This document shows, piece by piece, positions 1 through 46,840 of a stretch of 46,840 nucleotides of DNA. Source of the DNA: a virus. Lineage: Duplodnaviria > Caudoviricetes. Every line of letters starts with the position of its first letter. Positions within the stretch are counted from its first letter, which is position 1. The stretch is from positions 1 to 46,840 of the IMG/VR virus record IMGVR_UViG_3300049889_000013; one strand, written 5' to 3'. The notes beneath the pieces were generated by a model, which was not told the origin of the DNA, did not search any database, and worked only from the letters and a program-made list of their open reading frames with translations. A program made the position numbers and the translations under genes.

Positions 1-233
1 TTCCGCCCACAAGGCTCCATCCGCAACACATCGTCGCGCTTCGCAATCAAACCTTCGGAAAGCAAAAACCCCGCCGCCAATTCCTCATCATGCCCGGGCG
101 TGCGCATCGTGACACTAATCGCCCGTCCGCGAACGCGAATCTCGAGCGGCTCTTCAATCGCGAGATCGTCGGCTCCATTCGTCGCGCCGCTGGAGGTGAA
201 TCGCACGATGTCATCGAAATGCGCCGAGCTCAT
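1..233 (-). CDS. fdhD: Host formate dehydrogenase accessory sulfurtransferase FdhD, 5' part (runs off the window)
   Basis: Manual translation from ATG 233: [12 protein letters not shown]...[46 protein letters not shown] and TMRTPG.D.ELA.GFL.SEG are FdhD signatures. Confidence 0.9.
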
Positions 234-1747
234 GTATCCGTGATCGTAGCACGCGGGTTGATGTGAGATGTAATGAAAACGCGTTGTCGCGAAGACGCGC
301 GACCTTTCGCGGAGCGAATGGAATCAATGCCTTCTTCGCGAGTCTTCGAATCTTCGCGTCTTCGCGATCGCGCATTTCGATGATGGGAAAGCGTTCCCGG
401 CAGGGGTCGAACCTGCAACCTTCGGCTTCGGAGGCCGAAGTTGATCAGCTGATCACCGATCAGTTTATCCGCCACAACCTCTACGGTCGGCGCGACTTCG
501 CTTTTTTTTTCGCCCTGTAGGGTCAGGTGGGCGCGCTGCGCGCCTACCCCGCTGCGCTGCGCGCCATGCGTGCCCGTCGCGAGCTGGTGCTGCGCGTCGC
601 GCTGATCGGAAGGAACGGCCGGCAGGCCGTCGATCGCCTGCTGTTCATCGTGGAGCTGAGGGTGCATGTACCGCGCCGTGAGCCGGATATCAGAGTGACG
701 GGCGAGCTGCTGCACCGTCTTCATCGTCGCGCCGGGGACCGAGCCCAGGAGCGTGATGTAGGTGTGCCTGAGTGAATGGAAATCAGCGAAGCCGGCGGCC
801 GTCTCGTAGTCGATGCCGGCGGCCGCCAGATCGGCTTTGATCATCAGGTAGGCGCGCTCCGGGATCCTGAACACCGCAGCGCCGGCGGGCTTCCCCTCCA
901 GCCACGCGCTTAGTCGACCGGCTAAGTCGGCGCGGATGATCACGACGTCGAGCCGGCGGTGCTTGCTGCAGGCGGCGGTGACTGTGATCGTCGGCTGCTC
1001 GCCCAGGTGGAAGCTCTCGGGCGTGAGGCTGGCCAGCTCGCTCTTGCGGAGCCCGCTGTACGCGGCCGTCAGGTAGAGCATTTCCCGATCGGCCCCGCTC
1101 ATGCAACGAAAAGCAACGCCGGCCACGGCCGCGGCCAACAACTTCGACAGTTCGCGGGGGGCAAGCGCCCGTCGAGTGTGCCTTGGATCCGTGGCGGCGT
1201 TGTAAAGTTCCATGTCTCGCAGCGGGTTCTCATGCGCGCGGCGGATCGTGGGCCGCGCCAGCCAGCGGCAGAATTGCTTCAGCGCCTTGAGGTACTTGTT
1301 GCACGTCTCCAGCGACCAATCCTTCTCCAGCCGGAGATCGGCGACGGCGAGCTGTACGGCCTCGGCTGTCACGTCAACAACCCTCCCGAGCTCGCAGGCC
1401 TGGCAGATCAGCTTCACGCGCGAATGCACGCTCTTCGCCTGCCGGGATGTGATCCCGCGGGCGATCATCCACGCGCGATAGTCCTCGGCATGGCCGGGTT
1501 TCTCGTCGGTGCCGACGAGCTGCTGCTGCGCCGCCGCGGCGATCTTCTCGCTGCGGGCGTCGAGCTGGCCGAGCCGGTGCATGTCGAGCCAGTGGCTGAC
1601 CGACCGCGCCTTGCGCGCGGTGACCTCCACGTCGGCCGATGCGGTCTCGGTTCTGCGCTTCCTCGTCGTCGGGTGCCGATACGCAATAAGCCAGGGGTCG
1701 GTCGGCGCGCACTTCTTGCCACGCTTGAACACCGAGACACTGGGCAC
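230..1747 (-). CDS. int: Tyrosine recombinase/integrase (prophage form, reads through att)
   Basis: Catalytic motifs [32 protein letters not shown]. Likely start is GTG 1747 (MPSVSVFKR) after GGAGG; the ORF is open to 1837. Confidence 0.95.
287..367. repeat. Host REP-like inverted repeat
   Basis: TCGCGAAGACGCG (287-299) pairs with CGCGTCTTCGCGA (355-367), with further TCTTCG units between them. It lies outside the prophage. Confidence 0.5.
386..438 (-). repeat. att junction: displaced 3' half of tRNA-Arg(CCG)
   Basis: 53-bp direct repeat of 46736..46788 with 4 mismatches. The identical 20-bp segment CCTTCGGCTTCGGAGGCCGA (419-438 / 46769-46788) spans the anticodon arm. Confidence 0.95.
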
Positions 1748-1928
1748 TCTGTAGGGGAATCCTCCCAAATCTCCTGACGCTCCATTCCCTGTGGCGAGGG
1801 TTTTGAGCAGCTCGATCTGGATGTCCCCCGAACGCATGACAGCGGGAAACGTCCAATAGAATCAGCTGATCTCCAAAAAAAGCAGGCACTTGCTCAACCG
1901 CACCGCCGCCGGTGCCGATGCGCGTTAC

Positions 1929-2126
1929 ATGAACAAGCTGATGCTGGCGTTGCAGGTGGCGGGGGTCATTGCCGCCGTCTGCGTGATCAGCTGGAGCATG
2001 GGCCTTCTTGGCAGTTGGGTTGAAGCGCGGGCTAAACCCGCCAGCCGACGTGACAAGATCCTGTGTGTTTGCGTGATCGCGGTCATCTTGTCGGCCTCGA
2101 TCGTGGCCGCGTTCCTCAAACCGTGA
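1929..2126 (+). CDS. Small two-TM membrane protein
   Basis: Two hydrophobic segments (LMLALQVAGVIAAVCVISW; ILCVCVIAVILSASIVAAFL); divergent from int. Confidence 0.55.
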   Translation: MNKLMLALQVAGVIAAVCVISWSMGLLGSWVEARAKPASRRDKILCVCVIAVILSASIVAAFLKP

Positions 2127-2255
2127 CGGACTGCCGCTGTTGTGAACTCGTAAGCTCACGACAGCGAAGCGCCAAGATATGCCGTGGTTGTCCACTACTT
2201 CTCCACCGAGCCTGTTGAAAGCCGCGGAACTATACATGGGCATGATTCGATGCCG

Positions 2256-2699
2256 CTATACACCGGCTGCCTTCTTTCCCGTGATCTTTTTTTGCCGGGC
2301 GGAAGCTAGGAGATATTTGTCGCGCACGACGTCGCTCCCCTGGTCAGCGCAGTACACGATGAACACCGAAAGCCCCGGCCCCGGCAGATCCCCGTAGATC
2401 GCGTCGTACGCATCCTGAAAGAGAGCTTTGGCTTTGAGCGCTCCCACCGCGGCGACGTCGTCGGCGAGCGTTCCCGACAGGTCGAGGCGTGGCTTTGCCT
2501 TCAATTCTCGCTCGCGCAGCAGATCCGCCCCCACCGCCGCGCAGAAGGTGATGAGCTGGCCGAGCGCCAGCCGGGGCCAGACCCTTTTGAGCAGCTTGTG
2601 CAGGTGTTCGTATTCGCCGCGGGCACGGAGCCGGATGAGCAGTTCTTTCTGCAGGCCCATGGGAACCCACGTCGGCGACTCCCGTTTTCGGTCAGGCAT
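2256..2699 (-). CDS. Candidate phage regulator/repressor, paralog of 2815..3069
   Basis: Shares KRESPT.V.MG..KE.LIRL and Y...YG.LPGPGL with the upstream gene, and has its own promoter with the operator palindrome. Function is inferred. Confidence 0.55.
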   Translation of the reverse strand: MPDRKRESPTWVPMGLQKELLIRLRARGEYEHLHKLLKRVWPRLALGQLITFCAAVGADLLRERELKAKPRLDLSGTLADDVAAVGALKAKALFQDAYDAIYGDLPGPGLSVFIVYCADQGSDVVRDKYLLASARQKKITGKKAAGV

Positions 2700-2706
2700 G
2701 GCGTAG

Positions 2707-2735
2707 ATACTGCCATGGCATACCCAAGCCGTCAA
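2707..2735 (-). promoter_or_regulatory. sigma70-like promoter with overlapping operator, probably leaderless
   Basis: TTGACG-17 nt-CAGTAT-7 nt-ATG(2699); TGCCATGGCA at 2711-2720; no SD. Confidence 0.6.
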
Positions 2736-2740
2736 AGCGC

Positions 2741-2781
2741 AAAAAAGAACCCCCGAGCCGGCTCCAGCGCGTCGGGGGTTC
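2741..2781 (-). terminator. Intrinsic terminator
   Basis: GAACCCCCGA...TCGGGGGTTC stem followed by T6 on the minus strand. Confidence 0.85.
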
Positions 2782-2814
2782 AGGGTGCAGCGGATCGAGG
2801 GGGATCCGCAGGCT

Positions 2815-3069
2815 CTATCGAGCAGCCGCCTTCTTGCGGGGCGGCGATTTTGCCTTCGGTCGAGCGTACCGCCGGCGGATCTCTTCGTAGCCGAAGCTCA
2901 TGGCCAAGCCGAGCAACTTGTTCAGCCCCGGTCCCGGCAGCTCGCCGTACACGTCCTCGTAGAGCTGCTCGCCCTGCTTTCGCAGCGGCTGGCCAAGCCG
3001 GATGAGCATCTCCTTGTCCACACCCATCGAGACCTCGGTGGGCGATTCACGTTTGGCCTTCGCGGACAT
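2815..3069 (-). CDS. Small basic candidate regulator
   Basis: GGAGG SD, MSAKAKRESPTEVSMGVDKEMLIRL..., Lys-rich tail; paralog of 2256..2699. Confidence 0.6.
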   Translation of the reverse strand: MSAKAKRESPTEVSMGVDKEMLIRLGQPLRKQGEQLYEDVYGELPGPGLNKLLGLAMSFGYEEIRRRYARPKAKSPPRKKAAAR

Positions 3070-3096
3070 CTGACCTCCAGTGGTGGCACGTGCGCG

Positions 3097-3125
3097 AGGA
3101 TACCGTGGCATAGCCAGCGGTTCAA
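3097..3125 (-). promoter_or_regulatory. sigma70-like promoter with overlapping operator
   Basis: TTGAAC-17 nt-TATCCT; operator variant GGATACCGTGGCATAG at 3098-3113. Confidence 0.65.
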
Positions 3126-3391
3126 CGGCCAGTCTCGCGCATCACCTGCTCAGTCTTTGCCGCCTGCCCGAGCTGGTACGGCATCCACCGGCAATGCGCC
3201 CCGACCGTTTCGACGCTCGGTTCGTGCAGAAGCAAAACGCTCGTTCTACTCTGCGCCTTTCCCTCTCCATCGAAGTAGGAGATGTTGATCAGGCTTTCAG
3301 AGTGGACCTTCGCGACGATCGCGGCGAAGGGCTCGACCTGGCCGGTGGTTTCGTAGTACCACAGCACGCGGCCGACGGTTGGTTTGATCAC
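3122..3391 (-). CDS. Conserved phage hypothetical protein
   Basis: GGAGG SD; MIKPTVGRV.WY...AAIV..V...C.WMPYQ pattern recalled from small phage proteins. Confidence 0.7.
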   Translation of the reverse strand: MIKPTVGRVLWYYETTGQVEPFAAIVAKVHSESLINISYFDGEGKAQSRTSVLLLHEPSVETVGAHCRWMPYQLGQAAKTEQVMRETGR

Positions 3392-3417
3392 GGCAGACCT
3401 CCAAAAAAGAGAACGGT

Positions 3418-3789
3418 TCAGCGACTCACTGCGCCAGCCGGAGCATTCGTGAGAGTCGCCCCCGCCAGTGAGTCGTCGAGTTTGACTTGGCTGGCAGGGG
3501 CTGCACCAGGAGAGAGCGGATCCGCCTGGATGCGCGCGGCGACGTCGCGCCAGTGATCGACGCGCGAGATCATCGCGTCGAGCTTGGCCTGCAGATCAGT
3601 ATCGATCGCGGATCCGCCGGACGTCTTCACCTTGCGGTACAGCGCCAGCGCGTGCTCCTTCGCCTGACCCTCGGCGTCGGAGATGATCCGATTGACCGCC
3701 GGGAGGAAGCGGCTGGCCACGTAAGCCACCCACTGCTCGGGCGTGTACTGCGCAGTCGATTGCTGCGCGCCGGTTTGTTGCTCAGCCAA
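3418..3789 (-). CDS. Hypothetical protein
   Basis: Probable TTG start overlapping the upstream stop; GC3-rich codons. Confidence 0.6.
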   Translation of the reverse strand: MAEQQTGAQQSTAQYTPEQWVAYVASRFLPAVNRIISDAEGQAKEHALALYRKVKTSGGSAIDTDLQAKLDAMISRVDHWRDVAARIQADPLSPGAAPASQVKLDDSLAGATLTNAPAGAVSR

Positions 3790-5407
3790 CGGACACCACC
3801 TTTCCCGCGGTCGCTTTGAGCGCGGAGTAAAACGGTTCATTCGGAGCGTGCGACGTCGGCCAGAGCAGGCCTTCGGGCCCCGCCTGATGCGCGCTGTTGC
3901 GCTCCGTCTCGAAGTACGCCAGCGCGTAGATCTGCGGATTGGCCGCCAGCGCGGGGTAGGCGTCAGTGATGCACTGCGCCCACTTCGCCACGGCCGGCCC
4001 GGAATGGAAGCCCCACTCGGTGATGAAGAGCATCATCCCCGGATACAACGCGCAGCCACGATCGACTTGCGCGAGCTGCTTGATCCCGGAATCGTCGTAG
4101 GGATGGAAGCCGCCGTAGTCGCACAGCGTCATGTAGCCGGCGGCCTTGGCTTTGCCCGACCAGGTGGGATCGATGCCCGACGTGTTGCAGCCGATGATCT
4201 TCTGGCCGGCAGCGCGGAGCGCCTTGCTCGCCGGCGCGAGGAACTGATTGACGTAATCGGTCCCGTTGATCGAGCCGTAGGAGGCGATGTTCACTTCGTT
4301 CTGAATCTCCCACCAGTCGATCGCGCCGCTGGCCACCTTCGCCGCGGCGTCGTACCAGCGCGTCACCTGGTCGGCCGTGTCGGGTCGCTTGGTCGCGTGG
4401 AAGCACATCGCGATCTTGAGCCCCGTCGCATCCCGGAAGCGCCGGTAACTGTCGAAGAATCCGGCGGTGGGTTTGTTCGCCCAGGACGGCGTCGGTCCCC
4501 AGATCCGGCAGAAGTCGAGCGACTGATCAACGCGCAGCTTTTGCCACGTCGCCGTCGGCAGGCCTGAGCCTCCGCACGTGCCGCGCAGCGGGTGCCTCGT
4601 CGACGTCGGCGGCGTCGAGCTTCCGCCGCTGGTCGAGCTGCTGCCTGTGGATCCGCCGGCAGCCGGCGCGTCGGCCGCGTCGAAGATGAAGTTTTGGCTG
4701 GTGAGCTTCTGACCAGCTGAGAGCGGGATCGTGTGGCCGTAGTACGCGGTGTTCACGTCCACGCCCGACGGCGTCGGCGGTTGCAGTTGCTTCATGCCCG
4801 CCGGCACAACGGCGCGGATCTTGTAGGGATGATCGGCCGGCCGCGGCGGAAGATCTCCGAAGGAGTAATCGCCGTTGCCGTTCGTCGTCGTGCACAGCTC
4901 GCCGGCGTCTTGTTTGTGGTTGTTGTCGGCGTCGTCGTAAACGCTGATGCCCGACAGCCCGGTCCCTCCCTTGTTCATCACGCGGCCGCTGATCGAGCCC
5001 AGGGCAGGCGCGGGCGCATCCGCCTGCAGGTAGAAGTTGCCGCCGACACTGGCCGCCGCATCTCCCTGCGCTTTGAGGTCCGGCCACGCCAGCGCGGTGA
5101 AGGTGCGCTGACCGAGCTTGTTGATCAAGTTCGACGCATCGCCGAGGTCGCCGGCGAACAGGAAGGGCTCCGAGTGCTCATCCTCCTTGCCCGGCCACGT
5201 CGAGCCATCGACGGTGATCCGCACGCTCTTTGGACCGCCGCTGCAGTAAGCGCGGATTGACACGCGCTGGCCGGCGAGCTTGGCCGGATCCACCAGCGCC
5301 ATGTTGTTCTCGGGCGCGGGATAGACGTCGTACAGATCCTTCCAGCCTTTGGGGTCCGTGCTCTTCGGATCCAGCACGCAAAGCGTGACGCGATCGATGC
5401 TGATCAT
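3782..5407 (-). CDS. Glycoside hydrolase (clan GH-A-like TIM barrel) with SdrD B-like domain
   Basis: WWEIQNEVN (acid/base), GFHPY, FITEWG (nucleophile). GSISGRV...GLSGISVYDDADNNHKQDAGE..TTTNGNGDYSF is SdrD B-like, followed by a Ser/Thr/Gly linker. GGAGG SD before ATG 5407. Confidence 0.7.
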   Translation of the reverse strand: MISIDRVTLCVLDPKSTDPKGWKDLYDVYPAPENNMALVDPAKLAGQRVSIRAYCSGGPKSVRITVDGSTWPGKEDEHSEPFLFAGDLGDASNLINKLGQRTFTALAWPDLKAQGDAAASVGGNFYLQADAPAPALGSISGRVMNKGGTGLSGISVYDDADNNHKQDAGELCTTTNGNGDYSFGDLPPRPADHPYKIRAVVPAGMKQLQPPTPSGVDVNTAYYGHTIPLSAGQKLTSQNFIFDAADAPAAGGSTGSSSTSGGSSTPPTSTRHPLRGTCGGSGLPTATWQKLRVDQSLDFCRIWGPTPSWANKPTAGFFDSYRRFRDATGLKIAMCFHATKRPDTADQVTRWYDAAAKVASGAIDWWEIQNEVNIASYGSINGTDYVNQFLAPASKALRAAGQKIIGCNTSGIDPTWSGKAKAAGYMTLCDYGGFHPYDDSGIKQLAQVDRGCALYPGMMLFITEWGFHSGPAVAKWAQCITDAYPALAANPQIYALAYFETERNSAHQAGPEGLLWPTSHAPNEPFYSALKATAGKVVSVG

Positions 5408-5436
5408 CAGTGCCCTCCGTGAAGTGTGAAACGAAC

Positions 5437-5466
5437 GTGGCCCGGCGACACGCGCCGCCGGGCCAC
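5437..5466 (-). terminator. GC-rich hairpin, possible terminator
   Basis: GTGGCCCGGCG / CGCCGGGCCAC 11-bp stem followed by GTTCGTTT on the minus strand. Confidence 0.45.
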
Positions 5467-5492
5467 CTATGCCACCGTTTAGCAATCTACCT

Positions 5493-6014
5493 TCATGCCA
5501 TCGCGACTGCCACGCCTTTGATGAGGCCGGTCGTCACGAAGTCGGTCAGGTACGCGAAGATCCGGCCGACCAGGGCGAGCGCGGAGTTCTGGAGCCCGGC
5601 CGCCTTCACCGCGCCGATGTTCTCCAGGCTGGCCATCGCCGACTGACGTTTGCGCAGCAGCGTCATCTGCGCATCGGAATTGTTGACGGCCGTGAGCAGG
5701 CTGACCCCGACGAACGCCAGCGTGTTGAGTGCGCGGCGCGCGATGTCACTTTCGTCCTGGCTCAGCTCCTGACCCTGCAGTTGCTTGAGGAAGTCGGACG
5801 TGGCGTTGTCCGCTTCGAGCCGAAGCCCGGAGATGAAGTCGGAGCCGCTCTGCGCGAGGCCGCCCCACAGCTGCTGCAGCTGATCCTCGATCGAGCTGGC
5901 GGCCGCGGCGGCTGCGCTGCCGGCGCCGGCGGCCGCGGCGGGAGCTGCTCCAGTGCCGGCGGTGTTGGGCGCGGATCCGGCCGCGGATCCGAATGGTGCA
6001 TTGGTCTGAGTCAC
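5493..6014 (-). CDS. Hypothetical Ala-rich helical protein in the lysis region
   Basis: AAGGAGG SD then GTG 6014; hydrophobic C-terminus. Confidence 0.65.
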   Translation of the reverse strand: MTQTNAPFGSAAGSAPNTAGTGAAPAAAAGAGSAAAAAASSIEDQLQQLWGGLAQSGSDFISGLRLEADNATSDFLKQLQGQELSQDESDIARRALNTLAFVGVSLLTAVNNSDAQMTLLRKRQSAMASLENIGAVKAAGLQNSALALVGRIFAYLTDFVTTGLIKGVAVAMA

Positions 6015-6087
6015 GAGATGCCTCCTTGGGGCAGAATGTGGAATGAAATAAAAAATGGAATAAAAACGCAGGGTTTTGCGCACGAAG

Positions 6088-6474
6088 CTACTGATTGAAC
6101 GACGTGAGGCGCTTGTCCCACGTGCTCAGGAGATCAGCGACGTCCTGGCTCTCCGTGCTGTTCTCCTGCGCGTACTTCTGCAGGATCGGCTTGGCCAGGT
6201 TGTAGCTGTCGCGCTCGGGTCGAGTGCTCCAGCCGTCGATGATCGATTGCACCGCGGTCTGCTGGTCGGTGTGCTGCTTTGCGTACGCGAGCAGGTAGGC
6301 CTGCGCGGCTTTCTCCGTGGTGCCGGCAGCGTGAGTGTTGACGGCCGCGGCTGGCGTCGAGCCGTTCTGACAGCCATCACACCCGGCCACCAGGCCCACC
6401 AGAAGCAGGCAGGTCAGCAGGGGCGAAATCAGACAAATCAGCAGGCGTCGAACGGGGTAGAGGCGCTTGGGCAT
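6088..6474 (-). CDS. Lipoprotein (possible spanin-like lysis accessory)
   Basis: Basic N-terminus, hydrophobic stretch, lipobox LVAGC; overlaps the holin 3' end. Confidence 0.6.
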   Translation of the reverse strand: MPKRLYPVRRLLICLISPLLTCLLLVGLVAGCDGCQNGSTPAAAVNTHAAGTTEKAAQAYLLAYAKQHTDQQTAVQSIIDGWSTRPERDSYNLAKPILQKYAQENSTESQDVADLLSTWDKRLTSFNQ

Positions 6475-6841
6475 TGGGGATCTCCCGGTCGGGAAAGGTG
6501 CCGAGCGTTGGGATCTTCCCTCTGGCAATCGTCCACGCCACAAATGAGAGCCGATCAAGCACGACGTTCCCACCGAGCCAGCCCGCGATTCCGCAGCCGG
6601 CGCAGGTGAGGTACCACTTGTCAGGTCCCCACAGGTAGACGCAGAGAGAGCCAACGACCAGGCCGCCGACGCCCGATACCCCGGCAGCGACGACAGTATC
6701 ACGCAGGCTGAGCTTCTTTGCCATGGCAGCAAAAAAACCCGCCAGCGCGGCGAGCCCGAAACAGAACATCAGCACACGGCCGCTCTGTGCGAACGGCGGT
6801 TCACCCTGGCCCAACAACCGCACGTGGCCTCCCGGCCACAA
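6377..6841 (-). CDS. Putative holin (3 TM)
   Basis: Three Gly-rich hydrophobic segments ending GCGIAGWLGG, reminiscent of LydA-like holins; start uncertain. Confidence 0.6.
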   Translation of the reverse strand: MWPGGHVRLLGQGEPPFAQSGRVLMFCFGLAALAGFFAAMAKKLSLRDTVVAAGVSGVGGLVVGSLCVYLWGPDKWYLTCAGCGIAGWLGGNVVLDRLSFVAWTIARGKIPTLGTFPDREIPNAQAPLPRSTPADLSDFAPADLPASGGPGGRV

Positions 6842-6844
6842 CCC

Positions 6845-7270
6845 CTACTTCTTCGCCGGCTCGGTCGGCTTTTTGTCGAGGAAAAATTGCCCGTCGCCCT
6901 TGGTCTCAAACACTGCCACCAGCTCTTTGAAGCCTCTCTGTAAGCTGAGTGGCAGAGGCCCGGCGTCCTCGCCGTTGTCCGGCGCGATGCGGCCCCATGC
7001 TGTCTTATCGGCTTCCGCCGTAGGAACGTTACCGCTGCGCTCGCGCCGAAAAGTTGTCGCGGCGGTGTGGGCGTGGGCGATGACGTGATCGGCCAGCATC
7101 TGGCGCTCGACGAGCCCCTTGAAGCCGACGGGGTCGTTGGCTTTGAGATGTCCGTAGAAGCGCCGCGCGTATCCGGCCACCAGCTCGTCTTCGAGCGCGT
7201 GACGCCACGCGGGGAGTGCCGGCGGCTTCTTCGCCGGCGGGTTTTTCTGCTGCTGCTGCTCTGCCATCAC
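6845..7270 (-). CDS. Hypothetical protein
   Basis: Coupled to the giant-gene stop (GTGATG); GGAGG SD. Confidence 0.65.
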   Translation of the reverse strand: MMAEQQQQKNPPAKKPPALPAWRHALEDELVAGYARRFYGHLKANDPVGFKGLVERQMLADHVIAHAHTAATTFRRERSGNVPTAEADKTAWGRIAPDNGEDAGPLPLSLQRGFKELVAVFETKGDGQFFLDKKPTEPAKK

Positions 7271-10200
7271 TTGCCTCCGGGGGTTGCGGGGTAGCGGGAT
7301 TTTCCACCTATGCCACGGGCTATATTAACCATCTGCGCCATGAGCACACGCAGCCGCTGCCGCTTGACCTCGGGGGTGAGGGCGTCCGATTCGTACACGC
7401 CGGTCATTGCCGCGCGCAGGTCCTTCAGCGCCTGGCCCGCGGCTTTGATCTGATCCGCTTTCTGCAGCACGTCCCGATTGCGCGCGATGTAGCTCTTGAG
7501 CTGATCGCCGCTGTAGTGCGGGATCGAGGCCTTCACACGGTCGAGGCGATCGGAGAGCGCGTAGAAGTCCGCCAGGCTCTGCGCGCTCGAGGGCTCCAGC
7601 TCGCGACCGAACATCATCTGCAGGCCGGGGATTGATTGCTTCCAATCGTCCGCCGGCGGCGGCGTCTTGGTGATGCCGGCGAGCGGGCGGAACACACCAT
7701 CGTCGATCGACTTGACCACCGAGCGCCCGAAGGTGCCGGTGTAGCCGTAGATCAGGTGATCGATGAGCAGCGGGCTCATGTTCAGGTGCTTCCCGATGAA
7801 CTTGGCGGTTTCGCTGGTGAAGCGCTTCTGCTGCAGCTCCGGCTCCAGCCGCTTGAGATCGTCGGGCACGATCGGCCGCTGGTTGAAGTAGTCGTAGTTG
7901 GCGGCCACTTCGTACAGAGGCTTGAGCGCGGTCACCATGTCGAGCGCCATGTTGAGCGCTGCGCCGGGCGACGGGATCAGCTCCTGCAGGAGCTTGGGAT
8001 CCTCATTCAGCGCGGCTTCGATCATCGCCGGCAGCGCGGTGCCGAGCACGAAGCCCCACTCCTGGGGCTTGCGGAAGCGAAACCAGCTCCGCGTCGTCTT
8101 GGGATCGCCGATCGGGAAGAGCCAATAGCCCTGCCGTTCGTTTGCGCGCTCCTGGTAATCGGGATTGTCTTTGCAAAGGTAATTGAGCAGCAGAGACATC
8201 GCCACCAGTGGCAGCGAGCGGATGAACATCGTGCCCGGCCGGTTCTTCACGTTGCGCGCGAAGGTGTCGGTGCCCTGGATCATCGCGTTGAAGAACGCGC
8301 GCAGCTTGCCGACGTCCTTGGCCCACGATCCGCCGCGGTTGAAGTCCACCGTCACGTCGCGCGCAGCCAGAGACGCGCGGGCGAGGCCTTCGCGGTTCAC
8401 GCCCTCCTTCTTCAGCGCCCGGGCAAACTCGCCGAGGCGCGTGGCGTCGTCGGATCCGTTGCTCAGCGCCTCCAGCAGATCGATGAATCGGGCCGGCATG
8501 TTCAGCCAGTGCTTCGCGCTGCCGAAGGCCGAGCGGTAGAGCTTGTGCATCTCGCGCTCGATCGGATCGTCCATCGAGCCCACCATGCCGGCGTGCGAGG
8601 CCTTGGAGTGCAGGTAGAGCTGGTAGGTCTCGTCCCGGCGCAGCAGGTGATAGAGCCCGACGGCGTTGTCCACGATCGGAAGGAAGCCATAGCGGGTTTG
8701 CATCCGCGCCGTGATCGTGTCGCGCATCACGTTGCCGGTCACAAAGTTGAGGTACAGCGTGAAGCCGCGGCGCATGATGCTCGCCGGCAGGGTCAGCACC
8801 CGGAGGATCAGGTTCTTGGAGTCGAGCGACGTCGTGCGCGCGGTGACCGCGTCGTAGAGCGCCGGATCGTGCAGCTGCCACACGTGGATCTTGCCGGCCA
8901 CGCGCAGGGCGATCTCCAGGTCCCGCGGGTTGTGCGCGATCGGCCGGAAGATCGTGAACGTCTGCTGCAGGTCGATCTTCGGCGGGATCGTGCCGCCAGG
9001 TCCCGACGGCTCGAAGTCGAGCGGATCCGCGCCGGCGGCGATGAGGTACTTTTTGATCTCTTCGAGCTGGCCACTGGTCGGCGCGATCGGCCGGGTGATC
9101 TTGTCGGCGTAGGTGTAATCCTTCCCTTTGCGGATCAGCTCGAACGCCAGCAGCCCGGCGCGGTTGCCGTCCACCAGGTCCACCATCCGGCGGATGTTTC
9201 GGATCATCGCCCCGATCGGGCGCTCGATGCGTCGGCCGCTGCCGCGGATCTGATGCAGCGCCTTGCCCTTGTCCACAAGGCCCGCGGAGCTGCCGTGCTG
9301 TTCCATGTAGTCGAGCACTCGGCTCCAGCGCACGTAACGCTGGTTGAGCGCGATCACAGCGTCGATCTGCCCGGGGGCGAAGAAGCCGCTTTGCTCCATG
9401 TAGCTCTTGAGCACGGCATGATTCCAACGCCACACACCCTGCGCCGCGGCGCGGAACGCCGGCGACTCATACTTGGCGATCGTCGCCTTGGCCTGATCCC
9501 AGGAGACGCCGAGCGGGCCGGCTTCGGGATCGACGACGTGCTTCAACTCGCGCACGTGTTTGCCCGTCGTCGGATCCACCGTCGCGGCCTGTGTGTACAG
9601 CTCGTCGGCGCGCTGCGCAACCAGGTAGGCCTCGAAGTTGCGGATCTGCTTTGCCGAGCGGATCCCGTTCTCGCGCATCACCGGCTCGATGCCCTTGGCC
9701 ACCGTCCGGCCGTCGCGATCGCGGACGCCGTACTTCACCCAGGAAAGCACCATGCCCGGATTGCCCGCGTTGAGCCGCGCCGCCACGTAGGCGTCGGCGT
9801 CGAACGTGTCGGGGAGCTGGCCGCCGCCGATGATGTCCTTGCGCATCCAGTCGAGCGGGGCAAAGTGATCGGCGATGTGGCGGTAGAGGTAGCTGTAAGC
9901 GCCCTCGTTGCCGCGCGGGCTGCGGATCGTCGGCCCGTCGTCGTCGAAGTTGATCTGACTCTCGAGCTTTTGGACGGGATCTTGCGCAAGGTACTGCGCG
10001 TACATTCCCTGCAGCTCTTTGATTGCCTGCCAAAGCTCCGGCTCTTTGAGCGTCTCGCCCTCGAACCAGGTGGAGTAACCCGGCGCCAGCGTCTGCGCCT
10101 GCACCGGGTCATACATGAAGATCCGGAACCACTCGGCCACACCTTCCTTGCGGACCTGCGCCTTGGTGTAGCTCTTGCGCGACGTGCGACGGCCGAGCGG

Positions 10201-13200
10201 CAGCAGCTCGGTGTCGAACGTCGCCGGCGGCTTGAGCCCGGTGATTCGATCGTCGATTGCGTGGCCCACTTCGTGCGCGAGCACCGCGATCTGATTGGCC
10301 ACGTGCTGCCGGATCAGCTTGTTCCAGTAGTACCCCAGCGCGCGCCGCTTGGGGCCGGCGAGGCGGCGCTGTTTGCCGACGGCGACGGCCAGCTTGAGCT
10401 TGTTGATCACGAAGTCTGTGATCTGCTGGCGGCTCATCGTCTGCGGTTGATGCTTCGCGCTCAGCACCGCCGGCGGGATGTTGGGCGTCGTCGCGTGGAG
10501 CTGGAGCTGCGGAGGCAGCTGGTCGACGATCGACGTCGGCAGCTCCGCCGGCTGGCCGCCACCTTCCGGCGGCGTGAAGAGATTGCGCTGGCTGCTTTTG
10601 CCGAACAGCGCTTTGACGGTCTCGATCTTCCCGCGCGGGACGTACAACCCGCTCACCACGTTCTCGCCCTGCTGCATCGTGACGTAGTGATTGCGCAGCG
10701 CCTGGGATCCGCTCTTGCCGTAGATGGCGTCCTGAATCACCGGGAGAGGGACCGCGTCCTTGGGGCGCGTCAGCAGTTTGCCCTGCAGGATCCCGTAGGT
10801 TTCGCCCGTCGTGCTTTCGACGGTGTGGATCTGCAGCGGGTGGTTGGTGTCGAGTTCGATCGACTGGCGGATCATGCCGCGGTTGCGCCGCGCCACTTTG
10901 CCGCCGGTCTTTGCCGACTCGATCGCCTCCAGCTCCTGCCAGCGCGCGTGTGCCTTGTCGTAGATCTCGTTGCCGAGCTGGTGCGGCAGCATCATCAGAT
11001 CATTCTGGAAGTCGCGCCAGCTCAGATCGTCCTCGTCGAGCTTGCCCTGGTGGAGAAGAAGATCCTGCTGCTGGCGCGGCAGTGCCCGCACGGTCTCGTT
11101 GATCGCGCGGTGCCACGTCGAGCTTTCCATGTCGAAGTCATTCAGCGCATCGCTCTCCGCGCCGGCGTCCTCTTGCCCTTTGCTGATGGCGCCCAGGCTC
11201 TTCATGCGCGCGGCGATCGTCGCCTGAAACTTGCGCTCCCCGGCGATCGGCGTGAAGATGGTCAGCGCGGCCGGGCTGGTCACCTGGTTGGCGCGGTCGA
11301 CGCGGCCGAGGGACTGCTTAAACTCCTTGCTGTCCCAATCCAGATCGAGCACCACCATGAACCGCCGGCCACTGCCCAGATCCTGCAGGTTGATCCCGGT
11401 CGTGCCCGCGGGGCTGATCACCGCCACCTTGCGCTTGCCGGATTGAAACTCTGCATTCTGCTCGATGCGCGCCTTGGGCGACGTCGCGCCGACGATCGCC
11501 GCCACGTTCTTCTCCCCGAACGCGTCGAGGATCTTCTGCAGGGGAGAGGGGCTCTTGTCGCGCCCGGTCGCTGCGAGCTGCTGGCGGATGGCTTTGAGGG
11601 CCGCGATCGCGTCGGGCTGATCTTCCCACTTCTGGATCTCACCTTTGGCGTCCTTCACCGCGCGCTGGGTGGGGATCGCGTCGAGCACGGCGCCGAGGTT
11701 GCCGCCCTGGCCGGTCAGATGCGTGTCACTGACGCCGAGGATCTTGAACACCACCTGCTCGCCGCGCGCGAGGGCCGCCTGCGCTTCGGCGATCGCCGCC
11801 GGCAGCCGGTACTCCACCAGCAGCCGCTTGATGAAGAAGATCGCCTGGCCATCCGGCCGCGGCGGGCTCCACAGCTGGCCCTTTTTCTTGGGGTGTGGCC
11901 ACTTCGAATTGTTCACCAGCTTCCGCGCCGACGCGTACAGGCGGATCGCGTGGTTGAGGTTCTCGGCCATGACGTCGTAGAGCGCCAGCTGCTCGGGCGT
12001 GACGGCCGCCTCGCGCATGTTGAATTCGAACCCACCGCGCCAGAAGTCGAGCGAGTGGTACGCGTTGTCCATTTTCAGCTCGCGCATGAGCTGCTCGATG
12101 ATCGGCGTGGCGATCGACTCGCGCCAGCTCCCCGCCTTGCTGATGCCGGTGGCGTTCTGCAGCCAGCCGTCGAAGGTCGACGTGCTGAGCTTCTCGGCCA
12201 TCTTCGGCGGATCCCACAGGCGCAGCCCGTACATGAACTTCAGCGCGGCGATGTCCGACGCCGGCGTGGCCGTCATGTAGACGAAGTGGCGCTGGCCGCT
12301 CGGCAGCAGTGCTTCATGCAGCAGCTCCAGGGCATTGGCGCGCTGGGTGTCGCCTTCGAGGTTCGAAAGCAGGTGCGCTTCGTCGACGATCACCAGGTCC
12401 GGGCGCCAGTCGGTGAAGGGCTTGAGGTACTTCACCAGGTTGAAGCTGTCGCCGAGCATCACCGTGGGCGCGTTTCGCGTCTGGTACTGCGTGAGGCCCG
12501 CCGGCTCCATGCCCGACGCGTTGACGATGCTCAGGCCCTGCGCGGCCAGCGGATCGAACGTCGCGCGCTGCTCGACGGTGAACGTGTTGATCAGGTCGGC
12601 GATGTTCTGACGGTTCTTGGTGAGAACAAGAATCTTGCGCTTGCCGGAGAGGCCGGCGAGGCTGCGGTAGATCTGGTCGGCGATCGTCGCGCCGATGACG
12701 CGCGACTTGCCCACGCCGACGTCGTCGGCGATCAGCGCGCCGGCGTTGGCGACGTGGATCCGGTACCCGATCGCGGCCGCTTGATCGCGCTGGGGGTCGG
12801 AGACGTCGGCGGCGGCGCGGGGGTCGAGCTCGTAGCCGGCGAGGTCCCCGGCGCGGACGCCGGCGAGGGCTTTTGATTCGACGAGAAGTCGGGGGTGATG
12901 ATGTCCCCGCCGCCACGGAGGAAGCGGAACATAAGGGCTAACCCGGTCGCTGCGGAGTGCGTCGAGATAATGCGCGGACTGTCCTGGTCCGAGCCACTCA
13001 GGTAACCCATCGCGTCGTCCAGGCTCGTCAGGAAGGCCTGCTCCCGATCCTTCACTTCCGGGAACCACGCCGGCGTTACCTGATCCTGGTCGAACGTCAG
13101 AACCTCCGACCAGCTCTCCCCCAGGTGCGGAGCCGTCCCCGGCCCCTCCTGTTGGAGTCGCTCCAGCACGTCCTTGAGCCGCGCTTGCCTTCCGAAGTCG

Positions 13201-16200
13201 ATCACTGGCCGCCTCTCGTTTGAACGGGGGAAGCTCGCCGATGGCGCTCTTCACGTCCTCATCGGCTGCCAGGTCGCTCCACAGCTTCGACAGCAGATCG
13301 GTGAAGCCGCTGTCCTCGACCGTGTAGCCCAGGTCCTTGAGGATCCCGCTCAGATCCGAGCGTACCCCTTCGGCCCACCGGCGCAACATCTTGTCGCCGG
13401 CTTCGGCCTGTTGTTCAAGGTGAAAAGTGGCAATCCGGGCAAGACGTTCCGCCACCGCGGGATCTTTGAGCAGCTCGGCGGGGTTGATCGATTGATCGCC
13501 GCCGGCGGTGGCCATGAACGTCGGGCCCTGGCCTGTGATCCGCCGCGGCATGTGCAGCGCGCCGCGCAGTGTCTGACTCATCAGCTCGGGATAGCTGAGC
13601 ATGTCGCGCAGCTCGTCGAGGGTGGAGAAGTACTTCTCGGGCCCGCCGCCGAAGAGACCGCCGCCCGCGCGCTCGAGCTTGCCGGCCGTCACGGGCTTGC
13701 CTGCTCGATCGGTGGGGACGTCGTTCTCGAACGCCGCGGCCCATGCTTTCGCCGGCGTCACTTGTGAATCGGTCGCGAAGGCAAAGGTGGTCTCGCCGGG
13801 CCGGAAGTTGCGCGCGTGATCCATGTAGGCGCGGATCCGCTCGCGCCAGCCCACGCTGTTGTCGTTGACCAGGCGGCGCAGCAGCAGCCGCGCGCGCTTC
13901 ATGTCCGACTCGGTGATCCGATCGGCCACCATCAGCTTCTGACCGTCGGCCGCCTCGCCCTTGAGCCAGGCATCCAGCGGGGCCTGCGCCGCGCGCCAGC
14001 GGAGGAAGCCGTACAGCGCCTGCTGCAGATCTGCGGTGAAGTCCCATTCGCGCCCGAGCGTCTTGGGGTAAACGATGCCGAAGAGGTTGCCGGTGATCTT
14101 GTTGGCCGTCGCCGCCGGCAGGTTGTCGAACACGCCGACGTCGGGAATCGCCACCGCCTGCAGGATGCGCTCAATGAGGCGCTTGCCGTCCTCGCTGAGC
14201 ATCCCGGTCTCGGGGTGCTCGAAGCGCGCGTACTCCTGTTTGGTGAGAACCTCGCTCTTGATCAGCCAGCTCTTGAGTTCGGCCACTTTCGCCGGTGTGC
14301 TCATCACTTCGCGGATCGATTCATCGTCGCCGAGCACCGACTGCAGGCGCTCCAGCGTGCCCGGGCTGTCGAGCAGGATCCGCGCGCGGCTGGCGGCGTC
14401 CATCGCGCCGCTCATCTCCTGCGTGCGTCCCTTCTGCAGCACCCGCACCAGCACGCGCATTCGCGCGGGGTCGTTGGTCTCTTCCTGGATCACGCGCACG
14501 AGAACCGGATCCTCGACGCCGGCGGCGTCCTCTTTGCGGATCCCGAATCGCTCGGCCGAGCCGATCACCAGGCTGCGGAAGTTGGTCGCGCGCGTGCTCT
14601 TGCCGTCGCCGCGCATCACACCGCCCATGCCGTACACGCGCTGGATGACCATCGCGCGCGAGTTGCCGCCCATGACGCGGCCGTTGGGCAGGATCATGGG
14701 CGGGCCGTTCACCGGGTCGGGGTTGTCGGTCAGCAGCCACACCGGGTTGAAGTCGAGATCGTTCTGCTGGACCTTGGCCTTCTCATCCTTCGAGTGCTGG
14801 TAATCGCGCTCCTGGACGTTGGGCGGGTACTTCTCGCTCGGCTTGAAGGTGTGCGCGTCGTGCGAGGGGATCAGATCCTTCGCCGACACGATCGCGTAGG
14901 CCGACGGCACCGGGTCGGTGGCGGTCTCGATCGGCTGCGCGCGGCCCACCAGCTGCTTGATCGCGGGGAGCTGCTCGACGGGCTCGATGCCCAGCGCCTT
15001 GCGCGCTTTGGCCTCCAGCTCGGGCGTGAGTTTGATGAAGCGGCCGGCGCGGCTGACTTTGATCTTGCCGTCGGCGCGGTGGGTGAACTGATACGGGCCC
15101 TGATTGACGATCTTGGATGCGCCCGGCTCGGTGATCGCCGGCGGGATCCACGTGGGCGTGCCTGTCGGGTTTCCCCCAGGTGGGAGATCGCCGGCGGTGG
15201 CCCTCACGCCAGCCGCCGGCTTCTCGTCGTTTAGTAGCCGCCCTTGCCCTTGCCGCTCTTCTTCGAGCCGCCCTTCTTCGCCGGCGGTCGAGCCGAGTTG
15301 CGCTTCGTCGTTGCCTTCGACTTCGCGCCCATCATCTTGGACTTGTTGGTTGCTGCCATGGTTGGTGCCTCCTTTCTCGGCGGGCAGTGTATCACCCGCG
15401 CGGGCCGGCTCCAGTCGCTCGACGGTTTCTTTTGCGCGCGCCGCCAGCTCGCCGGTTTTCACCGCTTCACCCTTGAGCTGATGAAGGAGATCTTTGTTGC
15501 CGGCCAATCCACTCTCGAGATCGGCAGCGACGGGCGCCTTCTCCGGCAGCCGGTTCTGCAGCTGACCCTTGAGCTGGTCGTAGTGCTTCAGCGCCTCTTT
15601 GAGCGGGAGGCGCGTGCCGTCCGGGAACACCACGGCCTCGACGTCGTCGGGGTGGACGTAGCTCTTCCCCTCGCTGGTGACTGCGATGTGGTTGACGAGC
15701 CCCTTCGCCGGCGTGCCCCGGTTGGTACCAGGCTTGAGCACAACCGCCACGGGGAGTTCAGAGGATCGTCCCACGGCGTAGGTGATGGCTGTAGAGGGGG
15801 TGTCGGAACCGAACCCGCCCGCTGGCACAAGCTCAGCGTCAATATCGCCAGAAAGGCGAGAAGGATGAATCCCGTCGCGCGCGATGAGCTGCAGATTTCG
15901 GGCGTCCGTGCCATGGATCACTTCTCCGGGTTTGACCGCGCGCATCAGGCCGGCCTTCTGCTCGGCGCGGTTCTTGATCATCGACGTGGGGGCCACGCCG
16001 GTCGGCTTCTTCACTTCCGTCTTGGTCGATCGCGCCGGCTCGGGCGCGCCGATCGCTTCGATGACGGGGACCTGTTTGAATCCGGCGTTTTGCGCCGCGG
16101 CGAGCTGATCCGCGCCGTCGAGCACCTGCCACCCGCCGTTGGCCAGCTTGCGAACGACGATCGGGGGGACCGCGTCCGATTGGTTCTCGGGGCCCGGTGC

Positions 16201-18777
16201 GAATTTGCGCATCCAGTGCTTGATGCCGTCGGGCGTGGGGCTGCCGGTGTCGAGGATCTGGTTGGTGGCGATCTGCGTCGTCTTGCCGAACTTCACCGAC
16301 GGATCCAGCTGCAGCCGGCTCTGCGCGCGGCTCTTCGCCGCCGTCATCGATGAGAGCTTCGGTTTCCAATCGGGCTGTCCCAGGTCGGCCGGCGGCGCCG
16401 GCAGCTTCCGGCCGCCGATCCCCTGTTCAGGTGAGGGCTCGATCCGCCGCGCCACTTCGGCGTCGGCCATGTCGGCCAGTGCCTTCGCGCGCTGCAGGAG
16501 CCCGGTGGTTTTGTCGCGCTCGCCGAGCAGCTCATCCATCAAGGCGCGGTTCTTGCCGTCGCCGGCGATCGCGTCGAGGGCCGGCTTGGTGAAGGAGCGC
16601 GTGCCGTCGGGTCCTTTGGGCGCGTACTGATCGAGCAGATTGCGCGCGCGAGCGATCGACGCTTCGCGCGGGCTCAGCAGATCCGTGTTGGCCGGCTTGG
16701 GCTTGAGTTCGGGCGGGGTCTCGAACGTCGCCTGCTTTAAGAGTGCGTCGATCGCGGCCTGGTCGGTATCGACGCCACCTGCAGGGCCGGCGGCGGCGGT
16801 GCCTGTTGCCGCCGTCGGTGCTCCTGCAGGCTGCTTCGCCGACTGGTCAACGCTCGCGCGTTTGAATTTCGAAAGCAGGTCCGCCGTGCTGGCCAGATCC
16901 TTCAACGTGACTTTGTTGGCATCCATCGCCTGCCAGAAGTCTTTCCCGTTGCTGTAGTCATTGCGCGCTTTGGCCACGCGAAGGGCAGACTCCTTCTGCT
17001 CGGTGCTCAGCTCGATCCCGACGTCGCCGAAGGGCTTGGTGAAGTCGGATCCCACGGCGTTGCGCAGCTGGCGGTTGACCCACAGATCGCGCACGCCGCG
17101 CAACAGCAGGGTTGGGGTGTGCTCCAGGACCGGGTTGAGCATCATCCCCATCGCCGCCGTCATCCGGCTGTCCTGGCGGCTCATGTCCAGCGACTGCAGC
17201 GCGGCCAGCGGGTGACCGTCGATCAGGTGATTGACCGCCGTGAACACAGGCATCTCCGCGCCGCCGGCGAGAGAGCTTGCAGCGAGCTTGGAGAGGATCC
17301 CCGCGTTGTTGAACGCCGTCGGTGCGACCGCGCGGCCGGCCGCCTGAACCGCGCCGCCGATCGACTCTTCGCCGGCGACGGCCGCCACGGCGTTTCGAAT
17401 CGGTTGGCCGATCGCGGGCCCCAGCGCTTTGCCGAGGAACCATGCCGGCGAGCCGGGCGTCATGTAGCCGAGCGTGCTGGCCAGCATCGAGTAGATCGGA
17501 TGCTGTGTCTGGTACCCGGCGCGGAAGGCGTCGTACTTCTCTTTGTTGTCCGCGCCGCCGAGGCGGGCGATCTGCGCGGGGAGCCCCAGATCTGCAGCGT
17601 TCACCCATTCGTTGAACGCCGCCCACAGAGGATGCCGCGCCGCGGCCGCCGCGCCGGCGTTGCCGACTTCGACCTGGTGAGCGGCCTGCACGATCGCCTG
17701 ATCGTTTCCCGCCTGGCCGGTGTCATCGTCTTGAAGGGGGCCGGACGTCTGGCGGCGCTGGATCCGCTGCGCCGCCGAGCTGGCCAGCGCGGGAAGCATC
17801 GCCTTGGCGATCGCGTCCCGATACAGATCCGGGTTGCGCTTCACCAGCTCCAGAATCGTGCCGTCGGACTGATCCTTGAGCCCCGGGCCGAAGTTGGGGT
17901 CGGTCTTCAGCGCCTGCACGACGAGCTGCTGGCCCTGGTGCTCCAAAACCTGCGTGTCGAACTTGCTGAGCTGATCATCCGACAGATCCTTCGCCGCGGG
18001 ATACTTCGCGCGCAGGGCCTGAACGCTGGCGCTCTTCTCGGCCTGCTCGCGCTGCTCGATCGTGCCTTTGAGCACTTCGGGCATCGGCTGGCCGTCGGGG
18101 ATGAGCGCGCGGGCTTCGTCGATCATCGATTGATCGTGAAGGAGCGGCCGATCGGTGTTGTGGAACGCCGCCTGCTGCAGCTGGTCGATCGGCACCGCGT
18201 TGCCGGCGGCGTCGGTGTGATCGCCGGCGAAGTCGAACACCTGCAGATCCGGGGGCAGGGGCTGATTCGGATACTTCACCATGAACGCGCGGCGCAGCTT
18301 CTGCCACGTGTCGTAATCGAGTGACTGAGGGACCGCGCCGTTGATCGCGCCGCGGACGTCGCCGCCGACGGTCGTTCGCGGCTGCATCGCCTGCTGCAGA
18401 TCCGCCGCGGCCGCGTTCACCCGGGTGTTGTCGAGTTCTGGTACCTGGAGCTGGCTGAGGCGCTTGAGGTACGGCGCGAGGTTGTCGCCGGCGTCCATCG
18501 CCGTGTGCAGTTTGAGCGTGGCTTCGGCGACGTCGAACGGATCGCCGCCCTTTTGCATCGTCACGCCACTGGAGTCGCCGACGATCTGCGTCTGGCGCAT
18601 GTCCATGCTCGGCGCGGGCGGCTGCGCGTCCGGCAGCTCGGCAACCGCCGTCGAGCCGGTGAAGTTGTTGGTCACCGTGTCGCCGGCGGGGAGTTGTGTC
18701 GTTCCCTCCGGCTGCGCGCGCATCGTCTGCGCGGTCGATTGGCTCAGCTGCTGCTCGGCGAGGTCAAAAGCATCCAT
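7267..18777 (-). CDS. Giant polyvalent (probably virion-ejected) protein, 3836 aa
   Basis: ParB-like (PPIVVRK...VLDG), possible ART-like (IHGT..NL..I..DGI), DdrB-like ParB (LIPSHD...QERDY...GPP...GGNSR), Strawberry-notch-type SF2 helicase (DDVGVGKS, DEAH, TATP, GINLQ, QSLGRVDR), zincin HEVGH, LPD38-like C-terminus (RDVTVDF.RGG..FFNA..QG). Confidence 0.85.
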   Translation of the reverse strand: MDAFDLAEQQLSQSTAQTMRAQPEGTTQLPAGDTVTNNFTGSTAVAELPDAQPPAPSMDMRQTQIVGDSSGVTMQKGGDPFDVAEATLKLHTAMDAGDNLAPYLKRLSQLQVPELDNTRVNAAAADLQQAMQPRTTVGGDVRGAINGAVPQSLDYDTWQKLRRAFMVKYPNQPLPPDLQVFDFAGDHTDAAGNAVPIDQLQQAAFHNTDRPLLHDQSMIDEARALIPDGQPMPEVLKGTIEQREQAEKSASVQALRAKYPAAKDLSDDQLSKFDTQVLEHQGQQLVVQALKTDPNFGPGLKDQSDGTILELVKRNPDLYRDAIAKAMLPALASSAAQRIQRRQTSGPLQDDDTGQAGNDQAIVQAAHQVEVGNAGAAAAARHPLWAAFNEWVNAADLGLPAQIARLGGADNKEKYDAFRAGYQTQHPIYSMLASTLGYMTPGSPAWFLGKALGPAIGQPIRNAVAAVAGEESIGGAVQAAGRAVAPTAFNNAGILSKLAASSLAGGAEMPVFTAVNHLIDGHPLAALQSLDMSRQDSRMTAAMGMMLNPVLEHTPTLLLRGVRDLWVNRQLRNAVGSDFTKPFGDVGIELSTEQKESALRVAKARNDYSNGKDFWQAMDANKVTLKDLASTADLLSKFKRASVDQSAKQPAGAPTAATGTAAAGPAGGVDTDQAAIDALLKQATFETPPELKPKPANTDLLSPREASIARARNLLDQYAPKGPDGTRSFTKPALDAIAGDGKNRALMDELLGERDKTTGLLQRAKALADMADAEVARRIEPSPEQGIGGRKLPAPPADLGQPDWKPKLSSMTAAKSRAQSRLQLDPSVKFGKTTQIATNQILDTGSPTPDGIKHWMRKFAPGPENQSDAVPPIVVRKLANGGWQVLDGADQLAAAQNAGFKQVPVIEAIGAPEPARSTKTEVKKPTGVAPTSMIKNRAEQKAGLMRAVKPGEVIHGTDARNLQLIARDGIHPSRLSGDIDAELVPAGGFGSDTPSTAITYAVGRSSELPVAVVLKPGTNRGTPAKGLVNHIAVTSEGKSYVHPDDVEAVVFPDGTRLPLKEALKHYDQLKGQLQNRLPEKAPVAADLESGLAGNKDLLHQLKGEAVKTGELAARAKETVERLEPARAGDTLPAEKGGTNHGSNQQVQDDGREVEGNDEAQLGSTAGEEGRLEEERQGQGRLLNDEKPAAGVRATAGDLPPGGNPTGTPTWIPPAITEPGASKIVNQGPYQFTHRADGKIKVSRAGRFIKLTPELEAKARKALGIEPVEQLPAIKQLVGRAQPIETATDPVPSAYAIVSAKDLIPSHDAHTFKPSEKYPPNVQERDYQHSKDEKAKVQQNDLDFNPVWLLTDNPDPVNGPPMILPNGRVMGGNSRAMVIQRVYGMGGVMRGDGKSTRATNFRSLVIGSAERFGIRKEDAAGVEDPVLVRVIQEETNDPARMRVLVRVLQKGRTQEMSGAMDAASRARILLDSPGTLERLQSVLGDDESIREVMSTPAKVAELKSWLIKSEVLTKQEYARFEHPETGMLSEDGKRLIERILQAVAIPDVGVFDNLPAATANKITGNLFGIVYPKTLGREWDFTADLQQALYGFLRWRAAQAPLDAWLKGEAADGQKLMVADRITESDMKRARLLLRRLVNDNSVGWRERIRAYMDHARNFRPGETTFAFATDSQVTPAKAWAAAFENDVPTDRAGKPVTAGKLERAGGGLFGGGPEKYFSTLDELRDMLSYPELMSQTLRGALHMPRRITGQGPTFMATAGGDQSINPAELLKDPAVAERLARIATFHLEQQAEAGDKMLRRWAEGVRSDLSGILKDLGYTVEDSGFTDLLSKLWSDLAADEDVKSAIGELPPFKREAASDRLRKASAAQGRAGATPTGGAGDGSAPGGELVGGSDVRPGSGNAGVVPGSEGSGAGLPDEPGRRDGLPEWLGPGQSAHYLDALRSDRVSPYVPLPPWRRGHHHPRLLVESKALAGVRAGDLAGYELDPRAAADVSDPQRDQAAAIGYRIHVANAGALIADDVGVGKSRVIGATIADQIYRSLAGLSGKRKILVLTKNRQNIADLINTFTVEQRATFDPLAAQGLSIVNASGMEPAGLTQYQTRNAPTVMLGDSFNLVKYLKPFTDWRPDLVIVDEAHLLSNLEGDTQRANALELLHEALLPSGQRHFVYMTATPASDIAALKFMYGLRLWDPPKMAEKLSTSTFDGWLQNATGISKAGSWRESIATPIIEQLMRELKMDNAYHSLDFWRGGFEFNMREAAVTPEQLALYDVMAENLNHAIRLYASARKLVNNSKWPHPKKKGQLWSPPRPDGQAIFFIKRLLVEYRLPAAIAEAQAALARGEQVVFKILGVSDTHLTGQGGNLGAVLDAIPTQRAVKDAKGEIQKWEDQPDAIAALKAIRQQLAATGRDKSPSPLQKILDAFGEKNVAAIVGATSPKARIEQNAEFQSGKRKVAVISPAGTTGINLQDLGSGRRFMVVLDLDWDSKEFKQSLGRVDRANQVTSPAALTIFTPIAGERKFQATIAARMKSLGAISKGQEDAGAESDALNDFDMESSTWHRAINETVRALPRQQQDLLLHQGKLDEDDLSWRDFQNDLMMLPHQLGNEIYDKAHARWQELEAIESAKTGGKVARRNRGMIRQSIELDTNHPLQIHTVESTTGETYGILQGKLLTRPKDAVPLPVIQDAIYGKSGSQALRNHYVTMQQGENVVSGLYVPRGKIETVKALFGKSSQRNLFTPPEGGGQPAELPTSIVDQLPPQLQLHATTPNIPPAVLSAKHQPQTMSRQQITDFVINKLKLAVAVGKQRRLAGPKRRALGYYWNKLIRQHVANQIAVLAHEVGHAIDDRITGLKPPATFDTELLPLGRRTSRKSYTKAQVRKEGVAEWFRIFMYDPVQAQTLAPGYSTWFEGETLKEPELWQAIKELQGMYAQYLAQDPVQKLESQINFDDDGPTIRSPRGNEGAYSYLYRHIADHFAPLDWMRKDIIGGGQLPDTFDADAYVAARLNAGNPGMVLSWVKYGVRDRDGRTVAKGIEPVMRENGIRSAKQIRNFEAYLVAQRADELYTQAATVDPTTGKHVRELKHVVDPEAGPLGVSWDQAKATIAKYESPAFRAAAQGVWRWNHAVLKSYMEQSGFFAPGQIDAVIALNQRYVRWSRVLDYMEQHGSSAGLVDKGKALHQIRGSGRRIERPIGAMIRNIRRMVDLVDGNRAGLLAFELIRKGKDYTYADKITRPIAPTSGQLEEIKKYLIAAGADPLDFEPSGPGGTIPPKIDLQQTFTIFRPIAHNPRDLEIALRVAGKIHVWQLHDPALYDAVTARTTSLDSKNLILRVLTLPASIMRRGFTLYLNFVTGNVMRDTITARMQTRYGFLPIVDNAVGLYHLLRRDETYQLYLHSKASHAGMVGSMDDPIEREMHKLYRSAFGSAKHWLNMPARFIDLLEALSNGSDDATRLGEFARALKKEGVNREGLARASLAARDVTVDFNRGGSWAKDVGKLRAFFNAMIQGTDTFARNVKNRPGTMFIRSLPLVAMSLLLNYLCKDNPDYQERANERQGYWLFPIGDPKTTRSWFRFRKPQEWGFVLGTALPAMIEAALNEDPKLLQELIPSPGAALNMALDMVTALKPLYEVAANYDYFNQRPIVPDDLKRLEPELQQKRFTSETAKFIGKHLNMSPLLIDHLIYGYTGTFGRSVVKSIDDGVFRPLAGITKTPPPADDWKQSIPGLQMMFGRELEPSSAQSLADFYALSDRLDRVKASIPHYSGDQLKSYIARNRDVLQKADQIKAAGQALKDLRAAMTGVYESDALTPEVKRQRLRVLMAQMVNIARGIGGKSRYPATPGGK
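12732..13205 (-). CDS. Candidate nested +1-frame gene within the giant gene (157 aa)
   Basis: GAGAGG SD 6 nt before GTG. The first ~110 codons are GC3-rich and protein-like, while the main frame there is largely a Gly-rich linker with atypical codons. Confidence 0.55.
   Translation of the reverse strand: MIDFGRQARLKDVLERLQQEGPGTAPHLGESWSEVLTFDQDQVTPAWFPEVKDREQAFLTSLDDAMGYLSGSDQDSPRIISTHSAATGLALMFRFLRGGGDIITPDFSSNQKPSPASAPGTSPATSSTPAPPPTSPTPSAIKRPRSGTGSTSPTPAR
15231..15359 (-). CDS. Candidate nested +1-frame Lys-rich peptide (42 aa)
   Basis: TGnTACACT extended -10 (15394-15386), AAGGAGG SD (15374-15368), ATG...TAA: MAATNKSKMMGAKSKATTKRNSARPPAKKGGSKKSGKGKGGY. Confidence 0.65.
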   Translation of the reverse strand: MAATNKSKMMGAKSKATTKRNSARPPAKKGGSKKSGKGKGGY

Positions 18778-18796
18778 GCGCTTGTCCTGTGGGCGT

Positions 18797-19819
18797 TCAT
18801 CCGGTTGGTTGCGTCGTCGGGTTGGCGGCCGTCACGACGGGGGCACGTTCGCCGCGCTGCGCCGCGGCGCGGGCCTTGGCTGCAGATCCGTACTTCTTCA
18901 CCAGGTAGAGCACGTCGGCCTGACCGACGGGCGGCACGTTCGTGATCGACGTCGAGCCGGCGGCGCTCCCGCCGGCGGCCGCGGCGGGCGCCGGCGCGGA
19001 GCTGGTGTCTGAGCCGCCGCTGACCAGGTCGAGCATTTGCTGGTTGAGATCGTCGAGCTGGCCCTGCAGCGCCTTCTGCCCCGCGTCATCGCCCAGGAGC
19101 ATCGGGCTGGCGAGGCGCTTCTGCAGGTTGGAGATCTGATCGTGGAGGATCTTCGCCTTGCCGCGGGTCTCGGCCTGCTGCTGCGAGACCGTCATGCGCT
19201 TGTTGTCCATGTCGAGCCGCGCCTGCTCGTAGGGCGTGAGCTGGTTGTCGGTCGTGTGGCTGGCGGCGCGGAGCGCGAGCTGCTCGTTGACCGTCTGATC
19301 TTCAAAGGGGTTCTTGCCGCCGACGATCTGCGCGCGGTACCGGATGGCTTCTTCGGGGCGCAGCGCTCCCTGCTGCTCCATCTGCTGCACGTACCCCATG
19401 AGCTGCTGCTGCTGCGGATTGAGATAACCGCCGCCGGCGAGCACGGCCGAGGATCCGCCGCGGCCGCCGCCCATCGGTGGCGATTCACCCGCGGGGTGAT
19501 AGATCGTTGCGCCGGGACCGCCGCCCTGACCGCCGACGAGAGCGCCGTTGGTGTCGATCATCGCCGGCGTCGACGCCTGAGGCGCGAGCTGCTCGGTGTA
19601 GCCGCCGCCGACTTGGCCGCCGGCGTAACCCTGCACCTGGTCATTGAGCTGCTGGCTGTGCTGGTCGGCCGCGGCCATGCGCGTGTTGAGGCCCTGCTGC
19701 GCCAGCTGCTGAGCCTCCAGCGACTGCTGCATCTGATCGCGGTTGGTGGCGTATCTCGACGCCTGGCTGCCGAGCGTGGCGACCAGCGCCGGATCGTCGT
19801 ATCGAAGAACAACGGGCAT
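18797..19819 (-). CDS. Putative internal virion/ejection protein
   Basis: Gln/Gly/Ala-rich and helical; lies between the tail genes and the giant gene. Confidence 0.55.
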   Translation of the reverse strand: MPVVLRYDDPALVATLGSQASRYATNRDQMQQSLEAQQLAQQGLNTRMAAADQHSQQLNDQVQGYAGGQVGGGYTEQLAPQASTPAMIDTNGALVGGQGGGPGATIYHPAGESPPMGGGRGGSSAVLAGGGYLNPQQQQLMGYVQQMEQQGALRPEEAIRYRAQIVGGKNPFEDQTVNEQLALRAASHTTDNQLTPYEQARLDMDNKRMTVSQQQAETRGKAKILHDQISNLQKRLASPMLLGDDAGQKALQGQLDDLNQQMLDLVSGGSDTSSAPAPAAAAGGSAAGSTSITNVPPVGQADVLYLVKKYGSAAKARAAAQRGERAPVVTAANPTTQPTG

Positions 19820-19825
19820 GGATCA

Positions 19826-20377
19826 CTACACCTTTCGCGCCGAGCTGCCGATCGTCGTCTGACCCAGGGGGATCAGCGGCGAGCCGCCAGTGCGTGGCGC
19901 GCTGAAGAGGTTGGCGTACATCGAGAGATCCGGGCCTTGCTCCTGCACGTTGTTGAGCACGCCCATTTGCAGATTGGCCTTGTCACCTTGGATCTGCTGA
20001 CCGCGCTGGAAGGCGGCCGTCTGCGCGTTGGTCTGCATCGCGTTCTGCGCCGAGCTGTTGAACAGCCCGCGGCTGATGAGGCTGGCGTTGCCCTGCCCGA
20101 GCTGCTGGCGGTAGAGGTTGTTGCTCTGCGTCGTCTGCGCCGCGCCGAATTGCTTGGCCAGGCCCATCATCTTGTCGAAGCGAGCCTGCGCGTCGGTGTT
20201 CGCTTTGTTGAACTGGTTGACCAGGCCCTGCGCGAGCGCGCTGTCACCGTTCTGGCCGCTGCCACCCATGAGCCCGCCGCCGCCGCCGTAGAGCGAAGCG
20301 GATCCGCCGCCGCCGTTGGGCGTGACGCTGAGCACGCGCGGCTGCAGGAGCGAATCGTTCAAATCCATCATGCCCAT
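19826..20377 (-). CDS. Putative internal virion/ejection protein
   Basis: Gly/Gln/Asn-rich, with an SRGLFNSS segment; position fits podoviral ejection proteins. Confidence 0.55.
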   Translation of the reverse strand: MGMMDLNDSLLQPRVLSVTPNGGGGSASLYGGGGGLMGGSGQNGDSALAQGLVNQFNKANTDAQARFDKMMGLAKQFGAAQTTQSNNLYRQQLGQGNASLISRGLFNSSAQNAMQTNAQTAAFQRGQQIQGDKANLQMGVLNNVQEQGPDLSMYANLFSAPRTGGSPLIPLGQTTIGSSARKV

Positions 20378-20389
20378 CGGAAACTCCCG

Positions 20390-21217
20390 TCAGTTGAGAA
20401 CCTCATAGGTGATCAGCTCGGGCCGGAGCGTGTTGCTGGCGCTGGAGGCTGACCACTGGTAGGTTGGTTTGATCGTGGTGCTCGCCGTGACGTCGACGGA
20501 GGTACCGCTCGTGGCGCTGACCGAGGCCGAAGCGCCGCCGAGGTCGAGCCGGCCGTGACAGCGCACGCTGGCGGTGGATCCGCCGGTGCTGCAGACGACG
20601 ACGGCTTCGAAGATCCCGTAAAGGTTGCTTGCGTTGTTCAGGGCCGTGGACGTGCAGGTGAGGACGATGTCATTCCCTGCCCCGACGACGCGGATGCGCG
20701 CGGTGATGGTCGGTGTGCCGGTGCAGCTGTAGCGAAACACCTGGCGGATCCGGATCACGCGGTTGGTCTTGAGGAAGTTGCCGGCGACGGTCAGGCGCTT
20801 GGTGGAGTCGACGTCGTTCTCCGCGGCTGAGCTGACAATCGATGTGCCGTTGCCGGGGTCGAGCAGCAGCACCCCGACCTCGCTGTAGATCTGCCCCGCC
20901 AGCTGCGTTTTGACCTGCTTGTCGGCGGTGTCGTACCAAACCGCGCCGTCGTTGCCGGTGCCGGCCGTCGCGCCGTTCAGCTCCTGCAGAAAGATCCCGG
21001 TGGCGTCCAAACCAATGCCGGCGTGGCGCTGCACGGCGAGCCCGCCGGTGCGCGCGAGGGAGTTGTCCGCGATCTTCACGCGGATGCCTGTGGAATCCTC
21101 CAGGCCCGGATCGGTGGCGACCGTGAGCTTCGCGAACGTGACGGCGCCATCGGCCAGATCGATCGTGTTGACCGAGCCGTCCTTGACGTCCTGAGTTGTG
21201 ATGCGTGTCACGCCCAA
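20390..21217 (-). CDS. Tail fibre/appendage protein
   Basis: DGSVNTIDLADGAVTFAKL repeats and a beta-rich C-terminal domain; TTG start. Confidence 0.55.
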   Translation of the reverse strand: MGVTRITTQDVKDGSVNTIDLADGAVTFAKLTVATDPGLEDSTGIRVKIADNSLARTGGLAVQRHAGIGLDATGIFLQELNGATAGTGNDGAVWYDTADKQVKTQLAGQIYSEVGVLLLDPGNGTSIVSSAAENDVDSTKRLTVAGNFLKTNRVIRIRQVFRYSCTGTPTITARIRVVGAGNDIVLTCTSTALNNASNLYGIFEAVVVCSTGGSTASVRCHGRLDLGGASASVSATSGTSVDVTASTTIKPTYQWSASSASNTLRPELITYEVLN

Positions 21218-21273
21218 CGGGCGCGCTTCCTACAGCCCCGGAAGCCTGTCGCCGGCGGGAACCGGCTGTGTCA

Positions 21274-21732
21274 TCACTTGCGATAATCGACGAGCAGAAT
21301 ATCTCCGGTTTGAGGCAAATTGCCAGCGAGGAAGGTGATGGTCCCGCTGGCGATCGTGTAATCGTTGCCCGCGCCGGCGCGCTGGCGGATCCCGTTCTTG
21401 TACAGCTTCACGCTGCCGGCAACCGGCGTGTTCGCCAGCGTGAAGGTGTCGTTGATCCCATTGACCGAGCCCGTCGGGGTTTCGCTCTCGATGATGTTGG
21501 CGGCGGTCAGGCCGTCGGCCCACTTCATGCCGCCGGCACTGGCGCTGTCGGCGACCAGGAGCTGGCCGTCGGTGCCCGCGGCGAGGCGGATCGGCTCCGT
21601 CGAGAAGGTGATCAGATCGCCCTTCGTCGTCAGGATCCCGAGCTTGTCCTTCGTGACGCAGTCGTCGGCGAGATCCGCCGTCGCCACTTCCGCATCGCCG
21701 ATGTCCTGGCTCCTGATGTTCGTCTTGCCCAC
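21274..21732 (-). CDS. Tail fibre-associated protein
   Basis: LTTKGDLI...RLAAGTDGQLLVADS..GMKW segment plus an ETPTG.VNG.N.TFTL...DYT domain. Confidence 0.6.
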   Translation of the reverse strand: MGKTNIRSQDIGDAEVATADLADDCVTKDKLGILTTKGDLITFSTEPIRLAAGTDGQLLVADSASAGGMKWADGLTAANIIESETPTGSVNGINDTFTLANTPVAGSVKLYKNGIRQRAGAGNDYTIASGTITFLAGNLPQTGDILLVDYRK

Positions 21733-21779
21733 AGGGGATCTCTCTCACAGCTCCACACTGACGCCCGCCGGGAAGCGGG

Positions 21780-22091
21780 TTATTGGTCGATTCGGTACCA
21801 CGCGATGATTCGATCGCCGGTCTGAGGCACGTTGTCATCTGCGAACGTGATCGCGGCGCCGCTCAAGGTGTAATCGGCTGATGCGTCCGCGGTCTGCAGC
21901 AAGCCATTTTTGAACAACTGCAGCGACTGCCCCGCCGGCGCGTGCGCGAGCGTGAAGGCCTTGTTGGCGCTGTCCACCGTGCCGATCGGGATCTCGGCGT
22001 CGATGTGCAGATGCGCCAGCCCGGTGCGCGCGAGCCGCCCGATCGCGCGGCGCGTGCGGGCCTCTCTGCTGGCGTTGCGATCGACGGGCAT
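21780..22091 (-). CDS. Virion protein, paralogous domain to 21274..21732
   Basis: EIPIGTVDSANKAFTLAHAP...LFKNG..Q...DYTLSGAAITF....PQTGD aligns with the neighbour's C-terminus. Confidence 0.6.
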   Translation of the reverse strand: MPVDRNASREARTRRAIGRLARTGLAHLHIDAEIPIGTVDSANKAFTLAHAPAGQSLQLFKNGLLQTADASADYTLSGAAITFADDNVPQTGDRIIAWYRIDQ

Positions 22092-22092
22092 G

Positions 22093-24366
22093 TCATCTCA
22101 CAATTCCGGCCGGCGAGCCCAGCGCCACGATGTTCTCGATCGCCCACGTCGCGCCGGATCCGTTGTTGGCCAGGTACAGGTAGAAGCTGTTGGCGCGGAA
22201 GCGCGAGAAGGATCGCTGGCGGCCGCCGGCGGTGTACGTGCCGAGCAGCTCCTGTGTGGCGCTGGCCGCGGCTTCGGGATCCGCGCCGCGCATGACGAAG
22301 ATCTGCAGGCCGGTGGTGCCGACGGCCGGGATCACTTCAAACTGCTGCAGCATGAACTCATCGAAGTCCCCCTGGGGCTGAACCGGGCCGATCATGCAGA
22401 AGCTGCTGATGCCGTCGCCGTCGTCGTCGAGTGCTGCCAGATCCAGCTTGCGCAGGTAGCCGTCGCGGCTGCCGAGGATGAGCACGCGATCGGTGGGCCC
22501 ATCTCCGTCGAACACAACCGAAGCCGTCGGGCCGTGCGCGTCGGGAAAGCGCTGGCGCCAGAAGCCGTCGGTGCGCGCGTCGTAGACCAGGTGGGTGCTC
22601 TGGCCGGTGCTGTTCTTGGTGATGAAGATCCACACCTGATGCCTGTCGCGCTCGTACTGCAGCGTGATCGTGAAGCGGCTGCGGTCGATCGACGCAAAGA
22701 ACTCGTTGAAGCGGCTGGCGCTGATCGGCACTGGCGCGGATCCGCCGCCGGCCATCTTGAAGAGCCCGCCGGTCCCCACGAAGTAGAGGATCCCGCTCGG
22801 GTCGAAGCACCACGCCTGATTGCTGAGCATCCCGATCTCTTCGCTGAGGGTGACCAGCTGGCCATCGCTCGCAGCGGGATCTCCCTGCAGGGCATAGAGC
22901 GAGTGATCGCAACCAATGACCAGCACGTCATCCTGGAACGGGACCAAGGCGACGATCGGCTGGCCGATGCGGCCGGCCTCGCTGGCGTTCAGCTCGACGG
23001 CGCTGGTGGCGTCGTCCTGGCCGTAGAGCCAGTCGGTCGGATCCAGCGCGCGCGAGAGAAATGCGTTTTGCGGGTTGTCGTCTGGCGCGGCGAGCACCAA
23101 CCGCCCGCGCCACGTGCAGGCGAGCCGGCAGCCGGCGGGGACCTCGCCCTTGCCGACGGCCGCGGTCAGGTTCGCGATCGTGCCGGCGCGCACGTCGATC
23201 TTCTTCGTCTCGACGCCGTTCACCAGGTAGACGTCGCCATTGACGTCCGTGAGGCTCGGGCGGTTGGTCGTATTGAGGCCAGTGGTCAGCTGAGCCATCG
23301 CCGCCGGCGTTCCGGTCCACACTTCGCCGCCGCCGGTGGCGATCAATCGCACGTCGCGCGCGACGACGTCGGTGGCCGCGGTCACCAGCTCGAACTGTTT
23401 CACGTCGAAGTTGGTGTAGCTGCCAGCCGCGGGATAGCTCGCGCCGAAGGCAACGCGCGTGTTGCCGGCGTCGTGCGTGCTGGTGTGGGTGAGGTAGGAA
23501 ACCCCGTTGATCTTGCAGGCGAAGTCGTTGCCCGTGACGACGAGCTCCAGGAGCTGATCGTCGGCGTCGGGATCAAACCAGGAATCGTCGGTGTTGTCGA
23601 AGCTGGCCACTTCCGTCGAGCCCTCGAAGAGCTTCACCACGGAGTTGCCGGCGATCTGCATCGTCACGCCGGCGCCGGCGGTGAAGGCGCTGTCGAGCCG
23701 GACGCTGATGTTGAACGTGCCGAAGTGAAGCGCCGCCACGCGGGCGCTGAGGGTGTAGTCGCTGCCGAGCGCCGTTCCGGTTTTGCGCCGCACCGCCCAG
23801 GGGGTCCGGCCATCGTGCAGGGCGTTCGCGCCTGAGCCGTCGGAATCCGAGAGCCCGGCGCTGCCGTCGTTGGCCTCCACCGACCAATAGAACGTGCCGG
23901 CCACGTTGTAGTTTTCGTAGCGGATCCACACGTTGCCGTCGGCCGTCGCGCTGTAGAGCGCGTCGAAGTAGAGATCTGCCGCGCCGGCGCTCTTCTTCGC
24001 CTCCCACGTCGCGCTCGCCAGCGCGTTGACGCTGTCCACGTTGACGTCGTCTTCGGGATCCGGCGCGTCGGCGTAGGTGCTCCACAGCTCGTTGAAGATG
24101 GTGGATCCGCCGGCGGCCGCCTGGCCGAGTGTCACCTGCAGGAGCCCGTCGATCGCCGAGCCGCTGGCGAGCTGCGTGGCCAGCAGCTTCGAAATCCCCG
24201 GGCGCTGTCCGCCGCGGGCTCGCTTCTGCACGACGTCGTAGGGCAAACAGTTGAGCTGAGCGCGCGACGTGCCCTTGCGCTGGCCGCCTGCCGCGAAGTT
24301 CTCGTCGTAACCCTTGAGCGGAAAATCGAACCCAACCCGCTTCGCGCCGGGGCCTGCGTTGGGCAT
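22093..24366 (-). CDS. Tail nozzle/tubular protein B-like
   Basis: 757 aa, beta-propeller-like segments (WRGRLVLA, S...DPTDW, IVALVPFQDDVLVIG); follows the adaptor. Confidence 0.65.
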   Translation of the reverse strand: MPNAGPGAKRVGFDFPLKGYDENFAAGGQRKGTSRAQLNCLPYDVVQKRARGGQRPGISKLLATQLASGSAIDGLLQVTLGQAAAGGSTIFNELWSTYADAPDPEDDVNVDSVNALASATWEAKKSAGAADLYFDALYSATADGNVWIRYENYNVAGTFYWSVEANDGSAGLSDSDGSGANALHDGRTPWAVRRKTGTALGSDYTLSARVAALHFGTFNISVRLDSAFTAGAGVTMQIAGNSVVKLFEGSTEVASFDNTDDSWFDPDADDQLLELVVTGNDFACKINGVSYLTHTSTHDAGNTRVAFGASYPAAGSYTNFDVKQFELVTAATDVVARDVRLIATGGGEVWTGTPAAMAQLTTGLNTTNRPSLTDVNGDVYLVNGVETKKIDVRAGTIANLTAAVGKGEVPAGCRLACTWRGRLVLAAPDDNPQNAFLSRALDPTDWLYGQDDATSAVELNASEAGRIGQPIVALVPFQDDVLVIGCDHSLYALQGDPAASDGQLVTLSEEIGMLSNQAWCFDPSGILYFVGTGGLFKMAGGGSAPVPISASRFNEFFASIDRSRFTITLQYERDRHQVWIFITKNSTGQSTHLVYDARTDGFWRQRFPDAHGPTASVVFDGDGPTDRVLILGSRDGYLRKLDLAALDDDGDGISSFCMIGPVQPQGDFDEFMLQQFEVIPAVGTTGLQIFVMRGADPEAAASATQELLGTYTAGGRQRSFSRFRANSFYLYLANNGSGATWAIENIVALGSPAGIVR

Positions 24367-25094
24367 TACGAATCTCCCGGCATGAGGACGGCGGTGTGAG
24401 GCGCGATGCGCAACACGTCGCTGTCCATGTCATCCACCTGGCTCCTGAGCGTGCCGACGTCGGAGCCGCCGGCGGCGGTGTCGGCCGCCTTGTAGTCGAT
24501 CAGCATCGAGTTGAAGAGCTGCCAGTCATGCCCGGCCTGCTGGATGGTGTCGCTGACCGCGATCGCGCGCACGAGTCGGCGCAGCAGCTCGAAGTATCCG
24601 TAGGGGATGTTGGGGACGTCGGTGTCGCCGCTGAGCGTCGGGATCAGCTTGCGGTACGTGAGGTACAGCGCGTCGGCGAGGTCCGCGGTCGGCAGGGGCG
24701 CGATCTCGAGCACGCGCTTGCCCGGGGCCGTCACGGCGGTTTGGCTCTTCTGGCCGAGGAAGTAGACCAGGGAGAAGTTGCTGGTGATGCCGAACACCCG
24801 CACCCGGTTGATCGTGGCCGGATCCGCCTTCCGCACGGCCGTATCGCGCGCGACGGTCGAACCCACCAAATCGATCAGATCGCCGAAGTCATCCGGCAGA
24901 TCCACCTGGCCGACGGCATTGGTCAGGCTGAGCGTGGTGATCGTGACGCGCCAGCTCCAGTCGAAGATCGTGCACAGGTACTCCAGCGCCGCGTTGACGA
25001 CGCGGGCCGAACTGGTGCGCGCGTCGGGCACGCCACCAATGGCGTGCTCGGCTTCGCTTTTGAGTTGCGCAAACGTGAGAGAGTACAGGGCCAT
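24366..25094 (-). CDS. Head-tail adaptor (tubular protein A-like)
   Basis: LTFAQLK...VN.A....DWSW...LPDDF...P.P...Y....P.L..DTD.P.IP pattern. Confidence 0.7.
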   Translation of the reverse strand: MALYSLTFAQLKSEAEHAIGGVPDARTSSARVVNAALEYLCTIFDWSWRVTITTLSLTNAVGQVDLPDDFGDLIDLVGSTVARDTAVRKADPATINRVRVFGITSNFSLVYFLGQKSQTAVTAPGKRVLEIAPLPTADLADALYLTYRKLIPTLSGDTDVPNIPYGYFELLRRLVRAIAVSDTIQQAGHDWQLFNSMLIDYKAADTAAGGSDVGTLRSQVDDMDSDVLRIAPHTAVLMPGDS

Positions 25095-25185
25095 CGGGCC
25101 GCTCCTTCAAAGAGGGGAGAGCCGCCGGCGGACAGAACGAACGCCGGCGGGCATCTCCCGCTTCGCTGATGGATCAGCACGGCGC

Positions 25186-25680
25186 TTAGCTGACTGCGCC
25201 GTTGATGACCTTGTTGAACGAAATCCCGTCGAAGAGCACCCAGATCAGGACGGCCGAGTCGGCCGCCTGAGCCTCGAGCGCCACGCCCACGCCGATGTCC
25301 ACGCTGCCGACGGCCGCGGAGGCCTTCGAGAGCGACGTGCTGGCGTTGCTGGCCTTGAGGCGGTTGATCTTGGCGACGTCGGTGGTGCCATCGACGAGCA
25401 CCTTCACCGGGCCGCTGATGACCGCTTCGCCGATCTCGCCGGCTTTGATGATCTTGGGGGTGACCACCAGGATGCCGCCGAGGTTGGCCGTGAGAACGCC
25501 GACGAGGTTCTGCTGCGCGGCGCGGATCGGATCCGCCGCGCCGCTGGTGTCGCTGTCCGCGGCGCCGAGGTCGAGGGCGTAAACGCCGCCGGCGACGGTA
25601 TCGGTGCCACTGACGTTCTTGACGAACACCTTCTCAACTTCGAAGGAGTCGCCGCCAAACTGAATCGTTTTGCTGTGCAT
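25186..25680 (-). CDS. Putative capsid decoration/cement protein
   Basis: Directly after the capsid gene; IKAGEIGEAVISGPVKV...GVALEA pattern. Confidence 0.6.
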   Translation of the reverse strand: MHSKTIQFGGDSFEVEKVFVKNVSGTDTVAGGVYALDLGAADSDTSGAADPIRAAQQNLVGVLTANLGGILVVTPKIIKAGEIGEAVISGPVKVLVDGTTDVAKINRLKASNASTSLSKASAAVGSVDIGVGVALEAQAADSAVLIWVLFDGISFNKVINGAVS

Positions 25681-25863
25681 GATCGATCGATCACTTCCAC
25701 AGCCCCAGGTTGTGCTTTCATCTCGTGCGCTGATTGCCGGCGGGAGCCAGCTGCACAGCGCACCCTACGAATCATCGGCCACTGAGCTGAGCGAACCCGA
25801 GACAGCGCGCCGGCGGCTAAGGAGGGCGGAAACCGCCGGCGGCTGCTCAGGCTTCACGGAGGC

Positions 25864-26979
25864 TTAAGTGGTGAAGATCTTGCCCTGACGGCGGCGCGAG
25901 CGGCACATCAGGTTGTAGTAGGTGTTCTTGTACACCGCCCAGGAGAAGGGCTGATTCACGCTGCCGCGCATCGGGCCCACTTCTTCCATGAACGTGTCGC
26001 CGTGGTACACCGGGAACAGGTAATCCAGGTGGACCCAGAAGAACGGCGGCTGGCCGTCGGTCTCGGTCTCGTCGAGGATCTCCAGGTCCAGGATGTCGAT
26101 GTTGTTGAAGGCAGCGTCATCCGTGCCCCAACCCGCATCGTTGCGACCCTTGCCCGGCGCGCGCAGGCGGTCGTTGCTCGCGCGGTTCAGCGCGAGGTAA
26201 CCGTTCACGCCCTGCTGGTTGGTCAGGATCTTGACCTTGTCAAAATCCGTGCCCGGCGAGCCGACGCCGTTGTTGAAGCCGGCGATGCGCTTCCAGCGCA
26301 GCTTGCGCCACATGCGATCGAACGCGGTGTACAGCGTGTCCGCCGTATCCCCGCCGCCGGTGGCGGTCGACCAGTCGAAGGTCTCGAACTGGTTGCGCCA
26401 GCGCGTTTCGGTCGTCGGGTTCACGCCCTGGATGGTCGTGAAGCCGGCGGGCGCGAGCCCGTCGTTGGTGAGGAAGCACTTGATGCTGTACGGCACCAGG
26501 CCGCCATCGGCTTCCATGTCGTTCGTGTCCGGCGTCGAGAAGAGGGCCTCTTCCATCGAGTCCCAGATGTCGAGCTGGCACGCTTGCTCCCAGCTCGTCT
26601 TGAGCCGCGTGTAGACGTCGGCCGGGTTGCCGCCGGCGGCCATCTGCAGGCGGACCTGTTCGTTGGTCCAGCCGTAGTTGCCCTGGTGGAAACGCCACGG
26701 GCAGGAGATCTGCGTGAGCGTGTCGACGCCCTTGGGCTGGAGGTTCTGGTTGGGCCGATAGAAGCCGGCGTTTGCCATCTTCTTCAGCTGGATCTGATCG
26801 ATGATCTTCGAACCGGTCTGAACGACTTCATCGTTGCCGCGGCCCTTGAGCATGAGCGCGAGCAGGTAGCTGCGACGCGCGCATTCGTTCAGGATCTCGG
26901 TCGTCGGAGTGATCTTGTGGGCCTTGGTGGCGAGCACAAAATCGGCAAAATCGGGGAGTGCTGTCCCGTCGAGAGACAT
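25864..26979 (-). CDS. Major capsid protein
   Basis: 371 aa after the scaffold-like gene; G..I...GFY...W..., WRNQ, NL.C.SRRRQG motifs; strong codon bias. Confidence 0.8.
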   Translation of the reverse strand: MSLDGTALPDFADFVLATKAHKITPTTEILNECARRSYLLALMLKGRGNDEVVQTGSKIIDQIQLKKMANAGFYRPNQNLQPKGVDTLTQISCPWRFHQGNYGWTNEQVRLQMAAGGNPADVYTRLKTSWEQACQLDIWDSMEEALFSTPDTNDMEADGGLVPYSIKCFLTNDGLAPAGFTTIQGVNPTTETRWRNQFETFDWSTATGGGDTADTLYTAFDRMWRKLRWKRIAGFNNGVGSPGTDFDKVKILTNQQGVNGYLALNRASNDRLRAPGKGRNDAGWGTDDAAFNNIDILDLEILDETETDGQPPFFWVHLDYLFPVYHGDTFMEEVGPMRGSVNQPFSWAVYKNTYYNLMCRSRRRQGKIFTT

Positions 26980-26996
26980 GGTGACCTCGCTGTTTG

Positions 26997-28229
26997 TTAG
27001 CGACCGTCAACCGCCCTTCGGGCCTCATCGGGTTTCACACCGTGCGCGAGCTGATCGTAGATCGCGTGCGCGCGTTCCTTGGGGGTGAGCGTCCGAGGCT
27101 CGGCACGGTTGCCGGTCCCACGCATCGCGCTCCCCTGCAGTGATCGATTCCGACTGGCCAAAAGAGACGCCTGAGCGGTCTGATGGATGTTGGTTTTGAA
27201 CAGACTCGCCGCGGCGTCCTGGACAGCTTCCCCGAAGGTGTAGCCGGCCGGGTTCCCGCCCGCGGCACGATGCAGCAGCAGCGCTTTCTCCTTCAACTTG
27301 TCGCGCAGCTGCACGCCCTTTTCAGGATCGTTCAGCGCCTCCAGCCCCGGCTGTTCGGCCAGGCTGTCGACGGCGTTGTTGAAGTGCCCGTTGACGTGCT
27401 CTTCCATGAGGAAGTTCAGCGCGCCGACGAGCTGATTGCGCTCCTGCTGGTTGTGCTGCACCACACGGCCAACCGTGCGCTGCAGCGTCTGCGCAAGCTC
27501 ATCTCCACCGAGCGTCTGCAGGGTTTCGAGGTCTTTGGGATCGATGAACTGATTGACGTCCTGTGCCGCGGGCTCGCCGGCCGCCGGCGCTTGTTGGCGC
27601 TGTTGGCCTGCTGGCTGTCGCTGCTGCTGCTGTTTGCCGTCGCCGGCCACCAGCTCGTCGCTCTCATCGGTCCCGCCGGTTCCCGCGTCCTCAGATTCGG
27701 GGGCGGTCTGCGTTGCGCCGGGGGTCTGCTTCCCTGCTTTCCCCTGGCGCTGCTGCTGCTGAAATTCACGATCAGCTGCAGCCTGGCTCTCCCGGAGGTT
27801 CTTGAGGATCTTCACCTGGTTTGAAGGTGGGATCGCTCGCCACGTATCCGGATCGAGCTGTGCGCGCTTCAGCACGTTCAGATCCTTCGAGGTCATCCCT
27901 TCCGGCCACTCGACGGTGTCGGTGGTTTCGGCAGGAGCTGCCTCGTCGGTTTTCGTCGTCGGCTGCTGCGCGCTCGAGGTTTTGGACGGATCCGACTTGC
28001 TCGCCGCGGCGGGCTTTTTCGTGTACACAGCGCGGTTGACGTCGTCGGGCTTCTCGCCCTTCGCCAGTCGATCGAACGCTTCCCGATGCTGCTCTCTGGC
28101 CGGGGCTGTGTTGGCCTGAGAAGCTGCAGCGCTCTTTGCGTCTGACGAAGGGGGAGAAGCCTGAGCTGCCGTCCCCGCTGCCTGTGCAGCACTTGCTTGC
28201 CCATCCGTGGGCGGTGTCGTCGGTTCCAT
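26997..28229 (-). CDS. Putative scaffolding protein
   Basis: Low-complexity N-terminus and helical Gln-rich body, immediately upstream of the capsid gene. Confidence 0.65.
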   Translation of the reverse strand: MEPTTPPTDGQASAAQAAGTAAQASPPSSDAKSAAASQANTAPAREQHREAFDRLAKGEKPDDVNRAVYTKKPAAASKSDPSKTSSAQQPTTKTDEAAPAETTDTVEWPEGMTSKDLNVLKRAQLDPDTWRAIPPSNQVKILKNLRESQAAADREFQQQQRQGKAGKQTPGATQTAPESEDAGTGGTDESDELVAGDGKQQQQRQPAGQQRQQAPAAGEPAAQDVNQFIDPKDLETLQTLGGDELAQTLQRTVGRVVQHNQQERNQLVGALNFLMEEHVNGHFNNAVDSLAEQPGLEALNDPEKGVQLRDKLKEKALLLHRAAGGNPAGYTFGEAVQDAAASLFKTNIHQTAQASLLASRNRSLQGSAMRGTGNRAEPRTLTPKERAHAIYDQLAHGVKPDEARRAVDGR

Positions 28230-28285
28230 CCGTGAATCCTCTGTGGCCGGTGGGGTTGCCCGTAGGTCTCACCTGGCCGCGCTGA

Positions 28286-28594
28286 TCACTCCCGCACCAA
28301 TCCTGTTTGGGCCATGATCTCGCGCTCGTGTTGCGAACTTTCGATGATTGGATGCCCTTCCGGTGTCTCACGGCAGCCGGGGAGCCCCTGGTTTCGTCGT
28401 GAAACGTAGGGGTAACCGGCAATCGACGTCCGCAGCGCAGCGTCCGCGATCTGAGGCACCGACATGATGCGGGTGAGGGTGTTCGACTTGCATCGAGGGC
28501 ACGCTACCTGACTGCCGAGGGCAGGGGCTCGCGTGATGCTGATGGTTCGATCCTCACGGTGTCCGCAGCGACATTCAAACTCGTAGGTCGGCAT
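28286..28594 (-). CDS. FmdB-family zinc-ribbon protein
   Basis: MPTYEFECRCGH...CPRC......RIMS. Confidence 0.8.
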   Translation of the reverse strand: MPTYEFECRCGHREDRTISITRAPALGSQVACPRCKSNTLTRIMSVPQIADAALRTSIAGYPYVSRRNQGLPGCRETPEGHPIIESSQHEREIMAQTGLVRE

Positions 28595-28765
28595 CTTCGC
28601 CGGGGATCATCGGGAGGGTTTTGGTGAGCGCACAGGAGGTTGAGATCATTTTGCTGGTTTTCACGTAAGTGGAGGGGTAGAACCGACACCAACTCAGGGC
28701 TCAATCGGGGGCGCGAAGGCCGGCGTGGGAGTTTGGCCGCCGCGCACCACAGCACGGGAATGCGT

Positions 28766-29008
28766 ATGAACAAGGGCAAATCGAAATCACCAGCGCGGCT
28801 GCGCCTCGCTGGATCCTCCACGGCCAAGAGCGAGCTGCCAAGCATCAAGCTGATCGAGCGCAAGGTGCGCTTCACGCAGGGCCAGCTCGACCGCCTGGCC
28901 GACTACCGCGCGATGCACGACGGCAAGACAGAAGCCGACGCGATCCGCGATCTGTTCAACGCCGGCGTCCGCACGCTTTTGCCTGCGAAGCTGGCGATCG
29001 CCGCCTGA
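28766..29008 (+). CDS. Ribbon-helix-helix-like DNA-binding protein
   Basis: RKVRFTQGQLDRLADY...TEADAIRDL; ends LAIAA. Confidence 0.65.
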   Translation: MNKGKSKSPARLRLAGSSTAKSELPSIKLIERKVRFTQGQLDRLADYRAMHDGKTEADAIRDLFNAGVRTLLPAKLAIAA

Positions 29009-29019
29009 TTTTTAGTCAA

Positions 29020-29322
29020 ATGCCCGACCAGAAGCGCGACGGTGGACGGGATCAGTTCCCCCGCCTGACTGTCGATCACCCCGAAACGGAGCTGACCGAA
29101 GATCCACGGTTCAACGCTCACCTGTTGCGGCACGATCTGCGCGACAGGATGAACCTGGTGAAGCTCACGGCCGCCGAGATCCGGCGGACGAAGCACCCTC
29201 CCCATGATCTGCTCGACGAGTGGGCGGCCACGCTGGAGCGGCAGGTGGATGCGATGCTGGCGCTGATCGTCGTCGTGCGCGAAGTGCCAAAGCCGAGCGA
29301 TCCGCCTGGGCAAGCGGGGTAA
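29020..29322 (+). CDS. Hypothetical protein
   Basis: 100-aa ORF directly after the RHH-like gene; GC3-rich. Confidence 0.5.
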   Translation: MPDQKRDGGRDQFPRLTVDHPETELTEDPRFNAHLLRHDLRDRMNLVKLTAAEIRRTKHPPHDLLDEWAATLERQVDAMLALIVVVREVPKPSDPPGQAG

Positions 29323-29436
29323 CTTTTGATCCGAGGCGTCGATCGGCGTTCGCGCCGGCATGGCAGGCTCGATGTCGCGTGGCTGTTTGGATGACCCGGA
29401 GTCTTAACCCCGGATGGGGCCTACAGCTTGCGCGAG

Positions 29437-29464
29437 GCGGCCGCCGGCTTTGACCGGCGGCCGC
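29437..29464. terminator. Hairpin between convergent genes
   Basis: GCGGCCGCCGG-CTTTGA-CCGGCGGCCGC; weak U-tract. Confidence 0.45.
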
Positions 29465-29545
29465 TAAATTCTTGTCACGCTGGAGCGTATATCGAGTGGG
29501 GGCGACTCTCGAGCAAATCACCGTTTACCCGCGCGCTCGAGGTTT

Positions 29546-31420
29546 TCAGGCCCCCGCCCGAGCTGGCTGACCGAAGCCCAGCGCGCTCCCCGCCTGATTA
29601 GCGATGCTCTTGTTCACCAGGTTGGCCAGAAACGGACTGACGCCACCGCCGCCACCGCCCGGCGCCGGCAGCTGGCGCTGAGGCTGCATCGCGCCGACCG
29701 GCGCGCCGGCCGTCGCCTGCTGGATCTGCGGATTGGTCCCCGGCGGGAGCTGCTGAGCCATGGGGTTCAATCCACCCATCTGCCCGGGCATCACGCCGGC
29801 CTGGATCATCTGCAGGCCGACGGCGTTCAGCACCGTCTTCGAAAAGTCCGGCAGGTTGTTGGCCTCGCCGATCATGTCGAGCACCGCCGGCCAATTCACG
29901 TAGGGAAACTGCGGAATCATCGGCGCGATCTGCACGACGAGCGCGAGCGTGAGCTGCGCCTGCTGCTGCTGGACGGCCGGATCCACGCGGCGCATCGAAT
30001 AGGGCTCGATATCGAGGAAGAACTGCGTCCAGCTGGAATCCTCCTGGCCGGGCTGCTGACCGCCGAGAAACACGCCCTCTGACTCCTGGCCCGTCGCCGG
30101 ATCCTGATAGTTCACGTGGGCAACCACCGCGTCATCGTGGAAGTGGTACCAGCCGATGCGCGACAGCGCCTCCTTCACACCGCCGCGGAATTTCAGGTGG
30201 ATGAACTCGGTGCGCGCATCGCCTGAGCTGTGGGCGATCTCGGCCTCCGTCGCCGTGACGCCCTGCGCCTTGCCGCGCGCGGCTTCGCTCTGCCCGCTGT
30301 TGCGATCGGTGCGCTGCAGCAGCAGGTTGAGGTAGAGGATCCGCTGCTCGGTCGTGCCGCCCAGGGCCACCGGCAGCACGTTCTGACCGTTGAGCCCTTT
30401 GACGGTGATCACGCTGTTGTTCTCAGCGCGCTCGATCTGCCGCGCCAGCTCGGGCTGATTCGCGTCGACGAGCACCAGGCTCTTCGCCGTCGCCGCCTCC
30501 TTGGCCGCGGCCGCGGCGTGCGCGTTCAGCTCCTGATCCTGTTCGGCCATCGCCGCGATCGGCGAGAGCGGATAGACCTGGTCGGGCACGCTGTACACCC
30601 CAAAGAAAACAAACGGCCCTTCGTCGGGCCCGTGGTAATCGCTCAGCGGCCGGACCCACCGGGCTTTGCCCTGGGCGCTCAGCGCCAGCGTTCCAATCTG
30701 GCGGATCTCGGGCAGGTAGATCTCGTACAGCGTGACGCGGCCGCGGACGTTGGCGTTGGCAGCGCCCGGATCCTTGAAGGCGCGCTCGCCGGCGGTGCGA
30801 CCGACGGCCTTTTCGTCGTCGGCCGTCATGCCGTCGACCGCGGCTTTGTCGAAGCGCTCGTCGGCCTGCAGGTCGGACAGATCGCGCTGGAACATATGCC
30901 CCACGATGCGGGCGCTGTTCACGTTGTCACATTGCGCGTCGATGATGATGTTGGCCGGCGGGATCCGGATGAGAAACGGGGTCAGCGCGTCCATCGTGAA
31001 GCGCCCGCCGACGCCGCCCTTGCTGCCGGCGTAATCGCTGCGCGGCTCCAGGCCCACCTTCGCCACCGCAAAGCAGAAGAGGAAGTCGATCGCCAGCAGC
31101 TCCAGCTCGGTGCGGGCGTCGACGTCGACGATCCACCCGTTCAGCGCCATCTCCATGAACTGCGCGATCGGCTTGTGGGTGATCGTGCGCTTGGCCGACA
31201 CCTTCACCGCGGGGTTGTCGAAGATGATCTCGGGCAGGATCGACGCCACGAAGTTGAAGATCATGTTTTCAGGCCGCGGCTTGCCGCTGCGCTGATCGGT
31301 GCGGTACCAGTTGCTCACGTACTTCCGCACCAGCGACGTCGTGTTGGTGATGATGCGTTTGCGCAGCTCTTCGGCGGCGCGGATCTCCAGCATCAGGTTA
31401 TCGGGATCGGTCGAAATCAT
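29546..31420 (-). CDS. Portal protein
   Basis: 624 aa after the terminase; NMIF..V..I.P.I.F.NP, VTLYEI, SG.SEAARG...VTATEA motifs of P22-like portals. Confidence 0.85.
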   Translation of the reverse strand: MISTDPDNLMLEIRAAEELRKRIITNTTSLVRKYVSNWYRTDQRSGKPRPENMIFNFVASILPEIIFDNPAVKVSAKRTITHKPIAQFMEMALNGWIVDVDARTELELLAIDFLFCFAVAKVGLEPRSDYAGSKGGVGGRFTMDALTPFLIRIPPANIIIDAQCDNVNSARIVGHMFQRDLSDLQADERFDKAAVDGMTADDEKAVGRTAGERAFKDPGAANANVRGRVTLYEIYLPEIRQIGTLALSAQGKARWVRPLSDYHGPDEGPFVFFGVYSVPDQVYPLSPIAAMAEQDQELNAHAAAAAKEAATAKSLVLVDANQPELARQIERAENNSVITVKGLNGQNVLPVALGGTTEQRILYLNLLLQRTDRNSGQSEAARGKAQGVTATEAEIAHSSGDARTEFIHLKFRGGVKEALSRIGWYHFHDDAVVAHVNYQDPATGQESEGVFLGGQQPGQEDSSWTQFFLDIEPYSMRRVDPAVQQQQAQLTLALVVQIAPMIPQFPYVNWPAVLDMIGEANNLPDFSKTVLNAVGLQMIQAGVMPGQMGGLNPMAQQLPPGTNPQIQQATAGAPVGAMQPQRQLPAPGGGGGGVSPFLANLVNKSIANQAGSALGFGQPARAGA

Positions 31421-31442
31421 TCGAAGCTCCAGGGGGTGAGGG

Positions 31443-31482
31443 ACTTGTAGCGCTACAAGTGGCGCTACAGGTTTGCGCTACA
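31443..31482. repeat. 18-bp palindrome plus three GCGCTACA repeats
   Basis: ACTTGTAGCGCTACAAGT (31443-31460); GCGCTACA at 31450, 31462 and 31475. Confidence 0.8.
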
Positions 31483-31497
31483 ACTTTGCTCAGGGGT

Positions 31498-31608
31498 TCA
31501 TCGGCGTGATTGCCAGCGGTGGTGCAGGTGGCAGCCGCCCTTCACGACGAGGAAGTAAACGACGCCGATCACGGCCACGGCCGCGGATCTGATGAGAATC
31601 GCATCCAT
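31498..31608 (-). CDS. Small single-TM peptide (36 aa)
   Basis: ATG 2 nt after the terL stop: MDAILIRSAAVAVIGVVYFLVVKGGCHLHHRWQSRR. Confidence 0.4.
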   Translation of the reverse strand: MDAILIRSAAVAVIGVVYFLVVKGGCHLHHRWQSRR

Positions 31609-31610
31609 GC

Positions 31611-33365
31611 TCAGCTCTCGATCTCGAAGGGGTCTGACGCCTTCGGCTTGGGGTAGAACTTCTCAGCCAGGCCGAACACATCGCCGGCCGAGCCCTCCGG
31701 ATAACTGATCTGCTCTTCCTGGAAGCGCGCCACTTCGTGCATGGCCATCTGCGCGTAGCCGAAGGCCAGCAGCAGGTCGTCGTGATCGCCGCGGGGAGCG
31801 CCGTACTCCAGATCCGCGTCGTGTGCTTCGTGGATGTCCTGGTTGGCGCGCTTCGGTCGGAATTGGAATTTGACCGCCTGGCGGTGCAGCTCGCGCGATC
31901 GAATGATCACGTCGGGCTCCATCAGGCGGCCGCGCCCGTCGCGCGGGCCGATCGCGCGGCGCAGGCGCGGAATGGTCAGATCGCCGGCGGTGCGGTGATG
32001 CCCGAGGTCGTTGGACTGGCGGCGGTCCCGGCTCTCTTCGTCGCGCCGGAAATACTGGTAGCTGTAGTGCATCTCGTCGAGCAGCCGGCGCATCACCATC
32101 AAACCCACCTGCCGCTCGCCGCACAGGAAGCAGTGGTTGTAGAGCCAGCCGAGCCCGAAAAGGATCTCGGCCCAACCGGAGTCGCCCCAATGCCCACAGG
32201 CCTCAGCCACCTGCTCGCCGGTCTCTCGATCGAGGATGACCGCCGCGTCGAAGTCGCCTTTGCGCAGCCCGTAGGCGCTGTCGTGACCGAGCACGTACTT
32301 GCGCCCCGGCACCGGCTTCTGGAAGATCGTGATGCGGCCGCGCTCCTGCAGCCCGTCGGCCACCCACGCCAGCAGCACGCGCTTGGTGATGCCGCCGCGC
32401 TCGGTGATCGTGATGCAGCGGGGATCGTCGGCGTTGCGCGCTTCGACGTAGGCAAATCGACCGTGCTCTCCCTCCTGCAGTCCCGGCAGCTGCTTCTCCA
32501 GCGCCAGCAGGTCGAACACCGGCGTGCCCGAGAAGTCGGCAAAGCCCCCGCCCAGGCGGACGCTGCGCTCGGCTTCGCTGTTGAACGTCTGCGAGTGGTA
32601 CCAGTCGCGATCGCCGGCGTCGGCGCCGGGGTTGTCGGTGATGCCGCCCTTGGCCCACACCCACAGCCGTGGGTGACTCTGCACGTCGAGCGCGTCCGCT
32701 TCGGCCAGGTGACTCTCCTGATGGTGCTTGAGCCAGGGCTGATAGAGATCGCGGTACATCCACGTCATCCCCTGCGTGGCGGTGGCGGCGAAGATGTAGC
32801 GCGTTTTGCGCAGCCCGCGGCGGCGCATCTTCATTTCGTTCCAGAGCGCTTCGGGCGGCTCTTCGTCGAACACAACCAGGTCCGGGTTGATGCCCTGCAC
32901 GTGCGTCCAGGAGCTGTCACCCGACACGAGGAACATCTGGGATCCGGGGAACGGCCCGCCGTGGAAGGTGTAAACGTGATCGACCTTGTTGTAGCTGAAA
33001 GGTTTGTCGAAGCACTCGGCCTCCAGCTGCGAGCGCAGGATCTTGAACTGTTTGAACGTCTCGCAGCACCAGATGATGATCAGCGGGCGCTTCGGGATCT
33101 TCTGCCAGGGGTGCGAGTGACTCACCCACCAATTCACTTCACAGCCGGCGGCGGTGGTTTTGCCGAACCCGTTGCCCGGGAACATGCAGCGCACGATGTG
33201 CGGAGCCTGGTGGAACTGCCGCTGTCCGCCCATGTGTGGCCGGTAGAAATCGCTCGGCCTGGCGGATTTGTGACCCTCGATCCGATCCTCGCGCTCGATC
33301 TGCTCGATGAGCGTGGCGCGTTCGTCGTCGGTCAGCGTGAAGATGTTCGTCTGCAGGGTTGTCAT
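31611..33365 (-). CDS. terL: Terminase large subunit
   Basis: Q..FH, Walker A GNGFGKT, Walker B VVFDEEPP, ATAT motif, nuclease YVLGHDSAYG...D and HDDLL; ATGA coupling with the sigma gene. Confidence 0.92.
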   Translation of the reverse strand: MTTLQTNIFTLTDDERATLIEQIEREDRIEGHKSARPSDFYRPHMGGQRQFHQAPHIVRCMFPGNGFGKTTAAGCEVNWWVSHSHPWQKIPKRPLIIIWCCETFKQFKILRSQLEAECFDKPFSYNKVDHVYTFHGGPFPGSQMFLVSGDSSWTHVQGINPDLVVFDEEPPEALWNEMKMRRRGLRKTRYIFAATATQGMTWMYRDLYQPWLKHHQESHLAEADALDVQSHPRLWVWAKGGITDNPGADAGDRDWYHSQTFNSEAERSVRLGGGFADFSGTPVFDLLALEKQLPGLQEGEHGRFAYVEARNADDPRCITITERGGITKRVLLAWVADGLQERGRITIFQKPVPGRKYVLGHDSAYGLRKGDFDAAVILDRETGEQVAEACGHWGDSGWAEILFGLGWLYNHCFLCGERQVGLMVMRRLLDEMHYSYQYFRRDEESRDRRQSNDLGHHRTAGDLTIPRLRRAIGPRDGRGRLMEPDVIIRSRELHRQAVKFQFRPKRANQDIHEAHDADLEYGAPRGDHDDLLLAFGYAQMAMHEVARFQEEQISYPEGSAGDVFGLAEKFYPKPKASDPFEIES

Positions 33366-34075
33366 GCGGCGTGACGTGCTCCCCCGTTGCCTTCGCGCGC
33401 GAGCGTTCGAAGTCGATCCTTCGCCGCGGCCGGCTCGTCGCTCAGCCGGGCGATCGCCGGCGCGATGCGCTGACTCACGGCCAGGCTGATCGTGCTGCTG
33501 TCCAGATCCAGCTGGCGGCCGACGGCTTCGTTGGTCATCCCGCACAGGAAGCGCAGCTTGAAGATCGTGCGGTCCCGATCGTCGCGCAGCAGCTCAAGCA
33601 TCTTCTCCCGGAAGTCGGCCAGCTCAGCGCACAGCTCGGGCCCGTCCAGGTGTGTCGGCAGGTCATCCCACAGATCCTGACCGTCGGCGGTCGGTGCATC
33701 GCCACTGACGCGGTTGTCGGTGTAGCCGAGCCGACGGCCGTGGCGCGACACCCAACCGAGTGACCGCACCGCGGCTTTGATCCGCAGCCTCAGCAGCGCC
33801 GACGCGTACAGCGTGAAGGATGGGTTGCGCTCAGGCTTCCAGTCGGAGAGCAGATCCAGCAGCGCGAAGAACGCCAGCTGGTGCAGATCGTCGTCGTCGA
33901 GCTCTTCGCCGCGGAAATAGTAGCTGCCGCCGGCGAAGGCCTCCGAGCGAGCGGCGCGCTTGGCCAGCGGCATGTAGACCATGAGCAGCGCGTTGCGCGC
34001 GGCCCAATTCATCGGATCATCCCGAAAGTTGGTCCAGTGCGGACCCGCCTGCAGATCGAGCGTTTCAAAGGGCAT
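33362..34075 (-). CDS. Phage sigma70-family factor (FliA/WhiG-like)
   Basis: Region 2 ARNALL..Y.PL...DDL.Q....L......PER...F..YA...RI....RS..WVSR; region 4 HTH RDRTIFKLRF..GMT..AVG..L. Confidence 0.8.
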   Translation of the reverse strand: MPFETLDLQAGPHWTNFRDDPMNWAARNALLMVYMPLAKRAARSEAFAGGSYYFRGEELDDDDLHQLAFFALLDLLSDWKPERNPSFTLYASALLRLRIKAAVRSLGWVSRHGRRLGYTDNRVSGDAPTADGQDLWDDLPTHLDGPELCAELADFREKMLELLRDDRDRTIFKLRFLCGMTNEAVGRQLDLDSSTISLAVSQRIAPAIARLSDEPAAAKDRLRTLAREGNGGARHAA

Positions 34076-34132
34076 TGGCCCAACTCACACACAGCCACCA
34101 AGATTTAGTCCGCGCGGGAACGCGGACGAAGA

Positions 34133-34498
34133 TCAGGCAGCTCGCTTGTGATGCAGGCAGTGGCCGTCGATGCAACGGCAGCGGATCTCCGCGCCTGTGA
34201 GGGTGACCAGCTCCACCGGCGGACGATCGTGCCCGTCGGCCAGGTCCATCACGCAGATCTGCAGCAGCGCCGCGCCGTTCTCATCGATCGGCGTGTACAG
34301 CCGGCGGAAGTCGACGTCGCGCAGGCCGTGCTCGGTGCCGGCGGTGTCGGTCAGGATCCAATCGCCCGGCATGAGGGTGATCAGGCCGGCGTGCGTGTCG
34401 AGCATGGCGAATTCACGCAGGCGGCGCGCCTGCAGGGTTTGAGCCCGCGGCCGGAACTCCTGGGCGGCGGACGTCTTCGGTTGGTTCACTTCGTGCAT
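34133..34498 (-). CDS. Hypothetical protein
   Basis: T..G......PGDWI...G........F...Y pattern; Cys/His C-terminus. Confidence 0.6.
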   Translation of the reverse strand: MHEVNQPKTSAAQEFRPRAQTLQARRLREFAMLDTHAGLITLMPGDWILTDTAGTEHGLRDVDFRRLYTPIDENGAALLQICVMDLADGHDRPPVELVTLTGAEIRCRCIDGHCLHHKRAA

Positions 34499-34557
34499 CC
34501 TTGCACAGCCACGTTTTACAAACTCGCCGCGGGGACGGCGTTGGTTTTACAGCTCAC

Positions 34558-34926
34558 TCAGCAGGCGCAGTTTCGCCGCTTCTTCCCGCATCGTCCACAG
34601 GAGCCCTTCACAGGCCCGCGCGAGTGCGGCGGCCGCGGCTTGCCCGGCTTCCGATAACGCTCCAGCCCCGGCGCGCTTATCGGCAGTCGAGCCCCGCCAC
34701 TTAACGCAATCCCACACAGCAGCGCCATGGCCAGCGTTGGGCTCTTGTGACCGTACGGCACATTCCGCCGCGGCCGATCGGCGATCACCTGCTCGATCGA
34801 CGGCGGGATCGGCGTGAAGTTCATCACCGGGCCGGCGGGGATTCCGCCGGTCTCGTTGGCCTGGGCGGTCAGCTCCTGATTGCAGGTGCCGTCGCCGTTC
34901 ATCACGATTACGCGTCGAGTGTCCAT
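34558..34926 (-). CDS. Hypothetical protein with C-terminal Cys cluster
   Basis: Coupled start (TAATG); ends CGRCGKKRRNCAC. Confidence 0.55.
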   Translation of the reverse strand: MDTRRVIVMNGDGTCNQELTAQANETGGIPAGPVMNFTPIPPSIEQVIADRPRRNVPYGHKSPTLAMALLCGIALSGGARLPISAPGLERYRKPGKPRPPHSRGPVKGSCGRCGKKRRNCAC

Positions 34927-35393
34927 TACGCTGCCTGCTTTCTCGCCGGCTCGGCCGACGCGAGGGTGGCGAAGATCTTCCGCGCGGCTTCGGCCAGCGA
35001 CAGCTCGTAGCCTTTGCGTCGATCGACGTTCAGCCGCGGTGTGCCGGGGAAGGTGCGCTGCAGCCGCTTCAGCGCCTTGGGATCGATGATTTTCTTGGCC
35101 GCGTCGGAACTGATGCCGCTGATCAGCTCGACCAGATCGGCGCGGCTGATGCTGCGGTTCTCGTACAGCTTGAGCACGCCGCTGATGCTGATCTCGCTGA
35201 CCGTGGTACCGTGCAGGTGACCTTCGAACAGATCGCCCAGGACGACGTCGCCAACCTCTAGGCCGGCTTTGACCTTCATCTTCACGCCGCTCTTCTTGTC
35301 GTCGATCCAGTGCTTCTCCAGCTCGCCGACCAGGCCGATGTAGTCCACGCGCACGTCACGCCGCGGCTTTCTTGCTTTGGCTTCCTTTGCCAT
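34926..35393 (-). CDS. Hypothetical basic protein
   Basis: GGAGG SD before ATG 35393; GC3-rich codons. Confidence 0.7.
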   Translation of the reverse strand: MAKEAKARKPRRDVRVDYIGLVGELEKHWIDDKKSGVKMKVKAGLEVGDVVLGDLFEGHLHGTTVSEISISGVLKLYENRSISRADLVELISGISSDAAKKIIDPKALKRLQRTFPGTPRLNVDRRKGYELSLAEAARKIFATLASAEPARKQAA

Positions 35394-36096
35394 TCGATCC
35401 TCCATGTTTGGGTGTTACGGTCTCGTCGGCGTCAGGATCACGGCCGAGCCGGCGCAACAGCCCCGGTGGCAGCAGATCCTCACGCCCCTCGAACTGCGCC
35501 AGCAGCTCGTCGTCGGTCATCTCCTGGCCCTTTTTCTTGGGCCCTTCCTCCTGCAGCTTGAGCTTGCTCGATTGCTCGTAGTGGCCGGTCAGCTCCAGAT
35601 ACAGCTTGCGGTCGGGGTGGCCATCACGTCCGGGAATCAACGCACTAAGCAGCAACGCCTCCAGCACTTCGCCCAGGCGATCGCCGACGGCGTCTTTGAT
35701 CGCGGCCGATGCGCGCGCCTTGAAGAGCGGATCCGCCATGTGCCGGTACCACGTGGCGCGGGCGATGCCGATCAGCTCGCAGCGTTGGATCACGGAGAGT
35801 GGGCGATGCTCAGGGTTGGCCAGCGATTCAATGATCTTCGCTTCGGTCTCGTCTCCCCCGCCGGCAGGAATGGTTTTATCAGGCCTGGCCTTGCGCGCGG
35901 CGTCGAGGGCGGACTGCTGGCGCTTGCTGGCGATGACGGCGGCAACGCGCGCCTTGGGCGACGTCGCCGCGGGGATGGGTTTGCGGGCCGGCTTCGATTT
36001 GGCCGGCGGATTATTGGCAGCGGCCCGCGCCCGCCCGCGCATGAAGCGCCCCGTGTTGTCGCGCGCAGACGCGGTGCTCTGTTGCTTCTTCGCCAC
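35356..36096 (-). CDS. Putative terminase small subunit (HTH)
   Basis: SV.QRCELIGIARATWYRHM.DP.F HTH followed by helices and DRKLYLELTG; heads the operon leading to terL. Confidence 0.6.
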   Translation of the reverse strand: MAKKQQSTASARDNTGRFMRGRARAAANNPPAKSKPARKPIPAATSPKARVAAVIASKRQQSALDAARKARPDKTIPAGGGDETEAKIIESLANPEHRPLSVIQRCELIGIARATWYRHMADPLFKARASAAIKDAVGDRLGEVLEALLLSALIPGRDGHPDRKLYLELTGHYEQSSKLKLQEEGPKKKGQEMTDDELLAQFEGREDLLPPGLLRRLGRDPDADETVTPKHGGSNGKGSQSKKAAA

Positions 36097-36100
36097 GTTG

Positions 36101-36129
36101 TTGACTGATTAACAATGCCATGGCATAGT
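36101..36129 (+). promoter_or_regulatory. sigma70-like promoter with overlapping operator
   Basis: TTGACT-17 nt-CATAGT; CAATGCCATGGCATAG at 36113-36128; lies at the divergence point of two operons. Confidence 0.7.
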
Positions 36130-36318
36130 CGGGAGACACACCACGGACGGCCCAGCCCCAGGGATCGGGAAACTCTAACCAAGGGTATCGGCGAAGAAAA
36201 GGCCAGGCACACAGCACATCCGGCCGCGACGGTCTGACCTAAACATAATTGGCATTACGGGACCGCGACAGAATCGCCCGTTAAAACCGAACCAAAACGC
36301 ACTTTTCAGGAGGGACAA

Positions 36319-36828
36319 ATGAACATCGACAAACCCGCCCCGCGACATGAGAAAATCGAGACCGTGGGGCTCATCGCGTGCTGCAAAGAAAAGCAGCCCT
36401 TCACCTGCAGAGCGGAGGATCTGTACATCTCGCCGCTGTTCACCAAAGCCAAGGCCTACATCCTCCCGCGCGTGGACACGTGGGCAATCCTCTCTGCGAG
36501 ACACGGCCTGCTCTTCCCCAACGCCAAATGCGACCCCTACAACACGTGCCTCGACGAGCTGAACGCGCTCGAACGGAAGCGCTGGTACCGCAAGGTGAAC
36601 AAACAGCTCCGCGCCTACTTCCCCGGCTCGCGCTTCATCGTCATCGCCGGCGCTCTCTACCGCGGCTGCCTCGAAGGTCTCGACGTGCGCGTGCCGCTGC
36701 AGAACCTCGGCATTGGCCAGCAGCTCCGCAAGCTCGACGAGTGGATCGCCGCCGACAAGCTCGCCCGGGCCGACACGCTCCAGCTCTCTGACGAAGAAAC
36801 CGCACAACTCATTCAGGAGGGAAAGTAA
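36319..36828 (+). CDS. DUF6884-like protein
   Basis: LIAC.KEK....RAEDLY.SPLF...W.ILSA.HGL..P....PYN..L...PL..LGIGQQL; family recalled, not searched. Confidence 0.7.
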   Translation: MNIDKPAPRHEKIETVGLIACCKEKQPFTCRAEDLYISPLFTKAKAYILPRVDTWAILSARHGLLFPNAKCDPYNTCLDELNALERKRWYRKVNKQLRAYFPGSRFIVIAGALYRGCLEGLDVRVPLQNLGIGQQLRKLDEWIAADKLARADTLQLSDEETAQLIQEGK

Positions 36829-37059
36829 ATGCGTACGCGCTCACACGTGCACAGTCAGGATCCGCGCAAGCCCGCGATCGTCGAGGCGCTGCGGAACAAG
36901 GCAAAGAGGACTGCCAGCACCAACATCCTCGCCGGCCGCGTCACTGGACTGACCGAAACCGCCAACGGGTTCGAGGCGATGGTGTTCATCAAAAGCCCCG
37001 GAGAGAGCGGCTACGGTCTGCCCCACCCGACGACGATCGGCCGATCGGAGGTTGGCTGA
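36829..37059 (+). CDS. Hypothetical protein
   Basis: AGGAGG SD; abuts the upstream stop. Confidence 0.65.
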   Translation: MRTRSHVHSQDPRKPAIVEALRNKAKRTASTNILAGRVTGLTETANGFEAMVFIKSPGESGYGLPHPTTIGRSEVG

Positions 37060-37061
37060 TC

Positions 37062-37364
37062 ATGGGGCACACCATCTCTTTCAAGATCGATTCGAATGAT
37101 CTGACCGCCATCAAGGAGATCCTCTACCGCGGCGCGAAGCTCTGCCAGCAAAGGGGCATCGACTACGACCAGGAAGACATGAGCATGGATCTGATCGCGG
37201 CCCACTCCAACGGTTGCCCGCTGGATTTTCGGAAACTGGCCAACGCGCCGGATCTTGATTTTGCGGCCGACCTGCTCGGCATCCGCCTCCACATGAATCG
37301 CGAGACCGGCAAGTTGAAGCACCGCTTCCGTCCTCGATGCGCTCAAAACGAGAGGCGGCTATGA
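37062..37364 (+). CDS. DUF6874-like phage protein
   Basis: MDL.A.H.NGCPLD..KL..A...DF..D..GI..H.NRETG.L...F.PR; family recalled, not searched. Confidence 0.7.
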   Translation: MGHTISFKIDSNDLTAIKEILYRGAKLCQQRGIDYDQEDMSMDLIAAHSNGCPLDFRKLANAPDLDFAADLLGIRLHMNRETGKLKHRFRPRCAQNERRL

Positions 37365-37552
37365 ACGAAAGCCAGCCACTTCAACGGCCGCGGCGAGTTG
37401 CCGCGCAGGGCGCGATCAACGTGAAGCACGCCAATGTGCATCGCGATCGCATGACGATTACCGGCGTCGATCACACCGGGCATCACTCCAAGAGCAAGCA
37501 CGTGGGCGGCCACGCGCCGAAGAAGGCTCGCAACCGGAAAGGCAGGCGCTGA
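37361..37552 (+). CDS. Small basic hypothetical protein
   Basis: ATGA coupling; GAGG SD. Confidence 0.55.
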   Translation: MNESQPLQRPRRVAAQGAINVKHANVHRDRMTITGVDHTGHHSKSKHVGGHAPKKARNRKGRR

Positions 37553-37827
37553 TGCCCACGATCCACGTGAGGCAGGAAAACGCGCCGAAGTGCCCGACGT
37601 GCGGGGAGATCCTCAGCGCGCACCTCTCGGCACCTTCGAACGGCGCAGATCCGCGCGGCCCTCAGCCTGGCGACGTGATCGTGTGCTCACAGTGCGTAAG
37701 CGCGCTGGAGATCATGCCGGATCAGTCCCTGATTGAGATCGACGACGTCCGCGCCGAGCAGCTGGTGACCCCGGAGGCGTTCGCGGAGATCCAGCGCTTC
37801 CGCCAGCTCAAGAAGGAGCAAGCGTGA
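37552..37827 (+). CDS. Zinc-finger protein
   Basis: CPTC...PGDV.VCSQC. Confidence 0.65.
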   Translation: MPTIHVRQENAPKCPTCGEILSAHLSAPSNGADPRGPQPGDVIVCSQCVSALEIMPDQSLIEIDDVRAEQLVTPEAFAEIQRFRQLKKEQA

Positions 37828-38054
37828 TCCACGTCCGCAACCACAGCATCAGGGGCGTGAAGAATCACTTGGTCAGGATCGAGCGCCCCATCTTCACGCT
37901 CTGCGGTCAGCAGATCGGAAAGTTCATCGCCGACGGCGGCGGGTGGGAGCCGAACAACGAGCCAGCAGATTGCCGGCGCTGCCTGGCGAAGCTCAACAGT
38001 GACCAGTGCCGGATCTACCGAGCAAAAGAAGGAGGCCAACGTGCCCAAGCGTGA
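37824..38054 (+). CDS. Small Cys/His protein
   Basis: AAGGAG SD; H...TLCG...CRRC. Confidence 0.6.
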   Translation: MIHVRNHSIRGVKNHLVRIERPIFTLCGQQIGKFIADGGGWEPNNEPADCRRCLAKLNSDQCRIYRAKEGGQRAQA

Positions 38055-38505
38055 TGAAGGCGCTAAGTGCGTCGTGTGCGGGTGCACCGACGAGCATGGC
38101 TGTGACGAGGGGTGTGAGTGGACGCTGCGCGATCCGCCCGTCTGCAGCTCCTGTGTGGCGAGGTATCTGATCGCCAAGCTGTGGGGCGTGGTGTTCTCTG
38201 TCGAGTCGAAGGTCTCGAAGGAGGCCGCCAGCGCGATCGAGGACGTGCGGAAGATCTACGGCCTGGTCGGGAAGGAGATGGCAGAGCGCTACGGACTGCC
38301 GACGCTCAAACAGGTCTGCCAGATCAACCGCAACGTGACGAAGTTCACCGCCCCGCCGGCGGGGTACAGCTCGCCCGCGCTGGCGCGGTGCGGCCACTGC
38401 GACAATGCGATCGTGATCCCCGCCGGCCAGAAGCGCGTGAAGTGCTCGCTCAAGACGTGCGGGCGATTCGTCTACCGCCAGGAAGGAGCCCGCCGTGGAA
38501 AGTAA
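38041..38505 (+). CDS. Multi-zinc-finger protein
   Basis: AAGGAGG SD + GTG; CVVCGCTDEHGC..GCEW...CSSC; CGHC...CSLKTC. Confidence 0.7.
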   Translation: MPKRDEGAKCVVCGCTDEHGCDEGCEWTLRDPPVCSSCVARYLIAKLWGVVFSVESKVSKEAASAIEDVRKIYGLVGKEMAERYGLPTLKQVCQINRNVTKFTAPPAGYSSPALARCGHCDNAIVIPAGQKRVKCSLKTCGRFVYRQEGARRGK

Positions 38506-38743
38506 CGCCGCTGTCGTGCGCGTGCTGCAGACGCTGATCGACAAGAACCCATCGACGATGAAAGACGCGCGCAGCGCCGTCGCGAATCACCAGCCGTCGG
38601 CCGACGTGAAAGAGTTTTACGCCAGCAACATCCTCACGACGCTGCTCACCCTCACGCCCGAGGATCTCTTTCAGCTGCTCGAAGGCCTGGAGAAGCGCCA
38701 CGACGAACATCAGGCGACGAAGAAGAAAGGAGCCCGCCATTGA
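38495..38743 (+). CDS. Hypothetical protein
   Basis: AAGGAG SD; overlapping operon arrangement. Confidence 0.6.
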   Translation: MESNAAVVRVLQTLIDKNPSTMKDARSAVANHQPSADVKEFYASNILTTLLTLTPEDLFQLLEGLEKRHDEHQATKKKGARH

Positions 38744-39027
38744 GCCAGGTACCAGGAGCAACCCCTGTTTTCGAAGAGTCGATCGGCGGATCTGTGATCG
38801 ACGCCGCGCGCATCAGCGTGATGGCAGCGATGCACCTGATCCCGATGGACGCCGACAACCCGCCGCGCATCGTCTTGCCCGGTGAAGACGAGGCGGACTT
38901 CGCGCCGACGGTGCACGAATGTCTGCAGCAGGCAATGCAGTGGCTGGATCACGCGCGGCAACTGACGATCGAGCAGGCTTCGACGCCGCCGACGTCGGTT
39001 CACATCATCACGCCAGGAGGCGGCTGA
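38740..39027 (+). CDS. Hypothetical protein
   Basis: AAGGAG SD; TTGA coupling. Confidence 0.6.
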   Translation: MSQVPGATPVFEESIGGSVIDAARISVMAAMHLIPMDADNPPRIVLPGEDEADFAPTVHECLQQAMQWLDHARQLTIEQASTPPTSVHIITPGGG

Positions 39028-39245
39028 TGCCCCGCGGGCCCAACACACCGCCGCCGCCGTTCAAGTTGAAGATGCGCGTGCGCATGACGCCCGCCGGCAG
39101 CTCCGCTTTCTTCGGCGAGCGATTCGGTACCGTCGTCGGTGCCTCGCGCGACAAGCTGGCCGTGCGCGTGCTGCGCGACAGCCACAAGACGGCCGGGACT
39201 TGGGCGCCGCACTATTGGGAGCCCATGCCGGAGGATCCAAAGTGA
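39027..39245 (+). CDS. Hypothetical small beta-rich (SH3-like?) protein
   Basis: AGGAGG SD, TGATG coupling; F.....VR.....GTVVG......V pattern. Confidence 0.55.
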   Translation: MPRGPNTPPPPFKLKMRVRMTPAGSSAFFGERFGTVVGASRDKLAVRVLRDSHKTAGTWAPHYWEPMPEDPK

Positions 39246-39643
39246 TCACGTTCGAAGGCGGCCCAGCGCACGATCAGATGCTCGCGATCCGTGGCGCGCC
39301 GGTGATGCTGCGTGTGGTGATCGGCCCCGGCGGGAAGCTCGACGCGCTCGACCAGCCGGGCGACGTCGCCGGCGAGAAAGAATCGATCCACGTCTACCGC
39401 CTGGCCAGCGAGGTCACTTGGATGTTCATCCGCGCGAGCAAGGGCATGGGCGGCCGCTGGCCGATGGCTGAGTACAAATACTACGAACCGCAGCCGATCG
39501 AGCTGCAGGTCCCGATCCGAGACAACAAGGCCTGGGGCGACTGGTGCGAATCAGTCCGCGCGAGCGTGATCGTGCAGCTCCATGCCGAAGGCTTGGGCGC
39601 CGTCGTCGCCAAGCTCCAACAGAAGGAGGCTCGTGATGTCTGA
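39242..39643 (+). CDS. Hypothetical protein
   Basis: GGAGG SD, GTGA coupling; F.GGP...DALDQ..D......E motif. Confidence 0.65.
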   Translation: MITFEGGPAHDQMLAIRGAPVMLRVVIGPGGKLDALDQPGDVAGEKESIHVYRLASEVTWMFIRASKGMGGRWPMAEYKYYEPQPIELQVPIRDNKAWGDWCESVRASVIVQLHAEGLGAVVAKLQQKEARDV

Positions 39644-40109
39644 GGTGATGAAACAGGTGGCCGCGCTCGAGGCTGAGCTCCAGCGGCCGCCGAAGCCGAG
39701 CGGGTACGTGATCGACGAGGGACAGCGGCAGGCGATCCTGCTGGCGATCGCGAAGCTGGCCAACGCCCGCGCCGGGTGGGATCCCATGCTCCGGGAGCTG
39801 GCCGCCGAGCTGAGCGATCCCTTGGCGATGAGCTTCAAAGACGGGCGCGAGGGTTACGACTACTTCCGGAAGGTCGACCATGACAAGCTGTGCCCGGTGG
39901 ATCCGCAGCCTGGCGAAGAGAACAACGCGCACCTGGGCGCGGTGATTCAGTGGATGCACGGCACGAAGAGCCCGGTGTTCACGCAGATGTTTTACACCGA
40001 CCCCGAGCAGCGGGATCTCCTGGGCGTCGTGCTGATTGCGATGGGACAGGAAGGCCTGCAGATGCTCATGCGGCTCAAGGAGCTGAACGACACGAAACAA
40101 GGGTCGTGA
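39636..40109 (+). CDS. Hypothetical protein
   Basis: AAGGAGG SD; last gene of the plus-strand operon. Confidence 0.65.
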   Translation: MSEVMKQVAALEAELQRPPKPSGYVIDEGQRQAILLAIAKLANARAGWDPMLRELAAELSDPLAMSFKDGREGYDYFRKVDHDKLCPVDPQPGEENNAHLGAVIQWMHGTKSPVFTQMFYTDPEQRDLLGVVLIAMGQEGLQMLMRLKELNDTKQGS

Positions 40110-40206
40110 GCGCTGGCTGTGGTGATCAGGCCCCCGCATCCCCCGGGACCCAACTGATTACACTGCAGCAGCGATCGCGCCCAGCATGGACGGGCAGGAG
40201 GCCAAC

Positions 40207-40243
40207 CAGCCGCGGCGAGCATGATGCTTGCCGCGGCTGTTTT
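40207..40243 (+). terminator. Intrinsic terminator between convergent operons
   Basis: CAGCCGCGGCGAGCA-TGA-TGCTTGCCGCGGCTG followed by TTTT. Confidence 0.8.
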
Positions 40244-40487
40244 AATTTGCGGGTTGTGTGGGCTTCACGTCAGGCGCTTTCGTCTGCAGGAAGCGCTTGC
40301 ACAGCTCGTCGAACGGCCGCGGCGTGATCCCGCGCTTCGCGCCGCCGCGGAGGATCTCTTCGGCGCGGCGAATGTTTACGGTCGGGCCGCCGGTGATCAG
40401 GCCGTATTGCCGGCAACTGTCGAGCTGCAGGAAGAACTCAGCGTGATCGACGGCGTCTTGCCAGGTCTCTTTGCTCCAGCGGCCCAT
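40242..40487 (-). CDS. Hypothetical protein
   Basis: TGATG coupling; MGRWSKETWQDAV... Confidence 0.6.
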   Translation of the reverse strand: MGRWSKETWQDAVDHAEFFLQLDSCRQYGLITGGPTVNIRRAEEILRGGAKRGITPRPFDELCKRFLQTKAPDVKPTQPAN

Positions 40488-40819
40488 CAAGATCCCCCGG
40501 CCGGCGGCGGTGGCGACTTGTCTGTCAGCTGGCCGATCGCCTGATCCAGCGCGTCCAGATAGGGCCCTTCGCCGGCGGCCGTCGTGCGGAACATCTTCAG
40601 CGCCTGCAGCACGGCCGCGTGAGTCTCGGCGTTCATCAGCAGGCTGCAGAGCCACACTCCTTGCGCAGCGCCAGCTCTCCCGACGAGCGCGTCCGCCAGC
40701 TCGATCGCCTGCACCGGCTCCATAACAACGCCCGTGCCCAAGGCATCAAGCACGACCTCGCCCTTTGCGTTGTTGCTGACCGACACCGCGCCGCCGGCGG
40801 GATCTGGTTGGGTGACCAT
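40487..40819 (-). CDS. Hypothetical protein
   Basis: TGATG coupling; AAGGA SD. Confidence 0.6.
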   Translation of the reverse strand: MVTQPDPAGGAVSVSNNAKGEVVLDALGTGVVMEPVQAIELADALVGRAGAAQGVWLCSLLMNAETHAAVLQALKMFRTTAAGEGPYLDALDQAIGQLTDKSPPPPAGGS

Positions 40820-42660
40820 CACTTTCCTTTCTTCTTCGGGGCCTTCTTCTTCGACGTCGGCTTGCACGTCATGTTGTGGATCTGCTCGGCCGCCGGCGTT
40901 CCGGTCAGCTCGTTGCCGCTGTCCACCATGTGATTGCCGCCGGGGATCTGGCAGCACGGGTTGTTGGCCAGGAAGTTCTCGATCGACTTCACCGCGGCGG
41001 CGATCTTCGGCTTCTCGGTCCCCGTCGCGCGCTTCAGGTTCTTCTTCAAGCCGTTCAGCTCGATGTGTGCGGCGGTGCGGATCGCGTAAGCGCGTGACGT
41101 GTAGCCAGTGTCGGTCACGCTGACCGGGCTGCTGGATCCGCCCTGGTGAATGTGCCTGTCGTGCCCGAATCGCCATAGGCCATCGACATTGCTTTTGATC
41201 ACGCGCACGATGACGTGATCGCTCCCCTTCGAGTGGATCCGCACGTTCTCGACCTGCTGCACGTAGACGCCGTGATCATTCACGCCGGGATCATCGATCA
41301 TCAGCTTCGGATCGATGTCCCTGGCCAGCAGATCCTTGATCGTGCGCTCGCGCGTGTCGTCGAGATTGTTGTGCTCACGATCGAGCGCGACGCCGTTCAC
41401 GAATGCCTCGGCCGCCTCGCGCGACTTCTTGCCGGCGTGGTACATCCGCGCCCAGTAGAGGTTTGGGAAAATGTCGAATTGCGCCGGCAGCTCCACATCC
41501 TCTTTCTTCGCCAGCGTGGTGATCGAGCTGTGCAGGTTCATCGCCCACTGAAACCAGCTCTGCTTTTGTCCGCTGTCCGCCTTCATCTCCGGGATCCACT
41601 GCTGGAGAGGACCGCCGAGCCTCCAGCCAGCGCCCGGTGAATCGTTCGGGCCCTTCTCCATCGCGTGCGCGAGCGTGCTGGAGCCGACGGCATAACCGCC
41701 GGCCATGTTCGCCTCTGCAACCTCCGCTGGCTCGTGTCCGCCCGCGTCGATCGCCGCCTTCCGCTGAACGACGGCCGGGCGCTTCCACTCCAGGAGGATC
41801 TCGCTGTCGCCGCTGCCGATGATCCAGGTCTCTTCATCGCGCGAGACGTGCAGGCCGGCCAGGTCAACATCTTCCGGCGCGATCTTGTGCGAGCCCGGGA
41901 TCTCGTCGAAGCGGAGGTACTGCGGTTTGTCCCACTTCTCGATCGGGATCAGCGGGCGCAGGATCGCGCTCGTGAGGAAGTCGCTGCCGCGGGTGAAATT
42001 GCGCAGCGCGATGCACACGTGGGGCTCGGGCGGCTCCTGGCCGGCTTCGCCACTGCTGATCATCAGCGGCGGGCTGTTCAGCACCGCGCGGAAGGGTGCC
42101 GGCTCGTCGTGCGTGCGCGAGGCGATCAGATTCTGCCGGCTCTCTTCGACCAGCTCGGCCGTGAGCTGCAGATCCTCAGGCGCGAGGGCTCCAGATTCAG
42201 ATAGCAAGACGCGCGCGGTCCACTTCTGCCCTTCGGTTCGCGGCGGCAATGTAGAGATGTCGTTGACATCTTTACTTTCCGGTTGCGCCGCGGCGGGCTC
42301 GCTCTCCAGCACAGGCAGCGCGATCGGCAGGCCTCCGTTGCTCGGCGGCGGTGCGATCTGCAGCGGGAAGAGATCCTGCTGCGGATCGTCGGGCTCCATC
42401 AGGACCTCACGCGCTTCGCGCTCGAGGATCTTCTTTCGACCCTTCGCCTGATTCAGCTCCTTCTGCAGCTCGGCCTCGCGCGCGACGGCCTTCTGCCACT
42501 CGGCGACTTTGGCCGCGTGCTTGAGATGCTTCCGCAGCGTCATGCCTTCGATCCCCTGCTCGGCGTAGAACTGCTGGATCTGCAGGTTCACTGCCTTCTG
42601 CGCCTCCATGCCACGATTTACAAACGCCTCCAGCGTCTGCAGCTCATTGGTCTCGGTCAT
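40819..42660 (-). CDS. Large hypothetical protein (~613 aa)
   Basis: GGGAG SD, TGATG coupling; N-terminal coiled coil and QQDLF motif; no family recognised. Confidence 0.7.
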   Translation of the reverse strand: MTETNELQTLEAFVNRGMEAQKAVNLQIQQFYAEQGIEGMTLRKHLKHAAKVAEWQKAVAREAELQKELNQAKGRKKILEREAREVLMEPDDPQQDLFPLQIAPPPSNGGLPIALPVLESEPAAAQPESKDVNDISTLPPRTEGQKWTARVLLSESGALAPEDLQLTAELVEESRQNLIASRTHDEPAPFRAVLNSPPLMISSGEAGQEPPEPHVCIALRNFTRGSDFLTSAILRPLIPIEKWDKPQYLRFDEIPGSHKIAPEDVDLAGLHVSRDEETWIIGSGDSEILLEWKRPAVVQRKAAIDAGGHEPAEVAEANMAGGYAVGSSTLAHAMEKGPNDSPGAGWRLGGPLQQWIPEMKADSGQKQSWFQWAMNLHSSITTLAKKEDVELPAQFDIFPNLYWARMYHAGKKSREAAEAFVNGVALDREHNNLDDTRERTIKDLLARDIDPKLMIDDPGVNDHGVYVQQVENVRIHSKGSDHVIVRVIKSNVDGLWRFGHDRHIHQGGSSSPVSVTDTGYTSRAYAIRTAAHIELNGLKKNLKRATGTEKPKIAAAVKSIENFLANNPCCQIPGGNHMVDSGNELTGTPAAEQIHNMTCKPTSKKKAPKKKGK

Positions 42661-43037
42661 CACTTGCTCCCGCGGCCGCGGCCGCGCTTGGTGGTTTCGT
42701 TGACGGGTTTGTCCGCTGCCGGCGGGAAGGGATGGCGGCCGAGCGTGAGCTGGCCGATCGCTTCCTCCTTTGTGCCTTTGAACTCGTGAAAGTCCACGCT
42801 GACCCAGCGCTGCAGCCGCTCGATGTAGAGCAGCTCCTGGATCACGCGTCGATTGCAGCCTGGGCAGATGTAGCCGCGGGCGCGGCGGTATCGATTGCCT
42901 CCATCGACCCACGGCACATCGAAGACGTTCTCGGGCGGAAGCGGCGCGCCACACACTTCGTTGCCGCAGTAGTGTTGGTCGATCGACGTCAGGGGCGGAA
43001 CATCACGGACGTCTCTGGGCATCGGGGGGATTGACAT
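42660..43037 (-). CDS. Zinc-ribbon hypothetical protein
   Basis: AGGAGG SD; CGNEVC...CPGC. Confidence 0.65.
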   Translation of the reverse strand: MSIPPMPRDVRDVPPLTSIDQHYCGNEVCGAPLPPENVFDVPWVDGGNRYRRARGYICPGCNRRVIQELLYIERLQRWVSVDFHEFKGTKEEAIGQLTLGRHPFPPAADKPVNETTKRGRGRGSK

Positions 43038-43059
43038 CGGGCCTCCTGTCAAAGAGGCC

Positions 43060-43088
43060 ATACTATGCCGCGGCATAGTCACTCACAA
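43060..43088 (-). promoter_or_regulatory. sigma70-like promoter with perfect operator palindrome
   Basis: TTGTGA-17 nt-TAGTAT; ACTATGCCGCGGCATAGT perfect 18-bp palindrome at 43062-43079. Confidence 0.7.
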
Positions 43089-43813
43089 GCCGGAAGCGCC
43101 GACGAGCCCATCAGCCAATAGATCCGCCGGCAGCTTGGGCACTTGGCAGCGTAGATGACGAAGCCGCGGCCGCTGGCAGAGAACGGGCGGGACTCGGCCG
43201 AGAAGCTTTTGTAGCTGAACGGCTGCGTGGGATCCGGCACATCGCACACGTGCGGGATCTGGATCCACTGCGGCGGGACCTTCGCGCGCACGAAGCCTTT
43301 GAAATGCCACGGCCACACTTCCGCCTCGGCGATGTCCTGGCTGATCGCGGCGCGGATGATCTTGTTGGGCCGCGTCTCCTTCTGGCCGCGGGGCCCGAGG
43401 CGGAAGCGCAGCTCGATCGTCTGGTGACAGGTGAAGGTCAGCGCCCGCTCTTCGCCGTCGGGTGTTGTGAACAGAAACGCGACGGCGGGTCCGCTCGGAT
43501 CCGCCAGCGTGATCTCATCGCAGAAGTAGCCGTCGGGGAACGGCTCGACGTGCAGCCGGTAAATCAGCTCGCACAGCGCGCCGATGTAGATCTCCAGCGG
43601 ATGATCGTTCGCCTCCGCGACGACGTCGCCGGGCATCGGCCGCGCGAGATAGATCCACACCTTCTGTTGGTGAGGGTGTGACATCGTCACTCGGTACGGC
43701 AGCCGGTTCACCAGGAGAAGCGCGTCGGTGGGATTGCCGGCGACAGCATCGACCAGCAGAAGCATCAGCTCGTGCCAGTCGATCCGCCACAACAGGCGAA
43801 GGTCGTTGCTCAT
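43079..43813 (-). CDS. Hypothetical protein, C-terminal zinc ribbon
   Basis: 244 aa; HVC...CPSC. Confidence 0.6.
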   Translation of the reverse strand: MSNDLRLLWRIDWHELMLLLVDAVAGNPTDALLLVNRLPYRVTMSHPHQQKVWIYLARPMPGDVVAEANDHPLEIYIGALCELIYRLHVEPFPDGYFCDEITLADPSGPAVAFLFTTPDGEERALTFTCHQTIELRFRLGPRGQKETRPNKIIRAAISQDIAEAEVWPWHFKGFVRAKVPPQWIQIPHVCDVPDPTQPFSYKSFSAESRPFSASGRGFVIYAAKCPSCRRIYWLMGSSALPACE

Positions 43814-43881
43814 TCTCTACCCCGAAGATCTGCGCGAGGCTCATCGGCTCGCCGCCGCGCGGCTGCGGAGCGTCGAGCTGC

Positions 43882-44640
43882 TCAAAGAGGCCACGGACCA
43901 CTTCCTCGTCGGTGCTGCGTTCCATCGCGTCCACCCTTCCTGCGGATCGGCCGGCCGGTGTCGAAGAGCCCCGGCTGTTGCGGATCTGCGTAGATCCTGA
44001 ACCCAGGCGGGTACCACTCTTCGAGCATTCCGCGCGGCCAGTCGCGTTCGTTGTCGGCGCCCTCCGGGCGCTCGAAGCGAAACCGGGGACTCTTGTACGT
44101 TGTTCGGCAGAGTCGGAAAAAATCATGCTCGTCTCTGCAGGGAATCGGTTGCAGCTTCTCACTCGGCCCTGATCGGTCTACGACGCAGACCATGCCGCGG
44201 TTTAGTTTAAGCGCACCGGCGCGGTGCAGTCGCCAGGAAAGCATCCGCCAGTAACCCGCCGGCCCGGTGTGCTCAGCCACGCGCGGACCCCAGTTGTCGG
44301 AAGTGACCAGGAGCACGCGGTGGATCCAGTCGCGATGCACGACCTCGATCACGCGCGACTCGGCGTCGGGCCGAAGCGCCAGCCCGTCGCCGTGCACATG
44401 CTGCTGGAGCTGGCGGCGCCCGATCAGATCCTCGGCCATTTCCCACAGCCGATTGTCGAACGGACCCACCGGGTTGATCGGCGACTTCGTGATCGCCACG
44501 TGCACCAGCTCGCGCGGGCCGTCGAGCTCGCGCCTCACGTGCCCGCACGTCTCCCACCGGGTGAATCCCCGGTTGAAGAGCTGGCGGAAGGTGGCCGCGT
44601 GCTGCAGGGCCAATCCCAAGCTGACATTTTGACAGGTCAT
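43882..44640 (-). CDS. Family X polymerase-like protein, catalytic residues degenerate
   Basis: CGHVRR, NWG....HTGPA, IP..DEHDFF......SP..R follow the PolX palm/thumb layout; the acidic triad is not seen. Confidence 0.6.
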   Translation of the reverse strand: MTCQNVSLGLALQHAATFRQLFNRGFTRWETCGHVRRELDGPRELVHVAITKSPINPVGPFDNRLWEMAEDLIGRRQLQQHVHGDGLALRPDAESRVIEVVHRDWIHRVLLVTSDNWGPRVAEHTGPAGYWRMLSWRLHRAGALKLNRGMVCVVDRSGPSEKLQPIPCRDEHDFFRLCRTTYKSPRFRFERPEGADNERDWPRGMLEEWYPPGFRIYADPQQPGLFDTGRPIRRKGGRDGTQHRRGSGPWPL

Positions 44641-45464
44641 TGCGATTTCCCAATAGGAGCCGTTTTAAGCCCCGCGCCGCTGCCGGGGCATAGATGAGGG
44701 GTCAGCGTCTCTTCGTGCGTGGGCGACCCCCTGCAACGCGGCAGAACGACCTTTTTGGCGCGTGGGCCTGCTGGCCGACGGGATTTGACCCTCGGGCCGG
44801 GGTTGGTGGCGGCGTACTCCCTGGCGATCCGCTCGGCGGCGATCTCCCACCGGCCGCGGCGCTCGGCCGCTTCGGGGACCGGGATCACCTGGCCAGCTCG
44901 AGAGTCGGCCGGGAACGGGATCAGCTGCATGGGGTCGTGTGCCCCCAGGAGCGTGCGGAGGGTGACCGACACGCCGGGGTTGCTGGCGGTCCATCGTTTG
45001 GTGATTGGGCCGGCGGTGATCTGCTCGTCGCGTTCGAGAAAACCGCGCAAGGCCAAAACATCGAACAGCGCTTTGACGGCGTTGTCCCGATCGGGCTTGC
45101 GCTGGCAGAAGCCTCCGTCGACCTCGCCGGCGGCGGGATCCGGATCGTTGGGCAGCGGCCAGTAGAAAACCACGTGGGCGACGATCGGCCCGCGGATCGG
45201 CACCAGCTCCTGCCGCTCCTTGATCCGCTCTTCGTACCAGCCGCGCGCACGCTTCAGCGCCTCGGAGTCTCGAATCGTCGGGATCCGCTTGCCGCCCTTC
45301 CCGAACCTCCAGCCCAGGTCCTTGTCGTGATGCGTCGTCGTTGGCGGCACGCCGTCGAGCTCGAACGCCACCATGCCCTCGACCGCCGGCGCCAGCTTCG
45401 GCCGCATGTGCGAGCCGACGTAACTCAATCCCATCTTCTTCCGCGTGGCCTGGTCGAGCTTCAT
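44637..45464 (-). CDS. rusA: RusA-family Holliday junction resolvase
   Basis: KPDRDNAVKALFDVL...F..RDEQI....ITKRW; GPI...V.FYWP. Confidence 0.8.
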   Translation of the reverse strand: MKLDQATRKKMGLSYVGSHMRPKLAPAVEGMVAFELDGVPPTTTHHDKDLGWRFGKGGKRIPTIRDSEALKRARGWYEERIKERQELVPIRGPIVAHVVFYWPLPNDPDPAAGEVDGGFCQRKPDRDNAVKALFDVLALRGFLERDEQITAGPITKRWTASNPGVSVTLRTLLGAHDPMQLIPFPADSRAGQVIPVPEAAERRGRWEIAAERIAREYAATNPGPRVKSRRPAGPRAKKVVLPRCRGSPTHEETLTPHLCPGSGAGLKTAPIGKSQ

Positions 45465-45781
45465 CGACCCCCCGCCCGCTCAAACTCCTGGAAGGCAGCA
45501 TCGACGAGCTGCTCAGCCGTGACGTTCGGATCGTCCACCATCTGCTCGATCGACGGCGCGAGCCGCTCATCGAGAAACTCATGGCAGCATCCGCAGTAGC
45601 GCGCGGTGAGGTCGTTCGTGTTGAAGCTGACCATCGAGCACTTCCGGCAGCAGATGCCGAGCCGGTTGTCCAAGCGCCCCAAAGTGACGATCAGGTATCG
45701 CGGTTCAACTTTGAGGATCATGCCAACTTTGACCGACACGCGGCCGCCGACGGTGGGCGGATCCGGGATTTGCACTTTCAT
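45461..45781 (-). CDS. Zinc-finger hypothetical protein
   Basis: I.CRKC.MVSFN.ND...RYCGCCHEF. Confidence 0.65.
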   Translation of the reverse strand: MKVQIPDPPTVGGRVSVKVGMILKVEPRYLIVTLGRLDNRLGICCRKCSMVSFNTNDLTARYCGCCHEFLDERLAPSIEQMVDDPNVTAEQLVDAAFQEFERAGGR

Positions 45782-46380
45782 CAGGTCTCCTTGGGGTAAT
45801 GAAGTACTCGCGCCCTCATCAGGCGCATCGCCTGGAACATGCCCGCGCGGTACGCGTGCGGACGCTGAGTGAGCTGGTCGGGTTTGATCGGATCGAGCAC
45901 CGCGGCGATCTCCGCGTCACGCAGAGTCGGCAGCAGGTTGCGCTTCACGCAGATCTCGCTGATGAGCTGCTCAAGGGTGGACTGGCAGCCGTTGCAGAAC
46001 GTGGTGCCCGGGAACTTCTCGCCGGCACACTTCGGGCAGACCTGGCTGTTGAGCGAGAGGCGCAGGATCGGGATCGACAGCGCGGCCTCGCGCACCATCA
46101 CCTGGCCAATCTTCAGCGCGTGCTGGTCGCCGGGGAGGATGAAGCGCACCGCGCCGAGCCGCTTGAGCGCGGCGAGCACCGCTTCGGCGTAACCATTCTC
46201 GATGCCACGGTACAGGTGCAGGGCGGTGTCTTTCGGCAGCGCACGCCAGCAGCGCGGGCAGAACGTCTTCGCCCGCGCTTTGAGCTGGCCACACCCGGGG
46301 CAGACTTCCGATCGCAGGCTGGTGATCAGGTTGATGGCTGTGAGCTGTTCCCACAGCGGAACATCGTTGGGGCTCTTCAT
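45781..46380 (-). CDS. Protein with two repeated C4 zinc-finger units
   Basis: SL.SEVCPGC...K...KTFCPRC and SL.SQVCPKC...K...TTFCNGC. Confidence 0.7.
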   Translation of the reverse strand: MKSPNDVPLWEQLTAINLITSLRSEVCPGCGQLKARAKTFCPRCWRALPKDTALHLYRGIENGYAEAVLAALKRLGAVRFILPGDQHALKIGQVMVREAALSIPILRLSLNSQVCPKCAGEKFPGTTFCNGCQSTLEQLISEICVKRNLLPTLRDAEIAAVLDPIKPDQLTQRPHAYRAGMFQAMRLMRARVLHYPKET

Positions 46381-46586
46381 CTTCTACCGCCCTTCTGATG
46401 ATCTATTTGGAAAGCAGCAGTAGTGATGTATCTGCGCGATTTGGGGATAACTCCGCGGAGCGATCGCGCAACTGTTATGCCGTGGCATAGTTGTACGCGC
46501 AGCCGAATCTGCGCGGTCTGTGGAGAAGTTGACGCATCGCTGGCGCCGGCGCTCAGGATGACGACAGGGCTGGCGCAGGCGCTCAT
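46377..46586 (-). CDS. Possible short ORF
   Basis: GAGGGGAG SD and ATGA overlaps at both ends, but weak codon bias and it contains an operator copy. Confidence 0.3.
   Translation of the reverse strand: MSACASPVVILSAGASDASTSPQTAQIRLRVQLCHGITVARSLRGVIPKSRRYITTAAFQIDHQKGGRR
46475..46490. promoter_or_regulatory. Operator palindrome copy
   Basis: TTATGCCGTGGCATAG, upstream of the 46380 operon. Confidence 0.6.
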
Positions 46587-46788
46587 TTGCTCCCCTCGGC
46601 CAGTTTGGCCAGGTGAGCGAGCACCTTCTGGATCTCTTCGGCGGTCGGCGCAGCAGGTGGGTTAGGGTGCGCTGCGCCAGGCGCTGCGCGCGGCGGCCCC
46701 GCCGGTGGCGGGTTTAGCGGTAAGTCGTTGTCAGAGGAAAGCGTTCCCGGAAGGGCTCGAACCTTCAGCCTTCGGCTTCGGAGGCCGA
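46583..46788 (-). other. Detached 3' end of int (rejoined in attP)
   Basis: In the int frame it reads through the att core as [21 protein letters not shown]...PTAEEIQKVLAHLAKLAEGSK-stop (TGA 46585-46583). Confidence 0.7.
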
Positions 46789-46815
46789 CGCTCTATCCAA
46801 TTGAGCTACGGGAAC
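46742..46815 (-). tRNA. tRNA-Arg(CCG), CCA not encoded
   Basis: GTTCCCG/CGGGAAC acceptor stem, GCTC/GAGC D-stem, TCGGC-CTCCGAA-GCCGA anticodon arm, GAAGG-TTCGAGC-CCTTC T-arm. Confidence 0.97.
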
Positions 46816-46840
46816 GTGAATGGCCTTCCGCTGACTTTAT

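Follow-up and report, generated by a model that had tools for sequence, protein, structure and literature searches.

What becomes of an integrase whose gene runs through the very site at which the phage inserts itself is the question raised by the stretch of DNA analysed in this study (46,840 nucleotides, hereafter the window). The window was found to hold a tailed prophage of 46.35 kb, complete and flanked by a little host DNA; terminase, portal and major head genes are present, a tyrosine integrase lies at the left end, and the insertion target is tRNA-Arg(CCG). The integrases nearest to that of the window come from Tepidisphaerales, the best genome matches being Fontivita pretiosa B-254 (53%) and a Tepidisphaeraceae MAG, and these integrase and prophage relatives suggest a host from Tepidisphaerales. 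The cultured Fontivita pretiosa carries a 48.2 kb prophage that is syntenic with the window and shares 65-79% identity with it in the terminase, portal and capsid genes, though its att orientation is opposite to that of the window and the tRNA there faces int. Two other genes were noticed in the virion part of the window: a giant protein of 3836 aa (7267-18777, minus strand) at the end of the virion genes, kept in Fontivita and in L050, with weak PHROG matches to a helicase and an unknown family, and a phage-encoded sigma-70-like factor (33362-34075, minus strand) just upstream of the terminase large subunit, also kept in Fontivita.

The integrase frame, read from 1837 down to 230 on the minus strand, contains no internal stop and none before or within the att repeat. 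Pfam Phage_integrase (PF00589) spans aa 225-394 above its cut-off, and the residues R264, K292, H354, R357, H381 and Y390 occupy columns that are invariant or nearly so among the homologues; together with the fold, this R-K-H-R-H/W-Y set identifies a tyrosine recombinase. A start at the internal GTG at 1747 was rejected, as the residues upstream of 1747 are conserved. The att repeat measures 53 nt (386-438 = 46736-46788), with mismatches at 401, 406, 415 and 418, and its perfect block of 20 nt at 419-438 is the anticodon stem-loop of the tRNA-Arg(CCG) at 46815..46741. Two of the mismatches form a compensatory pair in the T-stem, indicating that the phage copy is kept as a working half of the tRNA; no significant hairpin was found 3' of the window tRNA (z -0.4). 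The codon of the catalytic Tyr390 lies at 670..668 (minus strand), and the att core begins 77 codons further on, at codon 467. When the prophage ends were rejoined by virtual excision, an integrase of 534 aa resulted at every possible crossover position in the repeat. Past the perfect core there are 62 residues on the host side and 61 on the phage side, but as the first 11 are a near-identical peptide encoded by the tRNA, only 51 and 50 residues truly differ. The attR form ends at a TGA overlapping the fdhD ATG at 233, the attP form at a TGA (46585-46583) overlapping an ATG at 46586, and it is only in the circular attP form that the tail exon becomes part of int. The int gene therefore runs through its own tRNA-Arg insertion site, and integration swaps a helix for host-derived sequence (Table 1). 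In these respects the original prediction was accurate: it had described an int without a stop that reads through the att core, 62 host-derived residues ending on the fdhD ATG, and a rejoined frame open for 61 phage residues that form a Pro/Ala linker and an amphipathic helix.

Table 1. Features of the window that bear on the integrase and its exchangeable tail
Feature	Position	Strand	Remarks
Start of host fdhD	1..233	-	
Tyrosine integrase ORF, integrated (attR) form	230..1837	-	535 aa
Host-derived tail of the integrated form	230..385	-	51 aa; non-conserved; stop overlaps fdhD start
attR repeat	386..438	-	3' part of the host's tRNA-Arg, displaced; perfect core 419-438; int reads sense
A9 run	502..510	-	read-through depends on it
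9-mer, two copies	535..564	-	535-543 and 556-564; candidate arm-type sites in coding linker
Catalytic domain	656..1165	-	aa 225-394; wholly upstream of att
Zinc-ribbon protein	45781..46380	-	first conserved gene after the tail; 41% identical in Fontivita
Intergenic control region (most likely)	46381..46582	.	palindrome at 46477-46488; likely spurious 69-aa ORF over it
Phage tail exon	46583..46735	-	50 aa + stop; Pro/Ala linker, then helix
N-capped amphipathic helix ending the attP-form integrase	46586..46648	-	conserved
9-mer, putative arm-type repeat	46669..46691	-	copies 46683-46691 and 46669-46677; inside tail linker
attL repeat	46736..46788	-	perfect core 46769-46788
Restored tRNA-Arg(CCG)	46741..46815	-	host 5' part + phage 3' part; compensatory T-stem pair change

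Since the read-through depends on a run of nine A, its length was a point on which the original prediction could have failed. A change of the run by one or two bases makes the frame stop at aa 451-457, before att; contigs spanning it carry no indel in three of three sequencing runs (X1, possibly the source sample, and X2 and X3, from other studies), and nine A can be accepted. One X3 contig of 223 nt aligns to 386-548 and differs there in four letters; one of the four is the phage tRNA variant at 418, and the contig runs on into the int side. It is a candidate for a natural attP junction, being a single contig of low depth (2.5) whose first 60 letters were not displayed.

Relatives were collected from 48 viral and 80 genome loci, and 128 integrase rows including the window were compared, L013 and L046-L048 having been dropped because the catalytic Tyr was unaligned. 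In 53 rows the frame passes through a tRNA or a part of one, in 17 it enters one, and in 16 it stops ahead of it; the remaining 42 have no detected tRNA, partly because contigs end. As the original prediction had supposed, homologues do not as a rule stop before att: the int frame is open from 60 nt past the Tyr to the tRNA in 71 of the 85 distinct rows with a tRNA within 600 nt, against only 10-22 of 85 for each of the other five frames and 16.7 expected from shuffles, in a set that contains close relatives and whose rows are not independent. Frame counts of this kind show that selection keeps the frame open through the tRNA fragment and the att arms on either side of it. Of the 251 homologous proteins in which the Tyr could be aligned, 205 extend at least 70 residues past it and 32 extend 40 or fewer. 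In the wider family of planctomycete tRNA-targeting integrases the tRNA is mostly read antisense (65 of 77 antisense rows reach it); this family has in common with the window the core family, the read-through of a tRNA and arm repeats inside the ORF, and differs in a tail of two helices with an invariant Trp, where the clade of the window has a single helix. Further searches added little: a single-protein scan of viral contigs gave no relative of the window integrase, a degenerate-motif scan gave 25 loci in metagenome contigs (only 2 of them family integrases) and two in viral contigs (one a family integrase, already in the set), and an order-wide genome search around Fontivita matched at least 3 of 141 genomes, one of them new, with part of the candidates scored. 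Some loci show peculiar outcomes. At L091 and L119 the integrated int frame crosses a tRNA-Cys and continues, still in frame, through over 500 codons of a host gene, and at L125 and L081 the 5' part of a tRNA-Ser appears duplicated and the full tRNA is read in sense.

For the phage side of the exchange, 16 elements from ten genomes were extended, and att pairs were sought in these, in the remaining loci and in the window. The search gave no far end for 7 of the 16; 13 elements were rejoined, leaving out L121 (duplicated int) and pairs resting on arm repeats only, such as L053. The prediction that the terminal helix is conserved held here too, as a conserved helix motif closes 12 of the 13 reconstructed attP forms: ten carry the two-helix motif with the invariant Trp, two (window and Fontivita) the single helix, and in the last, G004_L125, the two-helix motif is out of frame. 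The host-side tails range from 1 to 538 aa and have no motif in common, so that the overlap with fdhD is best read as an accident. Between window and Fontivita, 9 of the 14 helix residues are identical, three of these through a synonymous change, and the Fontivita tail was the top non-self match of the window tail among 64,849 six-frame segments, at an E value of only 15. Natural attP-form proteins in the databases end in a helix of the same kind as that of the window. Scored against a profile of the 10 other tails, the window helix was equalled by none of 1000 shuffles, compared with 195 of 1000 for its attR tail. When each of the 11 tails was left out in turn, seven, including window and Fontivita, exceeded all 1000 shuffles, three weaker ones were equalled by 8, 14 and 42, and P0206, from outside the clade, was not significant at 97; integrated-form tails gave 195-420 of 1000. 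The clade helix set and its register were chosen by eye, and its related rows are not independent. No homology between single-helix and two-helix tails was supported (hhalign probability 0.4%), and tail searches in Pfam, PDB and ESM Atlas gave no usable match for the helix. Three integrases that stop before the tRNA (L019, L023, L028) have at the C-terminus their own N-capped amphipathic helix, which might be a form of the tail that is always attached; when 13 early-stopping integrases were scored for the helix, L019 alone responded, and weakly (20/1000).

In a tree of 52 catalytic cores the window falls into a clade of 22 with a support of 0.999. The helix is carried by 10 of the 22 (eight natural proteins and two reconstructed forms), and together these ten cross the tRNA-Arg fragment in all six reading frames. 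The sense frames are used by the window, P0006, P0011 and P0160, by P0004 and P0012, and by P0125, and the antisense frames by Fontivita, P0007 and P0008, one each. The best tRNA frame was far above the second in every one of them; it was confirmed from the DNA for P0007, Fontivita and the window and read from the protein for the others. The spacings vary freely, from 35 to 103 aa between Tyr and tRNA and from 38 to 122 aa between tRNA and protein end, signifying that selection acts on reaching the helix and not on the linker or the tRNA-encoded peptide. As the tail survives changes of anticodon, orientation and frame, selection can be pinned on the 14-residue helix. Nine of the 22 clade members end 46 aa or less after the Tyr, and three are partial or have no far end. 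With these nine, and with 16 of 86 rows with a nearby tRNA in which the integrase stops before it, the tail is dispensable in some lineages. For P0020, the only one of the short members with DNA, two stops precede att, and its frame continues across the tRNA. As far as sequence comparison can establish such things, the geometry of the locus, its two isoforms, the selection of the frame and the conservation of the helix are established.

Predicted structures agree with a separate tail. The AlphaFold model of the integrated form in the window has confident N-terminal, core-binding and catalytic domains and a pLDDT below 50 from aa 428; three strands and a helix are predicted at aa 35-88, in the N-terminal, putatively arm-binding part. 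For P0011, a natural attP form, the model has a disordered linker at 375-459 followed by a helix at 465-485; the pLDDT of residues 461-480 is 87-94, and Foldseek matches the model to Xer, Tn1549 and lambda integrases. The model of P0011 thus shows a well-formed terminal helix, with the contact partner not given by it. Short repeats common to both att arms were detected in 12 of the 13 rejoined elements, at 1-44 of 200 shuffles per element. The arm 9-mer of the window is not significant alone in such GC-rich DNA (42/200 shuffles), and the same 9-mer stands in tandem at the tail-linker position in Fontivita. These repeats are putative arm-type integrase sites written inside the ORF, and one stretch of DNA would in that case be the 3' half of a tRNA, the recombination core, likely arm sites and protein code at once.

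From these data a mechanism can be proposed. With attP inside the 3' end of int, the circular phage would encode an integrase ending in the helix, and the prophage the same core with a non-conserved tail. The stretch of about 120 residues from the catalytic domain to the helix would serve as a flexible tether, its DNA doubling as the attP arms, and the helix would be a protein-contact module, for the integrase itself or a host factor, that helps to build the attP x attB complex. Only the free phage would then make an integration-competent enzyme; after induction the tail-less enzyme would excise, and the tail-bearing form would arise only from circles. By analogy with Mx8, a switch function of the tail exchange is plausible. 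On balance we judge it somewhat probable that the helix acts as a contact module required chiefly during integration, which would make the prophage enzyme biased towards excision or weak. The wider proposal, that the 14-residue helix is a built-in integration factor which is attached and removed by recombination in place of a directionality protein, and for which the lineage rewired its tRNA-Arg target through both orientations and six frames, is possible, and we hold it only tentatively.

Loss of the helix might instead lower the activity or solubility of the enzyme in both directions and so stabilise the lysogen, the direction being set by an unrecognised factor or by the level of integrase. 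A profile of excisionases, grown from two winged-helix domains fused to integrases and able to find Uoi of Mx8 at E 3e-9, bears on this. An excisionase-like gene adjoins int in 24 of 61 read-through relatives, in 6 of 14 early-stopping ones and in 23 of 33 for which no tRNA was detected; one lies in frame upstream of the helix-bearing P0007 integrase. The 24 read-through relatives indicate that the swap is not a general replacement for a directionality factor, and their coexistence with read-through, as in Mx8, fits a general change of activity. So do the altered specificity and varying efficiencies mentioned in the text of a review for Mx8 (PMC6070905), and BPs-type integrases, described as acting in both directions under level control (PMC3694055). 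On the other hand, neither the window nor the Fontivita prophage nor the partial element L050 gave a match to the profile, Pfam and PHROG scans of the window gave no excisionase either, and the title of the primary Mx8 paper, by which the tail is dispensable for excision, suggests a role specific to one direction. A general change of activity is accordingly unlikely in our estimation, if far from negligible. The original prediction had argued for a switch from the lack of an evident excisionase; the lack stands for the window, whereas the argument drawn from it does not, given the genes of these relatives and of Mx8. Separately, an excisionase-like winged helix fused to the integrase N-terminus, or in one frame with it, was seen at L001:9602-11662 and in P0005 and P0178.

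A tail acting as a degradation tag or stabiliser has its precedent in mycobacteriophage BPs, where att lies in the repressor gene (PMC3694055), and a tail of random host sequence might leave the prophage form open to proteolysis; this is improbable, as the last five residues of the attP forms are not conserved and mostly polar or charged, and the conserved element is an internal helix face, after which anything from none to more than 15 residues follow. Were the whole arrangement a neutral by-product, with GC-rich DNA keeping frames open and a helix arising by chance, the high GC content and the relatives that stop early would be expected; it is contradicted by the excess specific to one frame (71 versus 10-22 of 85), by the conservation of the motif and by its retention through six frames and two orientations, and we give it almost no credence. 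The open frame could lastly serve translational coupling or transcription control of downstream genes, and the original prediction had proposed in this sense that integration uncouples the genes at 46586..40242 from int and places them behind the tRNA promoter. ATGA overlaps do stand at both ends of the window, the tRNA points into the early genes, and no terminator-like site was found at 45700-46840. Against this, the overlap at the tail stop, real as predicted, opens a 69-aa ORF that has no Pfam or PHROG match and no counterpart in the Fontivita prophage, and the sequence past the tail stop differs among relatives. With a conserved, operator-like palindrome in the same place, the coupling was not borne out; nor is a read-in from the tRNA promoter a conserved feature, since the tRNA of Fontivita is reversed. 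We regard such a role of the open frame as very improbable.

Given that palindrome and an ORF without counterpart, the region 46381..46582, which is conserved as DNA in Fontivita with indels, is most likely a control region of the early genes, and the 69-aa ORF is likely spurious. The palindrome, ATRCCRYGGYAT, occurs seven times in the window against 1.08 expected, at 2710, 3100, 36115, 43065 and 46477 and, with one mismatch, at 44192 and 46202; some precede two small paralogs, others stand at the boundary between the divergent late and early genes or follow the int tail. Three sites served to define the motif, and independent support comes from two further perfect sites in the window and from four in the Fontivita prophage. 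The two small paralogs (2256-2699 and 2815-3072, minus strand), each behind a palindrome upstream of int, are also kept in Fontivita and L050, gave no match in Pfam or PHROG, and show feature matches below 0.9 to DndE-like clusters in the Atlas, which serve as a lead only; they are candidate repressors or directionality factors. DnaA-box-like 9-mers at 46442-46450 and 46519-46527 are conserved in position in Fontivita and not enriched across the window (6 vs 4.8). No replication initiator or helicase was recognised among the early genes of the window, and sigma-70 promoter scans were blank.

The reading of the helix as a module for integration is open to experiment, as the cultured Fontivita pretiosa B-254 has a complete syntenic prophage in which control of directionality by a C-terminal swap is testable. 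Integrases of this family that are annotated from host genomes carry the wrong C-terminus, and the attP form is the one needed if they are to serve as integration tools in planctomycetes. A published account of this integrase family, of its helix type or of the six-frame retention was not found in a search covering mainly open-access papers; a term search of the available text of a tyrosine recombinase classification (PMC8138268) met no mention of planctomycetes, Myxococcus or SSV, and the available text of PMC12884075 mentions neither tails nor planctomycetes.

The closest known system is Mx8. Its attP lies inside int, which acquires a new 3' end and a changed specificity after integration, according to the review text (PMC6070905), and the Islander report describes Mx8 and SSV integrases as extending across attP (PMC4383910); the dispensability of the tail for excision is taken from the title of the primary Mx8 paper as cited in PMC11610982. 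As described in these sources, Mx8 is like the window in having a tyrosine integrase, a tRNA-type target, an attP past the catalytic domain and a new C-terminus on a core that is kept; in the window, likewise, attP falls within the int coding sequence downstream of the Tyr, and integration gives a new 3' end with the core intact. The two differ in that Mx8 has the excisionase Uoi directly upstream of int, where none was found in the window, and appears, on a weak match, to read its tRNA fragment antisense, whereas the window reads it in sense and its clade in all six frames. Mx8 Int (AF396866) gave no meaningful match to the clade profile, to both tail profiles or by BLASTP, and no phage record matched P0001 at E 1e-5. 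The SSV1-type systems resemble the window in having att within int and a target split on integration, and the available text describes their int genes as interrupted (PMC5861418). Their int is partitioned into N- and C-terminal fragments, however, whereas the window keeps its core in one ORF and exchanges only the tail; its active site, with the canonical R-K-H-R-H-Y set, has none of the substitutions of the SSV type. In BPs, according to the text seen (PMC3694055), attP lies inside the repressor gene and recombination removes a C-terminal degradation tag; a protein C-terminus is rewritten there as in the window, but the protein is a repressor and the tail a tag, in place of an integrase and a conserved helix, and the family of the window has no conserved terminal residues of the degron kind. 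The principle is already known from Mx8, and the six-frame retention and the type of helix, which we did not find in print, may be new. Judged on its sequences, the system of the window is real, conserved and Mx8-like, set in an unrelated integrase family with a tail of its own, and it turns what had been the curiosity of one phage into a comparative system with a minimal conserved element.

Follow-up and report, generated by a model that had tools for sequence, protein, structure and literature searches.

Introduction

Polyvalent proteins are widespread conflict weapons of phages and plasmids, and their low-complexity linkers are usually taken as filler. The archetype of those that carry a methylase-helicase dyad is DarB of phage P1 (Iyer et al. 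2017, PMC5512222), and the main text of that study holds no passage on out-of-frame nested genes. Beside the giant methylase-helicase gene of P1 lies an ORF for Ulx, a 17 kDa protein of which a passage in PMC9024508 says that it "aids DarB localization". Full embedding of one phage gene in another is described for the lambda Rz/Rz1 spanins, where a larger gene contains the whole of a small one in its +1 frame, mostly over a tolerant stretch, and the two products form a complex (PMC5295617). In the literature covered, outside which most subscription papers fall, no paper was found to describe such nesting within polyvalent or DarB-like genes. Here we analyse a window of 46,840 nt, positions 1 to 46,840 of IMG/VR record IMGVR_UViG_3300049889_000013 (Caudoviricetes), for a gene nested in the linker before the helicase of a giant phage protein.

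Results and Discussion

The outer gene lies on the minus strand at 7267..18777, spans 11.5 kb and encodes a large polyvalent protein of 3836 aa. Its ddrB-ParB, AAA_34, Helicase_C_4 and LPD38 domains score above the Pfam cut-offs, and ParB_N is weak. It is a giant multidomain phage protein in which LPD and conflict domains are combined and, as in the proteins described in the main text of PMC5512222, ddrB-ParB, a Strawberry-notch-type SWI2/SNF2 ATPase and LPD38 occur together in a product encoded among virion genes. The Strawberry-notch-type SF2 helicase module occupies 11059..12897 of the minus strand (AAA_34 at aa 1961-2268, Helicase_C_4 at aa 2435-2573), and both its Walker A motif (ADDVGVGKS) and DEAH were found. 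A tblastn search of the INPHARED phages with this helicase gave no match; plasmid and phage matches to the helicase of a distant locus, L009, spanned just the first third of that query.

Unlike the DarB-type dyad, in which an N6-adenine methyltransferase with an NPPY/F motif stands directly N-terminal to the SF2 helicase, the outer protein has no methyltransferase that could be detected. There was no Pfam match to one, and a profile made from nine relatives matched nothing in P0001-P0004 or in the six frames of the window (best E 0.58), while the same profile does detect the methyltransferase of P0005, about 800 aa upstream. The place that this enzyme has in more distant relatives is occupied by a domain that is specific to this clade and has no match in Pfam (aa 1734-1852; 13222..13578, minus strand). 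The upstream domain is variable, being a methyltransferase in 9/9 distant proteins and in neither the window nor P0002-P0004, whereas the downstream helicase is constant.

A sequence-only reading of the window had proposed an overlapping gene in the +1 frame of the linker before the helicase. This ORF, ORF-B (12732..13205, minus strand), has a GTG start, encodes 157 aa including the peptide quoted in that reading, and lies wholly within the intact outer ORF, in a different frame of the same strand. The Shine-Dalgarno-like GAGAGG that had been reported is present at 13212..13217, 6 nt upstream of the GTG, and its duplex with the anti-SD (-6.9 kcal/mol) is inside the range for the ordinary genes of the phage. 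The shift of codon bias into the +1 frame was also borne out. Over 13206-12870 main-frame GC3 is 50/112 codons (0.45) against about 0.88 expected (binomial p 3e-28) and that of the +1 frame is 0.82; past AAT CAA AAG, where the bias had been said to return, main-frame GC3 is back at 44/46 (0.96). When the giant gene was scored in 190 sliding windows, the +1 frame came out ahead of the main one in just eight, six of them at ORF-B and two at 15357-15297. The segment 12000-16000 recurs without change in contigs from two public DNA runs, each of which could be where the window comes from.

Three stretches can be distinguished within ORF-B. In the first (13003..13206) the main frame is a Gly/Pro-rich linker with a GC3 of 27/68, and it is the +1 frame that bears the conservation. 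In the second (12874..13002) the main frame is itself conserved and runs into the HPRLLVES motif of the helicase, with a GC3 of just 23/43. The earlier description of the main frame as Gly-rich filler therefore holds for the first 68 codons and fails for the next 43, which are 67-84% identical to two relatives; as main-frame conservation extends over them as well, the second stretch is truly dual-coding. The third (12732..12869) encodes a Ser/Pro/Thr-rich tail without +1 selection, where main-frame GC3 is 44/46 and the position of the stop differs among relatives. Selection is limited to some 110 residues, and a variable tail makes up the final 46. The selected core (12870..13205, about 112 aa) has predicted helices at residues 4-20, 32-35, 54-69 and 82-97 and the motifs LGESW, PAWFP and ITPD.

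Close loci with DNA numbered three, namely the window, a prophage of Fontivita pretiosa (L001) and a metagenomic phage (L002). An interruption of the +1 frame in close homologues, together with a failure to detect translation, had been set beforehand as what would count against a gene. In both relatives both frames are open and the +1 ORF is kept, beginning two codons past a +1 stop with ATG in L001 (SD -8.8) and GTG in L002 (GGAGG, -10.3). ORF-B is 50% identical to the L001 protein and 41% to the L002 protein, and the latter (P0016) had been predicted by a gene caller, on a single short contig, as a gene of 122 aa. In linker-only alignments of the three pairs, z was 18.9, 7.2 and 12.0 for the +1 frame, as against 4.5, 1.9 and 3.8 for the main frame and 3.5, 1.3 and 3.4 for the +2 frame. 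Main-frame GC3 in the dual-coded stretch is low in all three loci (0.53, 0.60 and 0.63 against 0.90 expected). For proteins without DNA we used a back-translation test, in which P0003 stood above all 40 shuffles (z 7.4), P0004 reached z 2.5 without exceeding all shuffles, and eight distant proteins gave z 0.7-2.9.

Another possibility, on which these data bear, is a +1 frame that is no longer translated, being a relic of a gene or a by-product of main-frame linker composition. An open +1 frame is by itself unremarkable (P=0.65 under the normal codon usage of the giant gene; chance P 0.65, 0.65 and 0.28 in the three close loci). In the linker the +1 frame has a raw identity of 33-38%, no more than the 36-46% of the Gly-rich main frame, and the N-terminal half of ORF-B is just 33-38% identical among close relatives. 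Codon-position differences in the +1 frame are almost flat in two of the three pairs; the constraint on the N-terminal half is therefore loose. Against a relic stand the SD and start, which are kept at the homologous position in 3/3 close loci although the helicases there differ by 30-45%, the rare A/T-ending codons retained beneath conserved main-frame residues, the conservation specific to the +1 frame and the confident predicted fold described below. Selection on the inner frame is seen both in the GC3 flip and in this frame-specific conservation, even with the nearly flat codon-position differences, and we regard a relic as improbable.

It had also been speculated that a -1 shift leads into the helicase frame. 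Placed near AAT CAA AAG and preceded by internal initiation, such a shift would make ORF-B the N-terminus of a shorter helicase isoform; in a variant, the giant protein shifts +1 to end in ORF-B. The +1 bias does stop where the helicase starts, at a point where an AAAA run lies in the window. This run is private to the window, neither L001 nor L002 having four A/T bases in a row, and a conserved X XXY YYZ slippery heptamer was found in 0/3 loci, so that a programmed -1 frameshift was rejected. Further, the +1 stop falls 3-5 codons beyond the HPR motif in L006, L008 and L009 and before it in L010, L011, L012 and L015, and the isoform would skip the 43 conserved main-frame codons upstream of the supposed shift. 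Frameshifting in either form is thus very hard to credit.

Over all the distinct helicase loci examined, a +1 ORF of at least about 100 codons with GC3 above the main frame lies just before the helicase in 10/11; L014 has no convincing one. Another 50 loci (L016-L065) fall outside this count, since the helicase N-terminal profile did not match them; scanning 15 of these for Walker A gave nothing. A profile of three ORF-B sequences matches the +1 ORFs of L006 (14.4 bits) and L009 (12.2 bits), which were the top non-self matches among 5575 six-frame pieces, with 0/200 shuffles doing as well in each case and hhalign E values of 1e-4 and 5e-5. By sequence comparison, the +1 ORFs of these two methylase-bearing loci appear homologous to ORF-B, weakly but significantly. 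Homology is not established for five of the seven distant +1 ORFs, namely L008 (3/200 shuffles) and L015, L011, L012 and L010 (8-50/200).

Standalone homologues were sought with a word index of ORF-B residues 1-112 (0/20 candidates), and viral contigs scanned with either ORF-B or its alignment added no further locus. In 401 genomes of the Fontivita phylum a six-frame profile search matched Fontivita itself alone. An exhaustive profile search returned ten matches, of which three were inspected (P0016, P0018 and P0021). P0018 has a clear C-terminal half of ORF-B at its end but appears to wander between frames, probably because its assembly is rich in errors, and P0021 proved to be a tandem repeat. 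The suggestion that ORF-B is a fused-over ancestral gene accordingly has two sides: it fits the occurrence of ORF-B beside helicases only about 30% identical, and no standalone copy was found in these searches.

The product of ORF-B was modelled with AlphaFold2 from three sequences as a compact, helical protein (pLDDT 76.9, pTM 0.73). No family match was found in Pfam, PHROGs, NCBIfam or PDB sequences, the best value in the Atlas was 0.89, and fold searches gave no meaningful match (best Z 4.2 with VIA, best E 1.8 in BFVD). Since relatives retain the gene even where the methylase that usually adjoins it is missing, ORF-B is likely to encode a real folded protein. Together with the better conservation of the +1 frame in the linker and the kept SD and start, this in silico fold supports the overlapping-gene reading. 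As with Rz/Rz1, the small gene is wholly embedded, out of frame (+1), in a larger one of the phage and mostly covers a tolerant stretch. Unlike that pair, the outer gene here is 11.5 kb long and encodes a polyvalent enzyme predicted to be ejected, constraint acts on both frames over about 43 codons, and one gene holds at least two nested ORFs. Unlike Rz1, the ORF-B product lacks both a signal peptide and a lipobox and seems to be soluble; having no Cys and no N-terminal hydrophobic segment, it was rejected as the lipoprotein of a two-component spanin.

The second nested ORF, ORF-A (15231..15359, minus strand), is a Lys-rich +1 ORF of 42 aa preceded by a strong SD, AAAGGAGG, at 15375-15368, and it has counterparts in both close relatives (L001 and L002). 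Close to it is TGATACACT (15386..15394, minus strand), a candidate internal promoter of the form TGnTAnnnT (extended -10-like); the giant gene has no other such motif on its sense strand. A standard sigma-70 scan of 12500-19000 gave no promoter site. Like TGATACACT, TGGTATAAT in L006 is a place downstream of which transcripts may start.

What ORF-B does may be considered in two ways. We lean, with somewhat less than even confidence, towards a conserved +1 ORF that uses its own ribosome-binding site and start within the linker to yield a small, predicted helical protein acting as a partner of the helicase module. Nearly as credible is a real nested gene that is independent of the helicase, a trapped ancestral neighbour carried as a passenger, such as a regulator or a helper of virion assembly or packaging like P1 Ulx. 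All the evidence for a real gene counts equally for a passenger, and ORF-A in another linker of the same giant gene suggests that linkers generally harbour engulfed genes. P1 does have small DarB helpers, among them Ulx in PMC9024508; the likeness to ORF-B is a functional analogy only, since Ulx is a separate ORF, and no sequence or fold link between ORF-B and any known helper was found. This last result speaks against a passenger, as do the cost of dual coding borne by the 43 C-terminal codons and the position of the +1 ORF, which adjoins the helicase 5' end in 10/11 loci while upstream domains change. The methylase is missing here, and ORF-B is therefore tied to the helicase side. The co-location could also just mean that the linker is the sole tolerant place. 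Complex prediction for ORF-B with helicase residues 1915-2625 (score 0.00) spoke neither for nor against binding.

Internal initiation at 13205 is very probable, whether the ribosomes use the long late mRNA or a shorter transcript that starts internally, and would give about 110 functional residues followed by a dispensable tail. The product may act as an inhibitor or chaperone, as the sequence-only reading had guessed: possibly, by binding the Strawberry-notch-type helicase it holds that enzyme in a folded or inactive state in the producing cell, up to packaging and ejection of the giant protein. Such an arrangement would ensure that helicase and ORF-B are always co-inherited when modules shuffle. 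As for its origin, a small gene just upstream of a helicase gene was likely engulfed when the upstream module became fused by read-through in another frame.

A bolder proposal, which we consider unlikely, is that giant polyvalent genes are palimpsests, in which small neighbours read through in another frame are kept alive in linkers, some on internal promoters; the pre-helicase nested gene would then be a cognate inhibitor, making enzyme and antidote inseparable in module swaps. Should linkers conceal genes under selection, a family of small proteins with no known fold is being missed by annotation, any deletion or domain swap in a giant gene also strikes a second target, and there would be a concrete mechanism for the accretion of domains by such genes. 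The clade described here is informative in two ways: its nested gene persists without an adjacent methylase, which points to the helicase, and one of its members is a prophage whose bacterial host, Fontivita pretiosa B-254, is named and fully sequenced.

The giant gene and its nested ORF

The 46.8-kb window has genes for an integrase and for a portal and adaptor of the SU10 type, a further gene that is sigma-70-like, and a giant ORF of 3836 aa (18777-7267, minus strand). Pfam places ddrB-ParB (residues 1288-1430), a Strawberry-notch-type helicase (AAA_34, residues 1961-2268; Helicase_C_4, residues 2435-2573) and LPD38 (residues 3545-3696) in its product, which is a large polyvalent protein as defined in the available text of Iyer et al. 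2017 (PMC5512222), where such proteins are described as being ejected along with the DNA. Enclosed in the linker before the helicase is ORF-B (13205-12732, minus strand), encoding 157 aa in the +1 frame. As the sequence-only reading had described, it starts with GTG and is preceded by an SD-like GAGAGG. The +1 frame stays open in 65% of synonymous re-codings of the main frame, and its openness by itself is no proof of a gene.

Thirteen other genes of the window served to train a codon model, which was applied to 190 windows slid along the giant gene. It favoured the main frame in all but eight; six of these lie over ORF-B, and the other two fall near 15300, on another nested ORF. GC at third codon positions (GC3) of the main frame was 50/112 over the core (13205-12870; p 3e-28) and 44/46 over the tail (12869-12732), bearing out the earlier claim that codon bias moves from the main to the +1 frame and back. 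Since main-frame GC3 is low over the core and high over the tail, about 110 residues alone carry the +1 signal.

Conservation in close relatives

Four giant proteins of close relatives (P0002-P0005) are 56-62% identical across the region, and DNA was compared for two of them, at the loci L001 from Fontivita pretiosa B-254 and L002 from a metagenomic contig. L001 is a prophage-like locus in the chromosome (about 3.055-3.076 Mb); its integrase is 52% identical to that of the window and several neighbours are syntenic. To judge from this relatedness, the phage of the window may have a planctomycete-like host.

The nested frame is uninterrupted in both loci, where the +1 ORF is retained (130 aa in L001, 122 aa in L002) with 50% and 41% identity to ORF-B, respectively. 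Each start codon comes second after a +1 stop and has an SD ahead of it (-8.8 kcal/mol in L001, -10.3 kcal/mol in L002); stop and SD together pin the start site. The sequence-only reading had also raised, speculatively, a -1 shift into the helicase frame, by which ORF-B would be part of a frameshift isoform; the slippery site is absent from all three loci, making this highly improbable.

For the linker-only part, z-scores of local alignments against shuffles in three close pairs were 18.9, 7.2 and 12.0 in the +1 frame, 4.5, 1.9 and 3.8 in the main frame and 3.5, 1.3 and 3.4 in the +2 frame (same order of pairs). That the +1 frame is a mere relic is unlikely. Raw linker identities are similar in the +1 and main frames because the latter is Gly-rich, and +1 differences by codon position are nearly flat in two of the three pairs; on both grounds, the constraint there is motif-like and not uniform. 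Over the 43 codons that follow, the main frame is conserved (67-84%), its GC3 in these dual-coded codons is 0.53, 0.60 and 0.63 against 0.90 expected, and both frames are constrained.

On back-translation, P0003 was compatible with the +1 profile and P0004 was indistinguishable from shuffles. Exhaustive searching turned up, on one 3.6-kb contig, a called gene of 122 aa for the L002 protein; another record, probably error-rich, ends in ORF-B's C-terminal half. The window and L001 proteins were absent as exact sequences from the 15-billion collection. The observation is real, and ORF-B is very probably a genuine gene.

Distant relatives and the methylase

Anchoring by a helicase N-terminal profile gave 11 distinct loci among those fetched, 50 others having no match to this profile. 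In 10 of the 11, the helicase is directly preceded by a +1 ORF of at least about 100 codons, whose +1 GC3 exceeds that of the main frame. L014 has no convincing nested +1 ORF, and that of L008 is truncated by the contig end. Against a profile of the three close ORF-B proteins, with 200 shuffles each as controls, L006 and L009 scored 14.4 and 12.2 bits (each reached by 0/200 shuffles) and L008 scored 2.7 (3/200), while the ORFs of L010, L011, L012 and L015 did no better than chance. E-values from hhalign were 1e-4 (L006) and 5e-5 (L009). P-x-W-x-P and a C-terminal T-P-D-like end are retained in a six-way alignment. The position of the stop differs between loci: in some it precedes the helicase HPR motif, and at the other extreme it lies 54 codons past it. 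This confirms that the tail of the window's ORF-B is dispensable.

An NPP(W/F/Y) methylase motif lies 235-324 residues upstream of the helicase start in all nine distant proteins in which this start was located. A methylase profile from these nine had no match in P0001-P0004 (P0001 being the window's giant protein) or in the six frames of the window, in agreement with Pfam, and a clade-specific domain occupies the methylase place in the window's group. The same profile found a separate, non-adjoining methylase in P0005 (residues 1474-1630; L002 about 5550-6050), some 800 residues ahead of the helicase. In a quick helicase tree of 20 rows, rooted at the midpoint only, a branch with support of 100 separates the five close proteins from the rest, and loss or replacement of the methylase in this clade is the parsimonious reading. 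As the nested gene is present without an adjoining methylase, it does not depend on one. In another relative, P0015, an intein-like insertion near residue 2100, annotated as a homing endonuclease, appears to split the helicase Walker A region.

Other nested ORFs and expression

ORF-A (15359-15231, minus strand, +1 frame) encodes a Lys-rich peptide of 42 aa, possibly, as a guess, one that binds or condenses DNA. No other out-of-frame SD of the giant gene is as strong as that of ORF-A, AAAGGAGG (-11.6). Main-frame GC3 is 25/43, and both close relatives (L001:8286, L002:5044) have counterparts behind strong SDs, 26 and 40 aa long. A candidate third +1 ORF (15914-15588, minus strand) has an ATG, a GGAGAAG SD, a hydrophobic segment at residues 15-29 and a main-frame GC3 of 38/60 over its 5' part; the main-frame domain beneath it has Tox-ART-HYD1/PARP-type look-alikes (Atlas 0.92-0.93).

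The sole TGnTAnnnT on the giant gene's sense strand, TGATACACT (15394-15386, minus strand), lies 35 nt before ORF-A, and the sole one in 3.7 kb of L006, TGGTATAAT (L006:3034-3026, minus strand), lies 29 nt before the nested ORF of that locus. Because the TACACT ahead of ORF-A in L002 lacks the TG, and the motif is missing from L001, we treat this extended -10-like element as a lead only. The coding strand from 12500 to 19000 holds no terminator-like site, and internal initiation on a long mRNA would be enough to express ORF-B.

Predicted product and possible role

AlphaFold2 predicted three long helices from three ORF-B sequences (pLDDT 76.9, pTM 0.73). With 17 D/E to 10 K/R, the core is mildly acidic, and the relatives are less so. 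ORF-B had no match in Pfam, PHROGs, NCBIfam, PDB sequences or BFVD; its best scores in the Atlas (0.89) and among 48,161 PDB representatives (Z 4.2) were not counted as matches.

Genes embedded in the +1 frame of another gene are already known. The literature searched contained no description of such genes within polyvalent ones, and the main text of the defining polyvalent paper (PMC5512222) makes no mention of out-of-frame nested genes. To this kind our analysis contributes a methylase-free clade in which one giant gene carries two conserved nested ORFs, and one of whose members sits in a named host genome.

ORF-B stays linked to the 5' end of the helicase while the upstream domains change, and the cost of dual coding is borne. 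Rz/Rz1 offers a precedent for embedded genes whose products work together (PMC5295617). ORF-B could be an independent passenger gene, which is nearly as likely as a partner of the helicase. On the constant link, the dual-coding cost and the Rz/Rz1 precedent, we tentatively propose, at somewhat under an even chance overall, that its product may be such a helicase partner, which would act as a chaperone or inhibitor in the producing cell.

Follow-up and report, generated by a model that had tools for sequence, protein, structure and literature searches.

Candidate small genes nested in the +1 frame of a giant phage polyvalent gene

Two small open reading frames, designated ORF A and ORF B, are located in the +1 frame of a giant phage gene, in the linkers of the polyvalent protein, and show the behaviour of real genes under selection, judging from their codon signal and their recurrence, as the first-pass annotation of this DNA had suggested. 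ORF A is very probably a separately translated gene, as predicted from its sequence features. There is about an even chance that its product is a small basic DNA-binding head peptide similar to protein J of phiX174, made in excess over the giant protein by means of its own signals; the DNA-binding reading draws on the composition of the peptide and on the genomic context of look-alike mini-genes.

The giant gene and its nested frames

The window, namely the whole stretch of 46,840 bp analysed here, is a virus record of IMG/VR carrying an integrase gene and a sigma-factor-like gene (Pfam/PHROGs). The genes for terminase, portal, major head protein and adaptor are located on the minus strand, upstream of the giant gene and on the same strand. 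The features are as follows.

7267..18777, minus strand: host giant gene, 11.5 kb, encoding a phage polyvalent protein of 3,836 aa
aa 870-906 of the giant protein: ParB_N-like region (Pfam)
14488..14916, minus strand, aa 1288-1430: ddrB-ParB domain (PF18763, E 2.4e-13), downstream of the ORF A linker
11059..12897, minus strand, aa 1961-2573: Strawberry-notch-type helicase module (PF13872, PF13871, PF00271)
aa 3545-3696 of the giant protein: LPD38 domain (PF18857)
15409..15414, minus strand: putative -35-like hexamer CTGGAG, 17 nt before TACACT
15386..15394, minus strand: putative -10-like site TG-A-TACACT
15368..15374, minus strand: Shine-Dalgarno (SD) sequence AAGGAGG, 8 nt before ATG
15231..15359, minus strand: ORF A, nested in the +1 frame of 7267..18777, 42 codons from the ATG at 15359 to the TAA ending at 15231
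15190..15220, minus strand: GC-rich hairpin without a U-tract, beginning 10 nt past the stop of ORF A
12732..13205, minus strand: ORF B, nested +1-frame ORF of 157 aa with a GTG start and a weaker SD, GAGG

PF18763, PF13872/PF13871 and PF18857 were all detected above cut-off in one polypeptide, and the gene has the late-gene setting of a portal-terminase phage. By its sequence, the giant protein is a phage polyvalent protein as defined in the main text of PMC5512222, with packaging into the virion predicted for it by class. As an integrase is present and one relative is located inside the complete chromosome of Fontivita pretiosa, the phage group appears to be temperate, and we infer that the virus is a temperate phage of Tepidisphaerales. 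The helicase region of the giant protein had no match in GenBank phages, and a locus search with the single ParB-region sequence found nothing. A GC-rich inverted repeat is located directly after the giant gene (7217..7239), with a T-run on the plus strand.

The ORF A peptide is rich in Lys, Ala, Gly, Ser and Thr, with 11 Lys, 2 Arg and no Asp or Glu among its 42 residues (net charge +13), and terminates in KGKGGY. The elements named by the first-pass annotation (TG-A-TACACT, AAGGAGG, an ATG after 8 nt and the TAA) were all found on the minus strand; it was also confirmed that all 11 Lys codons are AAG, that acidic residues are absent, and that the main frame over ORF A is an acidic linker rich in E, Q, D and G. 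The term "histone-like" used for the peptide did not hold beyond composition, as no histone fold, HU fold or linker-histone-like family was matched in Pfam or PHROGs. Neither ORF A nor its versions in two relatives matched any Pfam or PHROGs family, ORF A had no match in GenBank phages, and its atlas matches (0.81-0.85) were unnamed and below the usable range.

The codon usage along all 3,836 codons of the giant gene was scored in 40-codon windows, with 18 other genes of the window used to train the model. Only over ORF A (one window) and ORF B (five windows) did the +1 frame exceed the main frame. The CAI of ORF A was 0.74 in its own frame, compared with 0.47 in the host frame and 0.74 for the giant gene overall. 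The start of ORF A is the only out-of-frame ATG or GTG of the giant gene with an SD match of at least 6, and AAGGAGG is the longest SD match among the 25 starts listed in the window. ORF A is wholly inside a longer ORF of the same strand, in another frame and with its own initiation signal, and both codon usage and synonymous resampling pointed to selection on the nested frame. When the linker was resampled synonymously with its amino acids fixed, 11 Lys were reached in 0/5,000 cases, and SD, start and open frame occurred together in 27/5,000; third-position A in the main frame over ORF A numbered 15, compared with 4.2 expected. The open frame alone was obtained in 4,889/5,000 resamplings (98%), and frame openness is thus no evidence for ORF A. 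Another SD-led Lys-rich mini-ORF of this kind was sought, giving one weak candidate in the window (SD match of 4, at 2327) and none in the F. pretiosa relative with its flanks or in the IMG/VR relative described below.

ORF B had a CAI of 0.61 in its own frame compared with 0.32 in the host frame, with the coding-like signal limited to the first ~110 codons. Its tail overlaps the start of the helicase module, and the C-terminal conservation of ORF B is explained by the helicase frame; an invariant WFP requires rare codons in the main frame. Testing the substitution pattern of ORF B gave a weak result (identity 0.36 vs 0.31 for residues 1-68, and 0.54 vs 0.72 for residues 69-110), and over its linker substitution counts guided by the main frame were uninformative and those guided by ORF B weak. 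The product is predicted to be a small helical protein (model pLDDT 65), for which no fold match in BFVD was found at E<=0.001. The atlas matches at 0.90 shared only 108-119 features and were not accepted. No homolog was identified among 10 candidates, and a single-sequence locus search was empty. A profile search against 1.84 billion proteins returned seven matches, which were the ORF of the IMG/VR relative itself, one apparently frameshifted relative and low-complexity sequences.

Recurrence in homologous giant genes and signals around ORF A

Three full-length homologs of the giant protein showed 53-58% identity over aa 1270-1690: L001 in the F. pretiosa chromosome, L002 in a Tepidisphaeraceae MAG, and L003 in IMG/VR (L007 and L008 being the same contig). 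No relatives as close as 80-95% identity turned up. The matching linker contains a 26-aa basic ORF in L001 (GTG start, SD match of 8, ending in KAGY) and a 40-aa basic ORF in L003 (ATG start, SD match of 6, without a GY end). The Lys count of each was reached in 0/5,000 synonymous resamplings, and an SD of equal length in L003 arose in 4,383/5,000. The counterpart was absent from the 30.5 kb searched in L002, so that ORF A would be dispensable or replaced there. The three peptides share composition with no alignable sequence, only 5 of 46 columns being invariant. ORF B with an SD-like site was found in all four genes (the window, L001, L002 and L003), at the start of the helicase module in each. 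The conservation of SD, start and stop in homologs, on which the first-pass annotation had staked its reading, thus held for ORF B in 3/3 homologs and for ORF A in 2/3, failing in L002. In L003, ORF A is located ~480 aa before the ParB domain, and an insert of ~400 aa between the two (aa ~1300-1700), absent from the other three genes, looks by eye like a methyltransferase.

These results bear on the possibility that ORF A is a by-product, in which a Glu/Gln/Gly-rich linker in a GC-rich gene, read in the +1 frame, simply yields Lys, Ala and Arg together with SD-like words, and no product exists. The ease with which the frame stays open and the SD of L003 arises, as well as the lack of a family match, would suit such an origin. 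However, the Lys count, the A-ending codons, the SD with its start and the hairpin were not reproduced with the linker amino acids fixed, the same feature set appears in two relatives whose linkers are unalignable, and another nested family exists as free-standing genes (see below). Among all the explanations considered, this is the one to which we give the least credence.

The TACACT upstream of ORF A is the sole sense-strand match to TAYAMT in the 46.8-kb window. CTGGAG-17-TACACT is common to the window and L003 with unrelated spacers, and L001 has TTGAAG-17-GAGACT. An extended -10 element had been proposed here; the site itself is present, but the TG is not kept in the relatives, and the recurring element is a -35/-10-like pair with a 17-nt spacer, seen in all three copies of ORF A. 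Resamplings matched a pattern for this pair in 9, 3 and 0 of 500 cases, counts that are optimistic as the same three sites had served to define the pattern. With the plain sigma-70 consensus, comparison with random in-gene positions gave 0.01 for the window, 0.11 for L003 and 0.19 for L001, and only the window site was unusual; it tied for the top score among the 42 TAnnnT sites of the window. A strict sigma-70 scanner detected no promoter in 7000..20000, and the pattern occurred 6 times in the host genome compared with 5 for a control. The promoter of ORF A is predicted to be real with reasonable confidence, and a promoter of host-sigma type would suit expression in the lysogen no less than late expression, as far as the sequence indicates.

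A promoter-SD-start layout like that of ORF A was also observed at 43088..42660 on the minus strand of the window, where TTGTGA-17-TAGTAT is followed by AGGAGG and an ATG at 43037. The ORF starting there encodes 125 aa with a Cys-motif and overlaps the start region of ORF 40819..42954. In the host chromosome (G001), an identical TTGACG-17-TATACT precedes near-identical long ORFs at three places (L231, L232 and L233), probably representing a repeated element.

The hairpin after the ORF A stop gave z-scores of -3.83 in the window, -2.55 in L001 and -3.38 in L003. In the window, it was the most stable of the 459 50-nt windows of the gene, and 0/500 synonymous resamplings were as stable. At the same length, the L003 hairpin ranked within 2/535 windows and 16/500 resamplings, and that of L001 within 31/471 windows, being matched by 404/500 resamplings; at 60 nt the figure for L001 was 0/150. 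Compared with 150 random in-gene 60-nt windows, all three hairpins ranked in the top 0-1.3% for stability. An intrinsic terminator, consisting of a hairpin plus a U-tract, was not found after ORF A, as the strong hairpin has no U-tract. The idea that translation of the giant protein restarts in frame past ORF A by coupling was discarded, since no SD or start was seen by eye past the stop in the window, L001 or L003.

Around the start of ORF B, an SD-sequestering hairpin was considered and rejected (z +1.1 to -0.7). The Leu codon before this start (13226..13231, minus strand, in the window) is the rare CTT in 4/4 genes (CTTCC), and an explanation of this conserved codon by a hairpin failed. In L002, a TACACT (at 14412) precedes the start of ORF B by 71 nt and is the only one in that giant gene; in L003, the second TACACT of the gene (at 16862) precedes this start by 124 nt; no TACACT-type hexamer precedes ORF B in the window or L001. 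It is thus conceivable that the selected element is an internal promoter for ORF B and the genes downstream, with ORF A serving as a leader ORF that protects the transcript and whose sequence is unimportant. The two hexamers, in particular that of L002 where ORF A is missing, would agree with this, as would the poor conservation of the ORF A peptide. The strong and repeated selection for Lys codons against the codon bias of the gene, the strong hairpin after the ORF A stop, and the lack of the hexamer in the two other genes argue against it, making it very improbable.

Nested +1 frames and look-alike genes elsewhere

The first-pass annotation had called for other phage polyvalent genes to be scanned for internal SD-led ORFs in linkers. 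From 25 aligned ddrB-ParB proteins, 139 confirmed viral loci were obtained, of which the best 80 were kept; the host gene was present in 85/88 loci, which were reduced to 52 at 80% identity. A nested ORF was counted when it had an SD match of at least 4, was at least 20 codons long, and scored above zero in the nested frame as well as higher there than in the host frame. The arrangement proved to be common, with 21 nested ORFs in 14/52 ddrB-ParB genes, all of them in +1 and none in +2, compared with 0.6 (+1) and 0.6 (+2) expected from synonymous shuffles of the 52 genes. Seven of the 21 come from the window and the three relatives, and one (L043, codon 49) is an apparent mis-called 5' end, leaving 13 candidates in 9/48 distant genes. 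As a control, the same loci supplied 196 other long ORFs, in which 10 (+1) and 1 (+2) nested ORFs were counted compared with 2.4 and 0.8 in shuffles, several of these being apparently in shadow or mis-called frames; three large control genes had no nested ORF, and 14 ORFs dropped as shadows contained four. In 401 Planctomycetota genomes, ddrB-ParB was found in three. One of the two new genes contained a nested +1 ORF of 93 aa, and the second (GC3 0.44) had none.

An own promoter was rejected as a general feature of nested ORFs, as only 1/20 scored at p<=0.05, and a 3' hairpin was partial (7/20 in the top 5%). In the genes of this phage, stops are scarcer in the -1 frame (1.09 vs 2.53 per 100 codons). 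Read-through in that register is thereby favoured, but this alone does not account for 21 to 0.

Further nested +1 ORFs were observed in L023 (9795-9953, 11265-11384 and 13383-13565) and L011 (9009-9176 and 9657-9965), and also in the ddrB-ParB genes of L037, L058, L042, L063, L013 and L092, with up to three per gene; the nested peptides of L058 and L042 are alike. As candidates were also seen outside ddrB-ParB hosts, in genes of 1,316 and 1,438 aa (L029 15096-15287 and L040 4060-4215), nesting may extend to other large virion genes.

The nested peptides of L009 and L011 are homologous, and called proteins included 13 relatives of them; searches of GenBank phages with two other nested peptides were empty. 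This family was found at 42 viral loci (35 non-redundant), of which 27 are free-standing and 8 nested. Each of the eight lies in +1 relative to a long ORF, and one of them belongs to the locus of the query itself; the hosts vary (ddrB-ParB+RadC, SLT, InPase+RadC and others; 3/8 without Pfam match). Nine nested copies did not form one clade (p-AU 0.008, in a weak tree of 54 columns). By sequence, a nested frame can thus belong to an ordinary gene family, and the distribution suggests repeated capture.

The variety of hosts is relevant to another explanation, in which the basic peptide serves the giant protein as a dedicated partner, for instance a chaperone, an inhibitor of the ParB or helicase domain, or a counter-ion of the acidic linker, by analogy with Rz1 and Rz. 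Both nested ORFs are located just upstream of a catalytic domain, ORF B invariably so, and embedded spanin pairs form a complex (PMC6139136). On the other hand, the sequence of ORF A is barely conserved while the adjoining domains are, the distance to the ParB domain in L003 is long, and the L009/L011 family occurs in hosts with different domains and is mostly free-standing. We consider a partner role improbable for ORF A; it is more plausible for ORF B.

The C-terminus of ORF A led to a class of free-standing genes. The pattern KGKGGY-stop matched at 65 viral loci (41 non-redundant), and an ATG-led basic leader was present at 13/41 compared with 0/20 when the pattern was shuffled (p 0.006; the shuffled control was not matched for SD). 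None of the 13 was nested. With one GTG-started case added by hand, the resulting 14 loci were compared with 23 loci picked to represent the other KGKGGY matches; 11/14 mini-genes had a terminase, portal, scaffold or head gene no more than 1.5 kb away, compared with 5/23 (p 0.002), and after merging related loci the bias was 7/10 compared with 5/22 (p 0.02). The stop overlaps a downstream ATG in 13/14, and GGAGG lies in the Gly codons in 5/14, so the ending appears to double partly as the start signal of the next gene. The Gly codons of these endings vary synonymously, and ORF A keeps the ending without a downstream start. ORF A of the window shares only these six terminal residues, in low-complexity sequence, with the free-standing genes, and its stop has no ATG overlap; the L001 version ends differently, as described above, and that of L003 has no such end.

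The free-standing Lys-rich KGKGGY ORFs of 13-31 aa were observed at L138, L142, L147, L154, L155, L159 and L167, and further ones at L174, L176, L177, L184, L193, L198 and L199, with nearly all stops overlapping the next start. Several were followed by another small basic ORF.

The location of the mini-genes also weighs on the idea that ORF A is a real unit of moron type, expressed in the lysogen or early from a host-sigma promoter, whose unpackaged peptide tunes host or prophage expression via nucleic acid or ribosomes. The -35/-10-like site, the strong SD and the 3' hairpin do resemble a self-contained cassette, the phage group is temperate with ORF A patchily present (2/3 homologs), and the free-standing look-alikes lack a hairpin save for 1/14. 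The clustering of the look-alikes in head and packaging modules (11/14) speaks against it, as do the lack of a U-tract terminator and the putative nature of the promoter, and we regard this explanation as possible but rather unlikely.

Proposed role and comparison with known systems

For the head-peptide reading, ribosomes would start at the internal SD of ORF A when translating the late message, and the internal -35/-10 site would probably yield a short transcript from which the peptide is made as well. The U-less hairpin would stabilise or mark the 3' end and the long message would not be cut off. Many copies of the peptide would be made for few copies of the giant protein, and the peptide would bind phage DNA and neutralise its charge during head assembly, as a small basic internal virion protein. 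As the CAI is higher in the nested frames of both ORF A and ORF B, the nested frame looks ancestral and the linker of the giant gene de novo; ORF A would be the older frame and the acidic linker a by-product of the giant gene reading through a small gene. This direction of overprinting is inferred from codon usage, and old de novo genes can also reach genome-like codon usage. With somewhat less than even confidence, we extend this to giant polyvalent genes in general, which may grow by read-through of small neighbours kept as +1 cassettes, with the linkers overprinted and ORF A a captured J-protein-like DNA counter-ion head peptide of an unrecognised class.

Gene callers suppress nested ORFs, and small phage proteins encoded within the largest late genes are likely to be missing from annotations. 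If linkers represent read-through of captured genes, they would provide a testable route for domain accretion by polyvalent proteins, and recoding or trimming of linkers would delete other genes. The F. pretiosa B-254 lysogen (L001) carries the cassette, which makes the claim directly testable. A class of basic head-module peptides of 13-42 aa would bear on the neutralisation of densely packed DNA in tailed phages.

The polyvalent proteins of Iyer et al. 2017 (PMC5512222) have the same ddrB-like ParB, Strawberry-notch helicase and LPD38 domains as the giant gene and are predicted there to be packaged, and an LPD38 protein is described as detected in phi24B virions (10.64898/2026.04.10.717836). 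The main text of PMC5512222, external supplements aside, contains none of the terms "overlap", "linker", "promoter" and "small protein", and nested genes are not described in it. In agreement with the first-pass annotation, which knew of no description of the arrangement, no report of nested genes in polyvalent genes was found in the literature searched, subscription journals not being covered. TnpV may be hidden in polyvalent genes of conjugative elements; a literature search on that name gave nothing on nesting.

Protein J of phiX174, a small basic protein inside the capsid and involved in DNA packaging (PMC11945456), serves as a functional model for ORF A; J comes from an ssDNA microvirus and has a stand-alone gene, and no sequence relationship is claimed. 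As in the overprinted viral genes treated in PMC8227390, two frames share one stretch in ORF A and ORF B, and codon usage serves as a guide to the older frame.

The closest precedent for the arrangement is Rz1 of lambda, an embedded spanin gene in the +1 frame of Rz, which like ORF A is a small gene contained entirely in a larger phage gene and is missed by gene callers; stop read-through is discussed as a route to the embedding of spanin genes (PMC6139136). ORF A is not a spanin of this type, as it has no Cys for a lipobox and only one residue of LIVFWY. Rz1 is the lipoprotein partner of a host gene of ~150 aa, whereas the host of ORF A encodes 3,836 aa and contains, in its interdomain linkers, two nested genes unrelated to each other; a promoter-like site and a hairpin accompany ORF A. 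The spanins had no +1/-1 bias in that survey (PMC6139136), in contrast to the 21/21 +1 frames of the ddrB-ParB genes. Embedded +1 genes are thus known from Rz1, and what is new is that the linkers of a giant late gene contain several small genes unrelated to each other, of which one has a full cassette.
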